Assembly: GCA_964438405.1 (NCBI GenBank)
Contig: CAYTKF010000001.1
Location: 18,860-82,859, forward strand
From: an uncultured Candidatus Saccharibacteria bacterium
Lineage (GTDB): Bacteria > Patescibacteriota > Minisyncoccia > UBA9983
Reading direction: 5' to 3'
Length of the DNA: 64,000 nucleotides
Shown here: positions 1-64,000 of the stretch, in pieces
Layout of the letters: the number at the start of each line of letters is the position of its first letter
Position numbering within the stretch: position 1 is the first letter of the stretch
Program-made: the position numbers and the translations under genes
Notes under the pieces: model-generated
Databases searched by the model: none
What the model saw: only the letters and a program-made list of their open reading frames with translations
Told to the model about the DNA's origin: nothing

Positions 1-154
1 TCAGACGGTAATCCTGCTGGGTGATGTAAGAATATCCAGCCGGAATATGAGCCACCTCGTCAAAGGTGGCTGAATCATTGCGTACAGAAAAGAACATCAG
101 CAAAAACATGAAGGCAAGAATTAACAGGGCAAAAATTTTCGTAATTTTATTCAC
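1..154 (-). CDS. N-terminal fragment of a membrane glycosyltransferase, ArnT/PMT-like; the gene continues beyond the window start
   Basis: Reverse-strand translation from GTG at 154: VNKITKIFALLILAFMFLLMFFSVRNDSATFDEVAHIPAGYSYITQQDYRL. It has a hydrophobic N-terminus and a DE-x-x-H motif like the neighbouring GT39-family gene. Confidence 0.35.
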   Translation of the reverse strand, partial: MNKITKIFALLILAFMFLLMFFSVRNDSATFDEVAHIPAGYSYITQQDYRL

Positions 155-1754
155 GGTATCTTTGTTGGATTAATACGTTTTGGTCGGTATAGGTGAAAAG
201 GCCGGGGATTGCTTCTGATAATTTTTTTCTCAGCTGTGGATCGTTTTTCATCATAAAAATTTGTATGGAACGTTCGCTGTTCGCCTCTTTTATAAAATTA
301 TCAATATCTTTCGGCAGGATATAATAAATATCTTTTTCGTCCTGTTTTTGTTTGAGATAGGTATCTGACAAAAACATTATGGGCAATGTTTGCATGGGTA
401 GAATTTGTGAGTCGCCGTCGCTGTTGGCAATGACATATTTTTTAATGCCGATTGGCGCGCGGTTTAAATAATTTCCCAGATCAGCCATGTCTTTATTAAA
501 CGACGATGCCACTTCCGGCCTAGCGGCCCAGTCCCAAAAATATTGCTTGTAGGTGTTTATGCAAAACACGATTAAAAAAGCAAAAAGCAGAACATTGAGC
601 TCAAATTTTATTCTAGAAAGCTGACGAATTTTTTCAGGATATTTTTCTTTCTGTGTTTTGAGCCATGCACTAATTTTTTCAATCAGCCAGACAGAACCTA
701 GTGCTGCAAAAATCATTGCTACGGGCGCGACAACAATACTGCGCAAAGCATGAGGCAGGCCTTCGTCGGAAATAACAACTGGCAGAAGCATTATTACTAA
801 CCAAGTAACTAGTAACCAATAACTGGCAACAGGTTCTTCTTTTTTTCTTATTTTTTTGACGCTGATTATTATGCCTATCAGAAATAAAATTGCCATTGGC
901 CACCAGAGTTCCGGATTGCCAGCGATATTATGGCGCCAGTTAAAATCTCCGACAACTAAAAACATGCCAATAGTTATGATAATATTTTTTGCCAGTTCAA
1001 GAATGGGTGATGCTGCGGAAAAAATAGAAATTTGCGATGTTCTGCCCAAGAAATCCTGCGGATGTGCAAAATAATAATTTGCAAGGGGATAGACTGCCAA
1101 ACAAACCCCTATTACAAAAAATACAAGAGCAAGAATTTTTTTATTTTTAAGTAATGGCCAGAGAGGAAAAATCAGCAGCAACGGAGCCATTCTATAAGAG
1201 ATATATGAATTAAAACCCAGGCTAAAAACAAAACCGGAAAAAAGTCCTAAAAGCCAGTTTGGCTTTCGCCGCAAAACAAAAACCAGCCACAAACCCCAGC
1301 ATAAAAAGAAAGGCGCCATTATCGCCCTGAATCCAATGCGGGAAAAATTTATATGCCAAAAACTGGTGGCAAGAAAAAGAGAGGCCAAAAGCGCTACAGA
1401 TTCTTTATTAAATAACTCTTTGGTTAATAGATAAAGGCCCCATACTGTTAAACTGCCAAAGATTGCACTTACTAATCTCAAAACCCAGGCTTCGTTGCCA
1501 AGATATTTTACTGCTATTGCCTGAATATCTATAAATAATCCTTCCCGGCCGTTATTGTCCGGGAAAAATGCCTTGATGTTTTTCCACAATCCGCCGGGCG
1601 CCTCAATCACCTCAAGGGTATTGGCGCCGTTCATGGCCTCGTCTGAATAAAGGCCCGGAGGAGCGGTTTTTAAGTCATAAAAACGCAAAAAGATGGCAAC
1701 TGCCATTATCAAAACAATAAAAATAAGATTGTACTTCTTTATTGCCTCTTCCAT
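147..1754 (-). CDS. Polytopic membrane glycosyltransferase, ArnT/PMT (GT39/GT83-like) family
   Basis: 535 aa with many TM segments. N-terminal YSDEAMNGANTLE motif is typical of the ArnT/dolichyl-phosphate-mannose mannosyltransferase family. Confidence 0.6.
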   Translation of the reverse strand: MEEAIKKYNLIFIVLIMAVAIFLRFYDLKTAPPGLYSDEAMNGANTLEVIEAPGGLWKNIKAFFPDNNGREGLFIDIQAIAVKYLGNEAWVLRLVSAIFGSLTVWGLYLLTKELFNKESVALLASLFLATSFWHINFSRIGFRAIMAPFFLCWGLWLVFVLRRKPNWLLGLFSGFVFSLGFNSYISYRMAPLLLIFPLWPLLKNKKILALVFFVIGVCLAVYPLANYYFAHPQDFLGRTSQISIFSAASPILELAKNIIITIGMFLVVGDFNWRHNIAGNPELWWPMAILFLIGIIISVKKIRKKEEPVASYWLLVTWLVIMLLPVVISDEGLPHALRSIVVAPVAMIFAALGSVWLIEKISAWLKTQKEKYPEKIRQLSRIKFELNVLLFAFLIVFCINTYKQYFWDWAARPEVASSFNKDMADLGNYLNRAPIGIKKYVIANSDGDSQILPMQTLPIMFLSDTYLKQKQDEKDIYYILPKDIDNFIKEANSERSIQIFMMKNDPQLRKKLSEAIPGLFTYTDQNVLIQQRYRE

Positions 1755-1786
1755 TGATTTTTATTTTAACATATAATTAATATGTT

Positions 1787-2395
1787 ATGAACAACTTCAA
1801 AAAAGATATCTTGTTAACAGTCATAATAGGAGAAATTGCTTCATGGCTGATTGTTTTTATTTCTCAAAATCTTTTTTTTGCGCCCTATTTAAAATATCTG
1901 CCCATAATATTTCCTCTGGCGTGTGTGTTGGGGCTTATTGTCGCTTACTTCTTGGGTAAGATTGCGCCGGTTGTTTATCAGCTGGCGAAATTTGTTTTGG
2001 TCGGCGGTTTGAATTTTTTAATAGACATATCTGTTTTGAGTTTTTTTGTTTTTACCACGGGCGTGGTATCGGGCTTGATGCAGTCAGGTTTTAAGGGGAT
2101 TTCTTTTTTGGTCGCTGTCATAAACAGTTATTTTTGGAATAAACACTGGACGTTTAAAAAAACGAACAATAAAAAATCATCCAAGGAATTTCTGCAATTT
2201 TTTGTGGTGAGTATAATTGGATTGACAATAAATATTATTGTTGATTACTTTTTTGTAAATAACATTCCGCCATTTAAGGGGGTCGACCCAACAACATGGA
2301 CTCAGCTGGGCGCGGTTATCTCTGCCGCGACCGCACTTACCTGGAATTTTATAGGATATAAATTCATAGTTTTTGATTCAAAAGATGGTTCATAA
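1787..2395 (+). CDS. GtrA-family membrane protein (polysaccharide/glycan translocation-associated)
   Basis: 202 aa with 4 TM helices. Motif LVGGLNFLIDISVLSFFVF resembles GtrA-like proteins. It sits adjacent and divergent to the glycosyltransferases. Confidence 0.5.
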   Translation: MNNFKKDILLTVIIGEIASWLIVFISQNLFFAPYLKYLPIIFPLACVLGLIVAYFLGKIAPVVYQLAKFVLVGGLNFLIDISVLSFFVFTTGVVSGLMQSGFKGISFLVAVINSYFWNKHWTFKKTNNKKSSKEFLQFFVVSIIGLTINIIVDYFFVNNIPPFKGVDPTTWTQLGAVISAATALTWNFIGYKFIVFDSKDGS

Positions 2396-3548
2396 AAAAG
2401 GGAAAATTATAGCGGTTATGGAAATATCCAGTTCCTCAATTGGCGGTATTTTGTTTGAACAAAACAAGAAAGACAAACCAAAAATTATTTCCACAATCAG
2501 AGTACCGGTGAATTTTCTTTTTGATGTCAGCTTTGAGGCCTTTTGGCGCTGCACCTGTGCCAGTTTTAAAAGTGCAATATTAATGCTTTTAAAAGATTAT
2601 CCAAGCGGACCGGACGAGTGCCTTTGCATTTTTCTTTTCCCTTGGTTTACACCGCAGAGCCGTATCATAAATTTTGAGAGGGAGGAGCCCATCAGGGTTG
2701 ATAGAAAACTTTTTGACGGTATTATAAAAAGCGAAGAGGAAATTTTTAAAACGCACTGGAGATCTTCTCCAGAATCAAACGGACAGCCGGAATTTATAGA
2801 GCATGAAATTTTGAAAGTGGAGCTTAACGGATATTATACTAAGGACCCCATTGGCAAAAAGACAAAAACAATAAAGATTTATTTTTATATGAGTCTGGGA
2901 AGTCAGAAGATAATTAAAGAAATTAAATCTTATATTCTTGATGGATTCGGCGGGATACCCCTGATTTTTAGAACATTTCCATACGTCTCCTTCTCTTTTT
3001 TAAGAGAAAATATGAATACCCAAGAAGGTTTTGTTGTTGTTGATATGAGGGGAGAAATGACAGATATTTCTCTTTTTAGAAAAGACAATATAGAAGAAAT
3101 AGTATCCTTTCCCAAGGGTAGAAATTTTTTCCTTAGAAAAATTGCCTCCAAATTCAACACCTTCCCACAGGAGGCATCATCTCTATTTGAGACCTATTTA
3201 AAAAAACACGCGGAAGATAGCAACGCCCAAAAAATTTCTTTTATAATAGAAGAGTCCCAAAGGGAATGGCGCGAATCTTTTAAATCCGCGCTGGAAAAAA
3301 TTTCCGGCTCCAAACCATTACCCCAGAATATCTTTTTTATAGGAGATGAGGCAATAGGAAATATGTTTATTAAATGCGCTGAGGGAGATGATTTCGCAAA
3401 ATTCACTATTTTTGGACAACCGTTTAATGTCAGTAAAATCCTTTTTGAGGGTTTAAATCAAAGCGTCAATTTTAATATGAAAAGGCCGGCTGAAAAAGGA
3501 GATGTATTTCTTTTAATGGAATCTATTTTTGCAAATAAAAATTTATAA
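2373..3548 (+). CDS. Hypothetical protein, possibly an actin-like ATPase fold (FtsA/PilM-like N-terminus)
   Basis: N-terminus IIAVMEISSSSIGGILFE resembles the first phosphate-binding motif of FtsA/PilM-type proteins. No other recognisable motifs. Confidence 0.3.
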   Translation: MIQKMVHKKGKIIAVMEISSSSIGGILFEQNKKDKPKIISTIRVPVNFLFDVSFEAFWRCTCASFKSAILMLLKDYPSGPDECLCIFLFPWFTPQSRIINFEREEPIRVDRKLFDGIIKSEEEIFKTHWRSSPESNGQPEFIEHEILKVELNGYYTKDPIGKKTKTIKIYFYMSLGSQKIIKEIKSYILDGFGGIPLIFRTFPYVSFSFLRENMNTQEGFVVVDMRGEMTDISLFRKDNIEEIVSFPKGRNFFLRKIASKFNTFPQEASSLFETYLKKHAEDSNAQKISFIIEESQREWRESFKSALEKISGSKPLPQNIFFIGDEAIGNMFIKCAEGDDFAKFTIFGQPFNVSKILFEGLNQSVNFNMKRPAEKGDVFLLMESIFANKNL

Positions 3549-4725
3549 TATTATGGCAAAAAGAATTATTGAAGACGTAATAAGAAAAAAGATAAAACGC
3601 GTGCCAGCACCAGAGGCACCGCAAAAACCACCGCAGGAGCCCAAAGCCCCCGGCAAAAAATCATCCAAGAAAATTTATTTTTTTGTTTTTTTGGTGCTGG
3701 CGGTTATTTTGGGAGCGGGGTTTGTTTTGATAAAATTTTCTTCTGCCAATATAAAAATAACGCCGAGGCAGCAGGTGATAAATATCGATGCCGTTTTTGA
3801 TAATTTGAGCTTTGAAATAATCCAGATGGCCAAAAAAAATTCTCTTTCTTTTAACGCCACCGGCATTTCAAAGGGCGGACAAAGTGCTCGGGGCACAATT
3901 GTCCTTTATAATACCTATAGTTCCAAGGGGCAGTATCTTTTGATTGACACACGCCTTTCAACACCTGATGGGAAAATATATAAAACAGAAAAGGCAGTCA
4001 CTATTCCTGGTAATGGCTCAGTGGAAGTTGGAGTTTATGCGGATAAACCAGGGCCGGATTGTAATATTGGGCTGACAGATTTTTCCATAGTCGGCTTTAA
4101 GGGTACGGCAAAATACGACAAAATTTACGGACGTTCCAAAACATTTATGACCGGAGGAGCGCTGGGGGATACTGTTGTTGCCACAGATGCAGATATAAAC
4201 AACGCCAAAAATTCTCTTGAGAGCCAGCTCACTGATTATTTTTTTGAACAAATGAACAAGCAAAAACCAACTGAATATTTGCTTTATAAAAACGCGCTGG
4301 CTACGGATTTTGTGGAAGAAGTGGGTAAAAATTTTTCTTTTATTGCCAGCGCAACCAGCACCGGGTTCTTGATTAAAAAAGACGGGCTTTCCGGCGCATT
4401 GGTTAAAAAATATCTGTCTCAGAACGGAGAAGACAATAGTAGTGTTTATGTATCAAATCTTGAAGACTTAAATTTTAATCTTGTTTCCAAAAATAACGAC
4501 AACACAAAAATGACTTTTGAAATAAAGGGCGATGCTAATTTTGTCTGGAAAACAGACGAAGAAAAACTGACCAATGATTTGATGTTAGTAAATAACGGAG
4601 ACTATGCGTCGGTCTTCCAAAATTATCCCAATATAGAAAAGGCGGAAATAATCTTTTCTCCCTCCTGGTGGCGCTATCTGCCGAGCGACAAATCAAGAAT
4701 CCATTTTGAAACAGTACTACAGTAA
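3529..4725 (+). CDS. Hypothetical membrane-anchored protein with a Pro/Lys-rich linker and a single N-terminal TM
   Basis: 398 aa. PAPEAPQKPPQEPKAPGKK is followed by the TM segment IYFFVFLVLAVILGAGFVLI and a large extracytoplasmic domain. Confidence 0.4.
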   Translation: MQIKIYNIMAKRIIEDVIRKKIKRVPAPEAPQKPPQEPKAPGKKSSKKIYFFVFLVLAVILGAGFVLIKFSSANIKITPRQQVINIDAVFDNLSFEIIQMAKKNSLSFNATGISKGGQSARGTIVLYNTYSSKGQYLLIDTRLSTPDGKIYKTEKAVTIPGNGSVEVGVYADKPGPDCNIGLTDFSIVGFKGTAKYDKIYGRSKTFMTGGALGDTVVATDADINNAKNSLESQLTDYFFEQMNKQKPTEYLLYKNALATDFVEEVGKNFSFIASATSTGFLIKKDGLSGALVKKYLSQNGEDNSSVYVSNLEDLNFNLVSKNNDNTKMTFEIKGDANFVWKTDEEKLTNDLMLVNNGDYASVFQNYPNIEKAEIIFSPSWWRYLPSDKSRIHFETVLQ

Positions 4726-6612
4726 ACTTTCTGGGTCTATATCTATTTTCCAGTTTGGCGTTAAAGATAACAATTTTTCGTAAAGTTTGGGCTGTTTGTC
4801 CGGCCAGGTTTCTGGGTCTAATTTTAAGAGCAAATGCCAGGAATAAATATTTTTTACTTTGGGAATAAATGCCGGATAAATTATTGGTTTCCATTCTTCT
4901 AAATCTCTTTTTAATTTTTCAATTTCTATTTTTAATTTTGAATTGTCCCTGCCTTCTTTGGTAATTTTAATTAAAAGTTTGAACGGCGGGTATTCAAAAT
5001 TTTTGCGGTTTTCAATTTCGTCTTTATAAAAACCGGAAATATTGCCCTTAACCACGTTGTCAAAAATTGAAGTTGATTCAGCCAATCTGCTCTGGATTAA
5101 AAAAGTCTTTTTTGCCAAATATCTGAGTTTTAATAAAATATGGAAAATTTTTTCATTGATTCTAAAGTCAGGCAGGCCGAAGAGAGAGTCAAGGGAAACT
5201 ACACCAACACGTTCTATGGGAGAATCTTTTAGGGCGTTAAAATAAGAAAAAATTATTTCCGTGCCTATTAAAATTGAGCCGGGCGAGTTCAAAAATTTTT
5301 CCGCAGTTTCCTTTCCCTGTTTTATATTTTTGATAATATCGCTGTCCATTCTAAAAATTTTAAATTTGGGAAAAAGTTTTTCTATTTCCTCAAAAACTTT
5401 TTCCGCGCCCATGCCCAGTGTTATCAATCTCCAGCTCTTGCAATAAGGGCATCTCTCCGGAGATTTTGTGATAGAGAGACATTTGTGGCAGACCCAGTCT
5501 CCGGGCGGTTTATGCAGAACAAGGGGCGTGGCGCATTTATCGCACAATATCACAAATTGGCAGTCCTGGCAGATAGTGGTCGGGCTATGCCCTTTGCGGT
5601 TGATAAACAAAAGAACCCTTTCGTTGTTTTTGTAGGCCTCTTCTATAATTTCTTTAAGCTGATGACTGATGACTAAAAGCTCTTTGGGCCTTTGCCAGTT
5701 CAAACTGCTCTGTTCCTTTTTCATGTCAACGATAATCTGTTCTGCCTCGGACAGGGGGCGGGAAAATGAGGGATTTTTTTCTTTGCCGAAAAAGGTTTCC
5801 GTCCGTATCAGAGAATCGCCGATGATAAAACGTTTTTTTGTTTTTCTGCATATTATTTCAATAATTTTTCTGACGTCGAGATGCGGCCTCTGTTCCAGCT
5901 TGTAAAGAGAAGAATTTTCTTCTTCCATAATTATGGTGCCGATATCTTTTCTCGGCAAAGAGAGAAAAGTTTTTGTGGCTGTTATCAAAACAGGATGTTC
6001 CTCCATTAAAATTTTACTCCACGTCTCCCTGATTTTTTTGGCCGGAATTTTACCGTGCAGAATAAAAGTATAATTTTCTATACCCTTTTGTATTTCCTGA
6101 GAAATTTTTTCCAGATCGGAAATCGCCGGCATACACAAAAAAACAGAATGCCCTCTGGCAAATTCTTCTCTGATTATGCTTTTATAATATTGAAAGCGGT
6201 CTTTGGGAGGATATTGCGCCAGAACAATTTCTTGTCTTGGAAGAGCAGTTTTGATATTCTCGTTTTTTAAAGGGGAAGGATTGTCAAAAATAATTGAGGG
6301 GACAAAATCTTTTAGCACTTCTCCCGCTGACGACAGAAAATATTTTGCGCCTTCTTCGCAGGCGCCTATAAAATCTTTATCAAAGAAACATGAAGCCTTT
6401 ACGCTTTTTATGGATTTTAGGACAAAACCAGACTTTTTGAGAGTGGACTTCAAACTTTTAAGCTCATCCACAGAAGAAACAATTGCCGGAATTATTCTTT
6501 TTTTAAGCGGTATGGTTACAAGAGCGCCCGGCTCCACGTCCTTGCTGGTAAAATAAGAAAGTTTTTCTTTCGGCACGCCCTTGGCAATGGGAATAACATT
6601 TGCGATTTTCAT
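4717..6612 (-). CDS. priA: Primosomal protein N' (PriA)-like; zinc-binding cysteine cluster intact but helicase Walker A/B motifs degenerate
   Basis: 631 aa. C-x2-C...C-x2-C...C-x2-C...C-x2-C cluster (CQDCQ..CDKC..CHKC..CPYC) is typical of PriA. The GxTGSGKT position reads QYPPKDRF and the DEEH position reads MEEEN. Confidence 0.6.
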   Translation of the reverse strand: MKIANVIPIAKGVPKEKLSYFTSKDVEPGALVTIPLKKRIIPAIVSSVDELKSLKSTLKKSGFVLKSIKSVKASCFFDKDFIGACEEGAKYFLSSAGEVLKDFVPSIIFDNPSPLKNENIKTALPRQEIVLAQYPPKDRFQYYKSIIREEFARGHSVFLCMPAISDLEKISQEIQKGIENYTFILHGKIPAKKIRETWSKILMEEHPVLITATKTFLSLPRKDIGTIIMEEENSSLYKLEQRPHLDVRKIIEIICRKTKKRFIIGDSLIRTETFFGKEKNPSFSRPLSEAEQIIVDMKKEQSSLNWQRPKELLVISHQLKEIIEEAYKNNERVLLFINRKGHSPTTICQDCQFVILCDKCATPLVLHKPPGDWVCHKCLSITKSPERCPYCKSWRLITLGMGAEKVFEEIEKLFPKFKIFRMDSDIIKNIKQGKETAEKFLNSPGSILIGTEIIFSYFNALKDSPIERVGVVSLDSLFGLPDFRINEKIFHILLKLRYLAKKTFLIQSRLAESTSIFDNVVKGNISGFYKDEIENRKNFEYPPFKLLIKITKEGRDNSKLKIEIEKLKRDLEEWKPIIYPAFIPKVKNIYSWHLLLKLDPETWPDKQPKLYEKLLSLTPNWKIDIDPESLL

Positions 6613-7466
6613 TTTAAATTTATTTGAATCAAGTTTTGATCGTCTAAAATATACAAAAAATTATCTTTGGAATAGACGGTAAAAATGGGGTCTTTGCCTT
6701 TATAAACCGGCTGAATGTTTCTTCCGCCGCGACCGTCAATTTCTATGGCATAGATGCTGTTTTGCATGGCAAAAATTATGAGGTCTTTTCTGTTTGGATA
6801 AAAATCAATATTTTTAATAAGGGTTTTTAATTCGTAAATTAAAAGCTGGGAAGAACAATTTTTATCGTCGCAAAAAAAATAGGGCAGGGAATTGGAATCA
6901 CTAAGCCATTCCGCCCAGATCTTGTTTGTTTGGGGATCCCACCAGATTTTTTCCTTGCTATTACTGGAAAGCCGGCTGTAATAAAGGTCTTTTTGTGCGT
7001 CAGTGGCTTTTTTATCAAGTGGTTTTTTAAGATTATTCAAGATATTTAAAATTTCTTCGTATTGCGAACTTTCAAGCGGCGAGAAATTTTCTCTAAGTAT
7101 TATTTTGCCATTGGGATTGCTTGGCACCATAAACGCCCTTGCCTCTGTTACTAATTTTTCTTTAACCGCAAGTTTTTTTGACCAAGGCCAATAATCATCT
7201 TTTGTTATGAGAACAGAATATTTGCCGGGCATCAGACTTTGCAAAAAGAGGTCGTTTTGCAGAAAGCCGGTTTCTTTTTCTTCTTTGTTGTTTACGAAAA
7301 TTTTTGAGCCGGAAACAGACGAAGCAATATAAAGTCCGCCGGTCCCGTAAAGCTTCAGTCCGCTGTCCCAGCGATAGCCCATGGTATATAAAAGAACAAC
7401 AGGCGAGGCAACCACAAAAAATAAGAAACACAAAATTAAAACTAATCTTCTGCTTTTGGCAGTCAT
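6609..7466 (-). CDS. Hypothetical signal-anchored protein
   Basis: 285 aa. N-terminal TM segment LVLILCFLFFVVASPVVLL. No recognisable catalytic motif. Confidence 0.4.
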   Translation of the reverse strand: MTAKSRRLVLILCFLFFVVASPVVLLYTMGYRWDSGLKLYGTGGLYIASSVSGSKIFVNNKEEKETGFLQNDLFLQSLMPGKYSVLITKDDYWPWSKKLAVKEKLVTEARAFMVPSNPNGKIILRENFSPLESSQYEEILNILNNLKKPLDKKATDAQKDLYYSRLSSNSKEKIWWDPQTNKIWAEWLSDSNSLPYFFCDDKNCSSQLLIYELKTLIKNIDFYPNRKDLIIFAMQNSIYAIEIDGRGGRNIQPVYKGKDPIFTVYSKDNFLYILDDQNLIQINLK

Positions 7467-7524
7467 TATTCTAATTTTTGCAGAAATTGACGTTAAAGTA
7501 AAGAAGATTTAATATTATACTGTT

Positions 7525-8538
7525 ATGGTTTTGTTTGTGAAAAAGCTCGGGATTGATTTGGGGACAGCTTCCACTCTTGTTTTTGTGCCAGGCCAGGGCA
7601 TTGTTTTGAATGAACCGTCTGTTGTGGCTGTTTCTGTGCCGGATAATAAGGTTCTGGCAGTGGGCAACGAAGCAAAGGCAATGATAGGAAAAACGCCTGA
7701 CACCATTATTGCTTATCGTCCCATGAAAGACGGAGTGATTGCGGATTATCGTGTGACAGAAGCAATGCTTAAATATTTTATTTCCAAGGCATTGGGCAAA
7801 TGGAATTTTTTCAAACCCGAAGTAATGGTTTCTGTGCCAGCCGGCGTTACGTCTACTCAAAGGCGGGCTGTTGTTGAAGCAGGAGTAAGGGCCGGCGCAA
7901 AAGCAGCTTATGTTGTTAAGGAGCCGGTTTTGGCAGCCATTGGCGCTGGCATTCCTATTAATGAGCCGTCAGGCCACATGATTGTTGATATTGGCGGAGG
8001 AACTATTGACGTGGCAGTAATTTCTCTGGGCGGAATTGTGGCTTCAAATTCTGTTAAATGTGCTGGAGATAAAATTGACCAGGCAATTGCTGATTACATC
8101 AAGAAAAATTTTAATTTGGCAATCGGCGACAGAACAGCCGAAGACATAAAAATTAATATCGGTTCGGCAGTGCCTGTTGATGAAGAAATGACATATAAAA
8201 TTAAGGGCAGAGATTTTCTGACCGGTCTGCCCAGAAGCGCGGAAATCACAACCAACGAAATAGTTAAGGCCATTGACGCGGAATTGCGGGAAATGATGCG
8301 CGCCATTAAAAATGTTCTACAGGATACGCCGCCCGAACTTTCTTCTGATATCATAGACAATGGTATCACCATGACCGGCGGAACTTCGCTTTTGAGAAAT
8401 ATAGATGAGCTTGTTTTCAGAAGCACCGGAGTAAAAGCAAAAGTTGCCGAAGACGCGCTTTTCTGCGTTGCCAAAGGCACAGGAGTTGCCCTAGACCACT
8501 TAAACGCCTACAAAAAAAGCATAATGGCGAAAAGATAA
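7525..8538 (+). CDS. mreB: Rod shape-determining protein MreB (copy 1)
   Basis: GIDLGTASTLVFV, DIGGGTIDVAV and GGTSLL actin-fold motifs; 337 aa. Confidence 0.9.
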   Translation: MVLFVKKLGIDLGTASTLVFVPGQGIVLNEPSVVAVSVPDNKVLAVGNEAKAMIGKTPDTIIAYRPMKDGVIADYRVTEAMLKYFISKALGKWNFFKPEVMVSVPAGVTSTQRRAVVEAGVRAGAKAAYVVKEPVLAAIGAGIPINEPSGHMIVDIGGGTIDVAVISLGGIVASNSVKCAGDKIDQAIADYIKKNFNLAIGDRTAEDIKINIGSAVPVDEEMTYKIKGRDFLTGLPRSAEITTNEIVKAIDAELREMMRAIKNVLQDTPPELSSDIIDNGITMTGGTSLLRNIDELVFRSTGVKAKVAEDALFCVAKGTGVALDHLNAYKKSIMAKR

Positions 8539-9218
8539 TGAAATCTATTTTGGATTTTCATATTGGAAGCGAGAATTTTCATCACGGATATTTGCTGATG
8601 GGGAATCTTGAAGAATCTAAAAAAATAGCTTTTGAAACAGCCAGAGTTATCTTGGACAAAAAAGATAAGCTTGAAACCCATCCGGATTTTTTTTACGAAA
8701 AATACGATTTATTCGGCATTGACGACAGCCATGAAATTATAGGCAAAGCGTCCAAACGTCCGTTGGTAGGCGATAAAAAAGTTTTTATTTTGGAAACCAA
8801 TGGCTTCAGCATCGAGTCGGCCAATGCTCTGCTCAAAACTTTTGAAGAGCCGTATGAAGGCACGCATTTTTTTATTTTATTGCCGTCGCTGGACGATGTT
8901 CTGCCAACTCTGCGTTCGCGCTTAGTTGTCATAAATACTGGCAGGGGAAATATAGAACCGGATGAAGAAAAAGAAGAAACTTTTGAGAAATTTTTAAAAA
9001 GCAATGCTGAAAAACGGCTTGAAATAATAAAAGAATTTTCTGACGACAGATTTACGGCAATGGAATTTTTAAATGGTTTAGAAATAATAATAAACAAAAA
9101 TAAAGAAAAATTATCTGCGCTTAATGAGATCGGCAGGTGCAGGAGTTTTCTTCTTAGCCGCGGCGCGTCAGCCAAAATGGTTTTGGAGCATATTGCGTTG
9201 GCTCTACCAAAAATATAA
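8538..9218 (+). CDS. holB: DNA polymerase III delta-prime (clamp loader) subunit-like, short form
   Basis: HGYLLMG...KKVFILETNGFSIESANALLKTFEEPYEGTHFFIL...LPTLRSR matches the HolB/DnaX AAA+ lid/sensor region. Start overlaps the mreB stop. Confidence 0.55.
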   Translation: MKSILDFHIGSENFHHGYLLMGNLEESKKIAFETARVILDKKDKLETHPDFFYEKYDLFGIDDSHEIIGKASKRPLVGDKKVFILETNGFSIESANALLKTFEEPYEGTHFFILLPSLDDVLPTLRSRLVVINTGRGNIEPDEEKEETFEKFLKSNAEKRLEIIKEFSDDRFTAMEFLNGLEIIINKNKEKLSALNEIGRCRSFLLSRGASAKMVLEHIALALPKI

Positions 9219-9227
9219 AATATATTT

Positions 9228-9779
9228 ATGAAGTACGATTTTTCCAAAACAAAAAATAAAGTGGAGGAGACAAAAGCGTTTTTTAAGCGCGAAATAGCCA
9301 GTTTGCGAACCGGCCGGGCAAGTCCTGTTCTTGTTGAAGATATTCTGGTTGATTCCTATGGCTCAAAATTGCCCATTAAGCATGTGGCCTCAATCAGCGT
9401 TGAAGACGCAAAAACCTTACGCATCACTCCCTGGGACATGTCAGTTATAAAAAATATAGAGAGTGCAATCAGTGGGTCAAATCTGGGCATTCAACCCATT
9501 GCAGACAAGCAGTCCATACGAGTTTCCGTTCCGCAATTGTCAGAAGAGAGGCGCAAGGCATTGCTTAAAATTCTTTCGGAAAAACACGAAGAGGCGAAAA
9601 TTTCTCTGCGCCAGGAGCGGGACGAAACATGGAAAGATATTCAGGACAGGGAAAAAAGAAAAGAAATGTCAGAAGACGAAAAATTCCGCTACAAAGATGA
9701 ACTGCAGAACCTGATAGACAGGGCAAACGAAGAACTGGAAAATCTGTCTGACAGCAAAAAATCAGAAATTAGTAATTAG
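9228..9779 (+). CDS. frr: Ribosome recycling factor
   Basis: LRTGRASPVLVEDILVDSYG...LRITPWD matches the RRF family; 183 aa. Confidence 0.9.
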   Translation: MKYDFSKTKNKVEETKAFFKREIASLRTGRASPVLVEDILVDSYGSKLPIKHVASISVEDAKTLRITPWDMSVIKNIESAISGSNLGIQPIADKQSIRVSVPQLSEERRKALLKILSEKHEEAKISLRQERDETWKDIQDREKRKEMSEDEKFRYKDELQNLIDRANEELENLSDSKKSEISN

Positions 9780-9790
9780 AAATTAAAAAT

Positions 9791-10846
9791 TTGTCTGTAA
9801 TTATTTTTATAATCGTTCTTGCGATTTTGATTTTGTCCCATGAGTTTGGGCATTTTATTACTGCAAAAAAGGCTGGGATAAGAGTGGACGAATTTGCCAT
9901 TGGCTTTCCTCCGCGATTATTCAGCTGGAAAAAAGGGGAAACAACTTACGCCGTAAATCTCTTGCCTCTTGGCGGTTATGTAAAAATTCACGGCGAAGAT
10001 GATGCCACAAACCCAAACGACCCGCGAAGTTTCGCGTCAAAATCAGCGCTGACAAGGACAATGGTTTTGGCTTCAGGTGTTTTGTTTAATCTTGTTCTGG
10101 CATGGGTTTTGATTTCTTTGGGCTATATTATCGGTTTGCCCACCAGCACCTCTGCTGTTCCAGCGGGCGCAAATATCAGTAATGTAAGAATAATTGTCAT
10201 AGAAGTGGCAAAAGATTCTCCTGCAGAAATGGTTGGGATTAAGGCAGGGGATGAGATAATCGGTTTTTCCCGCATTCAAGATTTCCAAAATTTTATCAGC
10301 GTCAACAAAAATAAGGAAGTTTCCATAAATCTAAACCACAACGGAGAAGGTATTTCTGTTAAACTTGTGCCAAGAAAAAATCCGCCCCAGGGCCAGGGCG
10401 CAATCGGCATTGCCATGGACGAGGCAGGCACATTAAAACTTCCGTGGTATAAGGCTTTGCCTTACGCCGCAAAATTTACTTATCAATTAACAATTGCCAT
10501 TGCCGTCGCAACTTATTCTTTTATTGTTGATGCCTTTCGAGGTTTGGCTGGTTTTGACCAGGTGATGGGGCCGGTTGGCATTGCAGGCGCAACAGGAGCT
10601 GCGGCAAAAATGGGATTTTCGTATCTTCTCGGTTTTATTTCTATGCTTTCCATAAATCTGGCTATTATCAATATTCTTCCGTTCCCGGCATTGGACGGCG
10701 GAAGAATTTTATTTCTGCTCATAGAAAAAATTAAGGGCTCGCCAGTGAGCGAAAGATTCAGCAGTATTGCCCACGCCGTAGGCCTGGCATTACTTCTGGT
10801 TCTAATGCTGGCAATAACCTACCGTGACATTTTACGGTTGATCTAA
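9791..10846 (+). CDS. rseP: RIP metalloprotease RseP (site-2 protease, PDZ-containing), TTG start
   Basis: HEFGHFITAKKAGIRVDEFAIGFPP (HExxH), PDZ-like middle region, and C-terminal LDGG motif. Confidence 0.85.
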   Translation: MSVIIFIIVLAILILSHEFGHFITAKKAGIRVDEFAIGFPPRLFSWKKGETTYAVNLLPLGGYVKIHGEDDATNPNDPRSFASKSALTRTMVLASGVLFNLVLAWVLISLGYIIGLPTSTSAVPAGANISNVRIIVIEVAKDSPAEMVGIKAGDEIIGFSRIQDFQNFISVNKNKEVSINLNHNGEGISVKLVPRKNPPQGQGAIGIAMDEAGTLKLPWYKALPYAAKFTYQLTIAIAVATYSFIVDAFRGLAGFDQVMGPVGIAGATGAAAKMGFSYLLGFISMLSINLAIINILPFPALDGGRILFLLIEKIKGSPVSERFSSIAHAVGLALLLVLMLAITYRDILRLI

Positions 10847-10873
10847 AAACTAAAAATAATTAATTTTTTATAT

Positions 10874-10917
10874 CTATTGTGAACAAATGGAACGATCGTG
10901 AAAAATGGTAACAATAG
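10874..10917. promoter_or_regulatory. 44-bp quasi-palindrome centred exactly on CGATCG (downstream-flank copy for PaaX-like gene 1)
   Basis: ctattgtgaacaaatggaaCGATCGtgaaaaatggtaacaatag. Terminal ctattgt/acaatag are exact inverted repeats, with 19-nt arms on each side of CGATCG. Confidence 0.5.
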
Positions 10918-10930
10918 ATTAGTAATAGAT

Positions 10931-11593
10931 TTATTGTTTTATTATTGCGCTCTTGAGTAAATTCTTAAAATAATATAAAACTTTCTCATCAGTCATTTCT
11001 TTTACAAGAAATATTTTCACAAGGGGCTTTATATTAAAAAAATCTTTTAAGAATTCTATTTCTTCTATACAAGGGAAAGGATGAACCCAAACGCTTTTCT
11101 GACACTGATAAAAATTAAGATCTTCCAATTTATTTCTAAGCGAGTCTCTAATTTTTCTTTGGTTTTCCGGTATGTCAAAAATAACAAGCCGCCAATTTCC
11201 ATCCCAATTTTTTGGGACACTAATTTTTAATTCATCAAGGATAAACTTTTTAATTTTTTTCTTTCCATTTTCAGTAACAGTATAAATAAGACAATCTTCT
11301 TCTTCTTTTAAAAATTCCAAATTGTGTTTTTGTTTTAATTTATTAAAGGTATACCATATTTTTCTATATTCTTCGTAACTTTCTCTTTTTTGCCTTTGTC
11401 TTATTTTTTCTATTATTCCTAAAACGTTAGGGAAGGCGACGCCAAAGGTTAAAATTCCTCCGGTAGCTATTAATGCAAGGGTGGCATTAAGAGTAGTTTT
11501 GGCTTTAGAGTTTTCTTTTATTATCCTTAAAAGATACTTTTTAAGGTTTGGTTCTAGGGTTGTTTCAAATTTTATCGGTTTGTGTTTAGGCAT
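10931..11593 (-). CDS. PaaX-family transcriptional regulator-like protein (paralog 1)
   Basis: NWDGNWRLVIFDIPENQRKIRDSLRNKLEDLNFYQCQKSVWVHP parallels the WDGKW...LW.GFG...P core of PaaX. Paralogous to 48177..48734. Confidence 0.5.
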   Translation of the reverse strand: MPKHKPIKFETTLEPNLKKYLLRIIKENSKAKTTLNATLALIATGGILTFGVAFPNVLGIIEKIRQRQKRESYEEYRKIWYTFNKLKQKHNLEFLKEEEDCLIYTVTENGKKKIKKFILDELKISVPKNWDGNWRLVIFDIPENQRKIRDSLRNKLEDLNFYQCQKSVWVHPFPCIEEIEFLKDFFNIKPLVKIFLVKEMTDEKVLYYFKNLLKSAIIKQ

Positions 11594-11626
11594 ATATTAT
11601 ATATTAATTATATATTACCACAGACT

Positions 11627-11670
11627 GCATTGTGACCAAATGGAGCGGTCGTGAAAAATGGTAACAATAG
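11627..11670. promoter_or_regulatory. Second copy of the 44-bp element (41/44 identical), upstream flank of PaaX-like gene 1
   Basis: gcattgtgaccaaatggagcggtcgtgaaaaatggtaacaatag, in the same orientation as 10874..10917. Confidence 0.5.
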
Positions 11671-11726
11671 AAAGTGGATGAGAATAGAGTAGTTACGGAA
11701 AATAAGTTGTGATATAATTTATTTAC

Positions 11727-11951
11727 ATGATGAAAACAGGCAAAATAATTATCTTTACTTTTATTTTATTCATTTTTTTCTTTTTTACGCCTCATTCTTT
11801 TGCCGCCACTTCTCCGGATTGGACCATTAATTTCAGTTGGAACGATGTGTCTGTTAATAATAACGGTCAATATGATTTTCCGTTAAATGTTCAAGGAAAC
11901 GGTACTTATACTTGGCTAGGTGGAAGTGCTTATGGTGAGATATATAAATGA
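11727..11951 (+). CDS. Small secreted protein, or the signal-peptide-bearing N-terminal part of the downstream peptidase (ATGA stop/start overlap)
   Basis: Signal peptide IIIFTFILFIFFFFTPHSFAATSP. Its TGA stop overlaps the ATG of the next ORF. Confidence 0.4.
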   Translation: MMKTGKIIIFTFILFIFFFFTPHSFAATSPDWTINFSWNDVSVNNNGQYDFPLNVQGNGTYTWLGGSAYGEIYK

Positions 11952-13282
11952 TTGAGTTTGATGTGGGAACGGGAGTGCCGTTGTATACACAAATATTATC
12001 ACCTTATCCATCAATATCTGATACTGATGAATGGGATGGACTAAAGTATGCTGATGGTAATTCTGATTGTGGTTTTAGCATCTCTAACTGTGGATGCGCC
12101 ATTACTTCTATCGTAATGGTTGCCAGAAGTTATAGAATAACAAATACCCAAGAACTTGATGTCAATCCAAAAGAAATAAACAACTGGCTTAATAGTGAAT
12201 CAGGAGGATATGTAAATGGAGGTGTTAATTGGATTGCAGCCGCAAAATACACGGGCTGGAGAATCAAGTACGAAAAAAGCGACAAAACTACAAACAACTA
12301 CGTGCTTTTAGATGAAAAACTTAATAACAACCAGCCAGTTATTGCCAAAGCCAATCGTGGAAGAGGTGGCATTAGCCGCGAACATTTCTTTGTAATAGAT
12401 AAAAAATTAGCTTCCACTTATTCTGTTAAAGACCCTGCCTGGTATAATACCAAAATATTAAACGAAGGTTTTAATAGTGACATTCAGCACGTCAGAAATT
12501 ACGATAACGGCTTTGACGGCTTGAGAATTTACAAGAAAGGAGACGGAATTGCCCAAAAAGCCATGACCCTTGTTCTTGGTTCTCCGGCAGAACTTTTAAT
12601 AACCGATTCTTTTGGTAATAAACTTGGCAAAGACCAAAACGGCGTAGAATATAACCAGATATCCAACGGCTGGTATTTTGAGGAAGGGTTTGATGATCCC
12701 ACGGGAGAAAATCCGCCCTCTCAACATAAAAATAAAATCATTCAAATACTGGAGCCTACCGATGGTCAATATGATATCCAGATTATAGGCACCGGTGCAG
12801 GAAATTATTCTCTTAACTCAGATATTTACGATTCAGACGGCAATTCTCATTTCCAGACAATAACCGGCAACACCCAGCCGAATCTTATAACCGATTATTC
12901 TCTTAATTTAACCAATGGCAAGCCCGGAGAAATTGTTATTCCTGTCTCAATTGATATCAAGCCCGGCACTTACCCTAACAGCATTAATCTGGGCTCTAAT
13001 GGCGTTATTCCTGTGGCAATTTTTGGTTCTGCGGCGCTTGATGTTAAAAATATTAATATTCCTACAATTAGACTTGGCAGTGCTTCTGTTAAACTTAAGG
13101 GTAATGGGCAATCCGTTTTTAACTACTCTGACTTAAACACAGACGGTTTTATTGATGTTGTTGTAAAAATATCCACCGAAACATTTAGTTTGTCATCAAC
13201 TGACATTACTACAAACCTTGAAGGTAAATTACAAAATGGAATAACCATCAGGGGTTCTGATTCCGTACGAATTGTACCATGA
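11948..13282 (+). CDS. Papain-like (C39-like) cysteine peptidase domain protein with a C-terminal beta-rich domain
   Basis: NCGCAITSIVM catalytic-Cys context and downstream REHFFVID (His) resemble the C39/papain-like fold. It has no signal peptide of its own. Confidence 0.4.
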   Translation: MIEFDVGTGVPLYTQILSPYPSISDTDEWDGLKYADGNSDCGFSISNCGCAITSIVMVARSYRITNTQELDVNPKEINNWLNSESGGYVNGGVNWIAAAKYTGWRIKYEKSDKTTNNYVLLDEKLNNNQPVIAKANRGRGGISREHFFVIDKKLASTYSVKDPAWYNTKILNEGFNSDIQHVRNYDNGFDGLRIYKKGDGIAQKAMTLVLGSPAELLITDSFGNKLGKDQNGVEYNQISNGWYFEEGFDDPTGENPPSQHKNKIIQILEPTDGQYDIQIIGTGAGNYSLNSDIYDSDGNSHFQTITGNTQPNLITDYSLNLTNGKPGEIVIPVSIDIKPGTYPNSINLGSNGVIPVAIFGSAALDVKNINIPTIRLGSASVKLKGNGQSVFNYSDLNTDGFIDVVVKISTETFSLSSTDITTNLEGKLQNGITIRGSDSVRIVP

Positions 13283-14268
13283 GCAAAAAAATTAAAATTC
13301 TAATAATTTCAATTTTCTTAGTTTTTGCGGTCGCTATAGCTATTTTTTATTTCATAAAACCAACAAAATCAGGATGCTTAAGTGATAACAGTGTGACAAC
13401 TTACGAAAACGATAAAGATAATACTTATATTGTAGTGTCTGACAAAAAAACAGGACAAGAGATAAATCGTTTTCAAATCAAAAATATAATTACTGATCAT
13501 TATCATGGTCAAGAATTACATAAATGTAACTTTTATGTGATAAGACAATTTAATTACGATAGTAAAACAAGACGCAAAACACCAAATTACAGCGCCGAAT
13601 TATGGTCATATAATTATACCCAGAATGGCCTCTCAATTTTAACCTTTAGCAAAACAGACAATAATGGCAATTATCTATTATTTTTTAATGATGACTTCCG
13701 CATTTCTCCTGATGAGAAATATCTTGCTCTTGAAAAAGGTTATGCCGGCCAAGATGATTATTCTATTGTCATTAAAACTCTTTCAGATAAAAAAGATGCT
13801 TTCATAATATCTGCCAAAGAGCTTTCTCAAAAATATCCCGATATTGTCGGGAATTTCGGTCTTAAAGAATGGACAAAAGACGGCAGATATTTTTGGGGAA
13901 ATATTTTTGATGGAGCAGACGTGTTAGCTTTCTTTAGAATAGAAATCGGAACTTGGAAATGGGAAGTATTTGAGGCGCCAGTTGGAACAATGGGCGGAGA
14001 TGTCCTAAATCCCGAATTGGGATATGTTACATATGATGATGGTTCGCCGTGGACAGGATTTGCCGATTTAGACCAAGCGTATCGCGAACAATGGAAAAAA
14101 GAAGGTAAAATTGTTCATTTTTATCTTTATAACTTATTTACAAAAGAGAAAACTCTTTTGGCCACTTATGACGATCCCACCTATTTCACTAAACCCAAAT
14201 GGCTTTCTGACACTCAGCTTCAATACGAAATGCCGAACGGGGAAAAGAGGATTTATGAAATTAAATGA
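13279..14268 (+). CDS. Hypothetical membrane-anchored protein
   Basis: N-terminal TM segment ILIISIFLVFAVAIAIFYFI; 329 aa; no known motif. Confidence 0.4.
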   Translation: MSKKIKILIISIFLVFAVAIAIFYFIKPTKSGCLSDNSVTTYENDKDNTYIVVSDKKTGQEINRFQIKNIITDHYHGQELHKCNFYVIRQFNYDSKTRRKTPNYSAELWSYNYTQNGLSILTFSKTDNNGNYLLFFNDDFRISPDEKYLALEKGYAGQDDYSIVIKTLSDKKDAFIISAKELSQKYPDIVGNFGLKEWTKDGRYFWGNIFDGADVLAFFRIEIGTWKWEVFEAPVGTMGGDVLNPELGYVTYDDGSPWTGFADLDQAYREQWKKEGKIVHFYLYNLFTKEKTLLATYDDPTYFTKPKWLSDTQLQYEMPNGEKRIYEIK

Positions 14269-14290
14269 GTCTTTCATGGGGTTTAATCTT

Positions 14291-14311
14291 CCCCGAGGTT
14301 TAACCTCGGGG
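14291..14311 (+). terminator. Hairpin ccccgaggtt-t-aacctcgggg after the preceding CDS (no clean T-tract)
   Basis: Perfect 10-bp inverted repeat 23 nt after the stop codon. Confidence 0.35.
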
Positions 14312-14320
14312 AGTCTTAAG

Positions 14321-14384
14321 AAATCCTTGCTTCGTTTAAATTTTTGAAGTAGAGTTAATAATTATAAGTTAAACCATTAAACTT
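14321..14384 (+). promoter_or_regulatory. Conserved 64-nt leader/promoter region, copy A (upstream of S8 protease 1)
   Basis: aaatccttgcttcgtttaaatttttgaagtagagttaataattataagttaaaccattaaactt. About 85% identical to 16262..16324. Possible -35 ttgctt and -10 tagagt/tagtat. Confidence 0.5.
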
Positions 14385-16259
14385 ATGAAAAAAATACACA
14401 ACCATCTACTTGAACACAGCAAATGGTATAGTGATTGGCACAACTATTCACGCTGCTCAGTGGTGCACTGGGCTGTATTTGTTGTTGTTACTATGCTGCT
14501 TATGACCGGTACTTTATTGAGTATTCAGAAATTTGTTGTTTTAACAGAAAGTGAATCCAATATTGCCAGCGTTATAGTTCCCAGCTATAAGGGCGGTAAA
14601 GTCGGAGAAGCAGAAGACCATATTTTGGTAAAATTTAAAAAAACTTTGACTACCAAAGAACAAGAAAAAATACTTTCCAGAAACAATTTGAAAGAGAAAT
14701 CAGAAATTAAAGCCATCGGTGTAAAATTAATCTCTATCTCCGCCGATGATACTCCCCAAGAAGCAGTAGACAAATTGAAAGCCAAGGAAAAAGGCAATCT
14801 GGAATTTGTTGAAGTTGATGCTATTTTAGCTCCTGATTTAATACCAAATGATTCCTATTGGCCAAGCCAGTGGGACAAATCAAAGATCAACACTCCCTTA
14901 GCTTGGGATTCTAATACTGGCTCAAATACTGTAATTGTGGGTGTCGCGGATACAGGTGTTGATTGCACCCACGAAGATTTAACGGCCAATTGTGTTTCCG
15001 GTTGGAATTTTTATGATAACAATTCAAATGCTGCTGATGTTTATGGCCATGGGACTGCTGTTGCCGGAATTATTGGAGCTGCCGGCAATAATGCAAGGGG
15101 GGTAGCCGGAACAGTTTGGAATTCTAAAATTATGCCATTGCGGGTTAGCGGAACCAGTGGTTCCGCTACCTATTCGGCCATTGCCCAAGCTATAATTTAT
15201 GCAGCTGACCATGGAGTAAAAGTGGTGAACAACAGCTATCAATCGGGAGGCAGCGCCACAGTTAGGAGCGCTGCTCATTATTTGAAAAGTAAAGGAGGGC
15301 TTCTTATAGTAAGTGAGGGTAATTACGGCACTCTTACTAGCTACGACAATAGCCCGGACCTGATATCTGTCTCTGCAACTGACCCCAATGATGCTCTCTA
15401 TTCTTGGTCGTCTTATGGCAATGATGTGGACGTTTCTGCCCCGGGCTGCGGATATGCCACAGCAAACGGCGGAAGTTATAGAAGTTTTTGCGGCACTTCC
15501 AATTCTGCCCCGGAAGTGGCAGGTGCTCTGGCTCTTATCTTTTCGGTTAATTCTAGCTTAACTGCCGATCAAGCCCAAACTATCTTATTCAATTCCGCAA
15601 AAGATCTTGGCATTGCAGGTTGGGATATATATTTCGGATGGGGCAGAATAGATGTCGGGGCGGCCGTGGCATTGGCTAAGGGCGGAACTTCAAATGACAC
15701 TACTTCTCCTTCGGCACCAACCAATCTTTCCGCCTCTGCTCCGGATGAGACAAAAGTAAATTTGGCATGGACAGCTTCTATCGACAATACAGGAGTTGTC
15801 GGTTACCAAGTGTTTAGAGACAGCAATCAAATTGCCATTGTAAGCTCAACTAATTATACAGATACAAATGTTACTTCTGGTGCCAGTTATTCATACACAG
15901 TCAAGGCTTACGATGCTGTTGGTAATGTCTCTCCAAGTAGCAATACAGCTACAGTTACTGTGCCCACTGTTTCTGCCAAAGTCAGTATTTTGAATTATTC
16001 CGTAACAAAAAAGACTGCCACTACAGCCACTATCACTTGGACCACCAACATTCCCTCTACTGGTTTTGTCTCCTATAGTTCATCTTCTATAAACTTAAAT
16101 CTTTCTGCCACTGACGGAATTATCGGAACTACACATTCTGTAACAATTACTAATTTGACCAAATTCAGGATATATTATTACAAAATTACTGTTACCAGCG
16201 GAGATGGTTCCAGCACAGCTTCATCACCGGTTTCAAATTTCAGAACTAATAAAAAATAA
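14385..16259 (+). CDS. Secreted subtilisin-like serine protease (S8) with C-terminal fibronectin-III-like domains
   Basis: Catalytic triad contexts VGVADTGVD (Asp), HGTAVAGIIGA (His), GTSNSAPEVAG (Ser). Two FN3-like repeats at the C-terminus. Confidence 0.85.
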   Translation: MKKIHNHLLEHSKWYSDWHNYSRCSVVHWAVFVVVTMLLMTGTLLSIQKFVVLTESESNIASVIVPSYKGGKVGEAEDHILVKFKKTLTTKEQEKILSRNNLKEKSEIKAIGVKLISISADDTPQEAVDKLKAKEKGNLEFVEVDAILAPDLIPNDSYWPSQWDKSKINTPLAWDSNTGSNTVIVGVADTGVDCTHEDLTANCVSGWNFYDNNSNAADVYGHGTAVAGIIGAAGNNARGVAGTVWNSKIMPLRVSGTSGSATYSAIAQAIIYAADHGVKVVNNSYQSGGSATVRSAAHYLKSKGGLLIVSEGNYGTLTSYDNSPDLISVSATDPNDALYSWSSYGNDVDVSAPGCGYATANGGSYRSFCGTSNSAPEVAGALALIFSVNSSLTADQAQTILFNSAKDLGIAGWDIYFGWGRIDVGAAVALAKGGTSNDTTSPSAPTNLSASAPDETKVNLAWTASIDNTGVVGYQVFRDSNQIAIVSSTNYTDTNVTSGASYSYTVKAYDAVGNVSPSSNTATVTVPTVSAKVSILNYSVTKKTATTATITWTTNIPSTGFVSYSSSSINLNLSATDGIIGTTHSVTITNLTKFRIYYYKITVTSGDGSSTASSPVSNFRTNKK

Positions 16260-16261
16260 CC

Positions 16262-16324
16262 AAATCCTTGCTTCGTTTAAGTTTTTGAAGTAGTATTAAG
16301 AATTATAAGTTAAACTATTAAATT
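16262..16324 (+). promoter_or_regulatory. Conserved leader/promoter region, copy B (upstream of S8 protease 2)
   Basis: aaatccttgcttcgtttaagtttttgaagtagtattaagaattataagttaaactattaaatt. Confidence 0.5.
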
Positions 16325-17521
16325 ATGATGAAAAAATACATTGTTTTAGCCTCATTATTGGCCGTATTGGTCGCGGTTTTCTTTCTTGTGGGAACAGTAA
16401 GCGCTCGGGTGGCCATTGATAAAGGTGACTCGCATAAAAGAGTAATTGCTCACAGCGAAGAAGAAATAAGCAAGGCAGTTTCCTTGGGTTGCAGGATTGT
16501 AAGAGAGGCAAGGACGTTAAAAGCGCTTCGCTGTCCACGGGGAGTGGCTGAATCTTTATCGCTTAGTGAAGATGTAAAAGTTTTTGCTTTAGACGATGAG
16601 AAAGTCGGCGTCTTGAAAAGTCCTCAGCCCAGTGCAACGAGTGCCAGCGCCAACCAACAAATCGGCGCTGATATTGTTCATGCTTCCGGAAATACTGGCA
16701 TCGGCAGAAAAATAGTGGTTCTTGATACTGGTTATAACTATAATCATCCTGAATTAAGTTCCAGCTATCTTGACGGTAAAGACTTTGTTAACGACGATAA
16801 CGACCCAATGGATGACGATGGTCATGGCAGCCATGTATCAGGGATTATTACTGCTGATGGAATTAATCCCAAGGCTAAGGGCGTGGCTCCTGATGCAGGA
16901 GTTATCGCAGGCAAAGTACTCGACCAAAACGGCTCGGGCTATTTCAGCGATGTAGTGGCTGGTATTTACTGGGCAATAGACGGACCTGACGGTGTCTATG
17001 GCAATGCTGACGATTTTGGCGCCGATGCAATCAATCTTAGTTTGGGAACCTCTAGACCCTACACTTATAAAGGATTCTGTGACGGAGTTTTGCCTGATCT
17101 TACAAATGCCGTCAAATACGCAGTTGAAAGGAATGTAACTGTGGTGGTGGCTGCTGGGAACAATAGTAGTTCTGGGGTTTCTATTCCTGGTTGCATCAGC
17201 TACTCCACGACAGCTGGTGCTGTTGACAGTAGAGATAGAGTTGCCAGTTTTTCCAGCAAAGGTAATGCTTTAGATATCACTGCTCCTGGGGTAAGTATTT
17301 ATTCTACTGTTTTGGGAAGCGGTTACGCGAGTTGGAGCGGCACCAGTATGGCCACTCCAATGATAAGCGGCGTGGTGGGCCTTGTGAAAAATGCTCATCC
17401 AGCGTACACGCAGGCACAGATTGAAAGCAAACTCTTTAGCACTGCTAAAGATTTGGGCTCAAGAGGGAAAGATACAAGTTACGGCTGGGGCAGAGTAAGA
17501 GCAAATCTAGCTGTTAAGTAA
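16325..17521 (+). CDS. Secreted subtilisin-like serine protease (S8), second copy
   Basis: VVLDTGYNYNHPEL (Asp), HGSHVSGII (His), GTSMATPMISGV (Ser). N-terminal signal anchor. Confidence 0.85.
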   Translation: MMKKYIVLASLLAVLVAVFFLVGTVSARVAIDKGDSHKRVIAHSEEEISKAVSLGCRIVREARTLKALRCPRGVAESLSLSEDVKVFALDDEKVGVLKSPQPSATSASANQQIGADIVHASGNTGIGRKIVVLDTGYNYNHPELSSSYLDGKDFVNDDNDPMDDDGHGSHVSGIITADGINPKAKGVAPDAGVIAGKVLDQNGSGYFSDVVAGIYWAIDGPDGVYGNADDFGADAINLSLGTSRPYTYKGFCDGVLPDLTNAVKYAVERNVTVVVAAGNNSSSGVSIPGCISYSTTAGAVDSRDRVASFSSKGNALDITAPGVSIYSTVLGSGYASWSGTSMATPMISGVVGLVKNAHPAYTQAQIESKLFSTAKDLGSRGKDTSYGWGRVRANLAVK

Positions 17522-17539
17522 AATTATTGAGTGTCCGAT

Positions 17540-17570
17540 AGGGCGTCCGTTAAAAGGGGACGCTCTTTTC
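17540..17570 (+). terminator. Rho-independent terminator after S8 protease 2
   Basis: agggcgtcc-gttaaaagg-ggacgctct followed by tttc. Confidence 0.55.
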
Positions 17571-17834
17571 GTATTTAAGAAAAATATTAAGGACATATAA
17601 AAGACATCATTTTTGACAGAAAATTAAATCTGTTTTTTAACAGTTTTCAACATTTGACAAAAAATTTCCTGTGAGTAGTTTGAGATATATGATGTCCAAT
17701 ACATTTTGGGCAGTAAAATATGGTCAATTAAACGGCCGGGTTCGCGGTTTTTGTGTGGATTCGGTTTTTTTATTTGGAAAAAATAAGGGTCGAACCATTA
17801 AAAGTAAAAAGTAAAAAATTCAATTAAAAAAATT

Positions 17835-18968
17835 ATGAAAAAAATAATAATAATTTTAGGCGGACTGGCATTAGCGTTTGCTTTTGCTACTTCAGTTTCA
17901 GCCGCAACTCCGAATTGGGACATAACAGGAACATGGACATTCAATGATATTTGGTTAGGAACACCCTATGTTCACACAATGACAATTGATTCGTTTAACC
18001 CAGTTACAGGTGAATTTTCAGGGACTGGCTATTATAACTCTAATACAGCTCTTACGTGGAATGTGAATGGAATAGAAAGCGGAAACGATATCACATTATT
18101 CCATTTGCTGGTTATGGCAGTGGCCCCAGGTGTCACTATTGACGGCACAGGCACTATTAATTCATCGGGCACATTTATGAGTGGAACAGGATATCAGTCA
18201 AACCTTCCTGGAGGCGACCCAAATATTGAATGGACAGCGGTGGGAACAGCGACTCTAACAGATAATGATGGTGACGGAGTATTAAACGAAGACGACATTT
18301 GTCCTAATACGACCGCTGACGGGCCTTGGGAAAGTGAAAAAGGTTGGGGGACAAATAGGTGGCAAGTACAAGATAACTGGATGTGGTATCAGAACAAACC
18401 AGCTGGAAAGGGAGTCTATAACCCAACCGCTCTTCACCCAATAGATTACACTTATGGCTGCAACGGCCACCAAATTATCGAAATGCTCAATGGCGTAATG
18501 AACGGCCACTTGAAGTTCGGATTAAGTTCTAGTGTGCTTGATGAATTCCATCTTGATTTGAATGATGGTGTATTGGATGGCAGATATTTTATCGAAACCG
18601 TTACCGTACCAGCCAGCAAATCAACAGATACGCTATCTGCTAATTTTTTAGCGTCGGGAATTAACTATATTCTTAAAGCACGAGGAACAGCTAACGCTGG
18701 TGATAATATTGAATTTGACGCAAAATACAGTTTCCGTACTGGTTCAAGCGTGACATGGACAGATTCTGTATCTAATTATGAGGGTTACGGACCTACGCTT
18801 TTGGATTTGTTTTACAATGGCTCAACACCGTGGGGAGTTTTTAATTTTTCTCATGAGTATGAAGCGGCCGTAACAGGAACCGGAGCAATTGCATCTTTCA
18901 GAATCTACGATGTTTATTATCCGAACAATACAGGTAATTTATATGTAGATATTTATGCCGAGCTGTAG
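17835..18968 (+). CDS. Secreted hypothetical protein with a Ca-binding-like DNDGDGVLNEDD motif
   Basis: Signal peptide LGGLALAFAFATSVSAATP. DxDxDG motif resembles thrombospondin type 3 / calcium-binding repeats. Confidence 0.45.
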   Translation: MKKIIIILGGLALAFAFATSVSAATPNWDITGTWTFNDIWLGTPYVHTMTIDSFNPVTGEFSGTGYYNSNTALTWNVNGIESGNDITLFHLLVMAVAPGVTIDGTGTINSSGTFMSGTGYQSNLPGGDPNIEWTAVGTATLTDNDGDGVLNEDDICPNTTADGPWESEKGWGTNRWQVQDNWMWYQNKPAGKGVYNPTALHPIDYTYGCNGHQIIEMLNGVMNGHLKFGLSSSVLDEFHLDLNDGVLDGRYFIETVTVPASKSTDTLSANFLASGINYILKARGTANAGDNIEFDAKYSFRTGSSVTWTDSVSNYEGYGPTLLDLFYNGSTPWGVFNFSHEYEAAVTGTGAIASFRIYDVYYPNNTGNLYVDIYAEL

Positions 18969-19092
18969 AATTAAATAGAACTCACACGCGTCCTCCATTT
19001 TTTAGAAAAGTGGGGGAGCGCGTGGGCTCTGTAGAGATGTCCACACATAGGAGCAAAGGTCGAATGATTACTAAAGTTAATAAGAAAATTCT

Positions 19093-19719
19093 ATGAAAAA
19101 AATATTAATCTTATCTGCGGTAGTTTTGGCAGTCGGAGTAGTCGCATCAATCGCAGTTGCCGGAACTGGCAACGGCGCTCCTTCAGGCGCGCACTACAAC
19201 CTCAACATCATCGGTGTCCCAAAGAATAAAACCGCTGATATGACCGGCGACAACGGCCACAGAATTTTTGTTTCGCTTTCCGGCAATACCAGGATTAATT
19301 TGACCGAAGGCGATTATCAGGTTTTAGATGCAAACGGAACTGATGGAGTTGCCGCTTTTCAATTGCCAAATCCTGATCCGGATAATGACGAAATAACAGT
19401 TTATTCTGTTTGGGCAAGAGCTGTTGGAAAACCAGGTGGTAGCGCAAAAATGACAACCTGTGCAACAGATCCGAGCGATGGATCAGAAGTCTGTTCTACA
19501 CTTTCTTATGTGGCAGTACGTTCGAAGGGTAAGCCAACATTTGAAAATGTGTCTAAGGAACTTCTTTATATCTACGTTGACCTCGACGGAGATGGGACTG
19601 CGGAACGATATAACTTGTTCAATAGTGCACTAGAAGATTACTTCTGGAGCTACGACAACAACGGCCTAAAGGTTCTCCAGCTTCGCTTCTACGAGATTCC
19701 GACGGACGTAAATCCTTAA
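19093..19719 (+). CDS. Secreted hypothetical protein
   Basis: Signal peptide ILILSAVVLAVGVVASIAVAGTGNG; 208 aa. Confidence 0.45.
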   Translation: MKKILILSAVVLAVGVVASIAVAGTGNGAPSGAHYNLNIIGVPKNKTADMTGDNGHRIFVSLSGNTRINLTEGDYQVLDANGTDGVAAFQLPNPDPDNDEITVYSVWARAVGKPGGSAKMTTCATDPSDGSEVCSTLSYVAVRSKGKPTFENVSKELLYIYVDLDGDGTAERYNLFNSALEDYFWSYDNNGLKVLQLRFYEIPTDVNP

Positions 19720-19730
19720 TTAAATCTACA

Positions 19731-19770
19731 AAAACCCCGCCCCTCGAGATTTTGGTCGGGGCGGGGTTTT
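19731..19770. terminator. Strong intrinsic terminator (potentially bidirectional)
   Basis: aaaaccccgcccc-loop-ggggcggggtttt. Confidence 0.8.
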
Positions 19771-19834
19771 GACTAACATGATTTTTGACATTTGACAAAA
19801 GACTGAAAATGCTTAGTTTATAATAATAAGGCTT

Positions 19835-21352
19835 ATGTCTAAGTACCCACCTTTTTTAGAGAAAAATATAAAGTTAGGGCTTAATAAAGAGCTATTAAAA
19901 ATCATGCCCCGGGAGCTTATCCTAGAGTTTGATGCTTTTGTTTTTGAAAAAGATTCTGATTCTGGCCTTGTAAAAATTGCTGCGGTAAACCCGGAAAATA
20001 TTGCCTTGAGGCATTATGCAAAAGAAAAGTTCGGCGACAAAGTTGAATGGTTCAGCGCCCAAAAGGAGGACGTAGATTTTATATTAAAAAATCTTAAACG
20101 GGATTTTAAAAACGATATTTTATTTTTAGCCAACAACGTCACCGAGAACAATGAAAATATTACAAAAATTGTTGACGGCATTATAGAATACGCTCTTGCC
20201 CAAAAGGCAAGCGACATTCACATTGAACCATCGAGAAATGAATTTCTTGTGCGATTTAGAATCGACGGCGCCATGCATCAGATGTTAAATTTGCCACGCA
20301 GTATATATCAGGCGCTGGTTGCCCGCATAAAAATAATCGCCAACTTAAGAATTGATGAGTACCGACGCCCCCAGGACGGCCGTATTGAACCCGAAAATTT
20401 TCCCGATATTTCACTCCGCACTTCCATTATACCAACTCTTTTTGGGGAAAAGATCGCCATGCGTATTCTTGACGACTCGCAAAAAGATATTTTGATTGAG
20501 GAACTGGGATTTTCTAAAGAACAAAAAAATATAATTTTACAAAACATAGAAAAACCGTTCGGCATGATTGTTGCCTCGGGCCCCACTGGTTCAGGAAAAA
20601 CTACAACGCTCTATGCTCTTTTACAAATTTTTAAAAAAGACGGATTTAATATTTCTACGCTTGAAGATCCGATTGAATATGTATTACATGGAGTAAACCA
20701 GATTCAGATTAATCTTCAGGTAGGGCTTACTTTTCCAATAGGCCTCCGCTCCCTTTTGAGACAGGACCCGGACATTATGATGGTGGGGGAGATCAGAGAT
20801 ACAGAAACCGCCTCCATGGCTGCCGATGCCGCAATGACAGGCCACATAGTTTTTACCACCCTCCACACCAATGACGCAGCTTCCGCCTTCACCCGTTTTT
20901 TGGAAATGGGGGTTGATGATTTTGTTGTTTCAAGCACGATTAATCTTGTCATTGCCCAACGCCTTGTCCGCAAAATCTGTAATAATTGCGCAGAAAAAAA
21001 AATGCTGGATAAAATAACCATAAAAAAGATTAAAGAACGCAAAGATATCATGGAGGCTCTTCAGGAAAAACAAATTGGATCCCTTAATAAATTTGAGGAG
21101 ATGACTTTTCGCCAAGGCAGGGGATGCGACCTTTGTTTTCAAACAGGATATCTGGGCCGTATCGGGATTTTTGAGCTGTTGACTCCTAATAAAGAAATAC
21201 ATGATTTAATACTGAGCCATAAATCATCGGAAGCCATAAGAGCGGCGGCGGAAAAAAATGGTTTCCGCGACATGATTACCGATGGAATTGACAAAGTATT
21301 TTTGGGAATCACCACTTTTGAAGAGGTTTTGCGGGTCACAAAAAATATTTAG
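19835..21352 (+). CDS. pilB: Type IV pilus / type II secretion assembly ATPase (PilB/GspE family)
   Basis: Walker A ASGPTGSGKTTTLYALL, Asp box and His box (TTLHTND), and C-terminal tetracysteine CNNC...CDLC. Confidence 0.85.
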   Translation: MSKYPPFLEKNIKLGLNKELLKIMPRELILEFDAFVFEKDSDSGLVKIAAVNPENIALRHYAKEKFGDKVEWFSAQKEDVDFILKNLKRDFKNDILFLANNVTENNENITKIVDGIIEYALAQKASDIHIEPSRNEFLVRFRIDGAMHQMLNLPRSIYQALVARIKIIANLRIDEYRRPQDGRIEPENFPDISLRTSIIPTLFGEKIAMRILDDSQKDILIEELGFSKEQKNIILQNIEKPFGMIVASGPTGSGKTTTLYALLQIFKKDGFNISTLEDPIEYVLHGVNQIQINLQVGLTFPIGLRSLLRQDPDIMMVGEIRDTETASMAADAAMTGHIVFTTLHTNDAASAFTRFLEMGVDDFVVSSTINLVIAQRLVRKICNNCAEKKMLDKITIKKIKERKDIMEALQEKQIGSLNKFEEMTFRQGRGCDLCFQTGYLGRIGIFELLTPNKEIHDLILSHKSSEAIRAAAEKNGFRDMITDGIDKVFLGITTFEEVLRVTKNI

Positions 21353-21359
21353 AAAAATT

Positions 21360-22568
21360 ATGGCCGTATTTTCATATAAATTAATAACCCAAAATGGCCA
21401 GATTCAAACAGGCTCTATTTCTGCGCTTACAAAAAGGGGGGCCGAAAAAACACTCACTAAAGACGATTCTATAATTATTTTTATTTCAACCAAAGATCAC
21501 TTCTGGCAGAAACAAATAAATCTTCCCTGGAAGAATTTTTCTTCAACGGAAAAAATAAACTTTTTTCGCGACCTCTCGATGATGATTTCTTCCGGGCTTT
21601 CAATTGTTGAGGCCTTAACTCTTTCGTTTGAAGAGATAAAAAATAATAAAGTAAAAGAAACAATAAAAACAATAGCCAATAACACAAAAAACGGTCAGAG
21701 ATTATCTAAATCAATGGCACAATTTCCGAAATATTTTCCGCAGGATATCGTGGAAACGGTTAATATGGGAGAATTATCAGGCGAGCTCAGCAAGGCGCTC
21801 GGACGCATTGCAAACGACCTAGAAAAAAATGTTGAAATAAAAAGAAAGATTACGGGCGCATTAATGTATCCGGGAATCATTATTTCAATAATGATTATTG
21901 TTGTCACAATTTTATTGTTATATGTTATACCGCAAATCGGAAAAATATACGAAGAGTCAAATATAGAGCTTCCTTTTCTGACAAAAATACTGCTGGTTGT
22001 CGGCAACCTTCTAGCGTCCCATTTATATATCTTTTTGCTGGCATTGGCCGTTGTAATAATCATACCCATTCTTTTATTGAGGATAAAAAAAATACATTAT
22101 GCTTTTAATTATTTAATATTAAAACTGCCTGTTTTCGGAAATATCATTAAGGATTATAATCTGATCCTCTTTTTCCGCTCGATTGAATCTTTAATAAAAA
22201 GCGGAATTTCGCTGGTTGATTCCGTTAATATTGCAAAAAAAACCACTAAAAATGACGTTTATAAAAAGGCTTTTGACACAGTCCACCCCATACTGCTTCG
22301 TGGCATACCTCTTTCCGATATTATGAAACGCTTTCCTTTTTTATTTGCACCCCAAACGCAAAAAATAATAGAAGTTGGCGAAAAGACGGGCAAATTAGAT
22401 AATTCATTCAGCCGGATAACAAACTATTACGAGAACGTATTGGAGCATAAAACAAAAACTATGCTAGTTTTAATTGAGCCGGTATTAATGCTGGTTTTGG
22501 GAATTGTAGTCGGGGGATTGGCACTCTCTATTTTTATGCCGATTTATCAAATCGTCAACGTATTTTAA
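21360..22568 (+). CDS. pilC: Type IV pilus inner-membrane platform protein (PilC/GspF family)
   Basis: Two GspF-type repeats with TM helices. Internal ATG at 21360 chosen because the tracked ORF start at 21282 overlaps pilB. Confidence 0.8.
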   Translation: MAVFSYKLITQNGQIQTGSISALTKRGAEKTLTKDDSIIIFISTKDHFWQKQINLPWKNFSSTEKINFFRDLSMMISSGLSIVEALTLSFEEIKNNKVKETIKTIANNTKNGQRLSKSMAQFPKYFPQDIVETVNMGELSGELSKALGRIANDLEKNVEIKRKITGALMYPGIIISIMIIVVTILLLYVIPQIGKIYEESNIELPFLTKILLVVGNLLASHLYIFLLALAVVIIIPILLLRIKKIHYAFNYLILKLPVFGNIIKDYNLILFFRSIESLIKSGISLVDSVNIAKKTTKNDVYKKAFDTVHPILLRGIPLSDIMKRFPFLFAPQTQKIIEVGEKTGKLDNSFSRITNYYENVLEHKTKTMLVLIEPVLMLVLGIVVGGLALSIFMPIYQIVNVF

Positions 22569-22570
22569 AT

Positions 22571-23005
22571 ATGAAAAAGACAAATGGTTTTTCTCTTATT
22601 GAAATAATTACCGTTATCGGTATTATGGGCGTAGTTGCAGCCACTGGATTTATGACCTTTAGGGGAATTAAAGATGATATTATTTTGGAGCAAACAAAGA
22701 CAACCTTGGTTTGGGCTTTAGAGGAGGCCCGGAACCGGGCCGCAACCGGATTTGGACAAAATAAACAAGGAGTTCATATAGAAGAAAATAAAATTGTGAT
22801 TTTTGAAGGAGATGAATATGTTGATGGCGAGGGAGAAGAAATAATTTTTCCTCCAACCATATCAACCGACCAAACTAACGGCAATATTATATTTAACCGG
22901 ATTAGCGCATCAGTTAACACGGCTGCCACAATTATTATTAATAATATAAAAGGCAGTACAAAAATTATTAATATTACTTCAGATGGAAAAATCATCGCTC
23001 AATAA
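22571..23005 (+). CDS. Type IV pilin / pseudopilin (prepilin N-terminal cleavage-methylation domain)
   Basis: MKKTNG|FSLIEIITVIGIMGVVAA matches the class III signal G|F(S/T)LIE. Confidence 0.7.
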   Translation: MKKTNGFSLIEIITVIGIMGVVAATGFMTFRGIKDDIILEQTKTTLVWALEEARNRAATGFGQNKQGVHIEENKIVIFEGDEYVDGEGEEIIFPPTISTDQTNGNIIFNRISASVNTAATIIINNIKGSTKIINITSDGKIIAQ

Positions 23006-23495
23006 AAAAGGGGGTTTTGGAATAATAGAGGTCGTTGTTGGAATTACTCTTGCCTCCGTATTTATGACAGCCTTCGCGGCATTAACCGTGCAAACTATCA
23101 AACTTAATCGCGCCAACACAAACGAACTCAAGGCAAATATATATTTAAGAGAACTTATTGAGATTGCGAAAGATCTTGAACAGTCAGAAGACTGGAATAT
23201 ATTAACCGATTATCCTTGCCAAGAATCTTTAGGTCGGGTCTGTTATCCCAAAATTTCAAGTGGAAAATGGATTTTGACTACAGGCGCAGAATCACTTGAT
23301 AATGACATATATAATCGTTCGCTTACCATTGCCGATGTTTATCGGAACCAGCTTTCATTCCCCAATGAGATAGTGGCAAGCGGAGGCGTTTCTGACCCAA
23401 ACACAAAAAAAATAATTGCAAAAATTTTATGGAGTGATGGCAGCCATCCCCCAATGATACTTGAGACATATGTTTATAATTATATCGCGCCGTAA
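22983..23495 (+). CDS. Pilin-like protein (minor pilin candidate)
   Basis: KGGFGIIEVVVGITLASVFM prepilin-like N-terminus. Confidence 0.55.
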   Translation: MEKSSLNKKGGFGIIEVVVGITLASVFMTAFAALTVQTIKLNRANTNELKANIYLRELIEIAKDLEQSEDWNILTDYPCQESLGRVCYPKISSGKWILTTGAESLDNDIYNRSLTIADVYRNQLSFPNEIVASGGVSDPNTKKIIAKILWSDGSHPPMILETYVYNYIAP

Positions 23496-23500
23496 TCTTT

Positions 23501-23962
23501 ATGTTTATAAAAAAATTATTTAAAAACAATAATTTCGGATTCACCATAATAGAAACAATTGTTGCGCTCGGCCTGGGCGTTCTTGTCGTGACCGCTGTTA
23601 CGACCATTGTTCTTCCCGGACTCAAGAACATACGCGCCGCCACTCAAACCGAAAGACTGCATGCAAACGCGGTATTTTTGCTGAACAATTTAACTTATTG
23701 GATAAAACAAGCCGAAGATCTCAATACGCCTAGCCCGTCTGTACTTGAAATTAAACTTTCCGATTCTTCGGTAAAAATTATTAAAAAAGACGGCGACAAT
23801 ATAACAGCTGACAATATTCCCCTTAATAATAATGATGTTAAGATAATAGAGCTTAATTTCACAAAGATGGCAAAATCGGTGAAAATTGATTTGGTTATTA
23901 AAACTGAAAAAGGAGAAACATTTTCCATTAAAACAACCATTGCACAAAGAAACAAACTTTAA
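23501..23962 (+). CDS. Pilin-like protein (minor pilin candidate)
   Basis: NNFGFTIIETIVALGLGVLVV prepilin-like N-terminus. Confidence 0.55.
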   Translation: MFIKKLFKNNNFGFTIIETIVALGLGVLVVTAVTTIVLPGLKNIRAATQTERLHANAVFLLNNLTYWIKQAEDLNTPSPSVLEIKLSDSSVKIIKKDGDNITADNIPLNNNDVKIIELNFTKMAKSVKIDLVIKTEKGETFSIKTTIAQRNKL

Positions 23963-23966
23963 AATT

Positions 23967-25049
23967 ATGCCATCTTATAAAAAAGACAAAGGAATAATAA
24001 GTTTAATTACTATATTGACTGTAGGTCTTTTCTCGTTAAGCGCCGTAATAATAAGCGAAATGGGCGCACTTAAGGAACTGGCAAAAAATCGCAATAATAT
24101 GATGGGAGAGAAATCTTTTTATGCCGCCGAGACCGCTACCAGAGAGGGGGCTTATCAATATCTAAACAACACTTCCTATTCGGGAGGTGCCCTGCTCTCT
24201 ATTAATAATGTCTTAGACAGCTCTAATATTGTTGATGATGACTCTTTGCCCTGGCCGTATGTGGAGATAATCGGGGCCGCGGAAAACGAGACCAATCATC
24301 GCGAAGTCATACATAAAATTACTGTGTTCCCCGAGGGCCAGGCTTTTAGTTATGCCGTCTACTCGCAAAACAGCATTAGTTTTGGCGGAAACGCCACTGT
24401 AAATGGAGATATTTTTGCCAACAACAACATAAATTTTAACGGCCAAAGCGCAACAATTAACGGAAACGCCTTTTCTATTAACGAAATAGATGACACAGAT
24501 AATATAAATGGAGAGGCCGTTTTGGTGAAATCAGTAATTTCAGCGCCCCAAATTGACACTCAGTCCTATAAAGACGTTGCCGTATTTGCAGAAACATTTT
24601 TCACTTCTTCAAGCGACGCAGAAAACTATATTAACAACAATACAAGAACAGCGGTTGTATTTGTTGAAGACAGTAATGAGACAAAAATACATGGCACTAA
24701 TACCAAACTATCAGGAAGTTTGGTTGTAAGTGGCGATTTGGAAATCAGCGGAGGCACTTATACGGCAACTGATAATTACGCCGCAATTATAGTTGGCGGC
24801 AATCTTAAAATATCAGGAGGGGCGATAATCAACGGAATAGTTTATGTGTCAGGTTCTACAGCATTTGGTGGAGGAAATAATGTAATTAATGGTTCGCTTC
24901 TTTCTACAAATGGGGCAAGTATTGCAGATATCACAGGCAGTACTGTTATTAATTTTGATCCAGACAATATAGGAGCTTGGCAGGATCTTGAGGGGTTGAT
25001 AACCACCTCTACTCAAGACCCAGAAATTGTTGATTGGCTAGAACGATAA
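23967..25049 (+). CDS. Pilus-associated protein with an N-terminal pilin-like hydrophobic segment and beta-helix-like repeats
   Basis: Internal start MPSYKKDKGIISLITILTVGLF. Repetitive GGNATVNGDIFANNNINFNGQSATINGNAFSIN. Confidence 0.4.
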   Translation: MPSYKKDKGIISLITILTVGLFSLSAVIISEMGALKELAKNRNNMMGEKSFYAAETATREGAYQYLNNTSYSGGALLSINNVLDSSNIVDDDSLPWPYVEIIGAAENETNHREVIHKITVFPEGQAFSYAVYSQNSISFGGNATVNGDIFANNNINFNGQSATINGNAFSINEIDDTDNINGEAVLVKSVISAPQIDTQSYKDVAVFAETFFTSSSDAENYINNNTRTAVVFVEDSNETKIHGTNTKLSGSLVVSGDLEISGGTYTATDNYAAIIVGGNLKISGGAIINGIVYVSGSTAFGGGNNVINGSLLSTNGASIADITGSTVINFDPDNIGAWQDLEGLITTSTQDPEIVDWLER

Positions 25050-25075
25050 AGACTTGACAAATAATTATAAGGGTT

Positions 25076-25106
25076 TAATTTGATAAATAGAGATTTAATC
25101 AAATTA
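25076..25106. promoter_or_regulatory. Near-perfect 13/14-bp-arm inverted repeat upstream of the giant adhesin gene (candidate operator)
   Basis: taatttgataaat-agag-atttaatcaaatta; the arms are reverse complements with a 1-nt indel. Confidence 0.35.
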
Positions 25107-25131
25107 TTAACAATAAAAACCGATAATTTAT

Positions 25132-28100
25132 ATGAAAAATTTTAATTCCCGGGCAGCTAACGCAATTTTACTGGCCGTATCAATGGTCGTTTACATAATA
25201 GCGCCGGTTTTGTCATTTGCTCCGCAAGTATCTTATGCGACCCAACCTGTCAGTAGTTATATTGTTTCTATAGATACTATTAATGACGATCCTCCGACAG
25301 AGGCCTGTCTTGTTAGTCCTGTGACAATTATCGGAAGCGGACAAGTTATAAACGGACAAGGAAGCGGTTCTGATCAATACCACATTGAGATTAATTGGGG
25401 AGACGGCACCCTAGAAAATGGAATTGTAATTAATCCAACACCGGATCCGGGAGGCGACAAGAAAACTTTTTCCTTTAGCTATACCGCAACTCACAGTACT
25501 TCAGTTACCAGCACACAAATTAAAGTACGTCTCTATCACGGTGCTCCCCCGGGCAACGACGCCCAAGCTGATGCCGTGATAAGTGTCTCTGTCTGCGTTG
25601 CTCCACCCACCACCGCGGTTCTCAATGTTAAAAAGATTGTCGTTAATAATAACGGTGGTACAGCTACGTCCTCAGACTTCACCCTGCGGTTAAAATCAGC
25701 CACCACAACTAACGATATCAGCGGAAGCCCTTTTTCCGGTTCAACCGCGGGTAAAGATTTTATTTTGAGCCCAGGCCCTTATGTTGCCGGCGAAGATGCT
25801 TTTTCGGGCTATAGTTCAGCAATTACCGGTAATTGCGCCGCAGACGGAACCATTACTCTGTCAGCCGGACAAAATTATTCCTGCACCATTACCAATACTG
25901 AATTACCACCAACTCCCACTACTGGTTCTATTTCCGGTAAAAAGTTTGAAGATTTGAACGGCGACCACGTGCGAACCAATGAGACTACTGATCCTGACTT
26001 GCCCGACTGGACAATCCGGCTTGATTTGATTGGCAGTTCTGACGCTCCGAATTGCGAATCGGGTCAAACTCCAGTAGCCTCGGTCAATGGAGAGTTCTGC
26101 GAAGTTTTGACTGATTCTAATGGTAATTACAAATTTATTAATCTGCTTCCGGGCGACTACATAGTTTCCGAAGTTTTACAGGATGGCTGGACACAGACAA
26201 GACCAAATGCAGATTACGGAGGCCAAGGTAGACAAGCTGATGGTACTTACCATTTAACTCTTTCTGCCGGACAGAATATTAATGACAGACAGTTTGGCAA
26301 CAAACAATCGCCCACTACCGGCAGTCTACAGGTTGATAAAGTTGCAATTGGCGGAGACAGCATGTTTAGTTTTACCGGAGATAACGGAATAACTGGTTTT
26401 GACATTACAACCAGCGGAGGTACTGGCAGTCTTACAATCAGCGATCTTCTTCCGGGAGTTTATAATATTTTTGAAACAATTAAGGCTGGTTGGGACGAAT
26501 TAAATGATTGCACTAACGTCAATGTGACTGTTGGTAATACAACGAATTGCACTTTTACCAACACAGCGCGCGGCTCTATTACGGTTCACAAAAATGTGGT
26601 TGCACCGGACGGACAAACTGATGTTTCAGACAACCATAATTTTACCGTGACGCTTAATGGCGATAATTCCCAAACACTTAACGAAACAACATCGGTATCT
26701 TACACAGACCTTATTCCTAATCAGCAATATACTGTTACAGAAGATATGGATTCTGATTACAGCCAAGTTTCTATCACTGGCGATTGCGTTTCTGACGGCA
26801 CCATCACATTGAATCCCGGACAGGACGCTGTCTGCACCATCACCAATGCGCAAAAACAGGGGACACTTACAGTCATTAAACATGTAATCAATCACGGCAT
26901 TGGCACTGCTGACGCAAATGATTTTTCGTTCATAATAAATGATGGACAGCCAACAGCGTTTACAGCAGACGAAGGAAGTCTTGAAGGACAAAATACAATT
27001 GCAGTTGACCCGGGAACTTACACAGTGAGCGAACCTTCAGTGCAGGGCTATGCCGCAAGTTATAACAATTGCACCGACGTGGCGATTCCAAGCAACGGTT
27101 CTGCCACCTGCACCATTACCAACAGCGATATTCCTCCGGGCGACGGCGCAATTACTGTTTTTAAGACTTTGCCGAATGACAATGGAGGCACAGCAACGGT
27201 TGCTGATTTCCCGCTCTGGATTACAGATTCTGATGACCCGCAAAATCCCATCTCTGCTGCAAACGGCCAGGCAAATTTCTTAGCGGCTGGCCATAATTAT
27301 ACTGTAAGCGAAACAAATCCTAATGAAATTCTTGGTTATAACCAAAGCATCAGCTGTTATGACGGGCAAACTCCGCTTGACGGCAGTACAATCACTGTTG
27401 TTGAAAACCATGTTTACACTTGCACCATTACCAATGACGACATGCCTGTTTCTTTGACGCTTAATAAAACAGTGATCACTGACAACGGGGGCACAGCCCA
27501 GGCATCAGACTGGACTCTTACTGCAAAAGGACCGATAACCTTAAGCGGTGTTGGCCCGACAGTTTCCAGCACAACTCTTTCAGCAGGCACTTATACGCTT
27601 TCTGAATCAAGCGGACCGACTGGCTATACAGCAAGTAATTGGTCATGTCAGGGAGGAACCTTAAATGGCGATGTTCTTACGCTTGTCCTTGGCGACAATG
27701 CAACCTGCGGTATTACTAATGACGACCAGCCCAGTTATATTTCCGGCGCGAAGTTTGAAGATGTTAATTACAATAAAATTTGGGACGATGGAGAAACTGG
27801 AATTGTTGGTTGGGTAATAAATCTGTTTAAAGAACAGCAGCTTGTTGCCTCTACAACCACTGGCGAAGTTGGAACTTATCAGTTTACTAATGTTTCTCCC
27901 GGAACATACACACTCACGGAAACAGCACAGGACGGATGGATTCAGACAACTGACGCACCTGCTCCAATAGATATGACTCAAGGCACAACTTCTGCAAATA
28001 ATAATTTTGGCAATTACAAAAAGATTGTCATATCAAATGAAAATTCTCAAGATCCAACAGAAACTTCTGTTGTCATAACTTGGGATACTGACAGACCGGC

Positions 28101-28755
28101 AACTTCACGCGTAATTTATGACACAGTTTCGCACGCAATTCTTGGCGATGCGCCGAATTACGGATACGCGTTTTCAACGATTGAGGACACTGCAACAACA
28201 ACCAGCCATTCTGTTACAATAACCGGTTTGGCGGCCGGCACTACTTATTATTACCGCGTAATTTCTCACGCTTCGCCCGAATCAGTGAGTTCTGAACACA
28301 ACTTTTCTACTGTCCAACAGCAAACTCCGCCTTCTAGTGGACCAGTTGGCGGCGGTGGTGGAGGTGGTGGAGGTGGTGGAGGTAATGGACCTGTTGGAGA
28401 TCTTTTATCTTTAACAACCCCTCCAACTCCCACAAATCCTCCAGTTAGCGGACCGGTTATAACCACAACTGGCGCAGGAGAAGAAAATCCAACTCCTCCA
28501 ACACCTCCAGTTCCAACAGGAGAAGGAGCAGGAATTACAGGAGAAATCGGCGCTAACACAGGTGGCGCAACAACTAGCGAAGAAACTGGCAATAATCTTG
28601 CCGCAGCAGCTGCAAGCCAGGAAAACGGTAGAAGCTTTGGCAGTATGCTCGCCTCTGTCTTTGGCGCAATCGGAAGCTGGTGGTGGCTGCTCCTGCTCAT
28701 CATTATCTTAATCATCATCTGGCTCATAAAACGTTCTCTGGACAAAAAGAATTAA
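25132..28755 (+). CDS. Giant cell-surface adhesin-like protein: signal peptide, repeated SdrD/Cna-B-like and Ig-like domains, FN3-like domain, poly-Gly/Pro-Thr stalk, C-terminal TM anchor
   Basis: 1207 aa. Recurring GKKFEDLNGDH...NGNYKF.NLLPGDY.VSE..GW modules (Cna B/SdrD-B-like), G14 run, PTPPTP stalk, C-terminal WWWLLLLIIILIIIWLIKR. Confidence 0.6.
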   Translation: MKNFNSRAANAILLAVSMVVYIIAPVLSFAPQVSYATQPVSSYIVSIDTINDDPPTEACLVSPVTIIGSGQVINGQGSGSDQYHIEINWGDGTLENGIVINPTPDPGGDKKTFSFSYTATHSTSVTSTQIKVRLYHGAPPGNDAQADAVISVSVCVAPPTTAVLNVKKIVVNNNGGTATSSDFTLRLKSATTTNDISGSPFSGSTAGKDFILSPGPYVAGEDAFSGYSSAITGNCAADGTITLSAGQNYSCTITNTELPPTPTTGSISGKKFEDLNGDHVRTNETTDPDLPDWTIRLDLIGSSDAPNCESGQTPVASVNGEFCEVLTDSNGNYKFINLLPGDYIVSEVLQDGWTQTRPNADYGGQGRQADGTYHLTLSAGQNINDRQFGNKQSPTTGSLQVDKVAIGGDSMFSFTGDNGITGFDITTSGGTGSLTISDLLPGVYNIFETIKAGWDELNDCTNVNVTVGNTTNCTFTNTARGSITVHKNVVAPDGQTDVSDNHNFTVTLNGDNSQTLNETTSVSYTDLIPNQQYTVTEDMDSDYSQVSITGDCVSDGTITLNPGQDAVCTITNAQKQGTLTVIKHVINHGIGTADANDFSFIINDGQPTAFTADEGSLEGQNTIAVDPGTYTVSEPSVQGYAASYNNCTDVAIPSNGSATCTITNSDIPPGDGAITVFKTLPNDNGGTATVADFPLWITDSDDPQNPISAANGQANFLAAGHNYTVSETNPNEILGYNQSISCYDGQTPLDGSTITVVENHVYTCTITNDDMPVSLTLNKTVITDNGGTAQASDWTLTAKGPITLSGVGPTVSSTTLSAGTYTLSESSGPTGYTASNWSCQGGTLNGDVLTLVLGDNATCGITNDDQPSYISGAKFEDVNYNKIWDDGETGIVGWVINLFKEQQLVASTTTGEVGTYQFTNVSPGTYTLTETAQDGWIQTTDAPAPIDMTQGTTSANNNFGNYKKIVISNENSQDPTETSVVITWDTDRPATSRVIYDTVSHAILGDAPNYGYAFSTIEDTATTTSHSVTITGLAAGTTYYYRVISHASPESVSSEHNFSTVQQQTPPSSGPVGGGGGGGGGGGGNGPVGDLLSLTTPPTPTNPPVSGPVITTTGAGEENPTPPTPPVPTGEGAGITGEIGANTGGATTSEETGNNLAAAAASQENGRSFGSMLASVFGAIGSWWWLLLLIIILIIIWLIKRSLDKKN

Positions 28756-28787
28756 TAATGCTAATTTTCTCTTCGGAGGTGTAAGAA

Positions 28788-29192
28788 ATGTCTTACCAAG
28801 AGGCAGTTAGTTTTTTAAGAAGATTGGATAAGGAAATAAGAATATGCCATCCAGGCACCGGCAAAGAGATGCCCTGCGATGAAGTGCTTCGGGACCTTTC
28901 TTGGGAAGAATGGAAGACTGTAGAAGAAATTATCAAAAAACACAAACTTCCGTGTTCTCTTGTGAGCGGTCCGTATGGATTTTCTTTGATAATATATTCT
29001 TTTAAAAAAGATATATTGCTTCTTATTAAAAATGTCCAGTTTCCATTTTTGTCCGCAAAACGCGGTTTTAACGGTCAGCTGGATACACTTCATAGGATTT
29101 CTCCGCTGACCCACAACCAGCAAAATATTGACCTTCTTGCGGCTCTGCATTTTGAACCGCAAAATCTCAACCCTTTATCTTACGCCTATTAG
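28788..29192 (+). CDS. Hypothetical protein
   Basis: 134 aa. Good RBS (ggaggtg) 7 nt upstream. No recognisable motif. Confidence 0.35.
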   Translation: MSYQEAVSFLRRLDKEIRICHPGTGKEMPCDEVLRDLSWEEWKTVEEIIKKHKLPCSLVSGPYGFSLIIYSFKKDILLLIKNVQFPFLSAKRGFNGQLDTLHRISPLTHNQQNIDLLAALHFEPQNLNPLSYAY

Positions 29193-29213
29193 TTATTATT
29201 TTTCCAATTTTTC

Positions 29214-29248
29214 GGGCGCTGTGCGAAGCAATGCACAGGCCCTTTTTT
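29214..29248 (+). terminator. Intrinsic terminator
   Basis: gggcgctgtgc-gaagcaat-gcacaggccc followed by tttttt. Confidence 0.65.
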
Positions 29249-29304
29249 GTTATCCACAGGACAGCTTGTTTAAGTTTTGAAAATGTTTAAGTTCAAAAAT
29301 AGAA

Positions 29305-29428
29305 GTGACCCGGTTCAGCTTGAGCACGTGAAGTACAGCGTGAGCTGGACAATGGGTCCGGCTGGGAGTGCCCTCGTAATCCCCCAGCCGCAATCATCCG
29401 AGCCCCGATGAAACTGTCGGGGCTTTCA
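29305..29428 (+). ncRNA. Unidentified GC-rich structured RNA element (three hairpins plus terminator). Either a regulatory 5' leader/attenuator of proS or an independent small RNA
   Basis: Local GC is about 58% against AT-rich flanks. Helices gacccg/tgggtc, cagct/agctg, cggctggg/cccagccg. Terminal hairpin agccccga-tgaaactg-tcggggct followed by a U-rich tract. Candidate promoter ttgaaa-17-tagaag at 29277..29305. Confidence 0.4.
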
Positions 29429-29483
29429 TATTTCAATATTTTTTCGTTTGACTCTGCGTTAATTTCTTATTATTATAAGGTTA

Positions 29484-30725
29484 ATGTTGCAATCAAAATT
29501 ATTTGCCAAAACCAGAAAAGAAGCTCCCAAAGACGAGACCGCTGTTAACGCGCAGCTTCTTATCCAAGCAGGTTTTGTAAACAAGGATTCTGCAGGAGTT
29601 TATACTTTTTTGCCGCTTGGCTTAAGAGTTCTCTCAAAAATAGAAAATATTGTCCGCGAAGAAATGAATGCCATCGGTGGCCAGGAAATGCTGATGTCAG
29701 CGCTTCAGCCAAAAGAAAATTGGCAGGCAACTACTAGATGGGAAGGCCTTGATATTTTATTTAAGGTAATCTCGCGCCACGGCTCCGAATATGCGCTGGG
29801 TCCGACCCATGAAGAAATTGTCACTCCCGCTGCATTAAATATAATCAGCTCTTATAAAGACCTGCCTCTGGCTGTTTATCAGATCCAGACAAAATTCCGC
29901 GACGAACCGCGCGCAAAATCCGGTCTGCTTCGAACGCGGGAATTCCGGATGAAAGATTTATACAGTTTTCATAAAGACGAAAAAGATTTAGATAAATATT
30001 ACAATAAAATCGCAATCCCAGCCTATCAAAAAATTTATAAACGCATGGGATTGGAGGCTTTTTTGACAGAAGCAGATGGAGGCACTTTCAGCAAATTTTC
30101 CCATGAATTTCAGGTGGAAATTGAGAACGGAGAGGATATTATTTATATTTGCAATCCGCCAGCTGGCGGATGCGGTCTGGCTAAGAACAAGGAGATTTTT
30201 AAAGACAACGATGAATGCACTAATTGCGGAAAAACAGAATGGCGCGAGGCAAACGCATCCGAGGTGGGCAATATTTTCCCGCTTAAAAATAAATATTCAA
30301 AAAGTTTTAATTTAATTTATACAGCAGAAGACGGAACTAAAAAAGATGTTATTATGGGTTGCTACGGCATGGGCACTTCGCGCTTAATGGGAGTTTTAGC
30401 AGAAAGATTTCATGACCAGGATGGCATTATCTGGCCGGAAAGTGTTGCACCGTTTAAGGTTCATCTTATAGAACTTAATAATGCGTCTGCGAAAAATATT
30501 TACGAAGATTTAATTAAGCATGGCGTGGAAGTTTTATATGACGACAGAGAATTGAGCCCCGGAGAAAAATTCGCTGACGCTGACTTAATCGGCATTCCGT
30601 ATCGTGTGGTTGTGAGCGAAAAAACAGCAGAACAAAATAAGTTTGAGGTTAAAAAAAGAGATGAGGACAAAATAAAATTAGTAGATAAAGAAGAACTTTT
30701 TCGTATCATTCGCATGAATTCGTAG
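29484..30725 (+). CDS. proS: Prolyl-tRNA synthetase, minimal form without the editing (INS) domain; contains a Cys4 insertion
   Basis: N-terminal region (AKTRKEAPKDETAVNAQLLIQAGFV...PLGLRVLSKIENIVREEM) resembles ProRS. 413 aa. Insertion CNPPAGGCGL...ECTNCGK. Confidence 0.8.
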   Translation: MLQSKLFAKTRKEAPKDETAVNAQLLIQAGFVNKDSAGVYTFLPLGLRVLSKIENIVREEMNAIGGQEMLMSALQPKENWQATTRWEGLDILFKVISRHGSEYALGPTHEEIVTPAALNIISSYKDLPLAVYQIQTKFRDEPRAKSGLLRTREFRMKDLYSFHKDEKDLDKYYNKIAIPAYQKIYKRMGLEAFLTEADGGTFSKFSHEFQVEIENGEDIIYICNPPAGGCGLAKNKEIFKDNDECTNCGKTEWREANASEVGNIFPLKNKYSKSFNLIYTAEDGTKKDVIMGCYGMGTSRLMGVLAERFHDQDGIIWPESVAPFKVHLIELNNASAKNIYEDLIKHGVEVLYDDRELSPGEKFADADLIGIPYRVVVSEKTAEQNKFEVKKRDEDKIKLVDKEELFRIIRMNS

Positions 30726-30741
30726 ATTCGCATTATGTTTT

Positions 30742-31797
30742 ATGTTCGATAGATTTTACAAACTTTTTTCCAATGACATCGGCATTGATTTGGGCACTGC
30801 CACCACTCTTGTTTACGTTGCCGGCAAGGGAATTGTTATAAACGAACCCTCTGTGGTTGCCGTCAATCAAAAAACAGGGCAGATTGTGGCCATTGGCAAT
30901 GAGGCAAAAAAAATGCTGGGCAGAACGCCGGGCCACATAAAAGCTGTATGCCCCCTGGTAGACGGAGTTATTTCCGATTTTGAAATTACTCAAGAAATGC
31001 TTTTTTATTTTATTAAAAAAGTTCAGGAGGGCAAAAGATTCAGTTTTTTCGGCAGGCCGAGAGTTGTTGTGGGCGTGCCCTCTGGCATCACCAATGTTGA
31101 GGCGCGGGCAGTGCGCGACGCGGCAAAAAACGCCGGAGCCAGAGAAGTTTATCTTATAGAAGAGCCCATGGCCGCTGCCATTGGCATACGCCTGCCCATT
31201 CACGAGCCAATCGGCAACATGATTATTGATATAGGAGGAGGTACAACGGACATTGCTGTTATTTCTTTGAGCGGAATTGTTACTTCAAAAAATGTGCGTC
31301 TAGCAGGAGACAGATTAAATCAAGATATCATTGAATACGCGCGGGATGAATTTAAAATTCTTCTGGGAGAAAGAACAGCCGAAGACATAAAAATCGCCAT
31401 TGGCTCTGTTAACAAAAACAGCGAGGGCCTGGAGGCGACAATCAGGGGAAGAGACCTCATTACCGGTTTGCCGCGCGAGGTGGTTGTCACTGATTCTGAT
31501 ATCAAGGAGGCCATATGGAAATCAATCCAGACTCTTGTGACGGCAACCAGAGAAGTGATAGAACAGACTCCGCCGGAGCTCGTGGCTGATATTATGCACA
31601 GAGGAATTGCGATGGTTGGAGGCGGAGCATTCTTAAGGGGCTTTGCCAAAATTCTGGAACAGGAGACAAAAATCCCTGTTTATGTGGCAGAGGACCCGTT
31701 GACTGCGGTGGTGCGGGGCACGGGAATTGTTCTGGAAGATTTGGAAAATTTAAAAGATGTTTTAGTTCAACATGAAGACAATATCCCTCCAAAATAA
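30742..31797 (+). CDS. mreB: Rod shape-determining protein MreB (copy 2), first gene of an mreBCD-pbp2 cluster
   Basis: GIDLGTATTLVYV, DIGGGTTDIAV, MVGGGAFL motifs; 351 aa. Confidence 0.85.
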   Translation: MFDRFYKLFSNDIGIDLGTATTLVYVAGKGIVINEPSVVAVNQKTGQIVAIGNEAKKMLGRTPGHIKAVCPLVDGVISDFEITQEMLFYFIKKVQEGKRFSFFGRPRVVVGVPSGITNVEARAVRDAAKNAGAREVYLIEEPMAAAIGIRLPIHEPIGNMIIDIGGGTTDIAVISLSGIVTSKNVRLAGDRLNQDIIEYARDEFKILLGERTAEDIKIAIGSVNKNSEGLEATIRGRDLITGLPREVVVTDSDIKEAIWKSIQTLVTATREVIEQTPPELVADIMHRGIAMVGGGAFLRGFAKILEQETKIPVYVAEDPLTAVVRGTGIVLEDLENLKDVLVQHEDNIPPK

Positions 31798-32506
31798 AAG
31801 CAGAAAGGGAACGATTATTTTAATTATCATCGCTGTTCTTGTTTTTGCCTTTTTTGTTTTTAATAACTCCGCCAGACAGTTTGTCAGCCGGCCTTTTATT
31901 TCTCTCGGCAAGTCACTGTTTAATATCAGGAATTCCATTGGCCAGAACGAACTCGAAAATCAGAACGTGGAACTTCAGGCAAAAATTTTATCTTTGTCTC
32001 CGCTGGAAAAAGAAAACGAAGACCTTAAATCATTGTTGTCAAGAATCAAAAACCCGGCCAGTTATATTCTTGGTTCAATAATTTCCCGGCCTCCGCAGTC
32101 GCCCTATGATATTTTAATTATTGATGCCGGCTCGGAACAAGGAGTTAAATCCGGCGCCAAGGTTACTGCTTACTCCGAAATATTACTGGGTTATGTGGCA
32201 GAAGTTTATCCGGCTTCCAGCAAAGTAAAACTTATTTCTTTCCCCGGCGAACAGACAAACATAAATATTTTAAATGCCGGAATTTCAGCTACAGCCACGG
32301 GCAGAGGGGGGGAAAATCTGGAAATTCAGATTCCTGATTCTCTGGACGCCAATACCGGAGATTTTGTTTTGACACAGGGAACATATCCATTATCGCTCGG
32401 CACAATAGAAAGAATTGAGGTCAACACAAACGAAGCATTCAAAAAACTTTTTTTCCGTCTGCCCATAAACCTGAACGAACTAAAATACGTAGTGATAGAA
32501 AAATAA
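31772..32506 (+). CDS. mreC: Rod shape-determining protein MreC
   Basis: N-terminal TM, coiled-coil (NELENQNVELQAKILSL..ENEDLKSLL), then a beta-barrel-type region (SRPPQSPYDILIIDAGSEQGVKSGAKV). Confidence 0.7.
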   Translation: MKTISLQNKSRKGTIILIIIAVLVFAFFVFNNSARQFVSRPFISLGKSLFNIRNSIGQNELENQNVELQAKILSLSPLEKENEDLKSLLSRIKNPASYILGSIISRPPQSPYDILIIDAGSEQGVKSGAKVTAYSEILLGYVAEVYPASSKVKLISFPGEQTNINILNAGISATATGRGGENLEIQIPDSLDANTGDFVLTQGTYPLSLGTIERIEVNTNEAFKKLFFRLPINLNELKYVVIEK

Positions 32507-32507
32507 A

Positions 32508-33320
32508 ATGAACGGAAATTTTGAAAATACAAAAAAACCTGAAGAAACAATACCTTATGACTCTCCGAAAGAGTTAGCCAATTTTATTTCAAGAGAAAGA
32601 TTACCCATTGATTATAGTTTGGTTATTAATGATAATACTAAAGTTATCGCATTAGGAGAATCACACATGGATAGCACCGCAAAAAAAGAAGTTAAAAATT
32701 CTCTGACGCAATTTAAACAATTAAAATTTACTCATCTAGGATTAGAATTTTTGGGGACTGATTTACAGCCTGTTTTAGATAATTACGTAAGAGGAAAAAA
32801 CAAAAAAGATGAAGAAATATTATTAGAACATTTTAAAACTTATTCTGAAAGAGATGGTGAATTATATCTTGAAATTGTTAAGGAGGCAATATCACTAGGA
32901 ATTAAGATTGTGGCGTTGGATTTACCACAAAAAGAAAAAGATTATTATGAAGAAAGCAATACTATAGAACTTCAGCAAAAAAGAAATCCCTTTATGGCAC
33001 AAAGAGTAGAAAACATTTTATCTGGGAATAAAGAATATAGAGTAATAACTTTCAGTGGCAACGGACATATACAAAATATAGACGAAGGAACAGGGTCAAT
33101 AGTTGTTAATTTAAGAGATAAAAACATCTCTGTTGTGACCATAAATTTTTCCGGACGTCTGATAGAAAAAGGATATCCTTATTCTTATCAGGGCCCCAGC
33201 ATTAGCGAATGCGTTCAAAGTGCTGGGTTAGCCTCAGAAAAGTTTATATTGCCTGCCCAGACAAAATTCCCAGAGATTAACATTCCTTTTGATTGGATTA
33301 TCTATTTGTCCGAAAAATAA
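32508..33320 (+). CDS. ChaN-like (Tiki/TraB-superfamily, PF04187-like) protein inserted between mreC and the mreD-like gene
   Basis: VIALGESHMD...THLGLEFLGTDLQPVLDNYVRG...YLEIVKEAISLGIKIVALDLP parallels the GE.H / gmE.f / ldrY / AlnlP signature blocks of the ChaN family. Confidence 0.4.
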   Translation: MNGNFENTKKPEETIPYDSPKELANFISRERLPIDYSLVINDNTKVIALGESHMDSTAKKEVKNSLTQFKQLKFTHLGLEFLGTDLQPVLDNYVRGKNKKDEEILLEHFKTYSERDGELYLEIVKEAISLGIKIVALDLPQKEKDYYEESNTIELQQKRNPFMAQRVENILSGNKEYRVITFSGNGHIQNIDEGTGSIVVNLRDKNISVVTINFSGRLIEKGYPYSYQGPSISECVQSAGLASEKFILPAQTKFPEINIPFDWIIYLSEK

Positions 33321-33582
33321 AATGTTTAAGCGTTTAATTTGCGATATAATTTTGTTGGGAAGTTTGTTTTTTCTGCCGTGGTATTGGACGGCGTCATTGG
33401 CCATTATTTTTATGATATTTTTCCGGCGTTATTGGGAGGCTGCCGCAGCGGCATTTTTGATTGATATTTTTTATTCCGTGCCGACAAAAAATATTTACGG
33501 ACACTTCGGGCTCTTCACAGCAATAGGCATTATTCTTTTAATAGTTTTAGAAAAATTTAAGTCTAATATCAGAATTAATTAA
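33289..33582 (+). CDS. Small polytopic membrane protein, MreD-like by position (short)
   Basis: 97 aa with 3 TM segments, located between mreC and the PBP2 gene. Confidence 0.3.
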   Translation: MIGLSICPKNKMFKRLICDIILLGSLFFLPWYWTASLAIIFMIFFRRYWEAAAAAFLIDIFYSVPTKNIYGHFGLFTAIGIILLIVLEKFKSNIRIN

Positions 33583-33584
33583 TC

Positions 33585-35231
33585 ATGTTTTTTAGAAAAC
33601 GGCCGAAAATTAAAGACCTTCAGATTTACCCGGACGAGATTTTTCTGGATTCCAAAAACATTCCCAAATTTGACACCCAACAATTCGAGGGCAGGCTGGA
33701 AAAACCAATCAGCAAAAAAACTTTTTTTATTTTTTCCAGCTTTCTGGTCTTAATCTCTTTTTTTTATTTTGGCCAGGTTTTCAATCTGCAGGTTTTGCGC
33801 GGTCAGGCCATGGCCGACCGTTCCCAAAAAAACAATCTTAAAAAAGAAATAATTCTTCCCCCGCGAACAACTATAGCCGACAGAGACGGAGTGCGCCTTG
33901 CCTGGACAGACGGAGACCAAAGAAATTATATTGATATAGCCGGCTTTTCTCATATCATCGGTTATCTGGGCCTGCCGTCAAAAGAAGATTTACAGAATAA
34001 TCCGGGGCTGGCAATGAATGTCATAATCGGCAAAGAGGGAGTGGAAAAAAAATACGAGGAATTTTTAAGAGGCAACGCCGGAGTTAAACTAGTGGAATTT
34101 GATTCCCAAAACAACATTATTTCAGAAAGCGTGCAGACTTTGCCCGTTGCCAACGAAGATTTTAAACTGACAATTGACAGCGGAGTTCAGGCAAAACTTT
34201 TTGAGGCATTAAGTTCAGCCGGCAAAAATCTGGGATACAAGGGCGGAGCAGGAACTATTTTAGATGTAAACAACGGCGAAGTTTTGGCCTTGGCCAGCTA
34301 TCCGGAATATAAACAGGAAAACATCAGCGATTATTTAAACGCAAAAAATAATCCCTTTTTAAACCGCGCCATTTCCGGCCTTTACGCGCCCGGCTCCATT
34401 GTAAAACCATTTATTGCTCTGGCTGCGCTGAACGAAAATATAATTTCTCCGGACAAACAAATTTTTAGTTCCGGCAGCATTTCCATTCCCAATCCGTTTT
34501 TCCCGGACAAGAAAAATATTTTTCTTGACTGGAAAGCGCACGGCTGGACAGATATGAAAAAGGCTTTGGCTGTTTCCTCTGACGTTTATTTTTATGAGAT
34601 TGGCGGAGGATATCAGAATCAGAAGGGTTTAGGAATAAGTAAACTGGAAGACTATGCAAAACAATTCGGCATGGATTCCAAAACCGGCATTGATCTTTTG
34701 GGAGAAGAAAACGGCGTTGTGCCGGATCCGGAATTAAAGGCAAGGGCTGATCCGCGTGACCCGATTTGGCGCGTGGGGGATACTTACAACGCCAGCATTG
34801 GTCAGGGATATTTCCAGGTCACGCCAATAGAAATGGCTGTTTTTGCAGCTGCCTTGGCAAATAATGGTATTTTTGTCCAGCCCCATTTGGCCCCAGTTTT
34901 AAATAATAGTTCTGTAAAAACTATTGATATACCAAAAGAATATTTTGATATCGTCCGGGAGGGAATGCTCATGGCAGTAAAAGAAGGAACAGCCACAACT
35001 TTAAATGTGCCGGGAATAAGCATTGCCGCAAAAACAGGAACAGCGCAGGTTGGAGCGAATAATCAATTTACAAATTCGTGGGTCATTGGATTTTTCCCGT
35101 ACGAAAATCCCAAATATGCGTTTGCCGTTGTGACAGAAAGAGGGCCAAAAGACAGCGCAGCCGGCGCACAATACGTAATGCGCCAAATCCTGGACTGGCT
35201 GGCTATTTACAGACCGGAGTATTTAAAGTAA
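33585..35231 (+). CDS. mrdA: Penicillin-binding protein 2 (class B transpeptidase, elongation)
   Basis: SIVKPF (SxxK), SSDVYF (SxD/N), KTGTAQ (KTG). N-terminal TM anchor. Confidence 0.8.
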   Translation: MFFRKRPKIKDLQIYPDEIFLDSKNIPKFDTQQFEGRLEKPISKKTFFIFSSFLVLISFFYFGQVFNLQVLRGQAMADRSQKNNLKKEIILPPRTTIADRDGVRLAWTDGDQRNYIDIAGFSHIIGYLGLPSKEDLQNNPGLAMNVIIGKEGVEKKYEEFLRGNAGVKLVEFDSQNNIISESVQTLPVANEDFKLTIDSGVQAKLFEALSSAGKNLGYKGGAGTILDVNNGEVLALASYPEYKQENISDYLNAKNNPFLNRAISGLYAPGSIVKPFIALAALNENIISPDKQIFSSGSISIPNPFFPDKKNIFLDWKAHGWTDMKKALAVSSDVYFYEIGGGYQNQKGLGISKLEDYAKQFGMDSKTGIDLLGEENGVVPDPELKARADPRDPIWRVGDTYNASIGQGYFQVTPIEMAVFAAALANNGIFVQPHLAPVLNNSSVKTIDIPKEYFDIVREGMLMAVKEGTATTLNVPGISIAAKTGTAQVGANNQFTNSWVIGFFPYENPKYAFAVVTERGPKDSAAGAQYVMRQILDWLAIYRPEYLK

Positions 35232-35240
35232 AATAATTTT

Positions 35241-36698
35241 ATGAGTTCTATTGATGATATCAGGGCTGAGCGAGTGAGAAAACTCGAGGAAATTAAAAAG
35301 GCGGGGATTGAACCCTTTCCGGTTTCCCCAGAAAAATCTTTTTTAATTTCCGATATTCTGGCCAATTTTAATAAAATTAAAAAGCCGATTTTTATTTGCG
35401 GCAGAATTATGGCCATTCGTTCGCACGGCGGTTCTGTGTTTTTTGATGTTAATGATGGAAGCGGTATTTTACAAGCCTATCTTAAAAAAGACGATGTTTC
35501 CAAAGAACAATTTTTTCTTTTTGAAAAAGCTGACATCGGCGATTTTGTGGAATTAAAGGGTAAACTTTTTAAAACCAAGAAAAAAGAAAAAACGCTAAAA
35601 ATCGGCAAGTGGAGATTTCTGGCAAAAAGTTTATTGCCCTTACCGGAAAAATGGCACGGTCTGCAGGATATTGAAGAACGCTTTAGAAAAAGATATCTGG
35701 ATTTATTAATGAATCAGGAAGTAAAAGAAAGATTTCTGATGCGTTCCAGAATAATTTCCGAATTGCGCGATATTTTGATAAAAAACGGTTTTATTGAAGT
35801 GGAAACTCCAATACTCCAGCCTTTGGCTGGCGGAGCCTTGGCAGAACCATTTACAACGCACCACAACAGCCTTGATATTGATTTGAATCTGCGCATTGCG
35901 CCGGAGCTTTATTTGAAAAAATTATTAATCGGCGGATTTAATAAGGTTTTTGAAATCGGCAGAAATTTCAGAAACGAAGGTATAGACGTAACGCACAATC
36001 CAGAATTCACAATGCTTGAGCTTTACGAAGCGTATCAGGACGCAAAAGGTTTGCGTCAGCAAACGGAAAAATTTTTGAAAGAATTAATTAAAAAAATATT
36101 CAAAAAGCCGGAAATTGTTTTTGAAGAAAATAAAATCAATTTCAACAAAAAATTCAGTGAGATTTCTTATTACGAAGTATTAAAACGCTACGCGCTTATA
36201 ATTGACGCTGGAAAAGAGGATAGAAACGGAATTTCGCTCAAGGCAAAACAATTCGGCATTAAAGTTGAAGATTTTGAAACAAAAGAAAAAATAATGGACA
36301 ATATCTATAAAAAAATGTGTAGGCCGAAAATAATACAGCCTACGTTTATAATAGATTATCCGGTGGGAACGTCTCCATTGGCAAAAAGAATGGAAAATAA
36401 CAAAGAAATGATAGACCGCTTTCAATTGGTTATTGCCGGAATGGAAATCATAAACGGCTTTTCAGAGCTCAATGACCCAGTTGACCAGAAAGAAAGATTC
36501 GCTGTCCAAGATAAGGCAAAAGAGGCGGGAGACAAAGAAGTTTCTCCAAGCGACAAAGATTATTTAGAGGCAATGGAATACGGTATGCCTCCGGCAGCAG
36601 GTTTGGGCATCGGCATAGATCGTCTGGTAATGCTTCTAACTAACACCAAAAACATCCGCGAAGTGATACTCTTTCCGACATTGAGACCGAAAAAGTAA
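35241..36698 (+). CDS. lysS: Lysyl-tRNA synthetase, class II
   Basis: OB-fold N-domain; class II motifs FRNEGIDVTHNPEFTMLELYEAY and GLGIGIDRLVML. Confidence 0.9.
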   Translation: MSSIDDIRAERVRKLEEIKKAGIEPFPVSPEKSFLISDILANFNKIKKPIFICGRIMAIRSHGGSVFFDVNDGSGILQAYLKKDDVSKEQFFLFEKADIGDFVELKGKLFKTKKKEKTLKIGKWRFLAKSLLPLPEKWHGLQDIEERFRKRYLDLLMNQEVKERFLMRSRIISELRDILIKNGFIEVETPILQPLAGGALAEPFTTHHNSLDIDLNLRIAPELYLKKLLIGGFNKVFEIGRNFRNEGIDVTHNPEFTMLELYEAYQDAKGLRQQTEKFLKELIKKIFKKPEIVFEENKINFNKKFSEISYYEVLKRYALIIDAGKEDRNGISLKAKQFGIKVEDFETKEKIMDNIYKKMCRPKIIQPTFIIDYPVGTSPLAKRMENNKEMIDRFQLVIAGMEIINGFSELNDPVDQKERFAVQDKAKEAGDKEVSPSDKDYLEAMEYGMPPAAGLGIGIDRLVMLLTNTKNIREVILFPTLRPKK

Positions 36699-36720
36699 AA
36701 CTATAAATTATAAGAAAAAT

Positions 36721-36764
36721 GACCTGTGGGAGTTTTCCACAGGTTTTTGTTTTGTTTTGTTTTG
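36721..36764 (+). terminator. Intrinsic terminator after lysS
   Basis: acctgtgg-gagtttt-ccacaggt followed by tttttgttttgttttgtttt. Confidence 0.8.
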
Positions 36765-36777
36765 ATATGTAATGGAA

Positions 36778-36834
36778 GTGGGGTATAGTGTAAGGGAAGT
36801 GGGGATAAGTGGATAAAACTGTGGAAACTGTGGA
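36778..36834 (+). promoter_or_regulatory. Array of five GTGG[G/A] direct repeats with about 10-nt periodicity upstream of mraZ (candidate MraZ operator)
   Basis: GTGGGG at 36778 and 36799; GTGGA at 36809, 36821 and 36830. MraZ in E. coli and other bacteria binds GTGGG-type direct repeats in its own promoter. Confidence 0.55.
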
Positions 36835-36859
36835 TAACTCCATTAAACCACTGAATAAT

Positions 36860-37294
36860 ATGCTTATTGGCGAATACAAACATAATTTAGACCCCAAAAA
36901 GCGAGTGGCTATCCCGGCCAAATTTCGCAAAGAAATAGGAGACAAAGCAGTAATTGCCAAAGGCCAGGATAAATGCCTTTTTGTTTACACAATGGCTGAA
37001 TGGGAAAAGGTGGCCGAAAAACTCAGCCAGTTGCCGACCGGCTCGGCTGACACAAGAAATTTCGTCCGCCTTTTCCTGTCAGGAGCAAACGAAGTTGAGA
37101 TTGACGCCATGGGCAGAATTTTAATATCAGACCAGCTTAAGACATTTGCCGAATTAAAAGAAAAAGCTGTCATTGTCGGAGTTCACAAAAGACTGGAAAT
37201 CTGGAATGAAGAGAATTGGGAGGAGTACAAAACCAGATTAGAAAAAGATACTGATATGCTGGCAGAAAAAATGGGAGAGATCGGAGCGTATTAA
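36860..37294 (+). CDS. mraZ: Transcriptional regulator MraZ
   Basis: MLIGEYKHNLDPKKRVAIPAKFR plus a second repeated half. Internal ATG chosen; an upstream in-frame ATG exists at 36809. Confidence 0.8.
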   Translation: MLIGEYKHNLDPKKRVAIPAKFRKEIGDKAVIAKGQDKCLFVYTMAEWEKVAEKLSQLPTGSADTRNFVRLFLSGANEVEIDAMGRILISDQLKTFAELKEKAVIVGVHKRLEIWNEENWEEYKTRLEKDTDMLAEKMGEIGAY

Positions 37295-37295
37295 A

Positions 37296-38186
37296 ATGCA
37301 CAAACCTGTTCTTTTAAAAGAAGCAATAGAATATCTAAATCTTAAAGAGGGTGATATTGCAATAGATGCCACTGTTGACGGAGGCGGACACGCAGAAAAA
37401 ATTTTAGAGAAAATCGGCGCGAGTGGCAAGTTGATAGGCATAGACCAAGACTCAAGCATGATAGAAAAACTTGATTTAGGAGAAAATGCAATTTTGATTA
37501 ACGGAAATTTCAGAGATTTAGATAAATTAGTTTCCGCCTCATCGGCGGACAAGGTGGATGCGATTCTGTTTGACTTAGGAATAAGTTCGTTGCAGCTGGA
37601 AGATTCTGGCAGGGGATTCAGTTTTCAAAAAGACGAACCCCTGCTCATGACGCTAAAGCAAAATCTCCAGCCAGGCGATCTTACTGCGCAGGAGATTATC
37701 AATAACTGGAGCGAGAAAGAAATTGCGGATTTGATTTTTAAATACGGAGAGGAGAGATACAGCCGGCGCATAGCCAGAGGGATTGCAGAAAAAAGGGGCG
37801 CAAGCCCGATTCTCACAACAGGAGAACTGATAGAAATAATAAGATTGAACGTTCCAAGAAATTACCGCAACTCGCGAACCATCAACTGCGCCACGCGTAC
37901 ATTTCAGGCGATAAGAATAGCAGTCAACGACGAACTTGGAGCGCTGGAGAGAGGACTTGAAACAGGGTGGAAAATTTTAAAAAATAACGGCCGAATGGTT
38001 GTTATATCATTCCATTCTTTAGAGGACAGAATAGTTAAGAACTTTTATAAAAACAAAAATTCAACGGGCGAAGGAAAAATTTTGACAAAAAAGCCGATTA
38101 CCCCGAGCTGGGAAGAGAAAAAAATAAATCCCCGCTCGCGAAGCGCAAAATTAAGGGCCATAGAAAAAAATGATAAAACTGTTTAA
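37296..38186 (+). CDS. rsmH: 16S rRNA (cytosine1402-N4)-methyltransferase RsmH (MraW)
   Basis: HKPVLLKEAIEYL...IDATVDGGGHAEKIL; SAM motif FDLGISS. Confidence 0.85.
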   Translation: MHKPVLLKEAIEYLNLKEGDIAIDATVDGGGHAEKILEKIGASGKLIGIDQDSSMIEKLDLGENAILINGNFRDLDKLVSASSADKVDAILFDLGISSLQLEDSGRGFSFQKDEPLLMTLKQNLQPGDLTAQEIINNWSEKEIADLIFKYGEERYSRRIARGIAEKRGASPILTTGELIEIIRLNVPRNYRNSRTINCATRTFQAIRIAVNDELGALERGLETGWKILKNNGRMVVISFHSLEDRIVKNFYKNKNSTGEGKILTKKPITPSWEEKKINPRSRSAKLRAIEKNDKTV

Positions 38187-38460
38187 CCATAAATTAATAT
38201 TCAGAATATTATTAACCTGCATAATTTCAACTGCCGGACTTTATCTTTATTTTGTAAATTCGGCTGTTTTCAGCGTCGTAGAAACAAATAAAAACCAGAA
38301 AACCCTGCAAACGATAAACAACGAATCCCAAAAACTGGAAAACCAATACCTGAATATTATAGGCCGATTTGACGCTGACTACGCAAAAACCCTGGGCTTT
38401 TACGAACAAAAAGGAAACATTGATTATGTTATAAGACAAGATGTCGTGGCCAAGAAGTAA
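38170..38460 (+). CDS. FtsL-like small bitopic cell-division protein
   Basis: 96 aa, single TM plus coiled-coil, positioned between rsmH and ftsI. Confidence 0.4.
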   Translation: MIKLFNHKLIFRILLTCIISTAGLYLYFVNSAVFSVVETNKNQKTLQTINNESQKLENQYLNIIGRFDADYAKTLGFYEQKGNIDYVIRQDVVAKK

Positions 38461-38471
38461 GATTCAGGCCC

Positions 38472-40181
38472 ATGAAAGACAGTTTTAAAACCCGCGTCCG
38501 CATCATTTATTTTTTAATTTTTATTTTTTTTCTTGTCTTAACGACAAGGCTTTTTTTTGTTCAGGTTGTCCGGGGATATTATTACAAAGACCTTGCCAGC
38601 CAGCAATATGTGGCTCCGGCTGAAAATTATTTTGACCGCGGTGAAATATTTTTTAAAAATAAGGGCAATCAACTCATCTCTGCGGCATCAATAAAAAATG
38701 GTTTCCAATTGGTAATAAATCCAGAAAAAATAAAGGACATTGAAAACATCTATCAAAAACTATCTCAAATTATAACGTTGGATAAAAACGATTTTATAAG
38801 CCGGGCCAGCAAAAAAAATGATTCTTACGAAACTGTGGCCCATAAAATAGAAGACGATGACGCTAATAAAATAAAAAATCTCACATTGCCAGGCGTCAGT
38901 CTTTATTCAGAAACCTGGCGGTATTATCCCGGAAATAATCTTGCCTCGCGCGTTTTGGGTTTTGTGGGATACGACAACAACACATTAAACGGCAGATACG
39001 GTGTGGAAAAATTTTATGATTCCATTTTAAAAAGAGGGAGTGAAAATGGTTTTGTTAATTCTTTTGCCGCACTTTTTACCGACATAAAGGGGGCGATTAT
39101 TGGCGAAAATAAAATAGGAGATGTTGTTTTGAGTATTGAGCCGTCTGTCCAGGCAGTTCTGGAAAAAAATCTGGAAAAAATAATGGTGCAATATAAGGGA
39201 GAGTTGGCCGGGGGAATTATTATGGACCCAAAGACCGGAGAAATTATAGCCATGTCCGCAAAACCTGATTTTAATCCCAACAGCTATGGAGAAAATAAAA
39301 ATCTTTCGCTATTTATCAATCCTCTTGTGGAAAATGTTTTTGAGTTTGGCTCTATAATGAAGCCGATAACTCTTGGAGCAGCGCTTGATGAAGGGAAAAT
39401 AACAGCATCAACCACTTATTATGACAGCGGCGCAGTTGAATTCAACGGGCAAAAAATTCAAAATTTTGATAATAAGGCGAGGGGATTATCAACAATGCAG
39501 GATGTCTTAAGTTATTCCATCAACACCGGCGCAGTTTTTGCCATGCAGCAATTGGGCAAGCAGGAATTTGCCAAATATCTTGCCAGTGCGGGGTTTGGAG
39601 AAAAAACAGGTATTGATTTGCCTGGAGAAGTCTCCGGAAAAATTTCCAATGTCCTGACCAGTCCGCGCGATATTGAATATGCCACAGCATCTTTTGGCCA
39701 GGGAATTGCAGTCACTCCTATAGAAATGGCTAGAGCGCTCTCCAGTTTGGCCAATGGCGGATATCTTGTCCGGCCTTATGTGACAGAAGAAATAAAATTA
39801 AACGGCAGTAAAAACCAAATAACAAAACCGCAAATCAAAGCCCAAATTTTCAAAAAAGAAACAACAGAAGAAATGAGCCGGATGCTGGTTAATGTTTTTG
39901 ACAAAGGACTTTTGGGTGGAACGTATAAAATGGACCATTATTCAATCGCGGCAAAAACAGGCACGGCGCAGATGACAGCCGAAGGTCAGAAAGGTTATCA
40001 GGAAGGCCAGTACCTGCATTCGTTTTTCGGATATTTTCCGGCCTTTGACCCGAAATTTTTTGTTTTTCTCTTTACCGTCCGACCTCAGGGTGTAAGCCTG
40101 GCCTCGCATTCTCTAACCAAACCATTTGTAAACATCACCAAGTTTCTGATAAACTATTATAATATAGCGCCGGATAGATAA
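38472..40181 (+). CDS. ftsI: Penicillin-binding protein (class B, FtsI/PBP3-like)
   Basis: SIMKPI (SxxK), YSINTG (SxN), KTGTAQ (KTG). N-terminal TM anchor. Confidence 0.8.
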   Translation: MKDSFKTRVRIIYFLIFIFFLVLTTRLFFVQVVRGYYYKDLASQQYVAPAENYFDRGEIFFKNKGNQLISAASIKNGFQLVINPEKIKDIENIYQKLSQIITLDKNDFISRASKKNDSYETVAHKIEDDDANKIKNLTLPGVSLYSETWRYYPGNNLASRVLGFVGYDNNTLNGRYGVEKFYDSILKRGSENGFVNSFAALFTDIKGAIIGENKIGDVVLSIEPSVQAVLEKNLEKIMVQYKGELAGGIIMDPKTGEIIAMSAKPDFNPNSYGENKNLSLFINPLVENVFEFGSIMKPITLGAALDEGKITASTTYYDSGAVEFNGQKIQNFDNKARGLSTMQDVLSYSINTGAVFAMQQLGKQEFAKYLASAGFGEKTGIDLPGEVSGKISNVLTSPRDIEYATASFGQGIAVTPIEMARALSSLANGGYLVRPYVTEEIKLNGSKNQITKPQIKAQIFKKETTEEMSRMLVNVFDKGLLGGTYKMDHYSIAAKTGTAQMTAEGQKGYQEGQYLHSFFGYFPAFDPKFFVFLFTVRPQGVSLASHSLTKPFVNITKFLINYYNIAPDR

Positions 40182-40183
40182 AA

Positions 40184-41464
40184 ATGATTAAAACTATTTT
40201 AAAAAATATTGTTGTGTTTTTTTTGAGAATTGAGGCCAAACTCATACTTAAAAAATATAAGCCGAAGATAGTGGCTGTTACCGGAAGCGTTGGCAAAACT
40301 TCTTTAAAAGACGCCATTGCTCTTGTTCTGGGTTCTAAATTCAATGTGCGCAAAAGCGAAAAAAGCTATAACAGCCAGCTGGGCGTGCCTCTTACCATTA
40401 TCGGCGCCAAAAGCGCCTGGAATAATGTTTTTGGCTGGCTGGAAATTTTAATAAAGGGGCTTGCGCTTATTTTTAAAACACAACACTATCCCCAGTGGCT
40501 TGTTCTGGAAATGGGCGTTTCAAGGCCCGGCGACATGGATTTTCTTGTTTCTCTTGCAAAACCAGACGTTGCGGTTATCACAACATTTGGCGAAATGCCG
40601 GTTCATGTGGAATTTTTTAACGACCCCGACGGTTTGAAAAAAGAAAAATCAAAAATTATAGACGGCCTTGATGAAAACGGCTGCGCCATTTTAAATGGGG
40701 ACGACAAACTTGTATATAATTTAAAAAGCAAAACAAAAGCCAAAACTATTATCTATGGATTTGACGATAATCAATTTGACCTTTCCGCTTCCAATTACAA
40801 TATTTCTCCGGACGGCATCAATTTTAAGCTTGATTACAAAAGCAATATAATTCCTGTGAGAATGAACAATGCTCTTGGCAGACAATTTGTTTACACTGCG
40901 CTTGGCGCCATTGCGGTTGGGCTTTCGCAGAATATAAATTTGGTTGAGGCGGTGGAATCGCTCTCAAAATTCAAACCACCGTTAGGAAGAATGAATTTAA
41001 TAGACGGAGTGAAAAATTCTTTCATAATTGATGATACTTATAATTCTTCGCCCATTGCCGTTAGCGCGGCATTAAATGTTCTTAAGGAATTGCCTGCCGA
41101 AAGAAAAATTGCGGTTTTAGGCGATATGCTGGAGCTGGGAAAATTTACCATTGACGAGCATAAAAAAATCGGCGGATTAATAAAAGAAAAGGGCGCTGAC
41201 TTACTTTTTACAGTAGGACCGCGGGCGAAATTTATTGCTGACGAGGCAATAACAACAGGATTTCGTGGAAGCAATGTTTTTTCTTTTTCAACTCCTGACG
41301 AGGCAAAAATTCTGCTTCAGGAAAAAATAAAAGAAGGGGATTTGATTTTAGTAAAAGGGTCTCAATCAATGAGAATGGAAAAAATAATCGAGGAAATAAT
41401 GGCGCACCCGGAGCAAAAAAACGAACTTCTTGTGCGCCAGGATAAAGAATGGTTAAATAGATAG
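40184..41464 (+). CDS. murF: Mur ligase, most like UDP-MurNAc-tripeptide D-alanyl-D-alanine ligase MurF
   Basis: VAVTGSVGKTSLKDAI P-loop and Mur ligase central/C-terminal domains; 426 aa. Confidence 0.65.
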   Translation: MIKTILKNIVVFFLRIEAKLILKKYKPKIVAVTGSVGKTSLKDAIALVLGSKFNVRKSEKSYNSQLGVPLTIIGAKSAWNNVFGWLEILIKGLALIFKTQHYPQWLVLEMGVSRPGDMDFLVSLAKPDVAVITTFGEMPVHVEFFNDPDGLKKEKSKIIDGLDENGCAILNGDDKLVYNLKSKTKAKTIIYGFDDNQFDLSASNYNISPDGINFKLDYKSNIIPVRMNNALGRQFVYTALGAIAVGLSQNINLVEAVESLSKFKPPLGRMNLIDGVKNSFIIDDTYNSSPIAVSAALNVLKELPAERKIAVLGDMLELGKFTIDEHKKIGGLIKEKGADLLFTVGPRAKFIADEAITTGFRGSNVFSFSTPDEAKILLQEKIKEGDLILVKGSQSMRMEKIIEEIMAHPEQKNELLVRQDKEWLNR

Positions 41465-41469
41465 TGTAA

Positions 41470-41541
41470 GGCCCTTTCGTCTAGCGGCTAGGACATCGCC
41501 CTCTCACGGCGGAAACACGGGTTCAATTCCCGTAGGGGTCA
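41470..41541 (+). tRNA. tRNA-Glu (anticodon CUC)
   Basis: GGCCCUUUCGUCUAGCGGCUAGGACAUCGCCCUCUCACGGCGGAAACACGGGUUCAAUUCCCGUAGGGGUCA. Cloverleaf with anticodon loop CUCUCAC, T-loop GGUUCAAUUCC. Close to E. coli tRNA-Glu. CCA not encoded. Confidence 0.8.
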
Positions 41542-41543
41542 TA

Positions 41544-42329
41544 ATGAAAAATTTTAAAACAATTTTAACAGTTGCAATAACAGCAATTTTGTTTTTGGGA
41601 ATTTTTTATCCCAAGATTTTAAATCCTTCGTATGAACAAGGATTGCCAGTAACGGGAAGTCCGTTTAGCAATCTTAATCTTGAAGCGAAATCTGCCATTG
41701 TTTTTGACTATATTAATAACAGGCCGATTTTTGAATTGAATCCGGAAGCCCAGCTTCCGCTCGCAAGCCTCACCAAAATTATGACTGTTATTACCGCCAA
41801 AGAATTAATGCCTGATGGAAACTTTAAAAATCTTTCAGATAAAATAAACAAAGCATTAATTATCTCGTCAAACGAGGCTGCAACAGCTATTGCAATTGAA
41901 ACGCAAAATTTTTTGGGCCCGAATGATTTTGTGGGAGAGATGAATAAAAAGGCGGAAGAACTCGGTCTGAACCAGACTTATTTCTTGAACGAAACCGGAC
42001 TTGATATAAATGATAATATTGCCGGCGCTTATGGTTCTGCTTCTGATGTAATAAAAATTTTGACTTATGCAATAAAAAACGACTCTGATATTTTTGAGCA
42101 GACAACAGCGGACAGCGATTACAACACCAATCCCTATGCCACCAGCACCACTTTGCTTGTGGCGTCAAAAACCGGGCTGACAGATTTGGCAGGCGGAAAT
42201 TTAGCAATTGTTTTTGAGGCGGGCATGGGACGGCCGATCGCTATAGTTGTCCTTGGCTCGTCGCAGGAGGGCAGATTCACAGACGTTAAAAAATTAATGG
42301 AGGCAACGTTTAATTATTTAAAATTATGA
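41544..42329 (+). CDS. D-alanyl-D-alanine carboxypeptidase-like serine hydrolase (S11/PBP5-like)
   Basis: LPLASLTKIMT (SxxK) and SNE (SxN-like); signal anchor. Confidence 0.6.
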   Translation: MKNFKTILTVAITAILFLGIFYPKILNPSYEQGLPVTGSPFSNLNLEAKSAIVFDYINNRPIFELNPEAQLPLASLTKIMTVITAKELMPDGNFKNLSDKINKALIISSNEAATAIAIETQNFLGPNDFVGEMNKKAEELGLNQTYFLNETGLDINDNIAGAYGSASDVIKILTYAIKNDSDIFEQTTADSDYNTNPYATSTTLLVASKTGLTDLAGGNLAIVFEAGMGRPIAIVVLGSSQEGRFTDVKKLMEATFNYLKL

Positions 42330-43381
42330 TTTTAAATGTTTTAAAGGTTTTTGGTTTGTCGAGTTTTGCTTTCTTTTTGGCAATTTTTTTAACACCGCTT
42401 TTCACTCATTATTTTTATAAATACAAAATGTGGAAAAAGGGTTCGCGTAGCCTAGAAGACACAAGCGAGGAGTTTAAAAAAATTCATAATGAGCACGGAG
42501 AGCTCAATACCCCCCGTATCGGTGGAATGATTATCTGGGTTTCCACGCTTCTTGTTTGTTTGTTAATGTTTGCAATTTATAAAATTTTTCCAGATGACCT
42601 GACTCAAAAATTAAATTTTTTAAGCAAAAACCAGACATGGCTTCCTCTTTTTGTACTTGTCGGCTCGGCCATTGTGGGACTTGCAGACGATTTGCTTCAG
42701 ATTTTTCAGAATAAAAAAGGGGGTAAACTTTTTGCCAATGGTCTGTCAAAAAGCTTAAGAATTCTTGTTGTTTTGGCAATCGGCGCCATTGTGGCAATGT
42801 GGTTTTATTACAAACTGGAAATGAATTTTGTTGATATTCCGTTTTTTGGAGAATTATATTTGGGCTGGCTTTTTGTGCCGTTCTTTATGATGGTGATGCT
42901 GGGAATTTTTTCCGGCGGAATTATTGACGGCATAGACGGTTTGTCCGGCGGAATTATGAGCTCAATTTTTGCAGCCTACGCCGGCATTGCCTTTTTCCAA
43001 AACCAAATTGACATTGCAACCTTCTGCGGAGTTATCACAGGAAGTTTGCTGGCTTTTTTATGGTTTAATATTCCGCCGGCTCGATTTTATATGGGAGAGA
43101 CAGGTATGATTGGCTTGACTACAGCGCTTACGGTTGTGGCCTTTCTGACAAACGCAGTGGCGGTTCTGCCCATTATTGCATTTCTGCTCGTAGCTGCTTC
43201 TGCTTCCGCTATAATACAAATAGTCTCCAAAAAATATTTTCACAAAAAAGTTTTTAGGGTGGCGCCAATACACCATCATTTTGAGGCAATCGGCTGGCCG
43301 TCTTACAAAGTGACAATGCGTTTCTGGATAATCAGCGTGGTTTTGGCGGTCATCGGCATGGTCATAACATTGATAGGGTAG
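42326..43381 (+). CDS. mraY: Phospho-N-acetylmuramoyl-pentapeptide transferase MraY
   Basis: TPRIGGM, GLADDLLQI, and 10 TM helices. Confidence 0.85.
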   Translation: MILNVLKVFGLSSFAFFLAIFLTPLFTHYFYKYKMWKKGSRSLEDTSEEFKKIHNEHGELNTPRIGGMIIWVSTLLVCLLMFAIYKIFPDDLTQKLNFLSKNQTWLPLFVLVGSAIVGLADDLLQIFQNKKGGKLFANGLSKSLRILVVLAIGAIVAMWFYYKLEMNFVDIPFFGELYLGWLFVPFFMMVMLGIFSGGIIDGIDGLSGGIMSSIFAAYAGIAFFQNQIDIATFCGVITGSLLAFLWFNIPPARFYMGETGMIGLTTALTVVAFLTNAVAVLPIIAFLLVAASASAIIQIVSKKYFHKKVFRVAPIHHHFEAIGWPSYKVTMRFWIISVVLAVIGMVITLIG

Positions 43382-43387
43382 AAAATT

Positions 43388-43447
43388 ACCTCACCCCTAA
43401 CCCCTCTCCTTAATAGGAGAGGGGTGCTGTAGGCGGGGTGAGGTTTT
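43388..43447. terminator. Long bipartite hairpin terminator between convergent genes
   Basis: acctcacccc..cccctctcc-ttaata-ggagagggg..cggggtgagg followed by tttt. A second hairpin gcccaccgccgaagcgggggc (43459..43482) is followed on the minus strand by a T-tract. Confidence 0.75.
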
Positions 43448-43501
43448 AGAAAACAAAAGGCCCACCGCCGAAGCGGGGGCTTAAAAACGTTACGAATTTG
43501 A

Positions 43502-43786
43502 TTAAAGCACCCTAATGAACAAAGAAATAACTTGCAAGATAATCTGAAGATATGCTGCCTGAATATAATTTATTTTGGCCACGCCAAAGACTTGCGGGCC
43601 TAACATATTCCAGAACCAAAGAGTGAACAGGGCCAAAAGTGGCAAAAGAATAATCCACGCCAACAATCGTCCTGCCATCTCGGCCAAATTATCTGGATTA
43701 AAGTGTTTTTTAAGAGACTCCCCGCACGATTCTAACAAATAATCTACAAAGCGCATTTTCGTCAGTCCTCCACTCATATTATACAC
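43502..43786 (-). CDS. Small hydrophobic hypothetical protein
   Basis: 94 aa with 2 TM segments. Confidence 0.35.
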   Translation of the reverse strand: MYNMSGGLTKMRFVDYLLESCGESLKKHFNPDNLAEMAGRLLAWIILLPLLALFTLWFWNMLGPQVFGVAKINYIQAAYLQIILQVISLFIRVL

Positions 43787-43845
43787 CCATTGTTTTTCCT
43801 GTCAAGTATAAAATTTTCCCATTTTTTGGTAAAATAAAAGATTGA

Positions 43846-45180
43846 ATGAGAAACGAAATTAAAAAAATTTTAATATTTGCAGCAATATTACTCGTTACGT
43901 ATTACGCGTTACGCGTTACTCCGACTTTTTCCGCCACCATTGACGAACTTCAGGCGCAGATAGGCGAGAAAAACAAGCAGATTGATTCTATTCAGGCGGA
44001 AATAAATAAATTGCAGGAACAGATAAACCAAAATTCATCTCTGGCCAACACACTTAAAAATCAAATCAGCCAATTAAATCTCCAGAAACAAAAACTCCAG
44101 AAAGATATTTCTCTGACACAAAAAAAAATTGACACAGCCAAGCTTAATATTCAGGAGCTGGGTTTACAGATATTGCAAAAAGAACAGGATATACAAAAAA
44201 AGCTTCTGGTAATAAGCGAGGCTATTAAAAATATTAATGATACTGATAAAACCTCTGTTGTGGAAATTGTTCTTGCCCAGCAGAATTTTTCTGATTTTTT
44301 TAATGATATAGACAAAATGGATAATTTTCAAAAAGAGATTAATGCCAACCTTGCGGAATTGAAAGACCTTAAAATATCTCTTGAAGATGAAAAACAATCT
44401 CAAGAAAAAGAAAAAAAGAACCTGGAACAGTACAAATCAAAACTTTCCGACCAGAACAAGCTTGTTGATATAAATAAAAAATCCAAGAACCAGCTTTTAA
44501 CAGAAACTAAAAATCAGCAAACAAATTATCAAAAGCAGATGGCGCAAATGATAAAACTGCGCGACGAACTGGAAAAAGAAATCGGCGACATTGAGGCAAA
44601 AATCCAGATTCAGATCAACCCCAACAGCATTCCCAGGGCTGGAAGCGGAGTTTTGGCCTGGCCCTTCACAGACGAAAAAATGCTGGCCTGCAAAAAATTC
44701 ACTGACCTTAAAAATATTTTTTGCATCACCCAATATTTCGGCAACACGCCGTTCGCAACAGCCAATCCACAGCTTTATAAAACAGGGGAGCACAAGGGCC
44801 TGGATTTTCGTGCGCCAGTTGGCACGGAAATTTTAGCAGCAGGCTCAGGAAAAATTGTTGGGCTAGGCGACACTGATATTACTTGCCCTAGCGCCTCTTA
44901 CGGCAAATGGATAATGATTGACCACGGCAACGGACTTTCAACGGTTTACGGACATCTTTCTTATATAAAAGTTGCAAAGGGCCAGATTGTAGCTAGGGGA
45001 GATTTAATCGGATACAGCGGAAACACAGGCGCCTCTACTGGCCCGCATCTGCATTTTGAAGTTCGCGCCACAGCAGGCACCCAAGTCAGCCAGCGTGAAA
45101 GCACTGTCTGCAAGGGCAGAATATACACAATTCCTTTAGGCTCCATAAGCAGTTACCTAAACCCGTTATCGTATTTGTAA
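43846..45180 (+). CDS. M23-family metallopeptidase with long N-terminal coiled-coil (EnvC/NlpD-like)
   Basis: HKGLDFRAPVGTEILAAGSGKIV...HGNGLSTVYGHLS...GPHLHFEV. Coiled-coil heptads in the first 230 aa. Confidence 0.8.
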   Translation: MRNEIKKILIFAAILLVTYYALRVTPTFSATIDELQAQIGEKNKQIDSIQAEINKLQEQINQNSSLANTLKNQISQLNLQKQKLQKDISLTQKKIDTAKLNIQELGLQILQKEQDIQKKLLVISEAIKNINDTDKTSVVEIVLAQQNFSDFFNDIDKMDNFQKEINANLAELKDLKISLEDEKQSQEKEKKNLEQYKSKLSDQNKLVDINKKSKNQLLTETKNQQTNYQKQMAQMIKLRDELEKEIGDIEAKIQIQINPNSIPRAGSGVLAWPFTDEKMLACKKFTDLKNIFCITQYFGNTPFATANPQLYKTGEHKGLDFRAPVGTEILAAGSGKIVGLGDTDITCPSASYGKWIMIDHGNGLSTVYGHLSYIKVAKGQIVARGDLIGYSGNTGASTGPHLHFEVRATAGTQVSQRESTVCKGRIYTIPLGSISSYLNPLSYL

Positions 45181-45213
45181 AAAAATTTAAATCTCTGTGT
45201 TATAATTATCTCA

Positions 45214-46803
45214 ATGGCAAAGTATGATGTTTTAATTAAGAATGGAACTGTGCTGGACGGATTGGGCGGGAAGATTGAAAATGCTGATGTTGGCATTTCC
45301 GGAGACGAAATTAAAGATATTGGAAATCTTGGAACTGACGCTGATGAAATTATTGACGCCACGGGAAAATATATTGCCCCGGGTTTTATTGATTTAACAA
45401 ACCATTCCGACACTCACTGGACACTTTTCAAATATCCACCGCAGGAAAGCTTGCTCTATCAAGGCATCACCACTATTTTGGGCGGAAATTGCGGTTCCTC
45501 TCTCGCTCCGGTTTTTAGGGAAGATTCTCTTAGAGAAATCGGCCGCTGGACTGATATTTCCCAGATAAATATCAACTGGCAGACAATGAAAGAATTTCTG
45601 GAACAATTATCAAAGCAAAAAATCGGCGTAAATTTCGCCACTCTTGTCGGTTTTAACACCGTTGAGCAGTCTGTTTTGGGCAGAGAGATGAAAATTCCCG
45701 AAGAAAAAGAAATCCAGCAGATAAAACTGCTTTTGGAAAACGCCCTTGAGGAAGGCGCCTTCGGTGTCTCAACAAATTTCGGTCTGGCCAACGTCCGACT
45801 TTTTAAAGATGAAGACCTGACAGAAATTTTCAGCGTCTTAAAAAAACACAAGGCAATTTTAAAACACCACCTTGAAGACGAGGGAGAAAATATTCTGCCT
45901 GCCATTTCCCGCGCCATTACCATTTCCAAAAAAACAAAAACAAAAATGCACATAACCCATTTTAAAACATTAGGAAAAAATTCCTGGAAATTTATGACTG
46001 GGGCTATAGAAATGATAAAGAGGGCGCAGGCGCTGGATAATGAAAAAATCACCTGCGATTTCTTTCCCTACACAAAAACCGGCTCCAGCCTCTTTATGTT
46101 TCTACCGTCATGGTTCAGAAAACTGCCTGTCTCAGAGGCGCAGAATATTATTAAATTAAAAGATGATTCAAGAAGACAAAATCTTAAAGACTATATTAAG
46201 GAACTTACTTTGCATTATGACAAAATTATAATCGCCTCTGCTTCAAAAGAATTAAACGTAGCAGGCAAGACCATAGAAAAAATCTCGCAGGAAACCGGAT
46301 TGGACAACGAGGAAATAATTTTGAATCTTCTGGAAACAAATAATTTCCGCGTTTCTGTTTTTAATGAAGCAATCTCTCCGGAAAATGTTGAACTGATAGC
46401 CCAGGAAGATTTCAGCGCTGTTGCCTCTGACGGAGTGGGATATCAGACATCTAATTTTAAATATCAAAAATCTGACCTGCCCCACCCGCGTTCTTTCGGC
46501 GCCTTTCCCCGCGCCATCCAGTGGCTGGTCAAAGAAAAAGGTATTTTGACCTGGGAAAAAATAATTTACAAAATGACAGGCCTAGCGGCACAGATTTTGG
46601 GGCTAAAAGACAGGGGAGTATTAAAGTCCGGGAATCGGGCTGATGTCGTTGTTATTAATCCGGAAAAAATAAACGACTCGGCCTCTTACGAAAATCCCTT
46701 TAAATACGCTGAGGGCATTGATGCTGTTTTGGTCAATGGCAAAATCAGTATAAAAGACGGGAACTTCACAGGCCAACTGAACGGAAGAGTTCTCAAAAAA
46801 TAA
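45214..46803 (+). CDS. Amidohydrolase-superfamily protein, D-aminoacylase-like
   Basis: YDVLIKNGTVLDGLGG...IAPGFIDLTNHSDTHW N-terminus and C-terminal ADVVVINPEK resemble N-acyl-D-amino-acid deacylases. The first metal-binding HxH appears altered (NHSDTH). Confidence 0.55.
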   Translation: MAKYDVLIKNGTVLDGLGGKIENADVGISGDEIKDIGNLGTDADEIIDATGKYIAPGFIDLTNHSDTHWTLFKYPPQESLLYQGITTILGGNCGSSLAPVFREDSLREIGRWTDISQININWQTMKEFLEQLSKQKIGVNFATLVGFNTVEQSVLGREMKIPEEKEIQQIKLLLENALEEGAFGVSTNFGLANVRLFKDEDLTEIFSVLKKHKAILKHHLEDEGENILPAISRAITISKKTKTKMHITHFKTLGKNSWKFMTGAIEMIKRAQALDNEKITCDFFPYTKTGSSLFMFLPSWFRKLPVSEAQNIIKLKDDSRRQNLKDYIKELTLHYDKIIIASASKELNVAGKTIEKISQETGLDNEEIILNLLETNNFRVSVFNEAISPENVELIAQEDFSAVASDGVGYQTSNFKYQKSDLPHPRSFGAFPRAIQWLVKEKGILTWEKIIYKMTGLAAQILGLKDRGVLKSGNRADVVVINPEKINDSASYENPFKYAEGIDAVLVNGKISIKDGNFTGQLNGRVLKK

Positions 46804-46812
46804 TTTTATTTT

Positions 46813-47913
46813 ATGAAGAGAGAAAGGGCTGATAATATTTTTTTGGGAACGGTGATTATTCTGGCTTTGGCCGGATTTATAATTTTAAGTTCCGCTTCAA
46901 TGGGGCTTTTAAGCAGCAGTAATGGCAGTTATTATAAAACGCTCATCCAGCAGTTTTTATTCGGCATTGTCGGAGGAGGCATTCTTCTTTTGATAACATC
47001 ACACATAAATTATAAGATGTGGCAGAAATTCAGCCTGCCATTTTTTATTTTTACTTTTCTTCTCACTCTTCTTGTTTTTGTACCTGGTATAGGATTCAGC
47101 CACGGCGGGGCCACAAGATGGATAAACATCGGTTCATTCTCTTTCCATCCGTCAGAACTTTTAAAATTCGGTTTTGTTGTTTATCTTTGCTCATGGCTGG
47201 CCTCAAAAAAAACCCAGATAAAATCTTTTAAGTCCGGGCTTGTGCCGTTTTTGATAATGACTGCCTTGGTTGCTGCCGTTCTCATCAAAGAGCCGGACGT
47301 GGGCACATTGGGCGTGATTGCCATAACAAGCATGATTATTTTTTTTATTGCCGGAGGCAAGCTGTCGCACATTGCCCTTATTATTCTTTTTGGCGCCTTG
47401 CTTCTTTATATTCTTGTTTTGATAGAACCGTACCGCATGAACAGAGTGATAACTTTTTTTAACCCCTCTTTTGACCCCAAGGGCATAAGTTATCAATTGA
47501 GGCAGTCGCTTATTGCCATCGGCTCAGGGGGAATATTCGGCAGGGGATTCGGCATGAGCGTGCAGAAATTTAATTATTTGCCGGAACCGATAGGCGACTC
47601 CATCTTTTCGGTCTTCTCCGAGGAATTCGGTTTTGTCGGCGCAGTGGCGCTTCTGGGCATTTTATTGTTTTTTCTTTACAGAGGATTTTCCATTGCCCTG
47701 AAAGCTCCTGATGATTTTAGTAGACTGCTTGGCGCTGGAATTGTTATACTGATAATTACGGAATCGCTGGTAAATATTGCGGCAATGCTCGGCATTTTGC
47801 CCTTAACCGGCATTCCCTTAATTTTTGTGAGCAAGGGCGGTTCAGCAATGGCCGTGGCTTTGGCAGAGGTTGGAGTATTATTAAATATTTCAAAACATCG
47901 GAGTAATCAGTAA
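46813..47913 (+). CDS. SEDS-family peptidoglycan glycosyltransferase (FtsW/RodA)
   Basis: GGATRWINIGSFSFHPSELLKFGFVVYL, 10 TM, C-terminal PLTGIPLIFVSKGGS. Confidence 0.85.
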   Translation: MKRERADNIFLGTVIILALAGFIILSSASMGLLSSSNGSYYKTLIQQFLFGIVGGGILLLITSHINYKMWQKFSLPFFIFTFLLTLLVFVPGIGFSHGGATRWINIGSFSFHPSELLKFGFVVYLCSWLASKKTQIKSFKSGLVPFLIMTALVAAVLIKEPDVGTLGVIAITSMIIFFIAGGKLSHIALIILFGALLLYILVLIEPYRMNRVITFFNPSFDPKGISYQLRQSLIAIGSGGIFGRGFGMSVQKFNYLPEPIGDSIFSVFSEEFGFVGAVALLGILLFFLYRGFSIALKAPDDFSRLLGAGIVILIITESLVNIAAMLGILPLTGIPLIFVSKGGSAMAVALAEVGVLLNISKHRSNQ

Positions 47914-48030
47914 TGCGTAACGAGTAATGCGTAATTTTACGGCTTTATTTAGCCGTATTTTTATTACATAAATTTTGACATTGACACTCATCGATTGAAC
48001 CTCAACGCTCCGAGCCTGACGTGATACAGG

Positions 48031-48066
48031 CCCCCGACCGTGAAAGCGCGTCGGGGTTTTTTCTTT
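48031..48066 (+). terminator. Intrinsic terminator after ftsW/rodA
   Basis: cccccgac-cgtgaaagcgc-gtcgggg followed by ttttttcttttt. Confidence 0.8.
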
Positions 48067-48101
48067 TTATAATCAAAAACAGAAATTAAAAAAATAAAAA
48101 A

Positions 48102-48139
48102 TTAACGTATTCACAACCGATCGGTCGCCAATGCGTTAA
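48102..48139. promoter_or_regulatory. 38-bp quasi-palindrome centred exactly on CGATCG (upstream flank of PaaX-like gene 2)
   Basis: ttaacgtattcacaacCGATCGgtcgccaatgcgttaa. ttaacg/cgttaa termini are exact inverted repeats, with 16-nt arms. Confidence 0.5.
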
Positions 48140-48176
48140 TTTAATGTTAAGATATAATTAAGAATAAAATATCATT

Positions 48177-48734
48177 ATGGCTATAAAAATAAAAAGCGAA
48201 ACGAAACAAAAAATTCTACTTTTGCTTTTGGCGGGTTTGGCGTTAGGAATGTCAAAAACACCCAAAAGATATTTTAAGGTACTGAAAACTATTCCCAAAG
48301 AATGGAAAGATATAAAAAGAAGACAATTATTGGATGCTGTCCGCGAATTTTATAACAATAGAATCGTTGATTATAAAGAACTAAATGATGGCACAGTAGA
48401 AGTTGTCTTAACAAAAGAGGGAAGAAAGAGAGCGTTAATTTTTAAAATTGACGAAATGGAAATTAAAAAACCAGATAAGTGGGATGGCAAATGGAGAATA
48501 GTTATTTTTGATATTCCGGAAAAGAAGAGGGCAGCCAGATTTGCATTAAGAAACAAACTTAAAGATCTTGGTTTTAAAGAATTACAGAAAAGCGTTTTTG
48601 TTCATCCTTACGAATGCGAGGATGAAATTGATTTTATTGTAGAAGTATTTGAAATTAGACCCTATGTAAAATTCTTAAGAACAGATTCTTTTACAAATGA
48701 TGAACAATTTAAATTAAAATTTAAGATTTATTAA
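48177..48734 (+). CDS. PaaX-family transcriptional regulator-like protein (paralog 2)
   Basis: KWDGKWRIVIFDIPEKKRAARFALRNKLKDLGFKELQKSVFVHPYE. N-terminal wHTH-like segment KQKILLLLLAGLALG. Confidence 0.5.
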   Translation: MAIKIKSETKQKILLLLLAGLALGMSKTPKRYFKVLKTIPKEWKDIKRRQLLDAVREFYNNRIVDYKELNDGTVEVVLTKEGRKRALIFKIDEMEIKKPDKWDGKWRIVIFDIPEKKRAARFALRNKLKDLGFKELQKSVFVHPYECEDEIDFIVEVFEIRPYVKFLRTDSFTNDEQFKLKFKIY

Positions 48735-48762
48735 AAAAATATTAAAAACATATTTAATAAAA

Positions 48763-48800
48763 TTTACGTGTTTGTGGCCGATCGGTCACAGGTGCGTTAA
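48763..48800. promoter_or_regulatory. Second copy of the 38-bp CGATCG-centred palindrome (downstream flank of PaaX-like gene 2)
   Basis: tttacgtgtttgtggcCGATCGgtcacaggtgcgttaa. Inner tgtggccgatcggtcaca is a 16/18 palindrome. Confidence 0.5.
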
Positions 48801-48874
48801 TTTTAAAAATTAAATTAGAACTTAAAAAGTTGATAAGTTTTGTTTAAAGTCTTTAAATAATATATAATATCAAT

Positions 48875-50002
48875 ATGAAAATTTTGTTAGCAGGTGGGGG
48901 AACGGGCGGACATTTTTTTCCGTTGATGGCTGTGGCTGATGCGCTTAATGCTATTGCCGAACAGGAAAAAATCGCCAAAGTGGAAATTGTTTTTGCCTCT
49001 GACTCGCCCTATGACGAAAACCTGCTTTTGCAAAAGGGCATAAGATTTAAAAAAATTCCCGCGGGAAAAATCAGAAGGTATTTTTCTCTTTTAAATATTA
49101 TTGATGTTTTTAAAACAGGTATCGGATTATTAAAGGCCCTCTGGAGCATTTATCTTGATTTTCCTGATGTCATTTTCAGCAAGGGTGGTTATGCCAGCTT
49201 TCCTGTTGTTTTTGTAGCTAGAATTTTGGGCATACCATTGATTATCCATGAATCAGACACTGTGCCCGGCAGAGTAAACCGCTGGTCAGCCAAATTCGCC
49301 AAGAGAATCGCCATATCTTTTCCTCAGACAATAAAATATTTTCCAAAAGAAAAAACAGCCCTCACAGGCAATCCGGTAAGGAAAGAACTGCTTGTGCCGG
49401 CAAAAATCGGTGCAAAAGAATTTTTTAAACTTGAGGAAGCCACGCCTGTCATTATGATTTTCGGCGGTTCCCAGGGCTCGCAGAGAATAAACGATAATTT
49501 TTTGGATATAATCAGCGAGCTGGTAAAAAAATACCAAATCATTCATCAGGCGGGCAAAAAAAATTTTGACTATGTCAAAGGCAGGGCTGATGTTATTCTG
49601 GAAAATTCAGAATTCAAATCGCGGTATCAAGTTTTTGGGTTTTTAGATTTATCCATGATGAGAATGGCCTACGGCGCAAGCGACATTGTAGTGGCAAGAG
49701 CTGGTTCTGCCTCTATTTTTGAAATTGCCGCATCAGGCCTACCGTCTATTTTGATTCCCTTGGCAAATTCAGCCCAGAATCATCAGAAAGAAAACGCATT
49801 TAGCTATGCCTCGCTTGGCGCTGCTGATGTTATAGAAGAATCAAATCTTTCGCCCAGCGTATTGCGGGTTGAAATAGAAAGAATTTTGGGAGATAAAGAA
49901 AAAATGAAAAAAATGTCCGGGGTCGCTAAAAAATTTGTAAAACCAGACGCAGCAGAAAAACTGGCGCGGGAAATCATCGGCCTTGCCCTAGAGCACGCGT
50001 AA
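48875..50002 (+). CDS. murG: Undecaprenyldiphospho-muramoylpentapeptide beta-N-acetylglucosaminyltransferase MurG
   Basis: MKILLAGGGTGGHFFPLMAVADAL; C-terminal GT-B domain. Confidence 0.85.
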   Translation: MKILLAGGGTGGHFFPLMAVADALNAIAEQEKIAKVEIVFASDSPYDENLLLQKGIRFKKIPAGKIRRYFSLLNIIDVFKTGIGLLKALWSIYLDFPDVIFSKGGYASFPVVFVARILGIPLIIHESDTVPGRVNRWSAKFAKRIAISFPQTIKYFPKEKTALTGNPVRKELLVPAKIGAKEFFKLEEATPVIMIFGGSQGSQRINDNFLDIISELVKKYQIIHQAGKKNFDYVKGRADVILENSEFKSRYQVFGFLDLSMMRMAYGASDIVVARAGSASIFEIAASGLPSILIPLANSAQNHQKENAFSYASLGAADVIEESNLSPSVLRVEIERILGDKEKMKKMSGVAKKFVKPDAAEKLAREIIGLALEHA

Positions 50003-51368
50003 TATCAAATCCTTTTTCTGTATCTTCTATTTCAAAACCAAGATTTTTGATTTTTTGGCGCAATTTGTCGGCTTCCTGCCAATTGCCTGATTTACGCAAT
50101 GCCATACGTTTTTCCGCGAGCTCTATAACTTCTTGCGGAATTTTTTCTGGCTGCTCCGCAATATTTTCAGCAATTTTTAAACCTAAAACTTTGTCAAAAT
50201 CTAATAGAGTCGCCATCTTTAAGTCATCAGATAAGTCTGATTTTAATAATTCCTGAACTACTGCCAAGGCCTGTGGGGTGTTAAAATCGTCGGAAATAAC
50301 ATCAATGAATTTATTTTTGTATTCTTCGCTTACCTCTCCGACACTATTTTTTAATTCTCGTATTTCACTATATAAATTTTTTAATCCGTTTTCTGCCGCC
50401 TTCAATGCCTGCCATGTAAAATTTTGTTTTGAGCGGTAATGCGCCTGCAGGAAAAAATAGCGCAGGGCGAGCGGGTCAAATCCTTTTTCTTTAACTTCTG
50501 CCAGACTGAAACCAGTGCCTTCGGATTTGGCCATCTTTTTACCATCAACCAAAAGATGTTCGTTGTGCACCCAGTAATTTGCAAGGGGTACCCCGTCATT
50601 TACTGCCTCGCTTTGGGCAATCTCGTTTGTGTGGTGAATGGGAATATGCTCAATTCCGCCCATGTGAATATCAATTGTTTTTCCTAAAAATCTTTTTATC
50701 ATTGCCGAACATTCAATGTGCCAGCCAGGAAATCCTTCACCCCATTCTGAAGGCCATATTTGCAAAGCATTGGCGTGTTTGCCTTTTTTAAAAAACCAGA
50801 GAGCGAAATCAGCGGGATACTTTTTATTTTTGTCGTTTGGTTCTGTTTTTTGTTCTTCCAAAATTTGGCCGGACAAACGATTATAATTTTTGGCTTTTAA
50901 TACATCAAAATAAATTGCCAAATCTGTCTGATATGCAAAACCTTTATCAAACAAAATTTTTATCATCTCTAAAATTTCGTTAATATTTTCCGTTGCTCGG
51001 GACTTGATATTTGGTTCAAGATTATTGAGTTCAGCAGTATCTTGTTCAAAAATTTTTATATACTTATCGGCAATTTCTTTGGGAGAAATTTTTTCTTTCG
51101 TAGCGCTCACATCCATTTTATCCTCGCCTTCGTCAGAATCACTGGTCAAATGCCCGACATCAGTATAATTGCGAAGAAAATTTACATCATAACCAATATA
51201 TCTTAAAAAACGGTTAATTATATCAGCCATTGTCATTGCACGCAGATTACCAATATGCTGTGTCCAGTAAACCGTGGGCCCGCACTGGTAAAATTTCACC
51301 TTATTATTTTCAAGTGTCTTAAAAATTTCTTTTTTGCCAGAAAGCGTATTGTAAATTTTTATATCCAT
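49974..51368 (-). CDS. cysS: Cysteinyl-tRNA synthetase
   Basis: CGPTVYWTQHIGN (HIGH-type), KMAKSEGT (KMSKS), zinc-binding Cys. Internal start MDIKIYN chosen. Confidence 0.85.
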   Translation of the reverse strand: MDIKIYNTLSGKKEIFKTLENNKVKFYQCGPTVYWTQHIGNLRAMTMADIINRFLRYIGYDVNFLRNYTDVGHLTSDSDEGEDKMDVSATKEKISPKEIADKYIKIFEQDTAELNNLEPNIKSRATENINEILEMIKILFDKGFAYQTDLAIYFDVLKAKNYNRLSGQILEEQKTEPNDKNKKYPADFALWFFKKGKHANALQIWPSEWGEGFPGWHIECSAMIKRFLGKTIDIHMGGIEHIPIHHTNEIAQSEAVNDGVPLANYWVHNEHLLVDGKKMAKSEGTGFSLAEVKEKGFDPLALRYFFLQAHYRSKQNFTWQALKAAENGLKNLYSEIRELKNSVGEVSEEYKNKFIDVISDDFNTPQALAVVQELLKSDLSDDLKMATLLDFDKVLGLKIAENIAEQPEKIPQEVIELAEKRMALRKSGNWQEADKLRQKIKNLGFEIEDTEKGFDITRALGQGR

Positions 51369-52276
51369 TTTCTGCGTTTGAAGAAAAATAAGAGAGATGA
51401 TGCTGAGACAAACATTATGCCGGTAATTATCCAAAAATCGCCTTTCATGCCGACAATGGGCGTTGATATAAGATTGCTCATTCCAAAAAGCGCGGCAAAA
51501 AGCATGAGCGGAAAGGTGATGAAAGAAACAATGGTCAGAGTTCTCATGATGTCATTAACCTTATCTGTCAAAAGAGAATCGTTTGTATTGTGCAAAGATT
51601 CAATAGTGGCAACACAATTTTCCATCAGCGTCTTGACCCGGTCAAGATTGCCAAGAATAACGTTGGCATAATGAACAAAATCTTTGTTGAAAAATTTTTC
51701 TCCGATAATTTTAAAAGAATTCAAAATAGATTCATGGCTGTGGATGGCGCGCTGGAAATCAAGCGTATCCCTGCGCAGATAAGAAATATATGCGACCATC
51801 TCTTTTTCGTGGCCTTTAAAAATATTTTCCTCTATGTCGTTTATTTTGAGCTGAATATGGTCCAGCTGCCTTAGGGCAAATTCATAAAGCTGTTTAATTA
51901 TAAAAGTGCTCAAAACTCCGCTGTTTTTTACAAGTTGTTCTTCGCCCAAAATAGACCCAACCTCAAAAAGTTTTGTTATTTCATGAAAAAGAGAAATCTC
52001 TTTGTAATGGGCGGCGATAAGAAAATTTTTGCCCATTACAAAATCAACCTCATAACTTATTGATGTTTTTTTGTTGTTGTCAAAAATGGGGAAGTGAAGA
52101 ATAAGATATATAAAATTTTTATAAGCATCCACCCTCGGCCTTATTGTGGGTTTAAGAAGTTCTTCTGCCACAGCTGGATGAATATAATATTTTTGCATCA
52201 AAGACTTGACCTCATCTGCTGTCGGGTCTTCCAGATCTACCCAGGTTAAATTTTTATGCTTGTAAGTGGAAAGCAT
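51359..52276 (-). CDS. corA: CorA-family divalent cation transporter
   Basis: Cytoplasmic N-domain plus 2 C-terminal TM helices with FGMSNL (GMN-like) signature. Confidence 0.6.
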   Translation of the reverse strand: MLSTYKHKNLTWVDLEDPTADEVKSLMQKYYIHPAVAEELLKPTIRPRVDAYKNFIYLILHFPIFDNNKKTSISYEVDFVMGKNFLIAAHYKEISLFHEITKLFEVGSILGEEQLVKNSGVLSTFIIKQLYEFALRQLDHIQLKINDIEENIFKGHEKEMVAYISYLRRDTLDFQRAIHSHESILNSFKIIGEKFFNKDFVHYANVILGNLDRVKTLMENCVATIESLHNTNDSLLTDKVNDIMRTLTIVSFITFPLMLFAALFGMSNLISTPIVGMKGDFWIITGIMFVSASSLLFFFKRRKWI

Positions 52277-52302
52277 GTCTTTATTTTGATTATATCTTTT
52301 TC

Positions 52303-53538
52303 TTGTGTATAATGGAAGCTATGGAAAAAAGAAAAAGAATAATTTCCCTGCTTGCCGCAATTATTCTGCTTGCGGCTGTTTTTTCTGGTGGCGCTCTTTT
52401 TGGTTATGCCAACCGGCCGGCCATGGAAAGGGTTGTTGGCATTTTAAATAAACAAAGCCCGGCCTCTGGCCCAGAAAATATTGATTTTTCTCCGTTTTGG
52501 GGCGCATGGAACACAGTAGAATCAAAATATGTTTCCGCTTCCAGCACTGACAGGCAAAAAATGGTCTGGGGTGCCATACAAGGGATGGTGGGTTCTTTGG
52601 GAGACCCATATTCAACTTTCTTCCCTCCGCAGGAAAATAAGGCATTTAACGATGAACTTAAGGGAAACTTTGCTGGAGTGGGAATGGAGATAAGCGTCAA
52701 AAACGGCATTTTGATTGTTGTATCGCCCTTGAAAAACACACCAGCGGAAAGAGCGGGAATAAAATCCGGCGACTCCATTTTAAAAATCAATGATAAAACA
52801 ACAGAAGGCATGATGGCAGACCAGGCAGCCTCGCTTATAAGAGGCGATGTCGGCACAACTGTCAAGCTCAATATACTTCATAAAAACAGCAGTAAACCGG
52901 TTGATTTAACAATAACAAGAGACATTATCAAAATTCCAATAATTGACACTGAAACAAAATCAGACGGCATTTTTGTCATCAAACTTTACAGCTTTTCCGA
53001 AAATTCAGCCAATGAATTTAGAAGTGCCCTGCGCCAGTTTATAGAATCCGGCAACACCAAATTAGTTCTCGATCTACGTAATAATCCGGGCGGATATCTG
53101 GAAGCAGCTGTTGATATGGCCAGCTGGTTTTTACCAATCGGCGATGTAGTTGCCAGAGAAAAATTTTCTACTGGAGACGAAACAATTTTCAGAAGCAAGG
53201 GCTATGACATGTTTAAAAATTTGCCGTTTGTGATTTTAGTAAATGAAGGAAGCGCCTCTGCCTCAGAAATTTTGTCAGGCGCCTTAAGAGAACACGGCAA
53301 GGCAAAACTTGTTGGCGCAAAAACTTTCGGCAAGGGCTCGGTACAAGAACTTTTTCCAATTACCTCGGACACGTCGTTAAAACTTACCATTGCCAAATGG
53401 CTGACACCCAATGGCATATCAATTTCAGACCAAGGCCTTGAGCCGGATTACAAAGTGGAAATTACCGATAAAGACGCCACCGCAAACAAAGACCCCCAAA
53501 TGGACAAAGCAATAGAAATTCTCAATAATTGGAAATAA
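52303..53538 (+). CDS. ctpA: Carboxyl-terminal processing protease (S41, CtpA-like) with PDZ domain
   Basis: PDZ segment GVGMEISVKNGILIVVSPLKNTPAERAGIKSGDSIL; catalytic NEGSASASEIL (Ser) and TFGKGSVQ (Lys). Confidence 0.8.
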   Translation: MCIMEAMEKRKRIISLLAAIILLAAVFSGGALFGYANRPAMERVVGILNKQSPASGPENIDFSPFWGAWNTVESKYVSASSTDRQKMVWGAIQGMVGSLGDPYSTFFPPQENKAFNDELKGNFAGVGMEISVKNGILIVVSPLKNTPAERAGIKSGDSILKINDKTTEGMMADQAASLIRGDVGTTVKLNILHKNSSKPVDLTITRDIIKIPIIDTETKSDGIFVIKLYSFSENSANEFRSALRQFIESGNTKLVLDLRNNPGGYLEAAVDMASWFLPIGDVVAREKFSTGDETIFRSKGYDMFKNLPFVILVNEGSASASEILSGALREHGKAKLVGAKTFGKGSVQELFPITSDTSLKLTIAKWLTPNGISISDQGLEPDYKVEITDKDATANKDPQMDKAIEILNNWK

Positions 53539-53593
53539 AAACCAAGTAAAAATTCTTTATTTTAAGCCGTATTTTGGCAAACACAAATTGTGC

Positions 53594-53622
53594 TTGACTT
53601 TTTAATTTGGTTGATATATGAT
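53594..53622 (+). promoter_or_regulatory. Near-consensus sigma70-type promoter
   Basis: TTGACT-17 nt-TATGAT, about 70 nt upstream of the 53691 start. RBS aggagaaaagg. Confidence 0.55.
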
Positions 53623-53690
53623 ATAAGTGGAATTAAGATCTTTAAATCGGCCCCTCGCGAGCCATAAATCGCAGGAGAAAAGGTAAGGTT

Positions 53691-54062
53691 ATGAATCAAC
53701 CAAGGAACCAAAACCCGGTGGTCCTTGTTGTTTTAGGGATCACTTTCATGATTCTTTTCGTGGCTGTCGGCTTGTATGGCAACTCCGGAGACAACGAATT
53801 TGTGGCCGGGACTCTTGCCCTGGCCTGTATCGCGGAGTTTTACACCGGCCTGTTGTACGCGATCGGTGCCACATTTCGCAGTGCTGCTCTGACTGGAATC
53901 GCTTTTGCTGGAGTATTACTGGTGGGTGGGGTAATGTTCGCCACCACCACTTTCTTCCTGACCAAAATCGTGGCAGTTTTATTTCCAATTGCCACCCACT
54001 TTTTCTTCATCCGCCGGCAACTCGGCCACGACAACGATTCGCCGGGAGCTGAAACAAAGTAA
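53691..54062 (+). CDS. Small polytopic membrane protein encoded in a GC-rich (about 50%) island
   Basis: 123 aa, 3-4 TM helices (VVLVVLGITFMILFVAVGLYG, LALACIAEFYTGLLYAIG, AFAGVLLVGGVMFATTTFFL). Composition differs sharply from the flanks. Confidence 0.5.
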   Translation: MNQPRNQNPVVLVVLGITFMILFVAVGLYGNSGDNEFVAGTLALACIAEFYTGLLYAIGATFRSAALTGIAFAGVLLVGGVMFATTTFFLTKIVAVLFPIATHFFFIRRQLGHDNDSPGAETK

Positions 54063-54097
54063 GCAGTTCTTTTTCTATCTGGTTCAACCAGATGGAG

Positions 54098-54127
54098 CCA
54101 CTCGAGAAATCGGGTGGTGTTTTTTTG
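54098..54127 (+). terminator. Intrinsic terminator after the GC-rich gene
   Basis: ccactc-gagaaatc-gggtgg followed by tgttttttt. Confidence 0.55.
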
Positions 54128-54192
54128 TTTGTTTTTAAGGCAAACCCTTACGGAGCCTTTTTGTTTTTTAAAAAACATGCTATAAATTTAAT

Positions 54193-54525
54193 ATGATTAT
54201 CAAAGAGAAAATTTCGAAGGAAGAATTTGATAAGCTTTTTAATGCTTTTTACGGCACGGTTTTAAAGATGACGGTTGATATAGAAAAAAATATTTTGTCA
54301 GCCGGATGCGAATTTCATATTGAATGTTCCGAAGAACTTGTGGAAAAAGAAAGTTCTGAACAAAAAAATCTCTGGGGCGCAAATCTCTATAGAAAAGATA
54401 TGTCAATTGATTATAATTCTCTTATTAACATCAAGCCGATGGAAAATAACAGGTCAATGGAAATTCAGGATTCAGCAATAAAACAAAGGGTTGAAAAAAT
54501 AATTAAAGATTTATTATGCAATTAG
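54193..54525 (+). CDS. Hypothetical protein
   Basis: 110 aa; overlaps the next ORF by 10 nt; no known motif. Confidence 0.3.
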   Translation: MIIKEKISKEEFDKLFNAFYGTVLKMTVDIEKNILSAGCEFHIECSEELVEKESSEQKNLWGANLYRKDMSIDYNSLINIKPMENNRSMEIQDSAIKQRVEKIIKDLLCN

Positions 54526-54785
54526 AACGCTGGAAAAAATTTTCAAAAGGACAGCAGATGGGAGCAATTGCCGCTGAGATTGCCCGCGCCAAAACTTGGC
54601 AGAATCAAGACCAAGAAAAATTTTTATCTGCCATCGAAAGGGGACTGGAACTTATTGATTCCTCTATAGATGATGATAAATGGCGCGGCTGGCGTTCAAT
54701 GCTTTTTGGTTTAAGAAATGAACTGGCTAATTTTTATTTAAATAATTCTTATAAAGATATTAATATTTTGTACACAGCCATTTGA
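54516..54785 (+). CDS. Hypothetical protein
   Basis: 89 aa, helical, Trp-rich (WRGWRSMLFGLRNELANFYL). Confidence 0.3.
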   Translation: MQLERWKKFSKGQQMGAIAAEIARAKTWQNQDQEKFLSAIERGLELIDSSIDDDKWRGWRSMLFGLRNELANFYLNNSYKDINILYTAI

Positions 54786-54828
54786 CAACTTTTATCTCTT
54801 TTGCTATCATCTAAATACAACAAAATAA

Positions 54829-55044
54829 ATGGCAGATAGGTCTGAAAAAACAGCTATAGGGACTGTGATCGAGGCGCTGCCGAACGCCTCTTTCCGCGTG
54901 CGTCTGGATGACGGTGCGGAAATTTTTTCTTACCTGGCCGGCAAAATGCGCATGTATAAAATTAGAGTTCTTGTCGGCGATAAAGTGAAAATAGAAATGG
55001 ATCCATACGGCGGAACAAAAGGAAGAATAATTCAACGTTTATAA
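54829..55044 (+). CDS. infA: Translation initiation factor IF-1
   Basis: [59 protein letters not shown]. Confidence 0.9.
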
Positions 55045-55048
55045 TAAA

Positions 55049-55165
55049 ATGAAGGTTAAGGCGTCAATTAAAAAAATTTGCAGGGATTGCAAGATGGTCA
55101 AACGCAGGGGCTGTATTTATGTCATCTGCAAAAAAAATCCCAAGCATAAACAAAGACAGGGATAA
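55049..55165 (+). CDS. rpmJ: 50S ribosomal protein L36
   Basis: [38 protein letters not shown]; C-x2-C...C-x4-H zinc ribbon. Not in the ORF track because under 60 aa. Confidence 0.8.
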
Positions 55166-55373
55166 TAATGGCTTGGCCCACGATTTGGAGCCAAAGGCGA
55201 ACAAATTGTGGTTGCCAAACATTACCCCGCCCTCTCTTCTGTTATTTTTATCAAAGAGGACGGAATAAAAATTATGAAATATTTTGAAAAATTAAAAGTA
55301 AAAAATAAAAATGAGAGGGGCGGGGTGCTCAATTTTATAATTGCTCACTTCGCTCGCAAATAAAATTGGCATG
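55165..55373 (+). repeat. 209-bp intergenic element, copy 1 (rpmJ stop to rpsM start), containing a 101-nt stem-loop and a 29-codon sORF
   Basis: Identical to 55748..55956 by visual alignment over all 209 nt. Arms ccccgccctctc (55225) and gagaggggcgggg (55313). sORF 55274..55363 MKYFEKLKVKNKNERGGVLNFIIAHFARK with RBS aaagagga. Confidence 0.8.
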
Positions 55374-55751
55374 CGTATCGCTGGAACAAACATACCGGAT
55401 AATAAAAGACTGGAGATTGCATTAACCTATGTTTTTGGCATTGGCAGAACGCGGGCAAAAGAAATTTTAAAAGGCGCGCAAATTTCCATAGACAAAAAAG
55501 CAAAAGATTTATCTGAAAAAGAATCTAATTCTATCAGGGAATTTGTGGAAAAATATAAAATAGAAGAAGAATTGCGCAGAGAAATTTCCTCTAATATCAA
55601 AAGGTTAAAAGAAATTAAGGCCTACCGCGGTATGCGCCATTCAAGAAAACTGCCTGTGCGCGGACAAAGAACCAAAACTAATTCCCGCACAAACAGAGGC
55701 AATGTCAGAGTAACCATGGGCAGTGGAAGAAGGAAATTGGAAAAGACATAA
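55371..55751 (+). CDS. rpsM: 30S ribosomal protein S13
   Basis: MRIAGTNIPDNKRLEIALTYVFGIGRTRAKEIL...C-terminal RGQRTKTNSRTNRG. Start is the ATG at the end of the repeat; the tracked N-extension MLTSLANKIG is repeat-encoded. Confidence 0.85.
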   Translation: MRIAGTNIPDNKRLEIALTYVFGIGRTRAKEILKGAQISIDKKAKDLSEKESNSIREFVEKYKIEEELRREISSNIKRLKEIKAYRGMRHSRKLPVRGQRTKTNSRTNRGNVRVTMGSGRRKLEKT

Positions 55752-55956
55752 TGGCTTGGCCCACGATTTGGAGCCAAAGGCGAACAAATTGTGGTTGCCA
55801 AACATTACCCCGCCCTCTCTTCTGTTATTTTTATCAAAGAGGACGGAATAAAAATTATGAAATATTTTGAAAAATTAAAAGTAAAAAATAAAAATGAGAG
55901 GGGCGGGGTGCTCAATTTTATAATTGCTCACTTCGCTCGCAAATAAAATTGGCATG
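55748..55956 (+). repeat. 209-bp intergenic element, copy 2 (rpsM stop to rpsK start)
   Basis: Perfect copy of 55165..55373; sORF copy at 55857..55946. Confidence 0.8.
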
Positions 55957-56388
55957 GGTAAAAAACGAATTATAACAAAAGAGGGAGCGGTCGTTGACCA
56001 GGAGCTTAAGGCCCGGTCGCTCAGCAAGATGCCGAAGAAAAAAATCACCAGCGCTGTTTTAAATGTGCAGTCAACTTTTAATAATACTCTCATCAGCCTC
56101 TCAGACAAAAAAGGCAATACCATAATGTGGTCATCAAGCGGAGCACTGGGATTCAAGGGCGCGAAAAAAGGCACCCCTTTTGCCGCATCAAAAGTTGCTG
56201 AACTTCTGGCTGACAAAGCAAAGACAATGGGAATTAAAGATATTGATGTTGTTATTAAGGGCGTTGGGGCTGGCAGAGAGTCGGCTGTCAGAACCTTCAG
56301 TAGCCGGGGTTTTGAAATAAATCTTATCCGCGACGAAACCCCGATTCCGCATAACGGCCCCAAACCGCCCAAACCACGCAGGGTATAA
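55954..56388 (+). CDS. rpsK: 30S ribosomal protein S11
   Basis: VLNVQSTFNNTLISLSDKKGNTIMWSSSGALGFKGAKKGTPFAA...C-terminal PHNGPKPPKPRRV. Confidence 0.85.
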   Translation: MGKKRIITKEGAVVDQELKARSLSKMPKKKITSAVLNVQSTFNNTLISLSDKKGNTIMWSSSGALGFKGAKKGTPFAASKVAELLADKAKTMGIKDIDVVIKGVGAGRESAVRTFSSRGFEINLIRDETPIPHNGPKPPKPRRV

Positions 56389-56394
56389 GATTTT

Positions 56395-56946
56395 ATGTTA
56401 GATAACAAATGTAAAAAATGCAGAAGAGCCGGGAAAAAACTCTTTCTCAAGGGAGAAAAGTGTTTTAGTCCCAAATGCCCTTTTACCAGAAAACCCTATC
56501 CTCCGGGCATTCTTGGAAAAAAGAAAAGTAAGCACGGTGCAAGAGGACTTTCCGAATACGGAACACAGCTTAGAGAAAAACAAAGTTTAAAATTTTCATA
56601 CGGCGTTAGAGGCAGACAGTTTGAAAATTATCTAAAAGAGGGTAATGCCGTCAATCTTTTAGAATCACGATTAGACAATGTTGTTTTTAGGATGGGATTA
56701 AGCGATTCAAGGTCAGGAGCAAGACAAATCGTCTCTCATGGCCATATTTTAATTGATGGGAAAAGAGTCGACATACCGTCGTATCGTTTAAAAATAAATC
56801 AAAAAATTTTAATAAGGTCCCAGTCTTTAGGAAAAAAAATTTTTAGGGATTTGGACCTTAAATTAAAAAATTACAATCCGCCCGCATGGCTAAAATTGGA
56901 TAAAGAAAAAAAGGAGGCGGAAATTATAGGCAAACCAACAGTATAA
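56395..56946 (+). CDS. rpsD: 30S ribosomal protein S4
   Basis: N-terminal zinc-ribbon-like CKKCRRAGKKLFLKGEKCFSPKC; S4 RNA-binding domain. Confidence 0.9.
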   Translation: MLDNKCKKCRRAGKKLFLKGEKCFSPKCPFTRKPYPPGILGKKKSKHGARGLSEYGTQLREKQSLKFSYGVRGRQFENYLKEGNAVNLLESRLDNVVFRMGLSDSRSGARQIVSHGHILIDGKRVDIPSYRLKINQKILIRSQSLGKKIFRDLDLKLKNYNPPAWLKLDKEKKEAEIIGKPTV

Positions 56947-56950
56947 TTTT

Positions 56951-57916
56951 ATGGATTACAAAATAATGATGCCGTCAAAGCCAAAAATTGTTTCAGAGGA
57001 GGGTAATAAGGGAACATATGAGATAGAGGGTTGTTATGCCGGCTACGGCTACACTCTCGGCAACTCTTTAAGAAGAGTGATTCTTTCTTCTATTCCCGGC
57101 GCAGCAGTTACCTCCATAAAGATAGAGGGCATGCCACACGAATTTTCTAAAATAGAAGGTATAAAAGAAGATGTCATTACCATTCTTTTAAATTTGAAAA
57201 AAATAAGATTTAAATTGCACAGCGACGATCCCCAAAAGATCAAACTTTCGGTCCGGGGGATAAAAGATGTTTTTGCCAAAGACATTGAAGCGCCGTCGCA
57301 GGTTGAAGTATTAAATAAAAACGAACATATTGCCACTCTCACTGCCAAGAACGCAAAATTGGAAGTTGAAATGGTTGTGGAAAAAGGACTTGGCTATGTA
57401 GCCAAAGAAAATATCAATAAAGAAAAAGTGGAGATAGGCACCATTGTCATGGACGCTGTTTTTACTCCCATAAGAAGAGTTAATTACGAAGTGGAAAATA
57501 TGCGTGTCGGCGATAAAATAGATTATAATCGCCTGAAATTTTTTATAGAAACTGACGGTTCCATCTCGCCAAGAGAGGCACTGGAAAAGGCCATTGAGAT
57601 AATGATAGGCCACCTAAAAGCAGTCATCGGCTTTCAGGAAAAAGAAATTCCTTTTGAAGAAATGGCCGAGGCCCAGGCGGAAAAGATAAAAGAAATGAAA
57701 GAAGAAGTTGAGGACACGGAAATTTTAAAGATAAGAGTGGAAGATCTGCAATTTTCATCAAGAACGCTCAATGCGCTTTCCGAAGCAGGCATAAGAACGC
57801 TTGGCGGCCTTAGCAGAAAAAAAGAGGATGATTTGCGCGAATTAAAAGGTGTGGGTGAAAGGGCCATACAGGAAATAAGGCGCGCTCTGGGCAACTACGG
57901 ACTTACGCTAAAATAA
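56951..57916 (+). CDS. rpoA: DNA-directed RNA polymerase alpha subunit
   Basis: N-terminal dimerisation domain plus C-terminal domain with LSVRTLNAL-type HhH (FSSRTLNALSEAGIRTLGGL). Confidence 0.9.
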   Translation: MDYKIMMPSKPKIVSEEGNKGTYEIEGCYAGYGYTLGNSLRRVILSSIPGAAVTSIKIEGMPHEFSKIEGIKEDVITILLNLKKIRFKLHSDDPQKIKLSVRGIKDVFAKDIEAPSQVEVLNKNEHIATLTAKNAKLEVEMVVEKGLGYVAKENINKEKVEIGTIVMDAVFTPIRRVNYEVENMRVGDKIDYNRLKFFIETDGSISPREALEKAIEIMIGHLKAVIGFQEKEIPFEEMAEAQAEKIKEMKEEVEDTEILKIRVEDLQFSSRTLNALSEAGIRTLGGLSRKKEDDLRELKGVGERAIQEIRRALGNYGLTLK

Positions 57917-57918
57917 TC

Positions 57919-58266
57919 ATGAGACATTTAAAGAAAGGCAGAAAATTTGGAAGAGAGAAAAATCAGAGAAAGGCATTTTTGAAATCGCTTATTTTTAATC
58001 TGGCAAAACGCGGAAAAATAAAAACAACAGAGGCCAGGGCAAAAGAAATAAAACCGCTTATGGAAAAACTGATAACACGCGCCAAAAAAGAAGGGCTTTC
58101 CAATTACAGAATTCTTGTTTCAAGAATCGGGCAATTAACAGCAAAAAAACTTATCAAAGAAATAGCGCCGAAATACAAAGAAAGAAACGGCGGGTACACA
58201 CGGATTATCAAGGCGCCCAGACGCAAAGGGGATGCCAGTAAAATGGCGATAATAGAATTAATATGA
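57919..58266 (+). CDS. rplQ: 50S ribosomal protein L17
   Basis: MRHLKKGRKFGREKNQRKAFLKSL...GGYTRIIKAPRRKGD. Confidence 0.9.
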   Translation: MRHLKKGRKFGREKNQRKAFLKSLIFNLAKRGKIKTTEARAKEIKPLMEKLITRAKKEGLSNYRILVSRIGQLTAKKLIKEIAPKYKERNGGYTRIIKAPRRKGDASKMAIIELI

Positions 58267-58613
58267 AGAAAGAATATGTTTTAGACGCAAAGGATAAGGC
58301 AGTTGGCCGGCTGGCATCAGAGACAGCTCTTCTTTTGCGCGGGAAAAAAGAACCAAATTTCACTCCCAATAAAATGCCCCAAATAAAAGTAAAAATAATA
58401 AATTCCTCGCAAATAAAAATCAGCGAGAAAAAGGCAATGGGTAAAACCTACAGGCGCCATTCGCATTATCCGGGAGGAGAAAAAAAAGAAACCTTAAAAA
58501 AGGTGCTGGAGAGAAAGGGAATTAATTTTATAATCAGAAAGGCTGTCATGGGCATGCTCCCCAAAAACAGACTCCAGAGAAAGATTATTAAAAATTTGGT
58601 AATAAATGAATAA
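58263..58613 (+). CDS. rplM: 50S ribosomal protein L13
   Basis: VLDAKDKAVGRLASETALLLRGKKEPNFTPN...KTYRRHSHYPGG. Confidence 0.85.
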   Translation: MKKEYVLDAKDKAVGRLASETALLLRGKKEPNFTPNKMPQIKVKIINSSQIKISEKKAMGKTYRRHSHYPGGEKKETLKKVLERKGINFIIRKAVMGMLPKNRLQRKIIKNLVINE

Positions 58614-59064
58614 TATGGAGAAAGGCAAGCAGAAATCCGCCTCAACGGCGGACTCGCCGAAGAGGCGAGAATATTTTGAGGCAGCGGGAAGAAGAAAAAC
58701 ATCAGTGGCGCGGGTGAGAATTTTTCCAGATGCCGGCGGGAAAACTCTTTCCATCTCAATAAACGGAAAGGATTTTAAAACTTATCTGGCCACAAAAGAA
58801 CTCCAGCATATTGCTGAGGCGCCGTTTAAAAAAATAAAATTGACGCAGAAGCCGAGCGTAACTATAAAAGTTTCCGGCGGAGGCATTCATTCGCAGGCAG
58901 AGGCAATACGCCACGGCATCAGTCGGGCGCTCACAAAAATAGATAAAGAGTTGCGAAAAACTCTCAAACCCGAAGGATTCTTAAAGCGCGACCCACGCAT
59001 GAAAGAACGCAGAAAATTCGGCCTCAAAAAAGCAAGAAAAGCTCCACAATGGAGCAAGAGATAA
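58606..59064 (+). CDS. rpsI: 30S ribosomal protein S9
   Basis: GRRKTSVARVRIF...GGGIHSQAEAIRHGISRAL...C-terminal KKARKAPQWSKR. Confidence 0.9.
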   Translation: MNNMEKGKQKSASTADSPKRREYFEAAGRRKTSVARVRIFPDAGGKTLSISINGKDFKTYLATKELQHIAEAPFKKIKLTQKPSVTIKVSGGGIHSQAEAIRHGISRALTKIDKELRKTLKPEGFLKRDPRMKERRKFGLKKARKAPQWSKR

Positions 59065-59137
59065 AACAGTGTTATACTAAAATAGGTCGTTTAGGGTTAA
59101 GAATTAATTATTAATAATCTAATTAAATTATAATTTT

Positions 59138-59416
59138 ATGACAAATTTGCCGGGTTTTTTACAAACCCCGTTTATGGCGGGACTTTCAACGGGATTTTTT
59201 CTTGTCATTCTTGCCTGGTCTCTTTTTTGGAAGGGATGGGCTTTGTGGAGGTCTGCCAGAACAGGACATAAATGGTGGTTTGTGGCTTTGTTGGTAATTA
59301 ATACTGTCGGTATCTTAGAAATTCTTTATCTTTTTGTTTTCAGCAAAAAGGGAGGTGTTTCAATAATGAAGACAGAAGAAAGCAAAACCCCAGAGCCTCC
59401 AATGAGTACGATGTAA
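59138..59416 (+). CDS. Small membrane protein, hypothetical
   Basis: 92 aa; 2 TM, W-rich (LFWKGWALWRSARTGHKWWFVALLVI). Confidence 0.35.
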   Translation: MTNLPGFLQTPFMAGLSTGFFLVILAWSLFWKGWALWRSARTGHKWWFVALLVINTVGILEILYLFVFSKKGGVSIMKTEESKTPEPPMSTM

Positions 59417-59489
59417 AAAAACGTCCCGCCGCTCGCGAGCGACGGGATTTTCGTTTATTTAAAATAAATATTGTGTAAATTACAGCAAT

Positions 59490-59774
59490 ATGCTTAAATT
59501 AAAAAATGCTATTAATGCAATTAAAGAAGAAAATTATGATACGGCGATTAAAATTTGCCAAGATCTTAAAAATTTAGAAATAACAGAATTACTTAATAGA
59601 TATAACATTGATAAACATAGCCATGGTCATTATTTAAGACGCGGAGAAAGATTAAGCAAAGACGGATTTCCGCGTGAAAAAATTTTACAAATGATTGAGG
59701 CGGAAATAGAAAATCCTCCAAGGGTCATTTCAAGGGCTGATTGGACCGGTCATCATAAAGAAAGAAATCAATAG
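59490..59774 (+). CDS. Hypothetical protein
   Basis: 94 aa; no motif. Confidence 0.3.
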   Translation: MLKLKNAINAIKEENYDTAIKICQDLKNLEITELLNRYNIDKHSHGHYLRRGERLSKDGFPREKILQMIEAEIENPPRVISRADWTGHHKERNQ

Positions 59775-59796
59775 TTTTAAAATTAAAATAATTTGA

Positions 59797-59831
59797 GGCC
59801 GTTGGCGTGATATCCAACGGCCCCTGTTTCT
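59797..59831. terminator. Hairpin terminator shared with the end of a minus-strand frame
   Basis: ggccgttgg-cgtgatat-ccaacggcc followed by cctgtttct. Confidence 0.5.
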
Positions 59832-60105
59832 ACTGGACCAGACCGATCATCTCTCGGTCCAGCAATTCTTCTTTTTGTCCTGTTTTTGCCTGCGAGACGA
59901 GTCGGTCGATTTCGCTCCTTACCTCCGGGTTGAGACCCTCGAGATGTTCCCTTTGGACTCGCTGAGCATCGTTATATGCATCAGCAGCCCTATCATACGT
60001 TCTTCGTGTCGACTCAACTGCGCAGGCGAGAAGCAGGGCGATTTTTACATTTCTATTCGTAACACCACCTCGCTTTCCAATTTTATAATAACATAAATAT
60101 AAAAT
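59830..60105 (-). pseudogene. GC-rich, protein-like open frame on the minus strand without a canonical start codon (candidate gene remnant or non-canonical start)
   Basis: Minus-strand frame, stop-to-stop about 91 codons: ...RGGVTNRNVKIALLLACAVESTRRTYDRAADAYNDAQRVQREHLEGLNPEVRSEIDRLVSQAKTGQKEELLDREMIGLVQ*. No in-frame ATG/GTG/TTG. GC clearly above the flanks. Confidence 0.3.
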
Positions 60106-60140
60106 TTATCAATCTTATTTTTAATGTTATAATATTTATT

Positions 60141-61289
60141 ATGATAGAACGAGGTATCGCAACATTCGGCCTTGATTACGGTAAATGCCCGGCGTGGCTG
60201 TTTGAGCGCATGAAAAAACTTGGCAAACAAGTGGTAGAAATAATGACTGGAGAATACGGTCCGGACGAATTTATAAAAAGAATGGCTGACCCGGTTTGGT
60301 TCCAGTCTCTGGGAACTGTTTTGGCTTTTGACTGGAATGCATCGGGTCTTACCACAATTCTTACTGCTGCATTAAAAGAAGCAATAAGAGGTGATGAAAA
60401 AAATCTAGGAGTTTTTATGTGCGGAGGCAAAGGAAAAACTTCTCTTAAGACTCCTGATGAAATTAAAAATTGGGGAGAGAGATTAAGTTTAAGTGCAAAC
60501 GCCACAGAAAACCTTTCTTATAATTCCAAAATGGCTGCCAAGGTTGACAGCGCTCTTGTACAGGACGGATTCCAGATTTATCATCACGCGTTTTTATTTT
60601 CTAAAAACGGAGCCTGGACAGTTGTCCAGCAGGGAATGAATGCTGGCAATCAGACAGCCAGACGATATCACTGGCATTCAAAAAATGTAAAAGATTTGGT
60701 TAATGAACCGCACACAGGCATAACCGCTCCGCAAAAATTATCAACACTAAATCTCTCTGCGCAAAAAAGTGATGAGACAAGAAAATTAAGCACAGAGCTT
60801 GTTAAGGGTGGTTACTACGGCTTAATGAAAGATATAAAAATCTTGAGAGCTCATTCTTCTGATTTGTCGCAGATGATTAAATTTAAGGCGAAACATGGCA
60901 GACAACTTACCTTGCTTAATTTGGAAACAAAAGAATTTAAATGGCATCCGGTTGTAAACGAAGACTTCAGTAAAAGCAAATATCTGGAAAAAATCTTAGC
61001 TAAGGCATGCGACACCAAGCCGGAAAATTACGAAAAACTTCTGGCAATGCAGGGAGTGGGGCCAAAAACAATGCGCGCCCTAAGTTTAGTTTCTGAAGTT
61101 ATTTATGGCGCCAAACCGTCTTACGAAGACCCGGCCCGCTACTCATTTGCCCACGGCGGAAAAGACTCCACGCCATATCCCATAGACCGCAAAACATTTG
61201 ACTCCAGCATCAGCTTTTTCCGCATGATTGTTTCCAAAATGAAACTGCCCGCGTCAGAAAAGAAAAAGATGCTGGAAAAGTTGATATAA
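60141..61289 (+). CDS. DUF763-family protein with C-terminal helix-hairpin-helix motif
   Basis: N-terminal GIATFGLDYGKCPAWLFERMKKLGK typifies DUF763. LAMQGVGPKTMRALSLV is an HhH GhG-type motif. Confidence 0.45.
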   Translation: MIERGIATFGLDYGKCPAWLFERMKKLGKQVVEIMTGEYGPDEFIKRMADPVWFQSLGTVLAFDWNASGLTTILTAALKEAIRGDEKNLGVFMCGGKGKTSLKTPDEIKNWGERLSLSANATENLSYNSKMAAKVDSALVQDGFQIYHHAFLFSKNGAWTVVQQGMNAGNQTARRYHWHSKNVKDLVNEPHTGITAPQKLSTLNLSAQKSDETRKLSTELVKGGYYGLMKDIKILRAHSSDLSQMIKFKAKHGRQLTLLNLETKEFKWHPVVNEDFSKSKYLEKILAKACDTKPENYEKLLAMQGVGPKTMRALSLVSEVIYGAKPSYEDPARYSFAHGGKDSTPYPIDRKTFDSSISFFRMIVSKMKLPASEKKKMLEKLI

Positions 61290-61307
61290 AAATGTTATAA
61301 TTTTATC

Positions 61308-62750
61308 ATGACAAAGTTTTTTAAATTTTTAAGAAGGCGGTGGATTGTTGCTTTTGTTATTGTTTTAATTCTGCTTGGTGCGGTTTATTTTTTGTTTTTT
61401 CGGAAATCCGGGAATACCACTTATGAAGCCGGCGTTGTCAAAAGGGGCGTGGTTGTGCAGGAGGTAAGCGTCACCGGCACGGTCAAGCCAGCCACCAGCG
61501 TTGATTTGGGCTTTCAGGTGGGCGGAAAAGTTTCGTTTATAAATACTGATGTTGGAAAAAGGGTTGGCGCGGGACAGGTGCTTGTCACTCTTTCTAATTT
61601 GGATTTAAAAGCCCAGCTTGCTCAGGCGCAGGCAAAATTAGACGAGCTTAAAAAGGGCACCCGGCCCGAAGAAATAATTATTCAGGAGGGAAAAATTCAG
61701 GATGCCAAAGACAATTTGCTTGATGTCATCAGCGACAGCTACACAAAATCAGACGATGCCATCAGAAATAAAACAGACAAACTTTTCAGTAATCCATCCA
61801 CCTTTCCTCAGCTCAATATTTATGTTAATGATTTGAATTTGAAATCGCAGATAGAGTCAGACAGATTTTCTATTGAAAGCATACTTAACAGATGGAAAAA
61901 TAATCTTTCCAGCGCCGCTGAGGCAAAAATCGGTATAAACAGCGTTAAAAATTTTCTGGATAAACTTGCCTCGGCAGTAAACATACTAAGCCCGACATCA
62001 TCTCTTTCACAAACAATTATTGACGGTTATAAAGCAGACATCTCCACTGCCCGCACAAACATAAATACGGCAATAACAAATCTCTCTGCTGCTGAATCCA
62101 CTCTTTCGCAGGAAGAAAACCAATTGGCACTGGATAAGGCAGGCACTGTTTCAGAACAAATAAGGGCGCAGGAAGCAGCGGTTGAAGAAGTGCAGGCCTA
62201 TCTGGCAAAAACCATTATCTATTCGCCCATAAACGGAATTGTCACAAAACAAGAAGCAAAAGTTGGAGAAATAATATCAGCAAACACAACAGTTGTTTCT
62301 GTAATTTCTGATGTCAAATATCAGATAGAGGCGTATGTGCCAGAGGCAGATATTGCCAAAATAAAAATAAACGATCCTGCCAAAGTGACGCTTGATGCCT
62401 ATGGAAGCGACATAAATTTTGAAGCAAAGGTTGTGGCAATTGACCCGGCGGAAACCGTCATAGAAGGAGTTTCAACTTACAAAACCACTCTGCAATTTAC
62501 AAAAGAGGATGAACGGGTGAAATCCGGAATGACAGCCAACACGGATATTCTGACAGCCAAAAAAGAAAATACTTTATATGTCCCGCAAAGGGCGGTGCTC
62601 ACAAAAGACGGAGAAAAAATAGTGCGCGTCATAAACGGAACGCAGATTAATGAAGTGCCGGTGCAAATCGGTCTCAAGGGCTCTGACGGAAACATAGAAA
62701 TCCTGAACGGACTCAATGAAAACGACAAGATAGTGGTGTACATGAAGTAA
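61308..62750 (+). CDS. HlyD/MacA-family periplasmic adaptor (membrane fusion protein) with long coiled-coil hairpin
   Basis: N-terminal TM, biotinyl/lipoyl-like half-barrels (VKPATSVDLGFQVGGKV...) separated by about 200 aa of coiled coil, C-terminal beta-barrel. Confidence 0.65.
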   Translation: MTKFFKFLRRRWIVAFVIVLILLGAVYFLFFRKSGNTTYEAGVVKRGVVVQEVSVTGTVKPATSVDLGFQVGGKVSFINTDVGKRVGAGQVLVTLSNLDLKAQLAQAQAKLDELKKGTRPEEIIIQEGKIQDAKDNLLDVISDSYTKSDDAIRNKTDKLFSNPSTFPQLNIYVNDLNLKSQIESDRFSIESILNRWKNNLSSAAEAKIGINSVKNFLDKLASAVNILSPTSSLSQTIIDGYKADISTARTNINTAITNLSAAESTLSQEENQLALDKAGTVSEQIRAQEAAVEEVQAYLAKTIIYSPINGIVTKQEAKVGEIISANTTVVSVISDVKYQIEAYVPEADIAKIKINDPAKVTLDAYGSDINFEAKVVAIDPAETVIEGVSTYKTTLQFTKEDERVKSGMTANTDILTAKKENTLYVPQRAVLTKDGEKIVRVINGTQINEVPVQIGLKGSDGNIEILNGLNENDKIVVYMK

Positions 62751-62755
62751 TTTTT

Positions 62756-63472
62756 ATGTCCCTTATTGAAGTTAAAAATTTGTGCAAGACCTATGTGAAT
62801 GATGGGGTAGAAACGCCTGCTGTTAAAAACGTCAGTTTTAATATTGAAAAGGGAGAATTTGTGGCCATCATAGGACCGTCTGGCTCCGGCAAGTCCACGC
62901 TTTTGCATGTGCTTGGATTCTTGGACCGCCACAGCGCAGGCGAATATAAATTTGACAACAAAACCATAGACGATTATACGGACGAAGAGATTGCCCGCGT
63001 GCGCAATGAAAAAATGGGTTTTATTTTTCAATCATTCAATCTTCTCGGCAGAACAAGTGTGCTTGAGAACGTTAAATTACCCCTGCTTTATTCCAGCGTA
63101 AAAGAATCTGAATGGAACTCTTTGGCGGAAAAAGCAATTGAATCAGTCGGCCTGAAGCATCGTATTAATTACGATTCTTCGCGGCTTTCCGGCGGAGAAA
63201 AACAGAGAGTGGCCATCGCGCGTGCTCTTGTAAATAATCCAGAGGTTATTTTTGCTGACGAACCAACCGGAAATCTTGATTCCAAATCCGGCCAGCAGGT
63301 CATGGAAATTATACAGAAGCTGAATGAGAAAGAGAACCACACTGTCATTCTTATTACCCACGAAACTTATACAGCAGAGCACGCCCAGAGAATTATTAAA
63401 ATTCATGACGGCGAAATAGAAAGCGACCAAAAAATCGAGCATCGTCACGGCGCAACCGAGTTTAGAAAGTAA
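62756..63472 (+). CDS. ABC transporter ATP-binding protein (MacB/LolD/FtsE-like)
   Basis: Walker [11 protein letters not shown]-loop, [15 protein letters not shown] signature, Walker [12 protein letters not shown]. Confidence 0.85.
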
Positions 63473-63473
63473 T

Positions 63474-64000
63474 ATGATACTTAAGTATACTTTAAAAACA
63501 GCTGTCACCGGTTTAAGAACCCACAAGTCGCGCTCAGCGCTTACTATTTTGGGTATTGTCATTGGCATCACTGCCATCATGCTTGTCATTTCTCTGGGCA
63601 AGGGCGCGGAAGATTTAATTTTGAACCAAATCAAAAGCATTGGCGCCAAAACAATTGCCATTGCACCGGGCAGACAGCCAACCGGCCCCACAGACATGGC
63701 ATCCCTTTTTACTGATTCTTTAAAAAACAAAGATCTTGACGCGCTCAAAAATAAAAATAATGTTCCGCATCTGGCGCAGATAATGCCTGTTGTTTTCGGC
63801 AGTGAAGTAATTGCTTATGGAAACGACACATACCGGCCCACCATCTTCGGTGTCACCAGTTTTTTTACGGATATATATAATGTTTATCCGAGCCAAGGAA
63901 GAAATTTTGAAGATGATGATATTATCAGCAACGCCAATGTCGTCATAATCGGCTCCAAAGTCAAAGACCAGCTTTTTGGCGACAGCGATGCCGTGGCACA
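63474..64000 (+). CDS. ABC transporter permease, MacB/FtsX family (5' part; continues beyond the window)
   Basis: MILKYTLKTAVTGLRTHKSRSALTILGIVIGITAIMLVISLG is a typical MacB_PCD/FtsX N-terminus. No stop within the window. Confidence 0.7.
   Translation, partial: MILKYTLKTAVTGLRTHKSRSALTILGIVIGITAIMLVISLGKGAEDLILNQIKSIGAKTIAIAPGRQPTGPTDMASLFTDSLKNKDLDALKNKNNVPHLAQIMPVVFGSEVIAYGNDTYRPTIFGVTSFFTDIYNVYPSQGRNFEDDDIISNANVVIIGSKVKDQLFGDSDAVA

Follow-up and report, generated by a model that had tools for sequence, protein, structure and literature searches.

The locus described here lies in a 64-kb stretch of DNA, which was analyzed as a whole and is called the window below. It separates two groups of genes, all encoded on the + strand. 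Upstream there is a type IV pilus-like cluster, with T2SSF, pseudopilins carrying the N_methyl motif and a 1207-aa SpaA_2 adhesin. The cluster is closed by a 134-aa ORF for which no relative was found in the protein database. This orphan ORF bears a canonical GGAGG Shine-Dalgarno sequence, one of the few in the window, which hints at a foreign origin. Downstream, proS heads a series of genes that continues with mreB, mreC and a PBP2-like gene. The proS product is recognized by the NCBIfam model TIGR00409 (427 bits, the cutoff being 306.7) and contains the Pfam domains tRNA-synt_2b and HGTP_anticodon. It has 100% identity with the prolyl-tRNA synthetase of Parcubacteria group bacterium Athens0714_24, a Patescibacteria/CPR MAG, and the next-closest proteins among 5.8 billion are at most 74% identical and Doudnabacteria-like.

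Synteny breaks down upstream of proS. Searches with tblastn found no remnant of rseP, the usual upstream neighbor of proS, or of any neighboring protein. The operon with the pilus-type genes, the 1207-aa adhesin and the orphan 134-aa ORF is ended by an intrinsic terminator, T1, whose GC stem and U6 are located where the initial annotation of this DNA had placed a terminator. A short tandem duplication and three hairpins (H1, H2 and H3) are found between T1 and the proS promoter, P2 (Table 1).

Table 1. Features between the end of the pilus-type operon and proS, with positions in the window.
Feature	Positions	Strand	Description	Basis
T1, intrinsic terminator	29214..29248	+	GGGC-G-CUGUGC/GCACAG-GCCC followed by U6	Sequence, terminator scan
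17-nt tandem duplication	29267..29300	+	TGTTTAAGTT-TTGAAAA / TGTTTAAGTT-CAAAAAT, directly upstream of H1	
H1	29307..29358	+	52-nt hairpin, 19 bp (3 G-U)	MFE, pair probabilities
H2	29359..29390	+	8-bp G+C stem CGGCUGGG/CCCAGCCG, 16-nt C-rich loop AGUGCCCUCGUAAUCC	z = -3.7
12-mer CCGCAATCATCC	29388..29399	+	Final 3 nt of H2 and 9-nt single-stranded linker	
H3	29400..29425	+	Intrinsic terminator hairpin GAGCCCCGAU-GAAACU-GUCGGGGCUU	Terminator scan, z = -4.7
P2, proS promoter	29448..29476	+	TTGACT-17-TATTAT, -10 ends 7 nt before ATG	10/12 consensus match
proS	29484..30725	+	Bacterial-type prolyl-tRNA synthetase, 413 aa, no INS editing domain	

The mRNA of proS is predicted to be leaderless because the TTGACT-17-TATTAT promoter ends 7 nt before the ATG. 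Shine-Dalgarno sequences are nearly absent from the window, where many operon-first genes have TATAAT or TAAAAT 6-9 nt before the ATG. A -10 element at this distance, with no Shine-Dalgarno sequence, is the rule in the window and occurs at many CPR proS loci as well. The initial annotation had noticed P2 as a near-consensus promoter, and it is real, with 10 of the 12 positions matching. It had also considered that proS might be leaderless, with the structured element as an independent small RNA. The two halves of that proposal fared differently. The leaderless half is well supported by the near-consensus promoter, by the same layout in a sister genome (L082, see below) and by the window-wide rule, all of which suggest that the proS mRNA would start from its own promoter without a leader. 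The small-RNA half is what we plausibly infer, at most, from the structure, the GC content, the strand asymmetry and the terminator.

The segment from 29307 to 29425 on the + strand, here called the element, has 61.3% GC, against 35% in its left flank and 22% in its right flank. The GC content of the whole window is 39.6%. Stretches of 119 nt in the window have a mean of 39.5% GC (sd 6.9), and none elsewhere in the 64 kb equals the element. In addition, its 80-nt GC maximum (0.65) tops all intergenic regions of the window. The contrast with the flanks that the initial annotation had pointed out is thus confirmed and extends to the full 64 kb. The sequence features that it listed are all present as well, some of them displaced by 2 nt (H1 begins at 29307, not at 29305).

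Folding of the + strand with ViennaRNA gave three consecutive independent hairpins, H1, H2 and H3, followed by a U-rich tail, and so recovered the nested helices and the terminal hairpin that had been described by inspection. The minimum free energy of the element is -59.7 to -61.1 kcal/mol (-61.1 for 146 nt). The 146-nt fold has z = -5.68 and none of 200 dinucleotide shuffles was equally stable; for 29307-29432 the value is z = -5.5, and over these folds 0 of 200-300 shuffles reached the same stability. H1 and H2 without the terminator still give z = -4.45. The base and middle of H1, all of H2 and all of H3 pair with probabilities of 0.99 or more, and the apical stem of H1 with 0.54. A GC-corrected MFE scan (150-nt windows, both strands) ranks the element about 8th of 2558, and ordinary strong terminators at 43.4 kb outrank it, so that it is an outlier and not unique. 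These results confirm that the GC-rich structured block is real, beyond chance and statistically unusual.

The two strands differ in stability. Owing to its 5-6 G-U pairs, the element is more stable on the + strand than on the - strand by 5-7 kcal/mol; the - strand fold has a weaker z of -3.4 to -4.5. The difference is seen in H1, where the energy is -24.5 kcal/mol on the + strand vs -18.6 on the - strand and z is -4.6 vs -2.9. The H1 stem pairs GACCCG with UGGGUC around the inner helices GUUCAGCU/AGCUGGAC and GCACG/CGUGC, and it is interrupted by a UGAG internal loop and an AA bulge before the apical loop GAAGUACA. The loop of H2 may form an inner stem of 3 bp, which would possibly leave CCUC at the tip. 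The 9 nt between H2 and H3, CAAUCAUCC, are single-stranded in the fold.

H3 has 10-11 bp, including 6 G-C pairs, and a U-rich tail, UCAUAUUUCAAUAUUUUUU, that reaches 29444; the U-tract itself is imperfect (UUUCAUAUUUC). Its energy is -14 kcal/mol in context and -17.3 when folded alone. The element thus has at its 3' end an intrinsic terminator, as expected of a gene for a trans-acting small RNA. There are no U-tracts after H1 and H2. The H3 stem CCCCGA...UCGGGG recurs in the window terminators at 14291 and 48032. Kinship of the element with the GC-hairpin unit at 48.0 kb was considered and rejected, the likeness being confined to the terminator stem. Strong GC hairpins are common in intergenic regions of the window.

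The tandem duplication directly upstream of H1 is based on two exact 10-mers, at 29267 and 29284, and its motif TGTTTAAGTT is not enriched elsewhere in the window. It contains a weak -10-like AAAAAT (29295-29300), which has no -35 element, and it overlaps TTGAAA-17-TAGAAG (29277-29305). The initial annotation had taken the latter for a plausible promoter. The sequence is there, but the consensus scan does not report it, TAGAAG lacks the invariant final T and the start that it predicts lies inside H1. In fact, the scan found no sigma-70-like promoter upstream of H1 on the + strand. With AAAAAT as the -10, transcription would start at about G29307.

Known RNA families do not account for the element. 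In the whole window, Rfam 15 at the gathering threshold reports only a tRNA-Glu (41470-41541), which is also the only gene found by ARAGORN. At E <= 10 with lax filters, the region 29150-29550 gave no + strand match, and two low-scoring - strand matches, STnc150 and asX2, were judged to be noise. An Rfam scan had been suggested at the outset as a way to identify the element, and on the + strand it assigns no known family even at this permissive level. For SRP RNA, 6S, tmRNA, RNase P and tRNA neither Rfam nor ARAGORN gave a match to the element, and the two programs agree with the initial annotation that the element has no T-box, SRP-RNA or tmRNA motif. Several resemblances noticed by eye (HDV-like ribozyme words, a hammerhead core, group II domain V, a tRNA 3' half, SRP helix 8 and attC) were dropped because the topology is wrong for all of them and Rfam supports none. 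In the literature that was searched, no paper describes an RNA motif associated with proS.

Homologues were sought in several collections. The element had no match at 80 proS loci of GTDB species, by blastn-short and nhmmer. A single-sequence covariance model of the element (R1, 37 bp) was run against the window, 32 CPR proS loci, 4 viral and 2 adhesin loci, with filters on and off, and gave no hit above 11 bits. Phage and plasmid collections searched with blastn in distant mode contained no match, and viral scans returned chance matches only. The searches of large collections were made with exact k-mers only. A 22-mer comprising the H2 loop and stem had 0 matches in the metagenome scan, while the 16-mer of the H2 loop had at least 120, all those listed being in unrelated contexts and without the flanking stems. 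For the 1207-aa adhesin only domain-level relatives are found, and their loci have no similar RNA.

The proS genes of the window and of the sister genome L082 are reciprocal best matches (72% aa), and L082 has the same TTGACT-17-TATTAT-7-ATG layout. However, L082 lacks H1 and H3, and the absence of H3 is a clean indel of 28-31 nt in otherwise collinear sequence. At the position of H2 there is only a 4-bp mini-hairpin, CGGA-AUCUUA-UCCG, and the intergenic region upstream of proS is unstructured in L082 (z = +1.5). The sole part of the element common to both genomes is the 12-mer CCGCAATCATCC, found exactly in L082 at 2936-2947 and collinear with a conserved ATATTT and the proS promoter. We estimate that a match of this kind would arise by chance with a probability of about 1e-3. 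Relative to the ATG, the 12-mer is centered at -90.5 in the window, compared with -59.5 in L082. This difference in spacing of 31 bp corresponds to the H3 indel and to about three helical turns, which suggests that CCGCAATCATCC may have a role at the DNA level, for example as a site for a regulator of the proS promoter, and may not be an RNA seed. Targets of the conserved linker were also searched in the window through its reverse complement, GGATGATTGCGG, and the matches were not above chance.

In three other relatives (L083, L086 and L088) rseP is directly upstream of proS, the intergenic regions have 0-400 nt with unrelated hairpins, and the element is absent. It is also absent from about 30 further CPR proS loci. 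A lack of helix conservation at homologous loci was what the initial annotation had named as refuting its own reading, and no helix is conserved in L082, in these three genomes or in the 30 or so additional loci. The element is identical in five assemblies of the same population (the window and four other contigs), which thus offer no variation for a covariation analysis.

The best explanation we can offer, a tentative one, is that the element is a candidate gene for an orphan, lineage-specific small non-coding RNA of about 120-125 nt, encoded on the + strand and intrinsically terminated. It would occupy the gap between the terminator of the pilus-type operon and the promoter of the leaderless proS, a slot that is self-contained because T1 brackets it upstream and the proS promoter downstream. 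Transcription would begin at G29307 or slightly upstream of it, and the weak -10-like AAAAAT may be the promoter element used. The RNA would fold co-transcriptionally, with a static H1 flush with the 5' end and then H2 bearing its C-rich loop; the single-stranded linker would follow, and the RNA would end at H3, whose type of intrinsic terminator the genome uses elsewhere too. There would be no control of proS in cis, as this gene has its own promoter 20 nt past the terminator and would be translated without a leader. The DNA would be transcribed from its own start, and the RNA may act in trans, for example via the C-rich loop of H2 or the linker. The bracketing by T1 and P2, the static hairpins, the shared terminator stem, the extreme GC content and the G-U bias of the + strand all fit a small terminated RNA. 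The reading is weakened by several observations: no convincing sigma-70-type promoter precedes H1; no homologue was found in Rfam, proS loci, phages, plasmids or metagenome k-mers; the sister genome does not have the element; the U-tract of H3 is imperfect; and CCGCAATCATCC may be kept for a reason at the DNA level, tied to the proS promoter.

The main rival is that the block is GC-hairpin DNA without function, or with an insulating one only, produced by a recent lineage-specific insertion or expansion; we consider this rather unlikely. The DNA may have been acquired, may be a decayed element or may consist of hairpins formed de novo. H3 alone would be active, serving as a back-up terminator that protects the leaderless proS promoter from read-through of the pilus operon, and H1 and H2 would have no role. 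The clean indel in L082, the synteny break, the foreign-looking orphan ORF with its GGAGG sequence and the lack of a promoter (consensus scan) or homologue for the element are all in its favor, and the unrelated hairpins in the same intergenic region of the relatives indicate that turnover of hairpins is common there. However, T1 is already strong and there is no evident need for a second terminator 150 nt downstream. Moreover, H1 and H2 add nothing to termination without U-tracts, and yet they hold most of the GC and structure signal. The GC maximum of 64 kb would be hard to maintain without selection in an AT-rich genome, unless it is very recent, and the difference between the strands in G-U pairing points to selection on the RNA. 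Another view, that the block is a copy of a repeat (REP, BIME, MITE or PATE-like) or the end of an integrated element, would explain why imperfect GC-rich palindromes are found between genes where synteny breaks. We judge it very improbable: pattern, blastn and covariance-model searches of the 64 kb found the block only once, no terminal inverted repeats or target-site duplication are seen by inspection of the flanks, no transposase gene is nearby, the phage and plasmid collections have no match and the likeness to the GC-hairpin region at 48.0 kb does not go beyond the terminator stem.

Transcription could also proceed from the - strand, starting at TTGATT-16-AATAAT (29496 to 29469) and ending after the reverse complement of H1, followed by ACUUCUAUUUUUG. 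This promoter-like site matches at 9 of 12 positions, is correctly placed and diverges from the proS promoter region; the - strand fold is also significant and a U-rich run follows its last hairpin. Nevertheless, a - strand RNA is improbable, as its fold is the less stable one, with three pairs of H1 lost where G-U becomes C-A, its U-run is 6 nt from the stem and is not reported by the terminator scan, and the neighboring genes are all on the opposite strand. Slightly less credit still is due to a leader or attenuator acting in cis on proS, in which transcripts from upstream would mostly end at H3 and read-through would be permitted by a trans factor, for instance proline, uncharged tRNAPro or ProRS itself. 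In favor of this reading, the element directly precedes a gene for an aminoacyl-tRNA synthetase in the same orientation and closes with a terminator. An attenuation leader of the riboswitch or T-box type had been suggested for it at the outset. The suggestion finds no support: Rfam has no T-box or other + strand match in 29150-29550, even at E <= 10, and no antiterminator was detected, since H1 and H2 keep their form in both truncated (co-transcriptional) and constrained folds. The only alternative partner for the 5' strand of H3 is a local 5-bp hairpin of -3.9 kcal/mol. In addition, P2 lies between H3 and the ATG and is conserved in L082, which has neither H1 nor H3, and the element is missing from all of the more than 30 related proS loci. 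These comparative data largely refute the cis-leader reading. A variant is an attenuator of the pheST type based on a leader peptide, the 42-codon ORF at 29283-29411. Its frame is open from just past T1 into the loop of H3, and three of its five Pro codons are among the last 10. However, the Pro codons are scattered and form no run, and by our calculation about 27% of frames would stay open over such a length at this GC content. As the stop codon is within the H3 loop, a ribosome at that position would cover the terminator regardless of the proline supply. A search of 1.84 billion representatives for small-protein homologues returned only repeat-protein noise, and the ORF was rejected as a small-protein gene as well.

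It is very improbable, too, that the element is the sole sequenced representative of a new cis-regulatory RNA of proS, in which a trans factor (such as uncharged tRNAPro or ProRS) binding H1 and H2 would override the terminator of a static leader. If true, proS would have a second, regulated route of expression beside its leaderless promoter. Of the same standing is the idea of a very young small RNA gene, born de novo in a CPR bacterium, of which the sister genome would show the state before the insertion. The likeness to the T-box (RF00230), to the pheST leader of E. coli and to the thrS operator consists of the position 5' of an aminoacyl-tRNA synthetase gene, the strand and the terminal hairpin. 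In contrast to the T-box, the element has no T-box sequence or Stem I and no alternative between terminator and antiterminator; unlike the pheST leader, its ORF has no run of cognate codons and there are no alternative hairpins. A conserved promoter separates it from proS, and it is not conserved at orthologous loci, which distinguishes it from aminoacyl-tRNA synthetase leaders in general.

For the small-RNA reading, the closest known systems are trans-acting RNAs of the RsaE/RoxS type of Firmicutes, which are intrinsically terminated, have C-rich loops and about 100-130 nt, and fold into a few stable hairpins. Like these, the element is intergenic, has about the same length, a few hairpins and a Rho-independent terminator, a C-rich unpaired segment (CCCUC in the loop of H2) and a short single strand before the terminator. 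However, it has no similarity in sequence or by covariance model to RsaE or to any Rfam sRNA and is not conserved beyond one population. The usual anti-SD mechanism is doubtful for it because the genome barely uses Shine-Dalgarno sequences. The element also shares with the genome's own terminators (for example 14291-14311, 48032-48056 and 43390-43480) the H3 stem CCCCGA...UCGGGG and a U-rich tail, but it is longer and more GC-rich than any of those in the window, and H1 and H2 are superfluous to termination. It belongs to no family described so far.

To our knowledge, the regulatory RNA repertoire of Patescibacteria (CPR) is almost unknown, and the element, if transcribed, would be among very few small-RNA candidates described in these bacteria. 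High GC content in intergenic regions of AT-rich genomes is a signature of structured RNA genes that the GC-IGR approach exploits (PMC11109978, PMC6429828). As the highest-GC intergenic region, the element would be flagged by the same criterion. Candidates of that approach become motifs only with several covarying representatives (PMC6429828, PMC11109978), whereas no further representative was found for the element. Being a single orphan sequence from an uncultivated organism, it has limited practical value. The comparison with L082, in which the same promoter and 12-mer are accompanied by clean hairpin indels, offers a rare before/after view of how a GC hairpin and a terminator originate in a streamlined AT-rich genome. 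A more solid by-product of this analysis is the evidence for leaderless mRNAs from proS and most operons of the genome.

This CPR genome appears to use leaderless mRNAs by default, since Shine-Dalgarno sequences are nearly absent from genes throughout the window and many operon-first genes carry a TATAAT or TAAAAT located 6-9 nt upstream of the ATG. The same layout, with the -10 close to the ATG, was found in many CPR proS loci. A canonical GGAGG Shine-Dalgarno sequence, of which the window has very few, precedes a 134-aa ORF, which may therefore be of foreign origin. Among 5.8 billion proteins, this ORF matched only itself. The neighboring pilus-like cluster encodes a 1207-aa adhesin-like protein with SpaA_2, SdrD_B and Pur_ac_phosph_N domains, and relatives of this protein were detected at the domain level only. 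The coordinates of these and other features are listed in the table.

Features of the proS region and of the remainder of the window
Feature	Position	Description
Type IV pilus-like cluster	19835-28755	T2SSF/PilC, several N_methyl-motif pseudopilins, adhesin-like proteins
Orphan ORF	28788-29192	134 aa
17-nt tandem duplication	29267-29300	TGTTTAAGTT-TTGAAAA / TGTTTAAGTT-CAAAAAT; directly 5' of the first hairpin (H1) of the studied element
proS product	29484-30725	Short bacterial-type ProRS, 413 aa, without INS editing domain
Two very strong GC hairpins	43390-43480	z = -6.9
Second small unit, GC-rich hairpin and terminator	47914-48176	GCCUG...CAGGC, then CCCCGAC...GUCGGGG-U6; z = -3.9
Operon-first genes with TATAAT/TAAAAT near the ATG (examples)	1787, 35241, 45214, 48875, 60141, 61308	

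An exact 12-mer, CCGCAATCATCC, located 5' of the proS promoter, is common to the window (29388-29399) and to L082 (2936-2947), the proS locus of the sister genome, which lacks both H1 and the terminator hairpin H3. The H3 indel changes the spacing between this 12-mer and the ATG by 31 bp, or about three helical turns, from one locus to the other. The 12-mer may be a site bound by a regulator. The 10-mer TGTTTAAGTT, which opens both copies of the tandem duplication, is not enriched elsewhere in the 64-kb window.

Two other relatives have arrangements of their own upstream of proS. L083 harbors its own small unit between rseP and proS (2437-2620), unrelated to the studied element, in which TTGACT-18-TAAAAC is followed by hairpins and then by a AACGGCUA...UAGCCGUU-U7 terminator. 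Short terminated units may recur 5' of proS without sequence homology. In L086 (2935-3003), a long inverted repeat, UUAUCCAGUGC...GCACUGGAUAA, is present in a proS 5' UTR of about 55 nt that follows a TATAAT. The repeat closes right at the AUG and is a possible translational control hairpin.

Both halves of the proS product match TIGR00409, and the central part of that profile has no counterpart in the enzyme. Comparable short ProRS forms are present in SAR86 and other streamlined lineages.

Other GC-rich hairpin units were found in the window. The second small unit, located 3' of a gene terminator and 5' of a PaaX/Cas2-like gene (48177-48734), has only the terminator stem in common with the studied element. 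In one of the two very strong GC hairpins, a 10-bp stem encloses a nearly perfect 11-bp stem. This pair sits between apparently convergent genes, and the hairpins are probably bidirectional terminators.

Two long stretches of about 0.8 and 1.1 kb (54525-55341 and 59064-60141) contain no ORF of at least 100 aa, and neither has a match in Rfam. A tRNA-Glu(CUC) gene (41470-41541) is squeezed between the ORFs 40184-41464 and 41544-42329, with gaps of 5 and 2 nt.

Follow-up and report, generated by a model that had tools for sequence, protein, structure and literature searches.

A PaaX-/Cas2-like protein family whose genes lie between paired palindromes, its predicted binding sites

Introduction

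PaaX, a phenylacetyl-CoA-responsive repressor of E. coli and Pseudomonas (TIGR02277; PF07848, PF20803 and PF08223; PDB 8a39), is among the closest described relatives of the protein presented here. The E. coli PaaX operator is TGATTC-N27-GAATCA (6-N27-6), and steric hindrance is the means by which PaaX autorepresses the Px promoter (PMC9493321, review). The PaaX_M domain is common to both proteins, and the E. coli operator compares with a 6-N26-6 spacing at the locus described here. The two differ in length, the chain of 8a39 having 305 aa and our protein 185 aa, and the C-terminal effector domain of PaaX is absent here; the present family is further set apart by the conserved core at the centre of its sites, by an additional site downstream of the gene and by the presence of several paralogs in a genome.

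Cas2 of CRISPR adaptation (TIGR01573, PF09827) is alike in its ferredoxin-like fold, in the Asp of the FDIP motif and in the palindromic repeats of 38-45 bp. The family described here differs in having no Cas1, array or spacers, in carrying a winged-helix fusion and in that the repeats bracket the gene itself.

A third point of comparison is the REP/RAYT system, whose gene, inherited vertically, has extragenic palindromes of its own type on either side, with dispersed intergenic copies (PMC3337134). REP/REPIN-RAYT systems of Pseudomonas and enterobacteria resemble the present one in the single-copy gene, the palindrome type proper to each paralog and the terminator-like positions of the dispersed copies. 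However, the RAYT protein is an IS200-like HUH/Y1 transposase, which the family protein is not; REP sequences occur as doublets, whereas here one complete 44-bp palindrome lies at each flank; and dispersal is seen here in some lineages only, with none in the stretch analysed, and mobility is conjectural.

A gene between two of its own sites is also known from phages and plasmids: the lambda CI gene lies between OL and OR, and the P1 RepA gene between incC and incA. As in those systems, the site-gene-site layout with the upstream site on the promoter would allow autoregulation together with looping or pairing; the folds are unrelated, the classical cases belong to phage or plasmid replicons while the present genes lie on the chromosome and have several paralogs; downstream, the set consists here of a single palindrome right behind the stop codon. 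Finally, HIP1 (GCGATCGC) of cyanobacteria is a highly iterated bare octamer, extremely frequent and also present inside genes. The same octamer is the commonest core of the family sites; in contrast to HIP1, it forms here the centre of a 44-bp palindrome at few intergenic places, and CGATCG is not enriched in the stretch analysed. No description of the site-gene-site arrangement of this PaaX-/Cas2-like family was found in the literature searched.

Results

Paralog 2 and its genomic setting

The window analysed here is the whole 64-kb stretch of DNA (39.6% G+C), from an uncultured Parcubacteria bacterium, which carries the dcw cluster and other housekeeping genes. An open reading frame of 185 aa at 48177..48734 on the + strand, here named paralog 2, is present as originally predicted. 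It lies between ftsW and murG, a placement unique to the window with respect to the other 62 loci of the family. The setting given for a second member, paralog 1, was also correct, with rseP on one side and peptidase-like genes (the predicted protease cluster) on the other. There are no paa (phenylacetate catabolic) genes next to paralog 2 in the window, nor at the 62 other loci. The window has no CRISPR array, and no cas1 or other cas genes adjoin the family genes, whose neighbours are housekeeping genes; no recombinase was seen near the gene in the window or in the family loci viewed.

In the product of paralog 2, the N-terminal part is a divergent winged helix, and a Cas2-like (PaaX_M) domain follows it. 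In Pfam, aa 100-176 match PaaX_M (PF20803) at 1.9e-25, and Cas2 is matched marginally, at 1.5e-05. The N-terminal PaaX winged-helix model (PF07848) gave no Pfam match, nor did PF08223, the PaaX_C effector domain, match paralog 2, which ends about 10 residues past the Cas2-like domain. Database names are in conflict because paralog 2 is far under the cut-off of the PaaX equivalog TIGR02277 (34.9 bits against 264.55; paralog 1 reaches 29.7) yet above those of Cas2 (TIGR01573, 28.3 against 24.5; PF09827, 25.5 against 23.8). The Cas2 cut-offs are exceeded by a small margin, and the match covers part of the domain, from strand 1 to the end of helix 1 (about residues 106-147). The protein, initially described as PaaX-like, is not PaaX itself, given such an equivalog score and the absence of PaaX_C. 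The 185-aa protein amounts to a minimal PaaX-like protein lacking the PaaX effector domain, and not to a CRISPR Cas2.

No HUH or tyrosine transposase domain was found in paralog 2 with Pfam and NCBIfam profiles, and a PDB sequence search with the protein gave weak matches at most. An AlphaFold model, built from an alignment with both clades (those of paralog 1 and paralog 2), shows a helix-helix-helix-wing at residues ~8-78, a linker helix and then a beta-alpha-beta-beta-alpha-beta fold, with pLDDT above 90 in the Cas2-like domain and low before residue 45; a shallow alignment had earlier given a poor N-terminus. D112, the Asp of the FDIP motif, is invariant in both clades. The best explanation of these features is a two-domain protein, predicted to bind DNA, which joins a winged-helix N-terminus to a Cas2-fold domain for dimerisation.

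The palindromes around paralog 2

A repeat search confirmed the palindromes reported on both sides of paralog 2. They form a 45-nt direct repeat, 76% identical, in which each copy is an imperfect palindrome. The upstream copy (U site, 48098..48142) has its core CCGATCGG at 48117-48124 and arms TTAACG...CGTTAA, and its inner part, 48102..48139, reads TTAACGTATTCACAAC-CGATCG-GTCGCCAATGCGTTAA. The downstream copy (D site, 48759..48803) has the same core CCGATCGG at 48778-48785 and an inner part, 48763..48800, reading TTTACGTGTTTGTGGC-CGATCG-GTCACAGGTGCGTTAA; it starts 25 nt past the stop codon, ~70 nt ahead of murG. The ttaacg/cgttaa termini attributed to both copies are those of the upstream one, the downstream copy having the terminus TTTACG. 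Watson-Crick pairs join 12/16 arm positions in U and 10/16 in D, where counting G-T on the + strand brings the number to 15/16.

The sites stand out clearly from the background. The pattern ACG-N10-CGATCG-N10-CGT was found twice in the window with 0.03 expected, and a half-site pattern gave 4 matches, with 0 in 100 shuffles, while bare CGATCG is not enriched (5 copies, 6.8 expected). No Rfam match was obtained at the palindrome sites. No further copies beyond those flanking the two genes were found in the 64-kb window, a lack of extra sites that counts against the reading preferred in the Discussion.

The U site lies in a region with recognizable expression signals. Between ftsW and the site, a terminator read by eye from the sequence (48032..48062, + strand; G+C-rich hairpin CCCCGAC, 11 nt, GTCGGGG, then TTTTTT) separates ftsW transcription from the U site; a terminator scan missed this hairpin, its loop being longer than 8 nt. 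The U site ends just ahead of TATAAT (48153..48158, + strand), which is likely to serve paralog 2 as the -10 element of its promoter and was read from the sequence 19 nt before the ATG. A promoter consensus scan omitted this box, which has no -35 match 16-18 nt upstream, and gave TTAAGA-17-TATCAT (48147-48175) in its place. The -35 and spacer region therefore falls within the U site, and since the ftsW terminator precedes this site and the -10 box follows it, the transcript of the gene probably does not include it. Its arms have the spacing TTAACG-N26-CGTTAA (6-N26-6).

Paralog 1 and comparison of the two systems

Paralog 1 (10931..11593, - strand), the neighbour of rseP, encodes 220 aa with the same two-domain build and matches PaaX_M (PF20803) at 7.9e-23. 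BLASTP established that the two genes are paralogs, with 47% identity over the C-terminal 109 aa (2e-32), higher than the 35-40% originally estimated; the N-termini are unalignable. Paralog 1 is also bracketed by palindromes, a 43-nt repeat with 93% identity between its two copies. The upstream one (11629..11671) has the centre CGACCG on the gene strand, and the downstream one (10876..10918), located where paralog 1 and rseP converge, has CGATCG. The claim that CGATCG occupies the exact centre in both systems is thus true of both paralog 2 sites and fails at the upstream site of paralog 1.

The arms of the paralog 1 pair are unlike those of paralog 2, as had been noticed. Identity over arms and spacers is 0.25-0.33 between the two systems of the window and 0.69 and 0.92 within each. 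The shared core is matched by a conserved C-terminal domain, and the differing arms by diverged N-termini. An ortholog of paralog 1, 80% identical, was found in the same place beside rseP with the same flanking sites. Paralog 1 forms a clade of its own, where the layout is the same and the arm type is ATTGT...ACAAT.

Conservation of the site-gene-site layout in the family

The family has more than 2800 homologs, and those listed are 63-77% identical and come from Parcubacteria/Paceibacteria bins. CysS is ~40% identical in the same loci where the family protein reaches 63-77%; self-regulation alone would not explain such protein identity across Parcubacteria, a point against the reading that we prefer below.

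We fetched 62 Parcubacteria genome loci and compared the two flanks of each gene; open reading frames and start codons were simple in-house calls, and relatedness among many of the loci makes the counts non-independent. Most family genes in these loci have a ~44-bp palindrome on either side. Across 61 genome loci and the two genes of the window, a family-type core was present at 52 U and 53 D sites, with site centres 40-67 nt before the ATG for U and 20-70 nt after the stop for D. The suggestion that the CGATCG core be checked in relatives was borne out, since a CGATCG-type centre recurs among the 62 loci. The core is nearly always (G)CGATCG(C), the commonest octamer being GCGATCGC, with the one-base variants GCTATCGC, GCGGTCGC, CCGATCGG and ACGATCGT; in two small clades the core is GCTCCAGC or GTCATGAC. 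Complementarity of the arms in the family logo peaks 13-18 bp from the centre.

Outside the core, identity is 0.75 for U against D of one locus and 0.38 across loci, and 87% of the 46 two-site loci exceed the 95th percentile of cross-locus pairs. Arm types track protein clade, and sites differ between the paralogs of one genome. Most U and D pairs are direct repeats, with inversions in three loci (L015, L051, L040), and the two copies are identical in some (45/45 in L008, 40/40 in L033 and 38/38 in L037). A -10 box matching at 5/6 or more positions was found at 37/52 family U sites, starting at a median of 27 nt from the centre (IQR 22-33), while offsets of -10-like boxes at D sites are scattered.

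DNA site or RNA hairpin

The folding of the sites was compared on the two strands. The D site of paralog 2 was flagged as terminator-like on the + strand (14 pairs, then a T-rich tail), and its RNA folds at -20.8 kcal/mol on this strand (z -5) against -11.1 on the - strand. This much better folding as sense RNA makes a terminator role possible for the window D site, and individual D copies may also help termination. The sites of paralog 1 fold poorly as RNA, no better than shuffles. At the family level, sense and antisense folding show no preference (46 loci; p 0.8 and 0.18), arm mismatches are mostly non-wobble, and palindrome symmetry runs through the exact centre. An RNA hairpin was consequently rejected as the common function, given the missing strand preference and the mostly non-wobble mismatches, and we conclude that the common function would act on duplex DNA.

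At D sites, G-T mismatches mildly exceed A-C ones (66 to 33). This excess, like the strong sense-RNA folding of the window D site, counts against the preferred reading.

Age and genomic positions of the unit

Clustering of neighbouring genes revealed four conserved positions of the family gene, several of them syntenic across genera. These are between DnaE and an RNase HII-L32-NusB-RNase III-SMC group, between Transketolase-kinase and aldolase-dehydrogenase-L25, after DnaK-x-DnaJ, and between RmuC-L21 and RecR-DnaB-CysS. Two of the four were found together in the same genomes. Because the paralogs hold several conserved positions between housekeeping genes, we take the unit to be old and vertically inherited. 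A recently mobile MITE or IS was ruled out, several paralog positions being syntenic across genera. In one lineage, the unit lies between lysS and mraZ; in the window, the lysS-mraZ interval is without the unit, and no site is left behind there.

The next gene downstream is convergent in about half of the loci, and likewise for paralog 1 in the window. A role of the D site as operator of the next gene was ruled out on this ground: the downstream copy cannot be a neighbour-gene operator because the next gene is so often convergent.

Dispersed solo sites in relatives

A metagenome scan was performed with the pattern AAATG-N13-GCGATCGC-N13-CATTT, its matches being dominated by a few groundwater samples. 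The scan found at least 130 palindrome sites. Among the 130 matches listed, 21 adjoin a family gene and 56 clearly do not, and 109/130 were counted as lying away from any family gene. The main arm type, AAATGTACACG...GCGATCGC...CGTGTACATTT, occurs in at least 43 neighbour contexts and also brackets the own family gene of that lineage. Extra sites near other family genes are few, only ~4 in 460 kb of gene-anchored loci.

Solo sites are intergenic; among the matches listed, their median distance is 26 nt to a stop codon and 98 nt to a start codon. Between convergent genes there are 20 and between divergent genes 6 of the solo sites listed (background 67 and 70). Their neighbours, again among the matches listed, are unrelated housekeeping genes, such as CysS, PyrG, RuvC and DnaX. 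Such a placement at 3' ends is not where operators sit, and this preference counts against the reading favoured below. The sites bear A and T runs on either side.

Within one lineage, conservation of the dispersed copies extends over 44-48 nt, including the non-palindromic spacers, and the copies have sharp edges. This conservation goes beyond the need of a binding site and suggests copying; that the whole 44-48 nt, spacers included, is conserved likewise counts against the preferred reading. The commonest spacer combination of the solo sites among the matches listed joins the U-left half with the D-right half. Synteny breakpoints between related contigs coincide with sites in three cases (L150, L072, L069).

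These results bear on two earlier expectations. The sites had been called "private operators", which agrees with each paralog having its own flanking pair and disagrees with the solo sites in relatives (109/130 of the matches listed). It had also been considered that the palindromes could belong to a widespread MITE unrelated to the genes: dispersed repeats do exist in relatives, but they are not unrelated to the gene, because the same type flanks that lineage's own gene.

Discussion

We propose that the family protein is an autoregulated DNA-binding protein with winged-helix and Cas2-fold domains, whose real targets would be a family of gene-end palindromes, a reading to which we assign a probability of roughly 0.55. 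Autoregulation by a dimer is the best reading because the U site lies just before the -10 box and its spacing matches that of the PaaX operator. In the proposed geometry, one dimer would span one palindrome of ~40-44 bp, with two winged helices reading the outer arms, ~three helical turns apart, and the central Cas2-fold dimer placed over the conserved (G)CGATCG(C) core. Bound to the U copy, over the -35 and spacer region, the protein would regulate its own expression, in all likelihood as a repressor that occludes RNA polymerase in the way of E. coli PaaX at Px. The D copy right behind the stop is a second predicted binding site, which may mark the end of the gene; it could loop to the U site, or act as a roadblock or insulator. 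Protein and sites would co-evolve and, because of this, paralogs of the same genome would not cross-react.

The layout is probably more than a simple self-regulating switch. The actual task of the protein is probably to bind gene-end palindromes genome-wide, with the pair around its own gene as the conserved minimum; gene-end palindromes are the probable true targets because the same type is found behind the stops of many other genes in some relatives.

Other explanations have to be weighed against this reading. In a REP/RAYT-like system, palindromes would be copied around the genome and the Cas2-fold protein would be their dedicated nuclease or mobilising factor. Several features fit, such as the vertical inheritance at fixed positions, as for RAYTs (PMC3337134), the flanking of each gene by its own palindrome type, one per paralog, and the recurrence of the gene-flanking type, within a related lineage, at no fewer than 43 further neighbour contexts. 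The copies just behind stops, with A/T runs on both sides, 44-48 conserved nt and sharp boundaries, the invariant D112 in both clades, the passing of the Cas2 cut-offs and the synteny breakpoints at sites (L150, L072, L069) point the same way. Against it, the protein carries neither a HUH nor a tyrosine transposase domain, and we know of no Cas2-fold protein that transposes DNA. The window has no dispersed copies and the 460 kb of gene-anchored loci have few, and the PaaX-like operator geometry and promoter position read more simply. We therefore consider a REP/RAYT-like system unlikely, although it is the main rival. In a related version, judged a shade less probable still, a Cas2-fold protein would recognise, maintain or spread its own 44-bp repeats without Cas1 or a transposase, with the repeats placed at gene ends and serving as breakpoints of rearrangement. 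The unit could also be an integrated cassette, with the direct repeats as attL/attR of a site-specific insertion and the solo palindromes as empty or scar sites. The mostly direct and sometimes identical U and D copies (L008, L033, L037), the commonest solo pairing of U-left with D-right halves among the matches listed, the unit at lysS-mraZ in one lineage and its absence there in the window, and the ftsW-murG place not seen in the other 62 loci would fit such an insertion. A cassette is nonetheless improbable in view of the lack of a recombinase nearby, the several paralog positions stable across genera and the inverted site orientation in L015, L051 and L040; the same-genome paralogs are old and diverged, and so give no sign of recent hopping.

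If the sites instead acted as RNA hairpins, they would be bidirectional intrinsic terminators or mRNA-end stabilisers with no specific tie to the protein. This would account for the terminator-like window D site (14 pairs with a T-rich tail, -20.8 kcal/mol, z -5), for solo sites just behind stops with flanking A/T runs and for the excess of G-T over A-C at D sites. It leaves aside the U copy, which precedes the -10 box, follows the ftsW terminator and is probably not transcribed with the gene; there is no family-wide strand preference in folding, most mismatches are non-wobble, and shuffled sequences fold just as well as the sites of paralog 1. Moreover, a loop has no need of a conserved self-complementary GCGATCGC, and arm types track protein clade, so RNA hairpins are as improbable to us as the cassette. 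A CRISPR-associated Cas2 beside a degenerate two-repeat array is very improbable. Its scores slightly over the Cas2 cut-offs, the name Cas2 given to the protein by several sources and the two flanking palindromic repeats of CRISPR-repeat size would suit it, but this reading is already contradicted by the context: the window has no CRISPR array, no cas1 or other cas genes adjoin, the 'spacer' would be the 550-bp gene itself, and the protein has an extra N-terminal domain and a far better match to PaaX_M (1.9e-25).

The family, with thousands of members, is among the better conserved proteins of Parcubacteria, and is labelled 'PaaX', 'Cas2' or 'PadR' in databases. The labels PaaX and CRISPR Cas2 fail the tests presented here, and none of the three describes the function of the family. 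The bracketing palindromes provide a predicted binding site for each member, which makes specificity and co-evolution testable in uncultured bacteria, hosts in which very few regulators are known. If the same protein does bind the dispersed copies, this would be a new kind of gene-end marking or repeat-maintenance system, and REP/RAYT would be joined by a second example of a protein that lives together with a repeat family of its own. Such a REP/RAYT-like partnership would be built on a protein fold used in CRISPR adaptation, and the combination of a Cas2 fold with palindromic repeats could bear on the origin of CRISPR repeat recognition.

Two further features were considered and set aside. 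Residues of the Cas2-like domain that track core type are suggestive for the GTCATGAC clade (IPQTKK, AIS), but they are confounded with phylogeny and the GCTCCAGC type contradicts them. A purine-rich asymmetry of the spacers is not a family-wide trait, but in the GTACAC lineage it was found at 17/17 par-flanking sites with a clear lean.

Palindromes at rearrangement breakpoints

Comparison of metagenome loci L150, L072 and L069 revealed that, on one contig, DnaX and RuvC are joined by a palindrome, and that on other contigs a palindrome of the same type lies at the junctions of YebC with DnaX and of a TrmB-like gene with RuvC. The rearrangement breakpoints between these related genomes therefore coincide exactly with palindromes.

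In a related lineage, the site-gene-site unit (a family gene with one palindrome upstream and one downstream) occupies the position between lysS and mraZ, unlike in the window, where the family palindrome is absent from the lysS-mraZ junction. Directly 5' of mraZ (start at 36861), the window carries a series of directly repeated GTGG[GA] motifs with a period of approximately 10 nt (36775-36840; GAAGTGGGGTATAGTGTAAGGGAAGTGGGGATAAGTGGATAAAACTGTGGAAACTGTGGATAAC), which resembles an MraZ operator array.

Cores, arms and orientation of the sites

The upstream and downstream sites are direct repeats in most family loci. In loci L015, L051, L040 and L011 the two are in inverted orientation, the downstream one matching the reverse complement of its upstream counterpart (at 43/45 positions in L015). 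In L018 and L007 an asymmetric core is inverted in the downstream relative to the upstream copy. Within one genome (QZIU01), the sites of two paralogs, L008 and L018, have the outer arms AAATGTTACCA in common and unlike cores, GCGATCGC versus GCTCCAGC/GCTGGAGC. Two family loci (L001, 3739-3783; L050, 3688-3732) carry, 5' of the regular upstream site, an additional strong palindrome whose core is of the family type and whose arms differ; it could be the site of another paralog or the leftover of a lost unit.

In the lineage with GTACAC-type sites (L063-L182), both 7-nt spacers are non-palindromic and have their purine-rich side on one common strand, as in AAAAAAT ... TACGGAG. Among the matches listed, half-sites of the A-rich type pair almost exclusively with those of the pyrimidine-rich type, and the purine-rich strand is the sense strand of the gene in all 17 of the 17 gene-flanking sites having a clear purine lean. 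This spacer asymmetry does not hold for the family as a whole.

First helix of the paralog 2 protein

The first helix of the paralog 2 protein (residues 12-25, KILLLLLAGLALGM; window 48177-48260), for which the AlphaFold model is of low confidence, is more hydrophobic than is usual among winged-helix regulators and may be either a buried helix or a membrane segment; a similar stretch is present in paralog 1.

Other features of the window

Two long palindromes with 15/20 arm pairs and without the CGATCG core were found at 34498-34537 and 59416-59455, the latter being G+C-rich and resembling an ordinary terminator. A tRNA-Glu (CTC) gene (41470-41541) lies within the cell-wall gene cluster, with murF on one side and a D-alanyl-D-alanine carboxypeptidase-like gene on the other. 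The genes murG (forward strand, end at 50002) and cysS (reverse strand, end at 49974) are convergent, and their 3' ends share 29 nt (49974-50002).

Follow-up and report, generated by a model that had tools for sequence, protein, structure and literature searches.

A self-contained orphan membrane-protein gene cassette, probably laterally acquired, between ctpA and infA of a CPR bacterium

The 64,000-nt stretch of DNA analysed here (the window) comes from an uncultured Candidatus Saccharibacteria bacterium and contains a small GC-rich gene, ORF123, whose ATG lies 152 nt past the end of ctpA (52303..53538). The order of genes is murG, cysS(-), corA(-), ctpA, ORF123, a DUF5674 gene, its 89-aa partner, infA, rpmJ, rpsM, rpsK, rpsD, rpoA and rplQ (Table 1). 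The flanks are core cellular genes, from murG to ctpA upstream and from infA to rpoA downstream. The window is ≥99.98% identical to Parcubacteria group bacterium Athens0714_24 (GCA_007376735.1) and to several ENA assemblies. The sequence of the element itself is identical in five assemblies of the strain; these may go back to related samples from a single site and are only partly independent. The deviant GC content of the cassette and the metagenomic source of the sequence would fit DNA of another organism mis-joined into the contig of a metagenome-assembled genome. However, the same sequence with the same junctions is found in the window, in GCA_007376735.1 and in three ENA assemblies built with different k-mers. 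The cassette is also bounded precisely by a stop codon on one side and a promoter on the other, and the AT-rich flanks bearing its promoter and terminator are continuous with host sequence. We find an assembly chimera exceedingly unlikely.

Table 1. Features of the ctpA–infA interval; positions are those of the window, and L102 and L103 are related genomes
Feature	Position	Strand	Basis or remarks
Extra DNA relative to the empty L102 junction	53540..54781 (1242 bp)	.	Holds the ORF123 cassette and the DUF5674 pair; blastn
Sigma-70-type promoter match, TTGACT-17-TATGAT	53594..53622 (-35, 53594-53599; -10, 53617-53622)	+	10/12 consensus match
Predicted 5' leader, ~61 nt	53630..53690	+	SD-like AGGAG, 53673-53677; AAGG, 53681-53684 and 53685-53688
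ORF123 CDS, 123-aa orphan integral membrane protein, ~4 predicted TM helices	53691..54062	+	Periodicity, hydropathy, GC3 58%
Predicted intrinsic terminator	54074..54127	+	Hairpins 54074-54096 (10 bp) and 54097-54118 (9 bp), then T7, 54120-54126
Third, weaker hairpin AAGGC...GCCTT, then T-rich run	54137..54169	+	Fold
DUF5674 gene	54193..54525	+	Pfam PF18924, E=3.8e-28; 30% GC; outside the ORF123 transcription unit, inside the shared extra DNA
89-aa conserved DUF5674 partner	54516..54785	+	10-nt overlap with DUF5674; stop codon within the infA -35 hexamer
infA operon promoter, TTGACA-17-TATCAT	54782..54810	+	11/12, TG-extended; right-hand junction anchor, conserved in L102 and L103

The ctpA|infA junction is a variable spot at which ORF123 is not conserved. 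In L102, whose CtpA is 76% identical, 7 nt lie between the ctpA stop codon and the -35 hexamer of the infA promoter. By blastn, positions 1-2267 of L102 correspond to 51265-53539 of the window and 2275-2660 to 54782-55166; since just 7 nt stand in place of 1242 bp, the interval in between is extra DNA. At the same junction, L103-L105 (CtpA 73% identical) carry an unrelated 1302-bp insert with a 152-aa secreted protein and a tRNA-Thr. With one relative empty and the others differently filled, the junction is variable, and the comparison of presence and absence proposed with the original prediction thus shows the module not to be conserved. The genes of the window flanking the junction align with these relatives at 70-83% DNA identity, and no ORF123 homologue is found there. 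Relatives at about 70% identity keep the arrangement ctpA-rplI-pyrG-rpmA. Likewise, the 80 species-level relatives retrieved through CtpA (≤66% identity) mostly have corA-ctpA followed by rplI and rpmA, not infA. ORF123 is in none of the 80, and in none of them did we find a small TM protein downstream of ctpA that could be its positional analogue; a 123-aa "3-TM" ORF in L047 was discarded as an artefact of a GT-rich stretch. We take the difference as probably a gain here and not a loss in L102, on a comparison of three genomes and no tree.

ORF123 shares the extra DNA with the two small overlapping ORFs (54193..54785) that had been noticed just upstream of infA. These are real genes, DUF5674 and a conserved partner that has no Pfam match. 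Tblastn places the partner beside DUF5674 also in L088-L092, L094, L098 and L099. Elsewhere the pair occurs in other contexts, its closest orthologues (L083 and L094) following a tRNA cluster and preceding trpS, and in 10 other loci no small TM gene lies next to it. The difference in GC content, 51% for ORF123 against 33% for the pair, suggests that the two have different histories. A search of the literature on Athens0714 and on DUF5674 found nothing.

ORF123 is most likely a real protein-coding gene. Its base usage is position-specific (G1 0.37, T2 0.41, C3 0.37), and the three-base periodicity is clear (p=4e-6, chi2=35). The open frame spans 138 codons, a length that just 42 of 5000 composition-matched shuffles attained (0.8%). 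The Kyte-Doolittle hydropathy of the product peaks at residues 10-28, 37-55, 60-78 and 80-98. A single-sequence AF2 model, which is weak (pLDDT 72.9, pTM 0.40), has helices at 8-30, 36-61 and 65-115 and fuses the third and fourth. Both agree with the 3-4 TM helices originally predicted for the 123-aa protein. In our reading of the sequence, R5, R63 and R108/R109/K123 lie on one side of the membrane and an acidic loop with D34 and E36 on the opposite side, which puts five Lys/Arg residues in the cytoplasm and one outside. This positive-inside pattern is consistent with a four-helix, N-in/C-in topology, and several hydrophobic helices of ~20 aa combined with such charges are what integral membrane proteins generally have. 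The glutamate E49, within predicted helix 2, is the sole membrane-embedded Glu. There are two candidate start codons: the ATG at 53691, and a GTG at 53718 that gives the 114-aa product of the NCBI annotation.

In AT-rich genomes, an island of high GC that has a promoter and a terminator to itself is often an RNA gene, and we considered whether a structured non-coding RNA lies between the two signals, with the 123-codon frame accidental. The whole 500-nt unit does fold at z=-3.24, the protein has no homologue, and few stop codons are expected in A-poor sequence. However, the hairpins of the terminator account for the excess folding: against shuffles, the 3' region (54055-54190) has z=-4.05, the body of the ORF z=-1.43 and the leader (53625-53720) z=+0.25. 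Rfam gives no family even at E≤1, and ARAGORN finds no tmRNA in the element. The codon periodicity, the rarity of so long a frame among shuffles, and the ordered hydrophobic segments with their positive-inside charges also oppose an RNA gene. As only the terminators fold beyond expectation and the ORF has codon periodicity, we rejected an RNA gene as very improbable. Periodicity, four hydrophobic segments with positive-inside charges, and an ORF body without excess folding lead us to take ORF123 as protein-coding.

The minus strand offers little in its place. It has no folding excess over the unit (z=-1.56), the one promoter-like match that it has there, near the 5' end, scores 9/12 (53646-53618), and its ORFs of 112 aa and 80 aa are basic, low-complexity shadow ORFs with no Pfam match. 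A type I toxin-antitoxin system (a toxin of <60 aa with a single TM helix, and an overlapping antisense RNA) was rejected as well, given a product of 123 aa with about four TM helices and the minus-strand z score.

The unit appears to carry its own expression signals. The near-consensus promoter, the ribosome-binding site and the terminator of the original prediction are all present in the sequence. From the promoter we place the predicted start of transcription near 53629. In the AT-rich window, matches of >=10/12 have a density of 0.44 per kb per strand, so the promoter is plausible by its position and is not significant alone. The leader that follows has no stable structure by the fold given above, and its SD-like AGGAG is joined by two AAGG motifs. 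This is an exception in the host. An SD-like 4-mer lies upstream of just 4 of the 56 genes in the window, and in 19 of the 56 a -10 box (>=5/6) ends 4-10 nt before the start codon, compared with 5.4% at random positions, which suggests that leaderless or near-leaderless mRNAs are widespread. ORF123 has instead a predicted leader of ~61 nt with all three motifs. At the other end, the tandem hairpins and the T7 run form a predicted terminator that the folding of the 3' region marks as strong, and the third hairpin could be a remnant or serve as a second, back-up terminator. Promoter, terminator and start codon are known from consensus and folding; the signals are read in the sequence, and their use is inferred.

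The most conspicuous property of ORF123 is its composition. Its GC content is ~51% (51.1-51.5%), against 39.6% for the whole window with a standard deviation of 4.6% across 372-bp windows. The best 372-bp window over the gene has 51.9% GC, 2.7 sd above the mean and second in rank. The top peak, 53.8% at 28325, lies within a 1207-aa ORF where the GC excess falls on the first two codon positions and not on the third. The maximal GC-rich segment runs from 53648 to 54051 (404 bp, 52.5% GC), which is approximately the CDS plus 43 nt of leader, and bears out the GC-rich stretch of ~440 bp that had been described. The background of roughly 36% given with it fits the flanks (34-35%) but not the window mean. 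From the ctpA stop codon to the ATG the flank has 33.6% GC, and from the ORF123 stop codon to the DUF5674 ATG 35.4%, both host-like. The GC3 of ORF123, 58.5%, is the highest among 64 ORFs in the window (mean 37.8%, sd 6.3), although its statistics are based on just 123 codons. The adjoining genes have 30-42% GC and a GC3 of 31-40%.

Amino-acid composition alone, the explanation that the original prediction had set against itself, does not account for this excess. Holding the amino-acid sequence fixed and drawing codons from the window's own usage in 10,000 resamplings, we expected a GC of 44.4±1.5% for an observed 51.5%, and a GC3 of 39.2±4.2% for an observed 58.5% (z≈4.6); none of the 10,000 reached the observed GC3. 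Since the resampling predicts 44.4% GC, amino-acid composition explains about 40% of the GC excess. Hydrophobicity does no better. Host proteins as hydrophobic as that of ORF123 (GRAVY 0.82-0.98) have a GC3 of 0.37-0.45, and ORF123 sits 3.1 sd over the regression of GC3 on GRAVY among the proteins of the window.

A third possibility is that ORF123 is an old native gene that evolves too fast for homologues to be recognised and that was lost from L102 and replaced in L103. Its high GC3 would then come from codon bias linked to expression from a strong promoter, and not from a foreign origin. The ribosomal-protein genes of the window prefer C-ending codons too, with C/(C+T) at third positions of 0.46-0.55 compared with a mean of 0.39. 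The promoter and terminator of ORF123 lie in flanks at host-like 34-35% GC, and CPR genomes have numerous lineage-specific small membrane proteins. However, in ORF123 C-ending and G-ending codons are both enriched, whereas in the ribosomal-protein genes only the C-ending ones are. G/(G+A) is 0.55 in ORF123 against 0.32±0.08 and is not raised in the ribosomal-protein genes, which argues against a simple expression-linked codon bias. Amino-acid composition, hydrophobicity and expression-type codon bias were thus each tested as the source of the GC content, and each was insufficient. The SD motif and the long leader are atypical of the host as well. Furthermore, relatives with 73-76% identical CtpA, whose neighbouring genes still align well, have no homologue, and the ancestral ctpA-rplI arrangement has no such gene either. 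We regard a native origin as rather improbable.

Homologues were sought widely. A word-indexed search of 5.8 billion protein clusters matched the ORF123 protein to itself alone, and an exhaustive phmmer (HMMER) search of 1.84 billion representative proteins likewise found it alone. Back-translated scans of viral and metagenome contigs and tblastn against phage and plasmid collections gave no homologue. Neither a PDB sequence search nor the profiles of Pfam, PHROGs, NCBIfam and PADLOC gave a significant match; the best PADLOC score, to "4TM Effector", has E=0.12 and is non-significant. Foldseek with the weak AF2 model against BFVD and PDB gave matches of E≥2.3 at best. By these searches the protein is a strict orphan, in keeping with the earlier statement that no homologue could be named.

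An orphan at a junction that turns over could also be a recent de novo ORF, or what is left, after decay of an insertion, of a larger foreign membrane protein, for instance the C-terminal part of an ABC-2-type permease; in both cases it may be functionless. The best sub-threshold Pfam match, which covers positions 213-317 of the 347 in the ABC2_membrane_3 profile (E=0.0047), points weakly towards such a permease. Its 16.5 bits are, however, far under the gathering threshold of 31.6 bits and typical of matches due to TM-helix composition. There is no frame-shifted continuation upstream, where ctpA ends well short of the ATG, and the exhaustive search gave no parent family. The unit also looks orderly: the ORF is intact, its leader has an SD-like motif, and a promoter and a strong terminator enclose it. 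We think a remnant or de novo ORF quite improbable.

Taken together, our results indicate that ORF123 is probably the gene of a self-contained, monocistronic, laterally acquired accessory cassette, which is missing from the two nearest relatives in our sample that have the same ctpA|infA junction. The coding region is probably foreign and recently acquired, given its synonymous-site GC, its SD-type signal, the lack of a homologue and the variable junction. Of the claim that this is a horizontally acquired single-gene module, acquisition is supported, on GC3 and the empty site in L102; a single-gene insertion is less certain, because the 1242 bp include the DUF5674 pair. "Single-gene" describes the transcription unit and not necessarily the insertion event. 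In the scheme we propose, RNA polymerase would start at the sigma-70-type promoter and produce a transcript of ~500 nt with its ~61-nt leader, ending at the tandem-hairpin/T7 terminator. This transcript would be translated into the 123-aa protein, or into one of 114 aa from the alternative GTG. The protein would then insert in the cytoplasmic membrane with about four helices, both termini cytoplasmic and E49 inside helix 2. Around the cassette we found neither an integrase or prophage gene nor a tRNA or target-site duplication, and the repeats flanking the extra DNA do not go beyond chance. The sole tRNA of the window is at 41470, and none lies in or next to the extra DNA.

The anatomy of the cassette resembles that of phage morons, which are defined by their own promoter and terminator, a deviant GC content and being extra DNA relative to relatives (PMC3594210). 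By consensus and folding, ORF123 likewise has its own predicted promoter (10/12) and terminator. It differs in GC content (51%, GC3 58%) from the adjoining genes, and it lies in extra DNA between genes that are adjacent in L102, although this DNA includes the DUF5674 pair. Gene 15 of HK97, the first moron to be described, codes for a small protein of the inner membrane (Juhala et al. 2000, reviewed in PMC3594210), comparable to the small predicted membrane protein of ORF123. However, ORF123 has no similarity in sequence or fold to gp15/YebO or to any PHROG family, and its neighbours are core chromosomal genes of a CPR bacterium and not those of a phage or prophage. We call the cassette moron-like, and not a moron, because it is outside a prophage. 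Morons often encode protective or envelope-modifying functions, and by this analogy the ORF123 protein may have such a role, for instance in excluding incoming DNA or toxins; we offer this as a doubtful suggestion. A holin or toxin role is less likely than a protective one. Searches of PHROGs, PADLOC, Pfam, NCBIfam, PDB and folds lend no support to the toxin, holin or immunity protein that the original prediction gave as examples.

Other small four-TM proteins are similar in outline, among them holins (Phage_holin_4, LrgA/CidA), the SMR protein EmrE and 4TM defence effectors: they have 110-130 aa, about four TM helices and short loops. ORF123 differs from them in having no significant profile match and no endolysin, sensor or partner gene adjoining it. 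A holin was rejected on finding no PHROGs, Pfam or NCBIfam holin match, BFVD holin matches of E≥8 with probability ≤0.07, and no lysin gene nearby. With SMR proteins ORF123 shares a membrane-embedded acidic residue, E49. In EmrE this Glu is in helix 1, whereas that of ORF123 is in predicted helix 2. This placement, and the lack of a Pfam Multi_Drug_Res match at E≤1, led us to reject the SMR family.

ORFan genes in genomic islets are a broader comparison. Like them, ORF123 is an orphan of atypical composition, found at a variable junction and restricted to a strain or species. Unlike them, it stands out by its unusually sharp limits, as a single gene with a full set of expression signals, and by several independent marks of foreign origin: GC3, the leader and the SD-like motif. 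CPR genomes often have small membrane proteins that are orphans, and by itself ORF123 is an ordinary kind of finding. It is nevertheless a clean example, with four independent foreign marks on one gene, namely synonymous GC, an SD-type signal, a long leader and no homologue. The empty site can be demonstrated in a relative, and the anatomy of a phage moron recurs here among core chromosomal genes. Should the cassette be expressed, streamlined episymbiont genomes would still acquire autonomous genes and wire them in at specific junctions. ORF123 would then also be a tractable candidate for heterologous expression, as cargo with a possible role at the envelope.

Integron gene cassettes are likewise single-gene inserts of foreign composition at a recurrent insertion point. 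ORF123 differs in having its own promoter, the Rfam scan shows no attC-like match, and there is no integrase among the flanking genes. A more far-reaching idea is that ORF123 founds a new family of membrane proteins, of which it is as yet the sole member, and was delivered by an integrase-independent insertion of cassettes that targets very short intergenic spacers of this streamlined genome; we rate this as highly speculative. Close by, two identical, strongly structured inserts of ~205 nt occupy the rpmJ|rpsM and rpsM|rpsK spacers, and relatives are without them. These two spacer inserts and the differing cargo at ctpA|infA would be in line with an uncharacterised mode of gaining small inserts in CPR bacteria.

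Judged from the sequences compared, the ctpA-infA junction is a variable spot within the clade. Its content differs between the window, which carries the orphan membrane-protein gene ORF123, and its closest sampled relatives. The relatives L103-L105 have a different cargo between ctpA and infA, a 152-aa secreted ORF with a tRNA-Thr. In more distant relatives, the junction is replaced by the order ctpA-rplI-pyrG-rpmA. A 123-aa 'membrane' ORF lying 3' of ctpA in another relative, L047, was considered and rejected as spurious, being the product of a GT-rich stretch (L047 7400-7800), where GC skew is as high as 0.93 and AT skew as low as -0.69.

Coordinates of outlier ORFs, repeat copies and junction contents (window positions unless a locus is named)
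Feature	Position	Strand	Remarks
Low-GC outlier ORF	10931-11593	(-)	
Low-GC outlier ORF	48177-48734		PaaX_M and weak Cas2 Pfam matches
Low-GC outlier ORF	59490-59774		
Low-GC outlier ORF	32508-33320		
213-nt direct repeat, copy 1	55165-55377		rpmJ-rpsM spacer, ribosomal-protein operon
213-nt direct repeat, copy 2	55748-55960		rpsM-rpsK spacer, ribosomal-protein operon
ctpA-infA junction, L102	L102 2264-2275		empty
ctpA-infA junction, L103	L103 6225-7526		152-aa secreted ORF, tRNA-Thr
ctpA-infA junction, window	53540-54781		ORF123, DUF5674 pair

The DUF5674 gene and a small partner ORF (about 90-118 aa) adjoin as a conserved pair, both in the window (54193-54785, with an overlap of 10 nt) and in the compared loci L083 and L084-L099. 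The window copy of the partner has no Pfam match; by tblastn, the partner was detected in at least eight metagenome loci of 45-50% GC. At L086, a locus of 30% GC, a small ORF without a match to the partner occupies its position beside DUF5674. The neighbourhoods of the pair differ, with a tRNA cluster, trpS or, on the upstream side, an 87-aa ORF that looks HTH-like by eye.

The four low-GC outlier ORFs of the window (28.5-31.5% GC, GC3 0.20-0.24) deviate in the direction opposite to ORF123. The one with Pfam matches has no counterpart in L103, where the FtsW-murG gap is about 100 nt.

Only two copies of the 213-nt repeat occur within the window, each filling its spacer; they are identical, or differ by one mismatch when compared by blastn. 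The repeat RNA is predicted to be strongly structured (fold z=-6.09), and one element of the fold is a long-range stem of 13 bp without mismatch. In L102 and L103 the corresponding spacers are only 8-15 nt, and other assemblies of the window strain stop inside the repeat. The repeat is possibly an insert with a regulatory role or of MITE-like type. A 14-nt stretch overlapping the ORF123 -35 box (ACAAATTGTGCTTG, 53583-53596) matches the repeat at 13/14 positions (55201-55214 / 55784-55797), within its first hairpin, and the 34 nt at 53924-53957 show 76% complementarity to the same repeat region. Both short resemblances are probably due to chance.

Across the 56 gene starts of the whole window, Shine-Dalgarno motifs are nearly absent (4/56). 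Because a -10 box often ends 4-10 nt 5' of the start codon (19 of the 56 genes, versus 5.4% at random positions), the sequence suggests that leaderless mRNAs are numerous in this genome.

Follow-up and report, generated by a model that had tools for sequence, protein, structure and literature searches.

Two identical copies of a putative structured insertion element in the alpha ribosomal-protein operon of a Parcubacteria (CPR) genome

Among the described systems, the mycobacterial MIRUs may be regarded, by analogy, as the nearest precedent in behaviour for the element that we describe here. PMC12548453, which cites Supply et al. 1997, reports that MIRUs insert at start codons and that their internal ORF is coupled to the downstream gene. 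According to the same source, they share with our element the character of small repeats inside operons, the insertion at a start codon and an ORF that ends beside the downstream start, and their insertion disturbs expression little. It also describes them as repeats of 40–100 bp, often arranged in tandem, whose ORF overlaps the start codon (−4 nt). Our element, on the other hand, is ~202 nt long, forms three hairpins, leaves a 7-nt gap between its ORF and the downstream gene and has no sequence similarity to MIRUs, and its ORF is not conserved in a homologue. Both copies in the alpha operon end at the ATG of a gene, rpsM in one case and rpsK in the other; an internal ORF that overlaps the downstream start (−4 nt) and is conserved among copies was not found, and the resemblance to MIRUs does not extend to this feature.

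ERIC/IRU and YPAL repeats resemble our element in being transcribed intergenic sequences of 100–200 nt with long stable stem-loops and fortuitous open frames (PMC2229807). They are co-transcribed with the flanking genes and can affect mRNA stability, and co-transcribed ERIC elements change mRNA stability in Yersinia (PMC2229807). ERIC elements have short terminal inverted repeats (TIRs), a TA target-site duplication, one long hairpin and many copies per genome (PMC2229807), whereas our element has no TIRs and folds into three separate hairpins. Correia/NEMIS, RUP and other MITEs are likewise small, non-autonomous and non-coding, with a structured transcript and a distribution that varies between relatives; however, they are defined by TIRs and target-site duplications that match a parent IS (PMC2229807), and our element has no TIRs and no clear target-site duplication.

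In reduced CPR/Patescibacteria genomes, small interspersed repeats are essentially undescribed, and our literature search found no description of them. PATEs, which derive from IS200/IS605 elements, carry left and right hairpins that resemble each other, and a TnpA/TnpB gene is found in the genome. Like PATEs, our element has no TIRs, no evident duplication, hairpins near both ends and similar short flanks (TAA on the left in our case); unlike them, its first and last hairpins are unrelated and the window (the whole 64-kb stretch of DNA that was analysed) holds no TnpA/TnpB gene. With the S4 leader of E. coli, finally, our element shares the position of a structured RNA directly upstream of rpsM, but it is absent in relatives, duplicated before rpsK, present at a non-ribosomal locus and without a significant match to the model of that leader (RF00140).

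An exact repeat in two spacers of the alpha operon

Sequence comparison across the 64-kb window shows an exact direct repeat of 209 nt, at 55165–55373 and again at 55748–55956 on the plus strand. A perfect repeat in the rpmJ–rpsM and rpsM–rpsK spacers had been reported in the preliminary description; it is real and identical over the full 209 nt, and no other repeat in the window comes near it in length. Copy 1 fills the spacer between rpmJ (L36, 55049–55165; Pfam PF00444, E = 7.7e-21) and rpsM (S13, 55371–55751; PF00416), and copy 2 fills the spacer between rpsM and rpsK (S11, 55954–56388; PF00411), all three genes being on the plus strand. The repeat extends from the upstream stop-codon region to the G of the downstream ATG, and the first mismatch between the copies (C vs G) falls at +210, where codon 2 of rpsM and rpsK begins and beyond which both copies continue GTA. 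An extra in-frame TAA (55166–55168) stands directly after the rpmJ TAA in copy 1, and in copy 2 the stop codon of rpsM, also TAA (55749–55751), is inside the repeat itself. The element core within copy 1 comprises ~202 nt on the plus strand at 55169–55370 (TGGCTTGG...AAAATTGGC). The two copies are 583 bp apart; blastn and nhmmer detected no third copy in the window, and no new copy is present in the ~4 kb upstream and 1.7 kb downstream of it.

The NCBI annotation starts rpsM at TTG 55341 and rpsK at TTG 55924. Both positions are inside the element: the annotated S13 (P0242) begins MLTSLANKIG, and the annotated S11 (P0244) has the identical extension. In all relatives, S13 begins MRIAG. ATG 55371 and ATG 55954 are the true starts of rpsM and rpsK, the NCBI starts are wrong and the MLTSLANKIG N-terminus is spurious, i.e., the element misled public annotation of both S13 and S11. 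We also considered S13 homologues with N-terminal extensions as markers of upstream elements and discarded them, as these extensions are out-of-frame rpmJ sequence. Upstream of infA, at 54782–54810 on the plus strand, there is a near-consensus sigma-70-type promoter (TTGACA, 17 nt, TG-TATCAT), a candidate by consensus match only, with 11 of 12 consensus positions matched. This putative promoter places both copies of the element inside what would be an infA-rpmJ-rpsM-rpsK-rpsD-rpoA-rplQ transcription unit.

One copy mis-assembled as two would also yield 100% identity, an option raised in the preliminary description; the window belongs to a MAG assembled from short reads, and typical k-mers are shorter than the repeat. 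Against this, independent short-read assemblies of the same organism, retrieved by exact-protein look-up from four other samples or runs, contain all four distinct junctions. One contig (L001, ERZ27284381) begins inside copy 1 and continues through rpsM, the entire copy 2 and rpsK, so that part of the first copy and all of the second are on a single contig. A 612-bp unitig (L002, ERZ27284374, k = 119) is made of element positions 92–209, rpsM and element positions 1–120, which is exactly the de Bruijn graph product of a true repeat longer than k. Three further contigs (L033, L034 and L036, from ERZ27284377, ERZ27284381 and SRR8863431) hold infA, rpmJ and the first part of the element, and the first of them ends at the last base of the repeat, window position 55373. 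The rpmJ→element junction is therefore present in these three contigs, element→rpsM and rpsM→element in L001 and L002, and element→rpsK in L001; the only path that uses all four is rpmJ-E-rpsM-E-rpsK, where E is the element. The independent contigs break inside the repeat or exactly at its end, as they should if the repeat is genuine and exceeds k. The element thus interrupts assemblies of short reads at the very position of a phylogenetic marker. An assembly artefact is very unlikely as far as short-read data can show, and we assign it a probability close to nil.

Lineage-specific gain and a homologue at a pilin locus

Homologues of S13 and the record of IF-1 (TSD02521.1) assign the window to the CPR. 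The rpmJ-rpsM-rpsK locus was read in its five closest relatives. In L027 (S13 94% identical in amino acids, rpsM DNA 84.5%), the rpmJ–rpsM and rpsM–rpsK spacers have 42 and 32 nt, respectively. The corresponding lengths are 15 and 19 nt in L028 (S13 81%), 8 and 4 nt in L037 (81%), 3 and 74 nt in L039 (79%), and 5 and 5 nt in L031 (79%). Neither spacer shows similarity to the element in any of the five, so that the element was gained in the lineage of the window; spacers of 0–3 nt at both sites were seen in none of them. The earlier view of a conserved leader falls with this comparison, since the spacers of the relatives have neither the short ORF nor the stem. Xenologous replacement of rpsM was rejected as well, given that no anomaly appears relative to L027 (S13 94%, S11 88%).

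A scan of metagenome contigs with the 12- and 13-nt arms of the middle hairpin returned 13 loci, 12 of which are chance matches in G+C-rich DNA. The one real match, L022 (Ga0315282_10266307, 39% G+C), carries the whole element at 843–1046, 81% identical to the window element; an ENA contig (L041) has the same sequence except for one extra base at the L022 start. In L022 the element is located downstream of a type IV pilin gene and is followed, after 33 nt, by the start of an ORF that is cut after 25 codons and whose product is unidentified. In a syntenic relative (L042), just 39 nt separate the pilin gene from dnaX. The element thus occurs in unrelated gene contexts, and in relatives the corresponding sites lack it. 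Three copies are known, each at its own site; they come from two genomes, and the two in the window are neighbours. All three have TAA as left flank and AT as right flank, and all are oriented as the downstream gene. An extended −10 motif, TGCTATAAT, was observed 5–9 nt upstream of the L022 element, and this sequence is missing from the empty site of L042.

These contexts bear on the possibility of a purely local event, in which a native spacer was duplicated or homogenised by gene conversion or template switching without any mobility. The identity of two copies only 583 bp apart, their flush extent from stop codon to start codon and the ATAATG-GTA shared by both sites would all fit, and the rpsM flanks of L027 also share one kind of insert (CGCGTAA-like heptamers). 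Nevertheless, ordinary gene conversion needs more flanking homology than the 3–6 nt present here, the element is missing from the operons of all relatives, and its presence at a pilin locus in another genome means that it moved at least once; we consider a local origin improbable. A mobile MITE-like insertion, one of the origins proposed in the preliminary description, is the favoured origin given the absence from five relatives and the 81% copy in a different gene context.

The same contexts bear on a ribosomal-protein autoregulatory leader that binds S4, S13 or S11 as in the E. coli alpha operon. The position directly upstream of rpsM would suit such a leader, and a weak sub-threshold match to the Alpha_RBS model exists at 55361–55400. 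In the Rfam scan, however, this RF00140 match stays at 17.5 bits, below the gathering score of 38 (E = 0.54), spans 40 nt and 40 of the 110 model positions, and is absent when the element is scanned by itself. The element is also absent from the operon of every relative, and the homologue adjoins a pilin gene, away from any ribosomal-protein gene. The S4-repressor structure suggested earlier for the stem-loop thus finds no backing, and an autoregulatory leader of this kind is very improbable.

Three predicted hairpins and the short reading frame

Each spacer is filled, in the predicted fold, by three hairpins that abut without linkers on the plus strand: H1 (55166–55224; 59 nt, −26.7 kcal/mol), H2 (55225–55325; 101 nt, −30.3 kcal/mol) and H3 (55326–55371; 46 nt, −11.7 kcal/mol), the latter ending at the A of the downstream ATG. 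Their equivalents in copy 2 are at 55749–55807, 55808–55908 and 55909–55954. The 101-nt stem-loop that had been noticed in each copy is therefore present and corresponds to H2, the middle hairpin. Its arms, CCCCGCCCTCTC and GAGAGGGGCGGGG, have 76 nt between them; its base is G+C-rich and has 13 pairs, and its interior is A+U-rich and poorly conserved. The whole element has a minimum free energy of −69.3 kcal/mol (z = −5.8 vs shuffles). Since the minus strand folds nearly as well (z = −5.0), energy does not decide the strand of action.

The L022 homologue folds with z = −3.9 relative to shuffles, and RNAalifold gave the same three hairpins for it and the window element. All 53 of the 53 consensus pairs are formed in both, with none broken, and the consensus stems differ by four compensatory and three one-sided changes. 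H1 of L022 differs by one compensatory replacement of G-C with U-A and by one change from G-U to G-C; H3 has one compensatory change, G-C to A-U. Differences between the two sequences affect 11 of 106 paired columns vs 35 of 100 unpaired columns (Fisher p = 2e-5). Identity to the window element is 84% in H1, 81% in the 5′ arm and 100% in the 3′ arm of the H2 base, 61% in the H2 interior and 85% in H3, i.e., the conserved parts are the stems and the 3′ end, while the H2 interior diverges. No difference occurs within a 42-nt block that reaches from the 3′ arm of H2 into the first part of H3. The covariation shuffle control was weak, as 43 of 500 shuffles reach the observed value and only two distinct sequences are involved, and the consensus structure was derived from the same two sequences that were used to test it; the three-hairpin structure is well supported, short of proven. 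The H2 basal stem also appears among the parts listed as invariant between the window and L022, though the 5′ arm of that base is 81% identical. The conservation of the homologue, which is like that of an essential gene between genomes so distant, could reflect function rather than selfish spread.

The 29-codon short ORF (sORF; MKYFEKLKVKNKNERGGVLNFIIAHFARK) is located at 55274–55363 on the plus strand, and at 55857–55946 in the second copy, as described before: its TAA is 7 nt upstream of the downstream ATG and its codons 13–17 coincide with the 3′ arm of H2. It is the final part of a 64-codon open frame (55169–55363), and the whole spacer is, in both copies, one such frame, in frame with the upstream stop. 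In L022, the sORF ATG is replaced by ATA and the frame is interrupted. Among the six sORF codons located in H3, comparison of the window with L022 gives three non-conservative replacements (A>T, H>R and F>P), and the single synonymous change, CGC>CGT, is the hairpin partner of GCT>ACT. These codon changes preserve the hairpin pairing; what is constrained is the pairing and not the peptide. An exhaustive phmmer search of the 64-codon frame against 1.84 billion protein representatives gave 0 matches, and an exact look-up of 10 element-derived peptides in protein collections found none of them. A 591-aa concatenate of six-frame segments of both homologues had no match at E <= 1 in a word-indexed search, and the sORF has no Pfam match.

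Only 3 of the 57 window genes have a Shine-Dalgarno-like 4-mer upstream. The preliminary description was right that rpsM and rpsK have no Shine-Dalgarno sequence of their own, but with so few genes using the motif this is normal here and not distinctive. The GAGGA proposed as ribosome-binding site of the sORF is, for the same reason, uninformative: such motifs are barely used in this genome, and GAGGA sits in an inner stem of H2. We expected H3 to occlude the start codons and did not find this in the accessibility analysis, in which the start regions of rpsM and rpsK rank 45 and 50 of 59, above the genome median. These starts are not unusually structured, which leaves no need for a ribosome relay. 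The proposed coupling of S13 and S11 translation to a leader peptide is unsupported: the sORF start is absent and the frame broken in L022, the searches gave no protein homologues, and the rpsM and rpsK starts are accessible.

It may still be that the same insert now matters for S13 and S11 expression, as an exapted cis-acting element. The internal ORF could bring terminating ribosomes to 7 nt upstream of each ATG, in a MIRU-like relay, or the strong hairpins H1 and H2 could fix the ratios between cistrons, as sites where the transcript is processed or stabilised. The relay would agree with a sORF AUG in the A+U-rich open part of H2, a stop so close to the ATG and a spacer that is a single open frame, and it has a precedent in MIRUs, as presented in PMC12548453. 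There is also the effect of co-transcribed ERIC elements on mRNA stability in Yersinia (PMC2229807). The ancestral spacers of 3–19 nt imply a coupling that a 200-nt insert would break, and two relatives carry hairpin-forming inserts in the same spacers. On the opposite side stand the missing sORF start and broken frame of L022, amino-acid changes that are non-conservative together with nucleotide changes that keep the hairpin, the lack of sORF protein homologues and the unoccluded starts of rpsM and rpsK; in addition, being identical, the window copies offer no independent evidence of selection. Exaptation is, in our judgement, possible but unlikely.

Origin and family membership

Terminal inverted repeats were found neither in the window element, where the best end alignment scores 14 vs 11 +/- 2 in shuffles (12% reach it) and is not terminal, nor in L022. 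The ATG can be read as a 3-bp target-site duplication in both window copies; L022 has AAG and ATA there. A classical MITE was therefore rejected, for want of terminal inverted repeats and of a clear target-site duplication. The size and content, ~202 nt with neither a conserved ORF nor a transposase of its own, do fit those of MITEs. Among the 57 window genes there is no transposase, integrase or reverse transcriptase, and no TnpA or TnpB. An IS200/IS605-type derivative was discarded because H1 and H3 are unrelated, with no sequence similarity between them. A group I intron, attC site, DGR, retron and terminator-promoter cassette were all rejected in the absence of a diagnostic motif or Rfam match. 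The HEARO and group I intron models gave no match, and element-only scans with Rfam 15 gave only sub-threshold matches to generic hairpin families (miRNA, snoRNA) that differ between the homologues.

Further searches recovered no additional member. A scan of genome contigs with 11+11-nt stem arms gave 11 matches, all by chance in G+C-rich genomes; scans of viral contigs with conserved blocks of the element, and distant blastn searches against phages and plasmids, gave none. An nhmmer profile built from both homologues and run against the window and all 49 loci returned the known copies only. An antisense nhmmer match at 53916–53973 (E = 0.055) was marginal and was judged to be due to chance.

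The setting of L022 raises the question of a portable transcribed module: the element might be the gene of a small RNA, or a 5′ leader that brings its own promoter, and might form the non-coding end of something larger, of which the window copies would be ORF-less derivatives. What speaks for it is the −10 motif directly before the L022 element and the ORF 33 nt after it, the orientation that all three copies share with the downstream gene, a TATAAT ~30 nt before the ATG within the invariant 42-nt block, and the G+C-rich base of H2 followed by a U-rich stretch. However, promoter and terminator scans did not rise above shuffles (7 vs 3.7 +/- 2.1 and 4 vs 2.1 +/- 1.4, respectively), at their left edge the window copies show no more than (G/C)ATAAT, and a functional terminator would be harmful in an essential operon. 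The truncated ORF of L022 with its unidentified product and the lack of Rfam matches, HEARO and group I intron models included, also weigh against such a module, and we hold it to be quite unlikely.

On balance, we favour, with slightly better than even confidence, the explanation that the window contains two copies of an undescribed, non-coding, non-autonomous structured insertion element in a Parcubacteria (CPR) genome. Small, structured intergenic repeats that are not autonomous form a broad class (PMC2229807), and the most fitting description of the element is that of a new family in this class. It would have landed, or been copied, exactly between the TAA and the ATG of rpsM and rpsK, leaving the starts intact, and transcription from the putative promoter before infA would take in both copies along with the operon. 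Such inserts may be tolerated because their final ~20 nt, rich in A+U, keep the start codons no less accessible than those of other genes in this SD-poor genome. The 100% identity would result from very recent copying or from gene conversion between the copies, and the sORF would be a by-product of an A-rich hairpin interior. Two independent insertions without ancestral spacer bases would be odd, unless TAA^ATG is targeted or one copy was templated by the other.

The presence of the element twice in the alpha ribosomal-protein operon, flush with the starts of essential genes, suggests that insertions are tolerated where initiation is not driven by Shine-Dalgarno sequences. If it is dispersed and site-specific, it would also be a useful handle on a mobilisation system in CPR bacteria. 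More speculatively, we can imagine a mobile RNA/DNA module, specific to CPR bacteria, that seeks out start codons, either as a MIRU-like invader with a ribosome-delivery ORF or as an ORF-less derivative of a larger element with a structured 5′ RNA that guides insertion. The former would be able to sit in essential operons of an SD-less organism by bringing its own ribosome-delivery ORF; the latter is allowed by the arrangement of promoter, 200-nt RNA and ORF in L022. We regard this scenario as rather unlikely.

Inserts of other kinds occur at the same place in two relatives. In L027, about four tandem CGCGTAA-like heptamers, able to form hairpins, are found in both spacers that flank rpsM, and L039 has a perfect, hairpin-forming palindrome of 26 nt between rpsM and rpsK. 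Such different hairpin inserts hint that the flanks of rpsM are a recurrent landing site.

Start codons and initiation signals

The S13 (136 aa) and S11 (154 aa) proteins as called at NCBI begin at TTG codons within the two copies of the repeated element (55341-55370 and 55924-55953), and because the called start lies inside the element, they share a spurious N-terminus, MLTSLANKIG. The N-termini in all relatives are MRIAG for S13 and MGKK for S11. An SD-like 4-mer is present within 20 nt upstream in only 3 of the 57 genes in the window, and the genome is therefore essentially SD-less. In contrast to this scarcity, a near-consensus sigma-70 promoter (TTGACA, 17 nt, TG-TATCAT) precedes infA at 54782-54810. 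Following the DUF5652 gene, a palindrome rich in G+C (59414-59457) looks like an intrinsic terminator.

Inserts around rpsM and the copy beside a pilin gene

Hairpin-forming inserts seem to have gathered repeatedly at the flanks of rpsM. The closest relative, L027 (S13 94% identical), has about four tandem heptamers in each of the two rpsM-flanking spacers, one array at L027:329-372 (CGCGTAC/CGCGTTA/CGCGTAA...), which contains a perfect 18-nt palindrome, and the other at L027:753-786 (GCGTAAC/GAGTAAC/GCGTAAC...). The heptamer insert differs from the window element; the likeness is that one kind of insert occupies both rpsM spacers. In another relative, L039, the 74 nt between rpsM and rpsK (L039:10382-10455) include a perfect 26-nt palindrome, ACGAATATACGAATTCGTATATTCGT, and so do those in L040.

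Synteny with L042, the relative with an empty site at that position, is broken at the locus of the element copy in the metagenome contig L022. Immediately upstream of this copy is an extended -10 motif, TGCTATAAT (L022:826-842), and the sequence bearing it is absent from the L042 empty site. The ORF that follows the copy (MKKTEPKENLKKILKEQGEETRRYL..., L022:1079-1156) runs off the contig end.

Other features of the window

Two overlapping genes (54193-54785), one for a DUF5674 protein and the other 89 codons long, separate a membrane-protein gene from infA, an interval with no genes in the syntenic relative L028. Within the 123-codon membrane-protein gene, the minus strand of 53916-53973 bears weak antisense similarity to the first hairpin of the element (H1) and the 5' arm of the second (H2) (34 nt at 76%; nhmmer E = 0.055), which is probably due to chance.

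Direct repeats of 43 nt, 93% identical (10876-10918 and 11629-11671), stand on either side of a minus-strand PaaX_M/Cas2-like gene (10934-11593), which has a paralogue at 48177-48731. Two adjacent subtilase paralogues have a 61-nt repeat upstream of them, 92% identical (14321-14381 and 16262-16322), probably a promoter or 5' UTR that was duplicated.

A second NCBI assembly (L047; GCA_007376735.1, VMGW01000013.1) matches window positions 1-10163 with 100% identity, apart from some 27 nt that occur twice, a difference located at approximately 5363-5390 of the window, in a PriA-like gene, versus L047:6734-6761.
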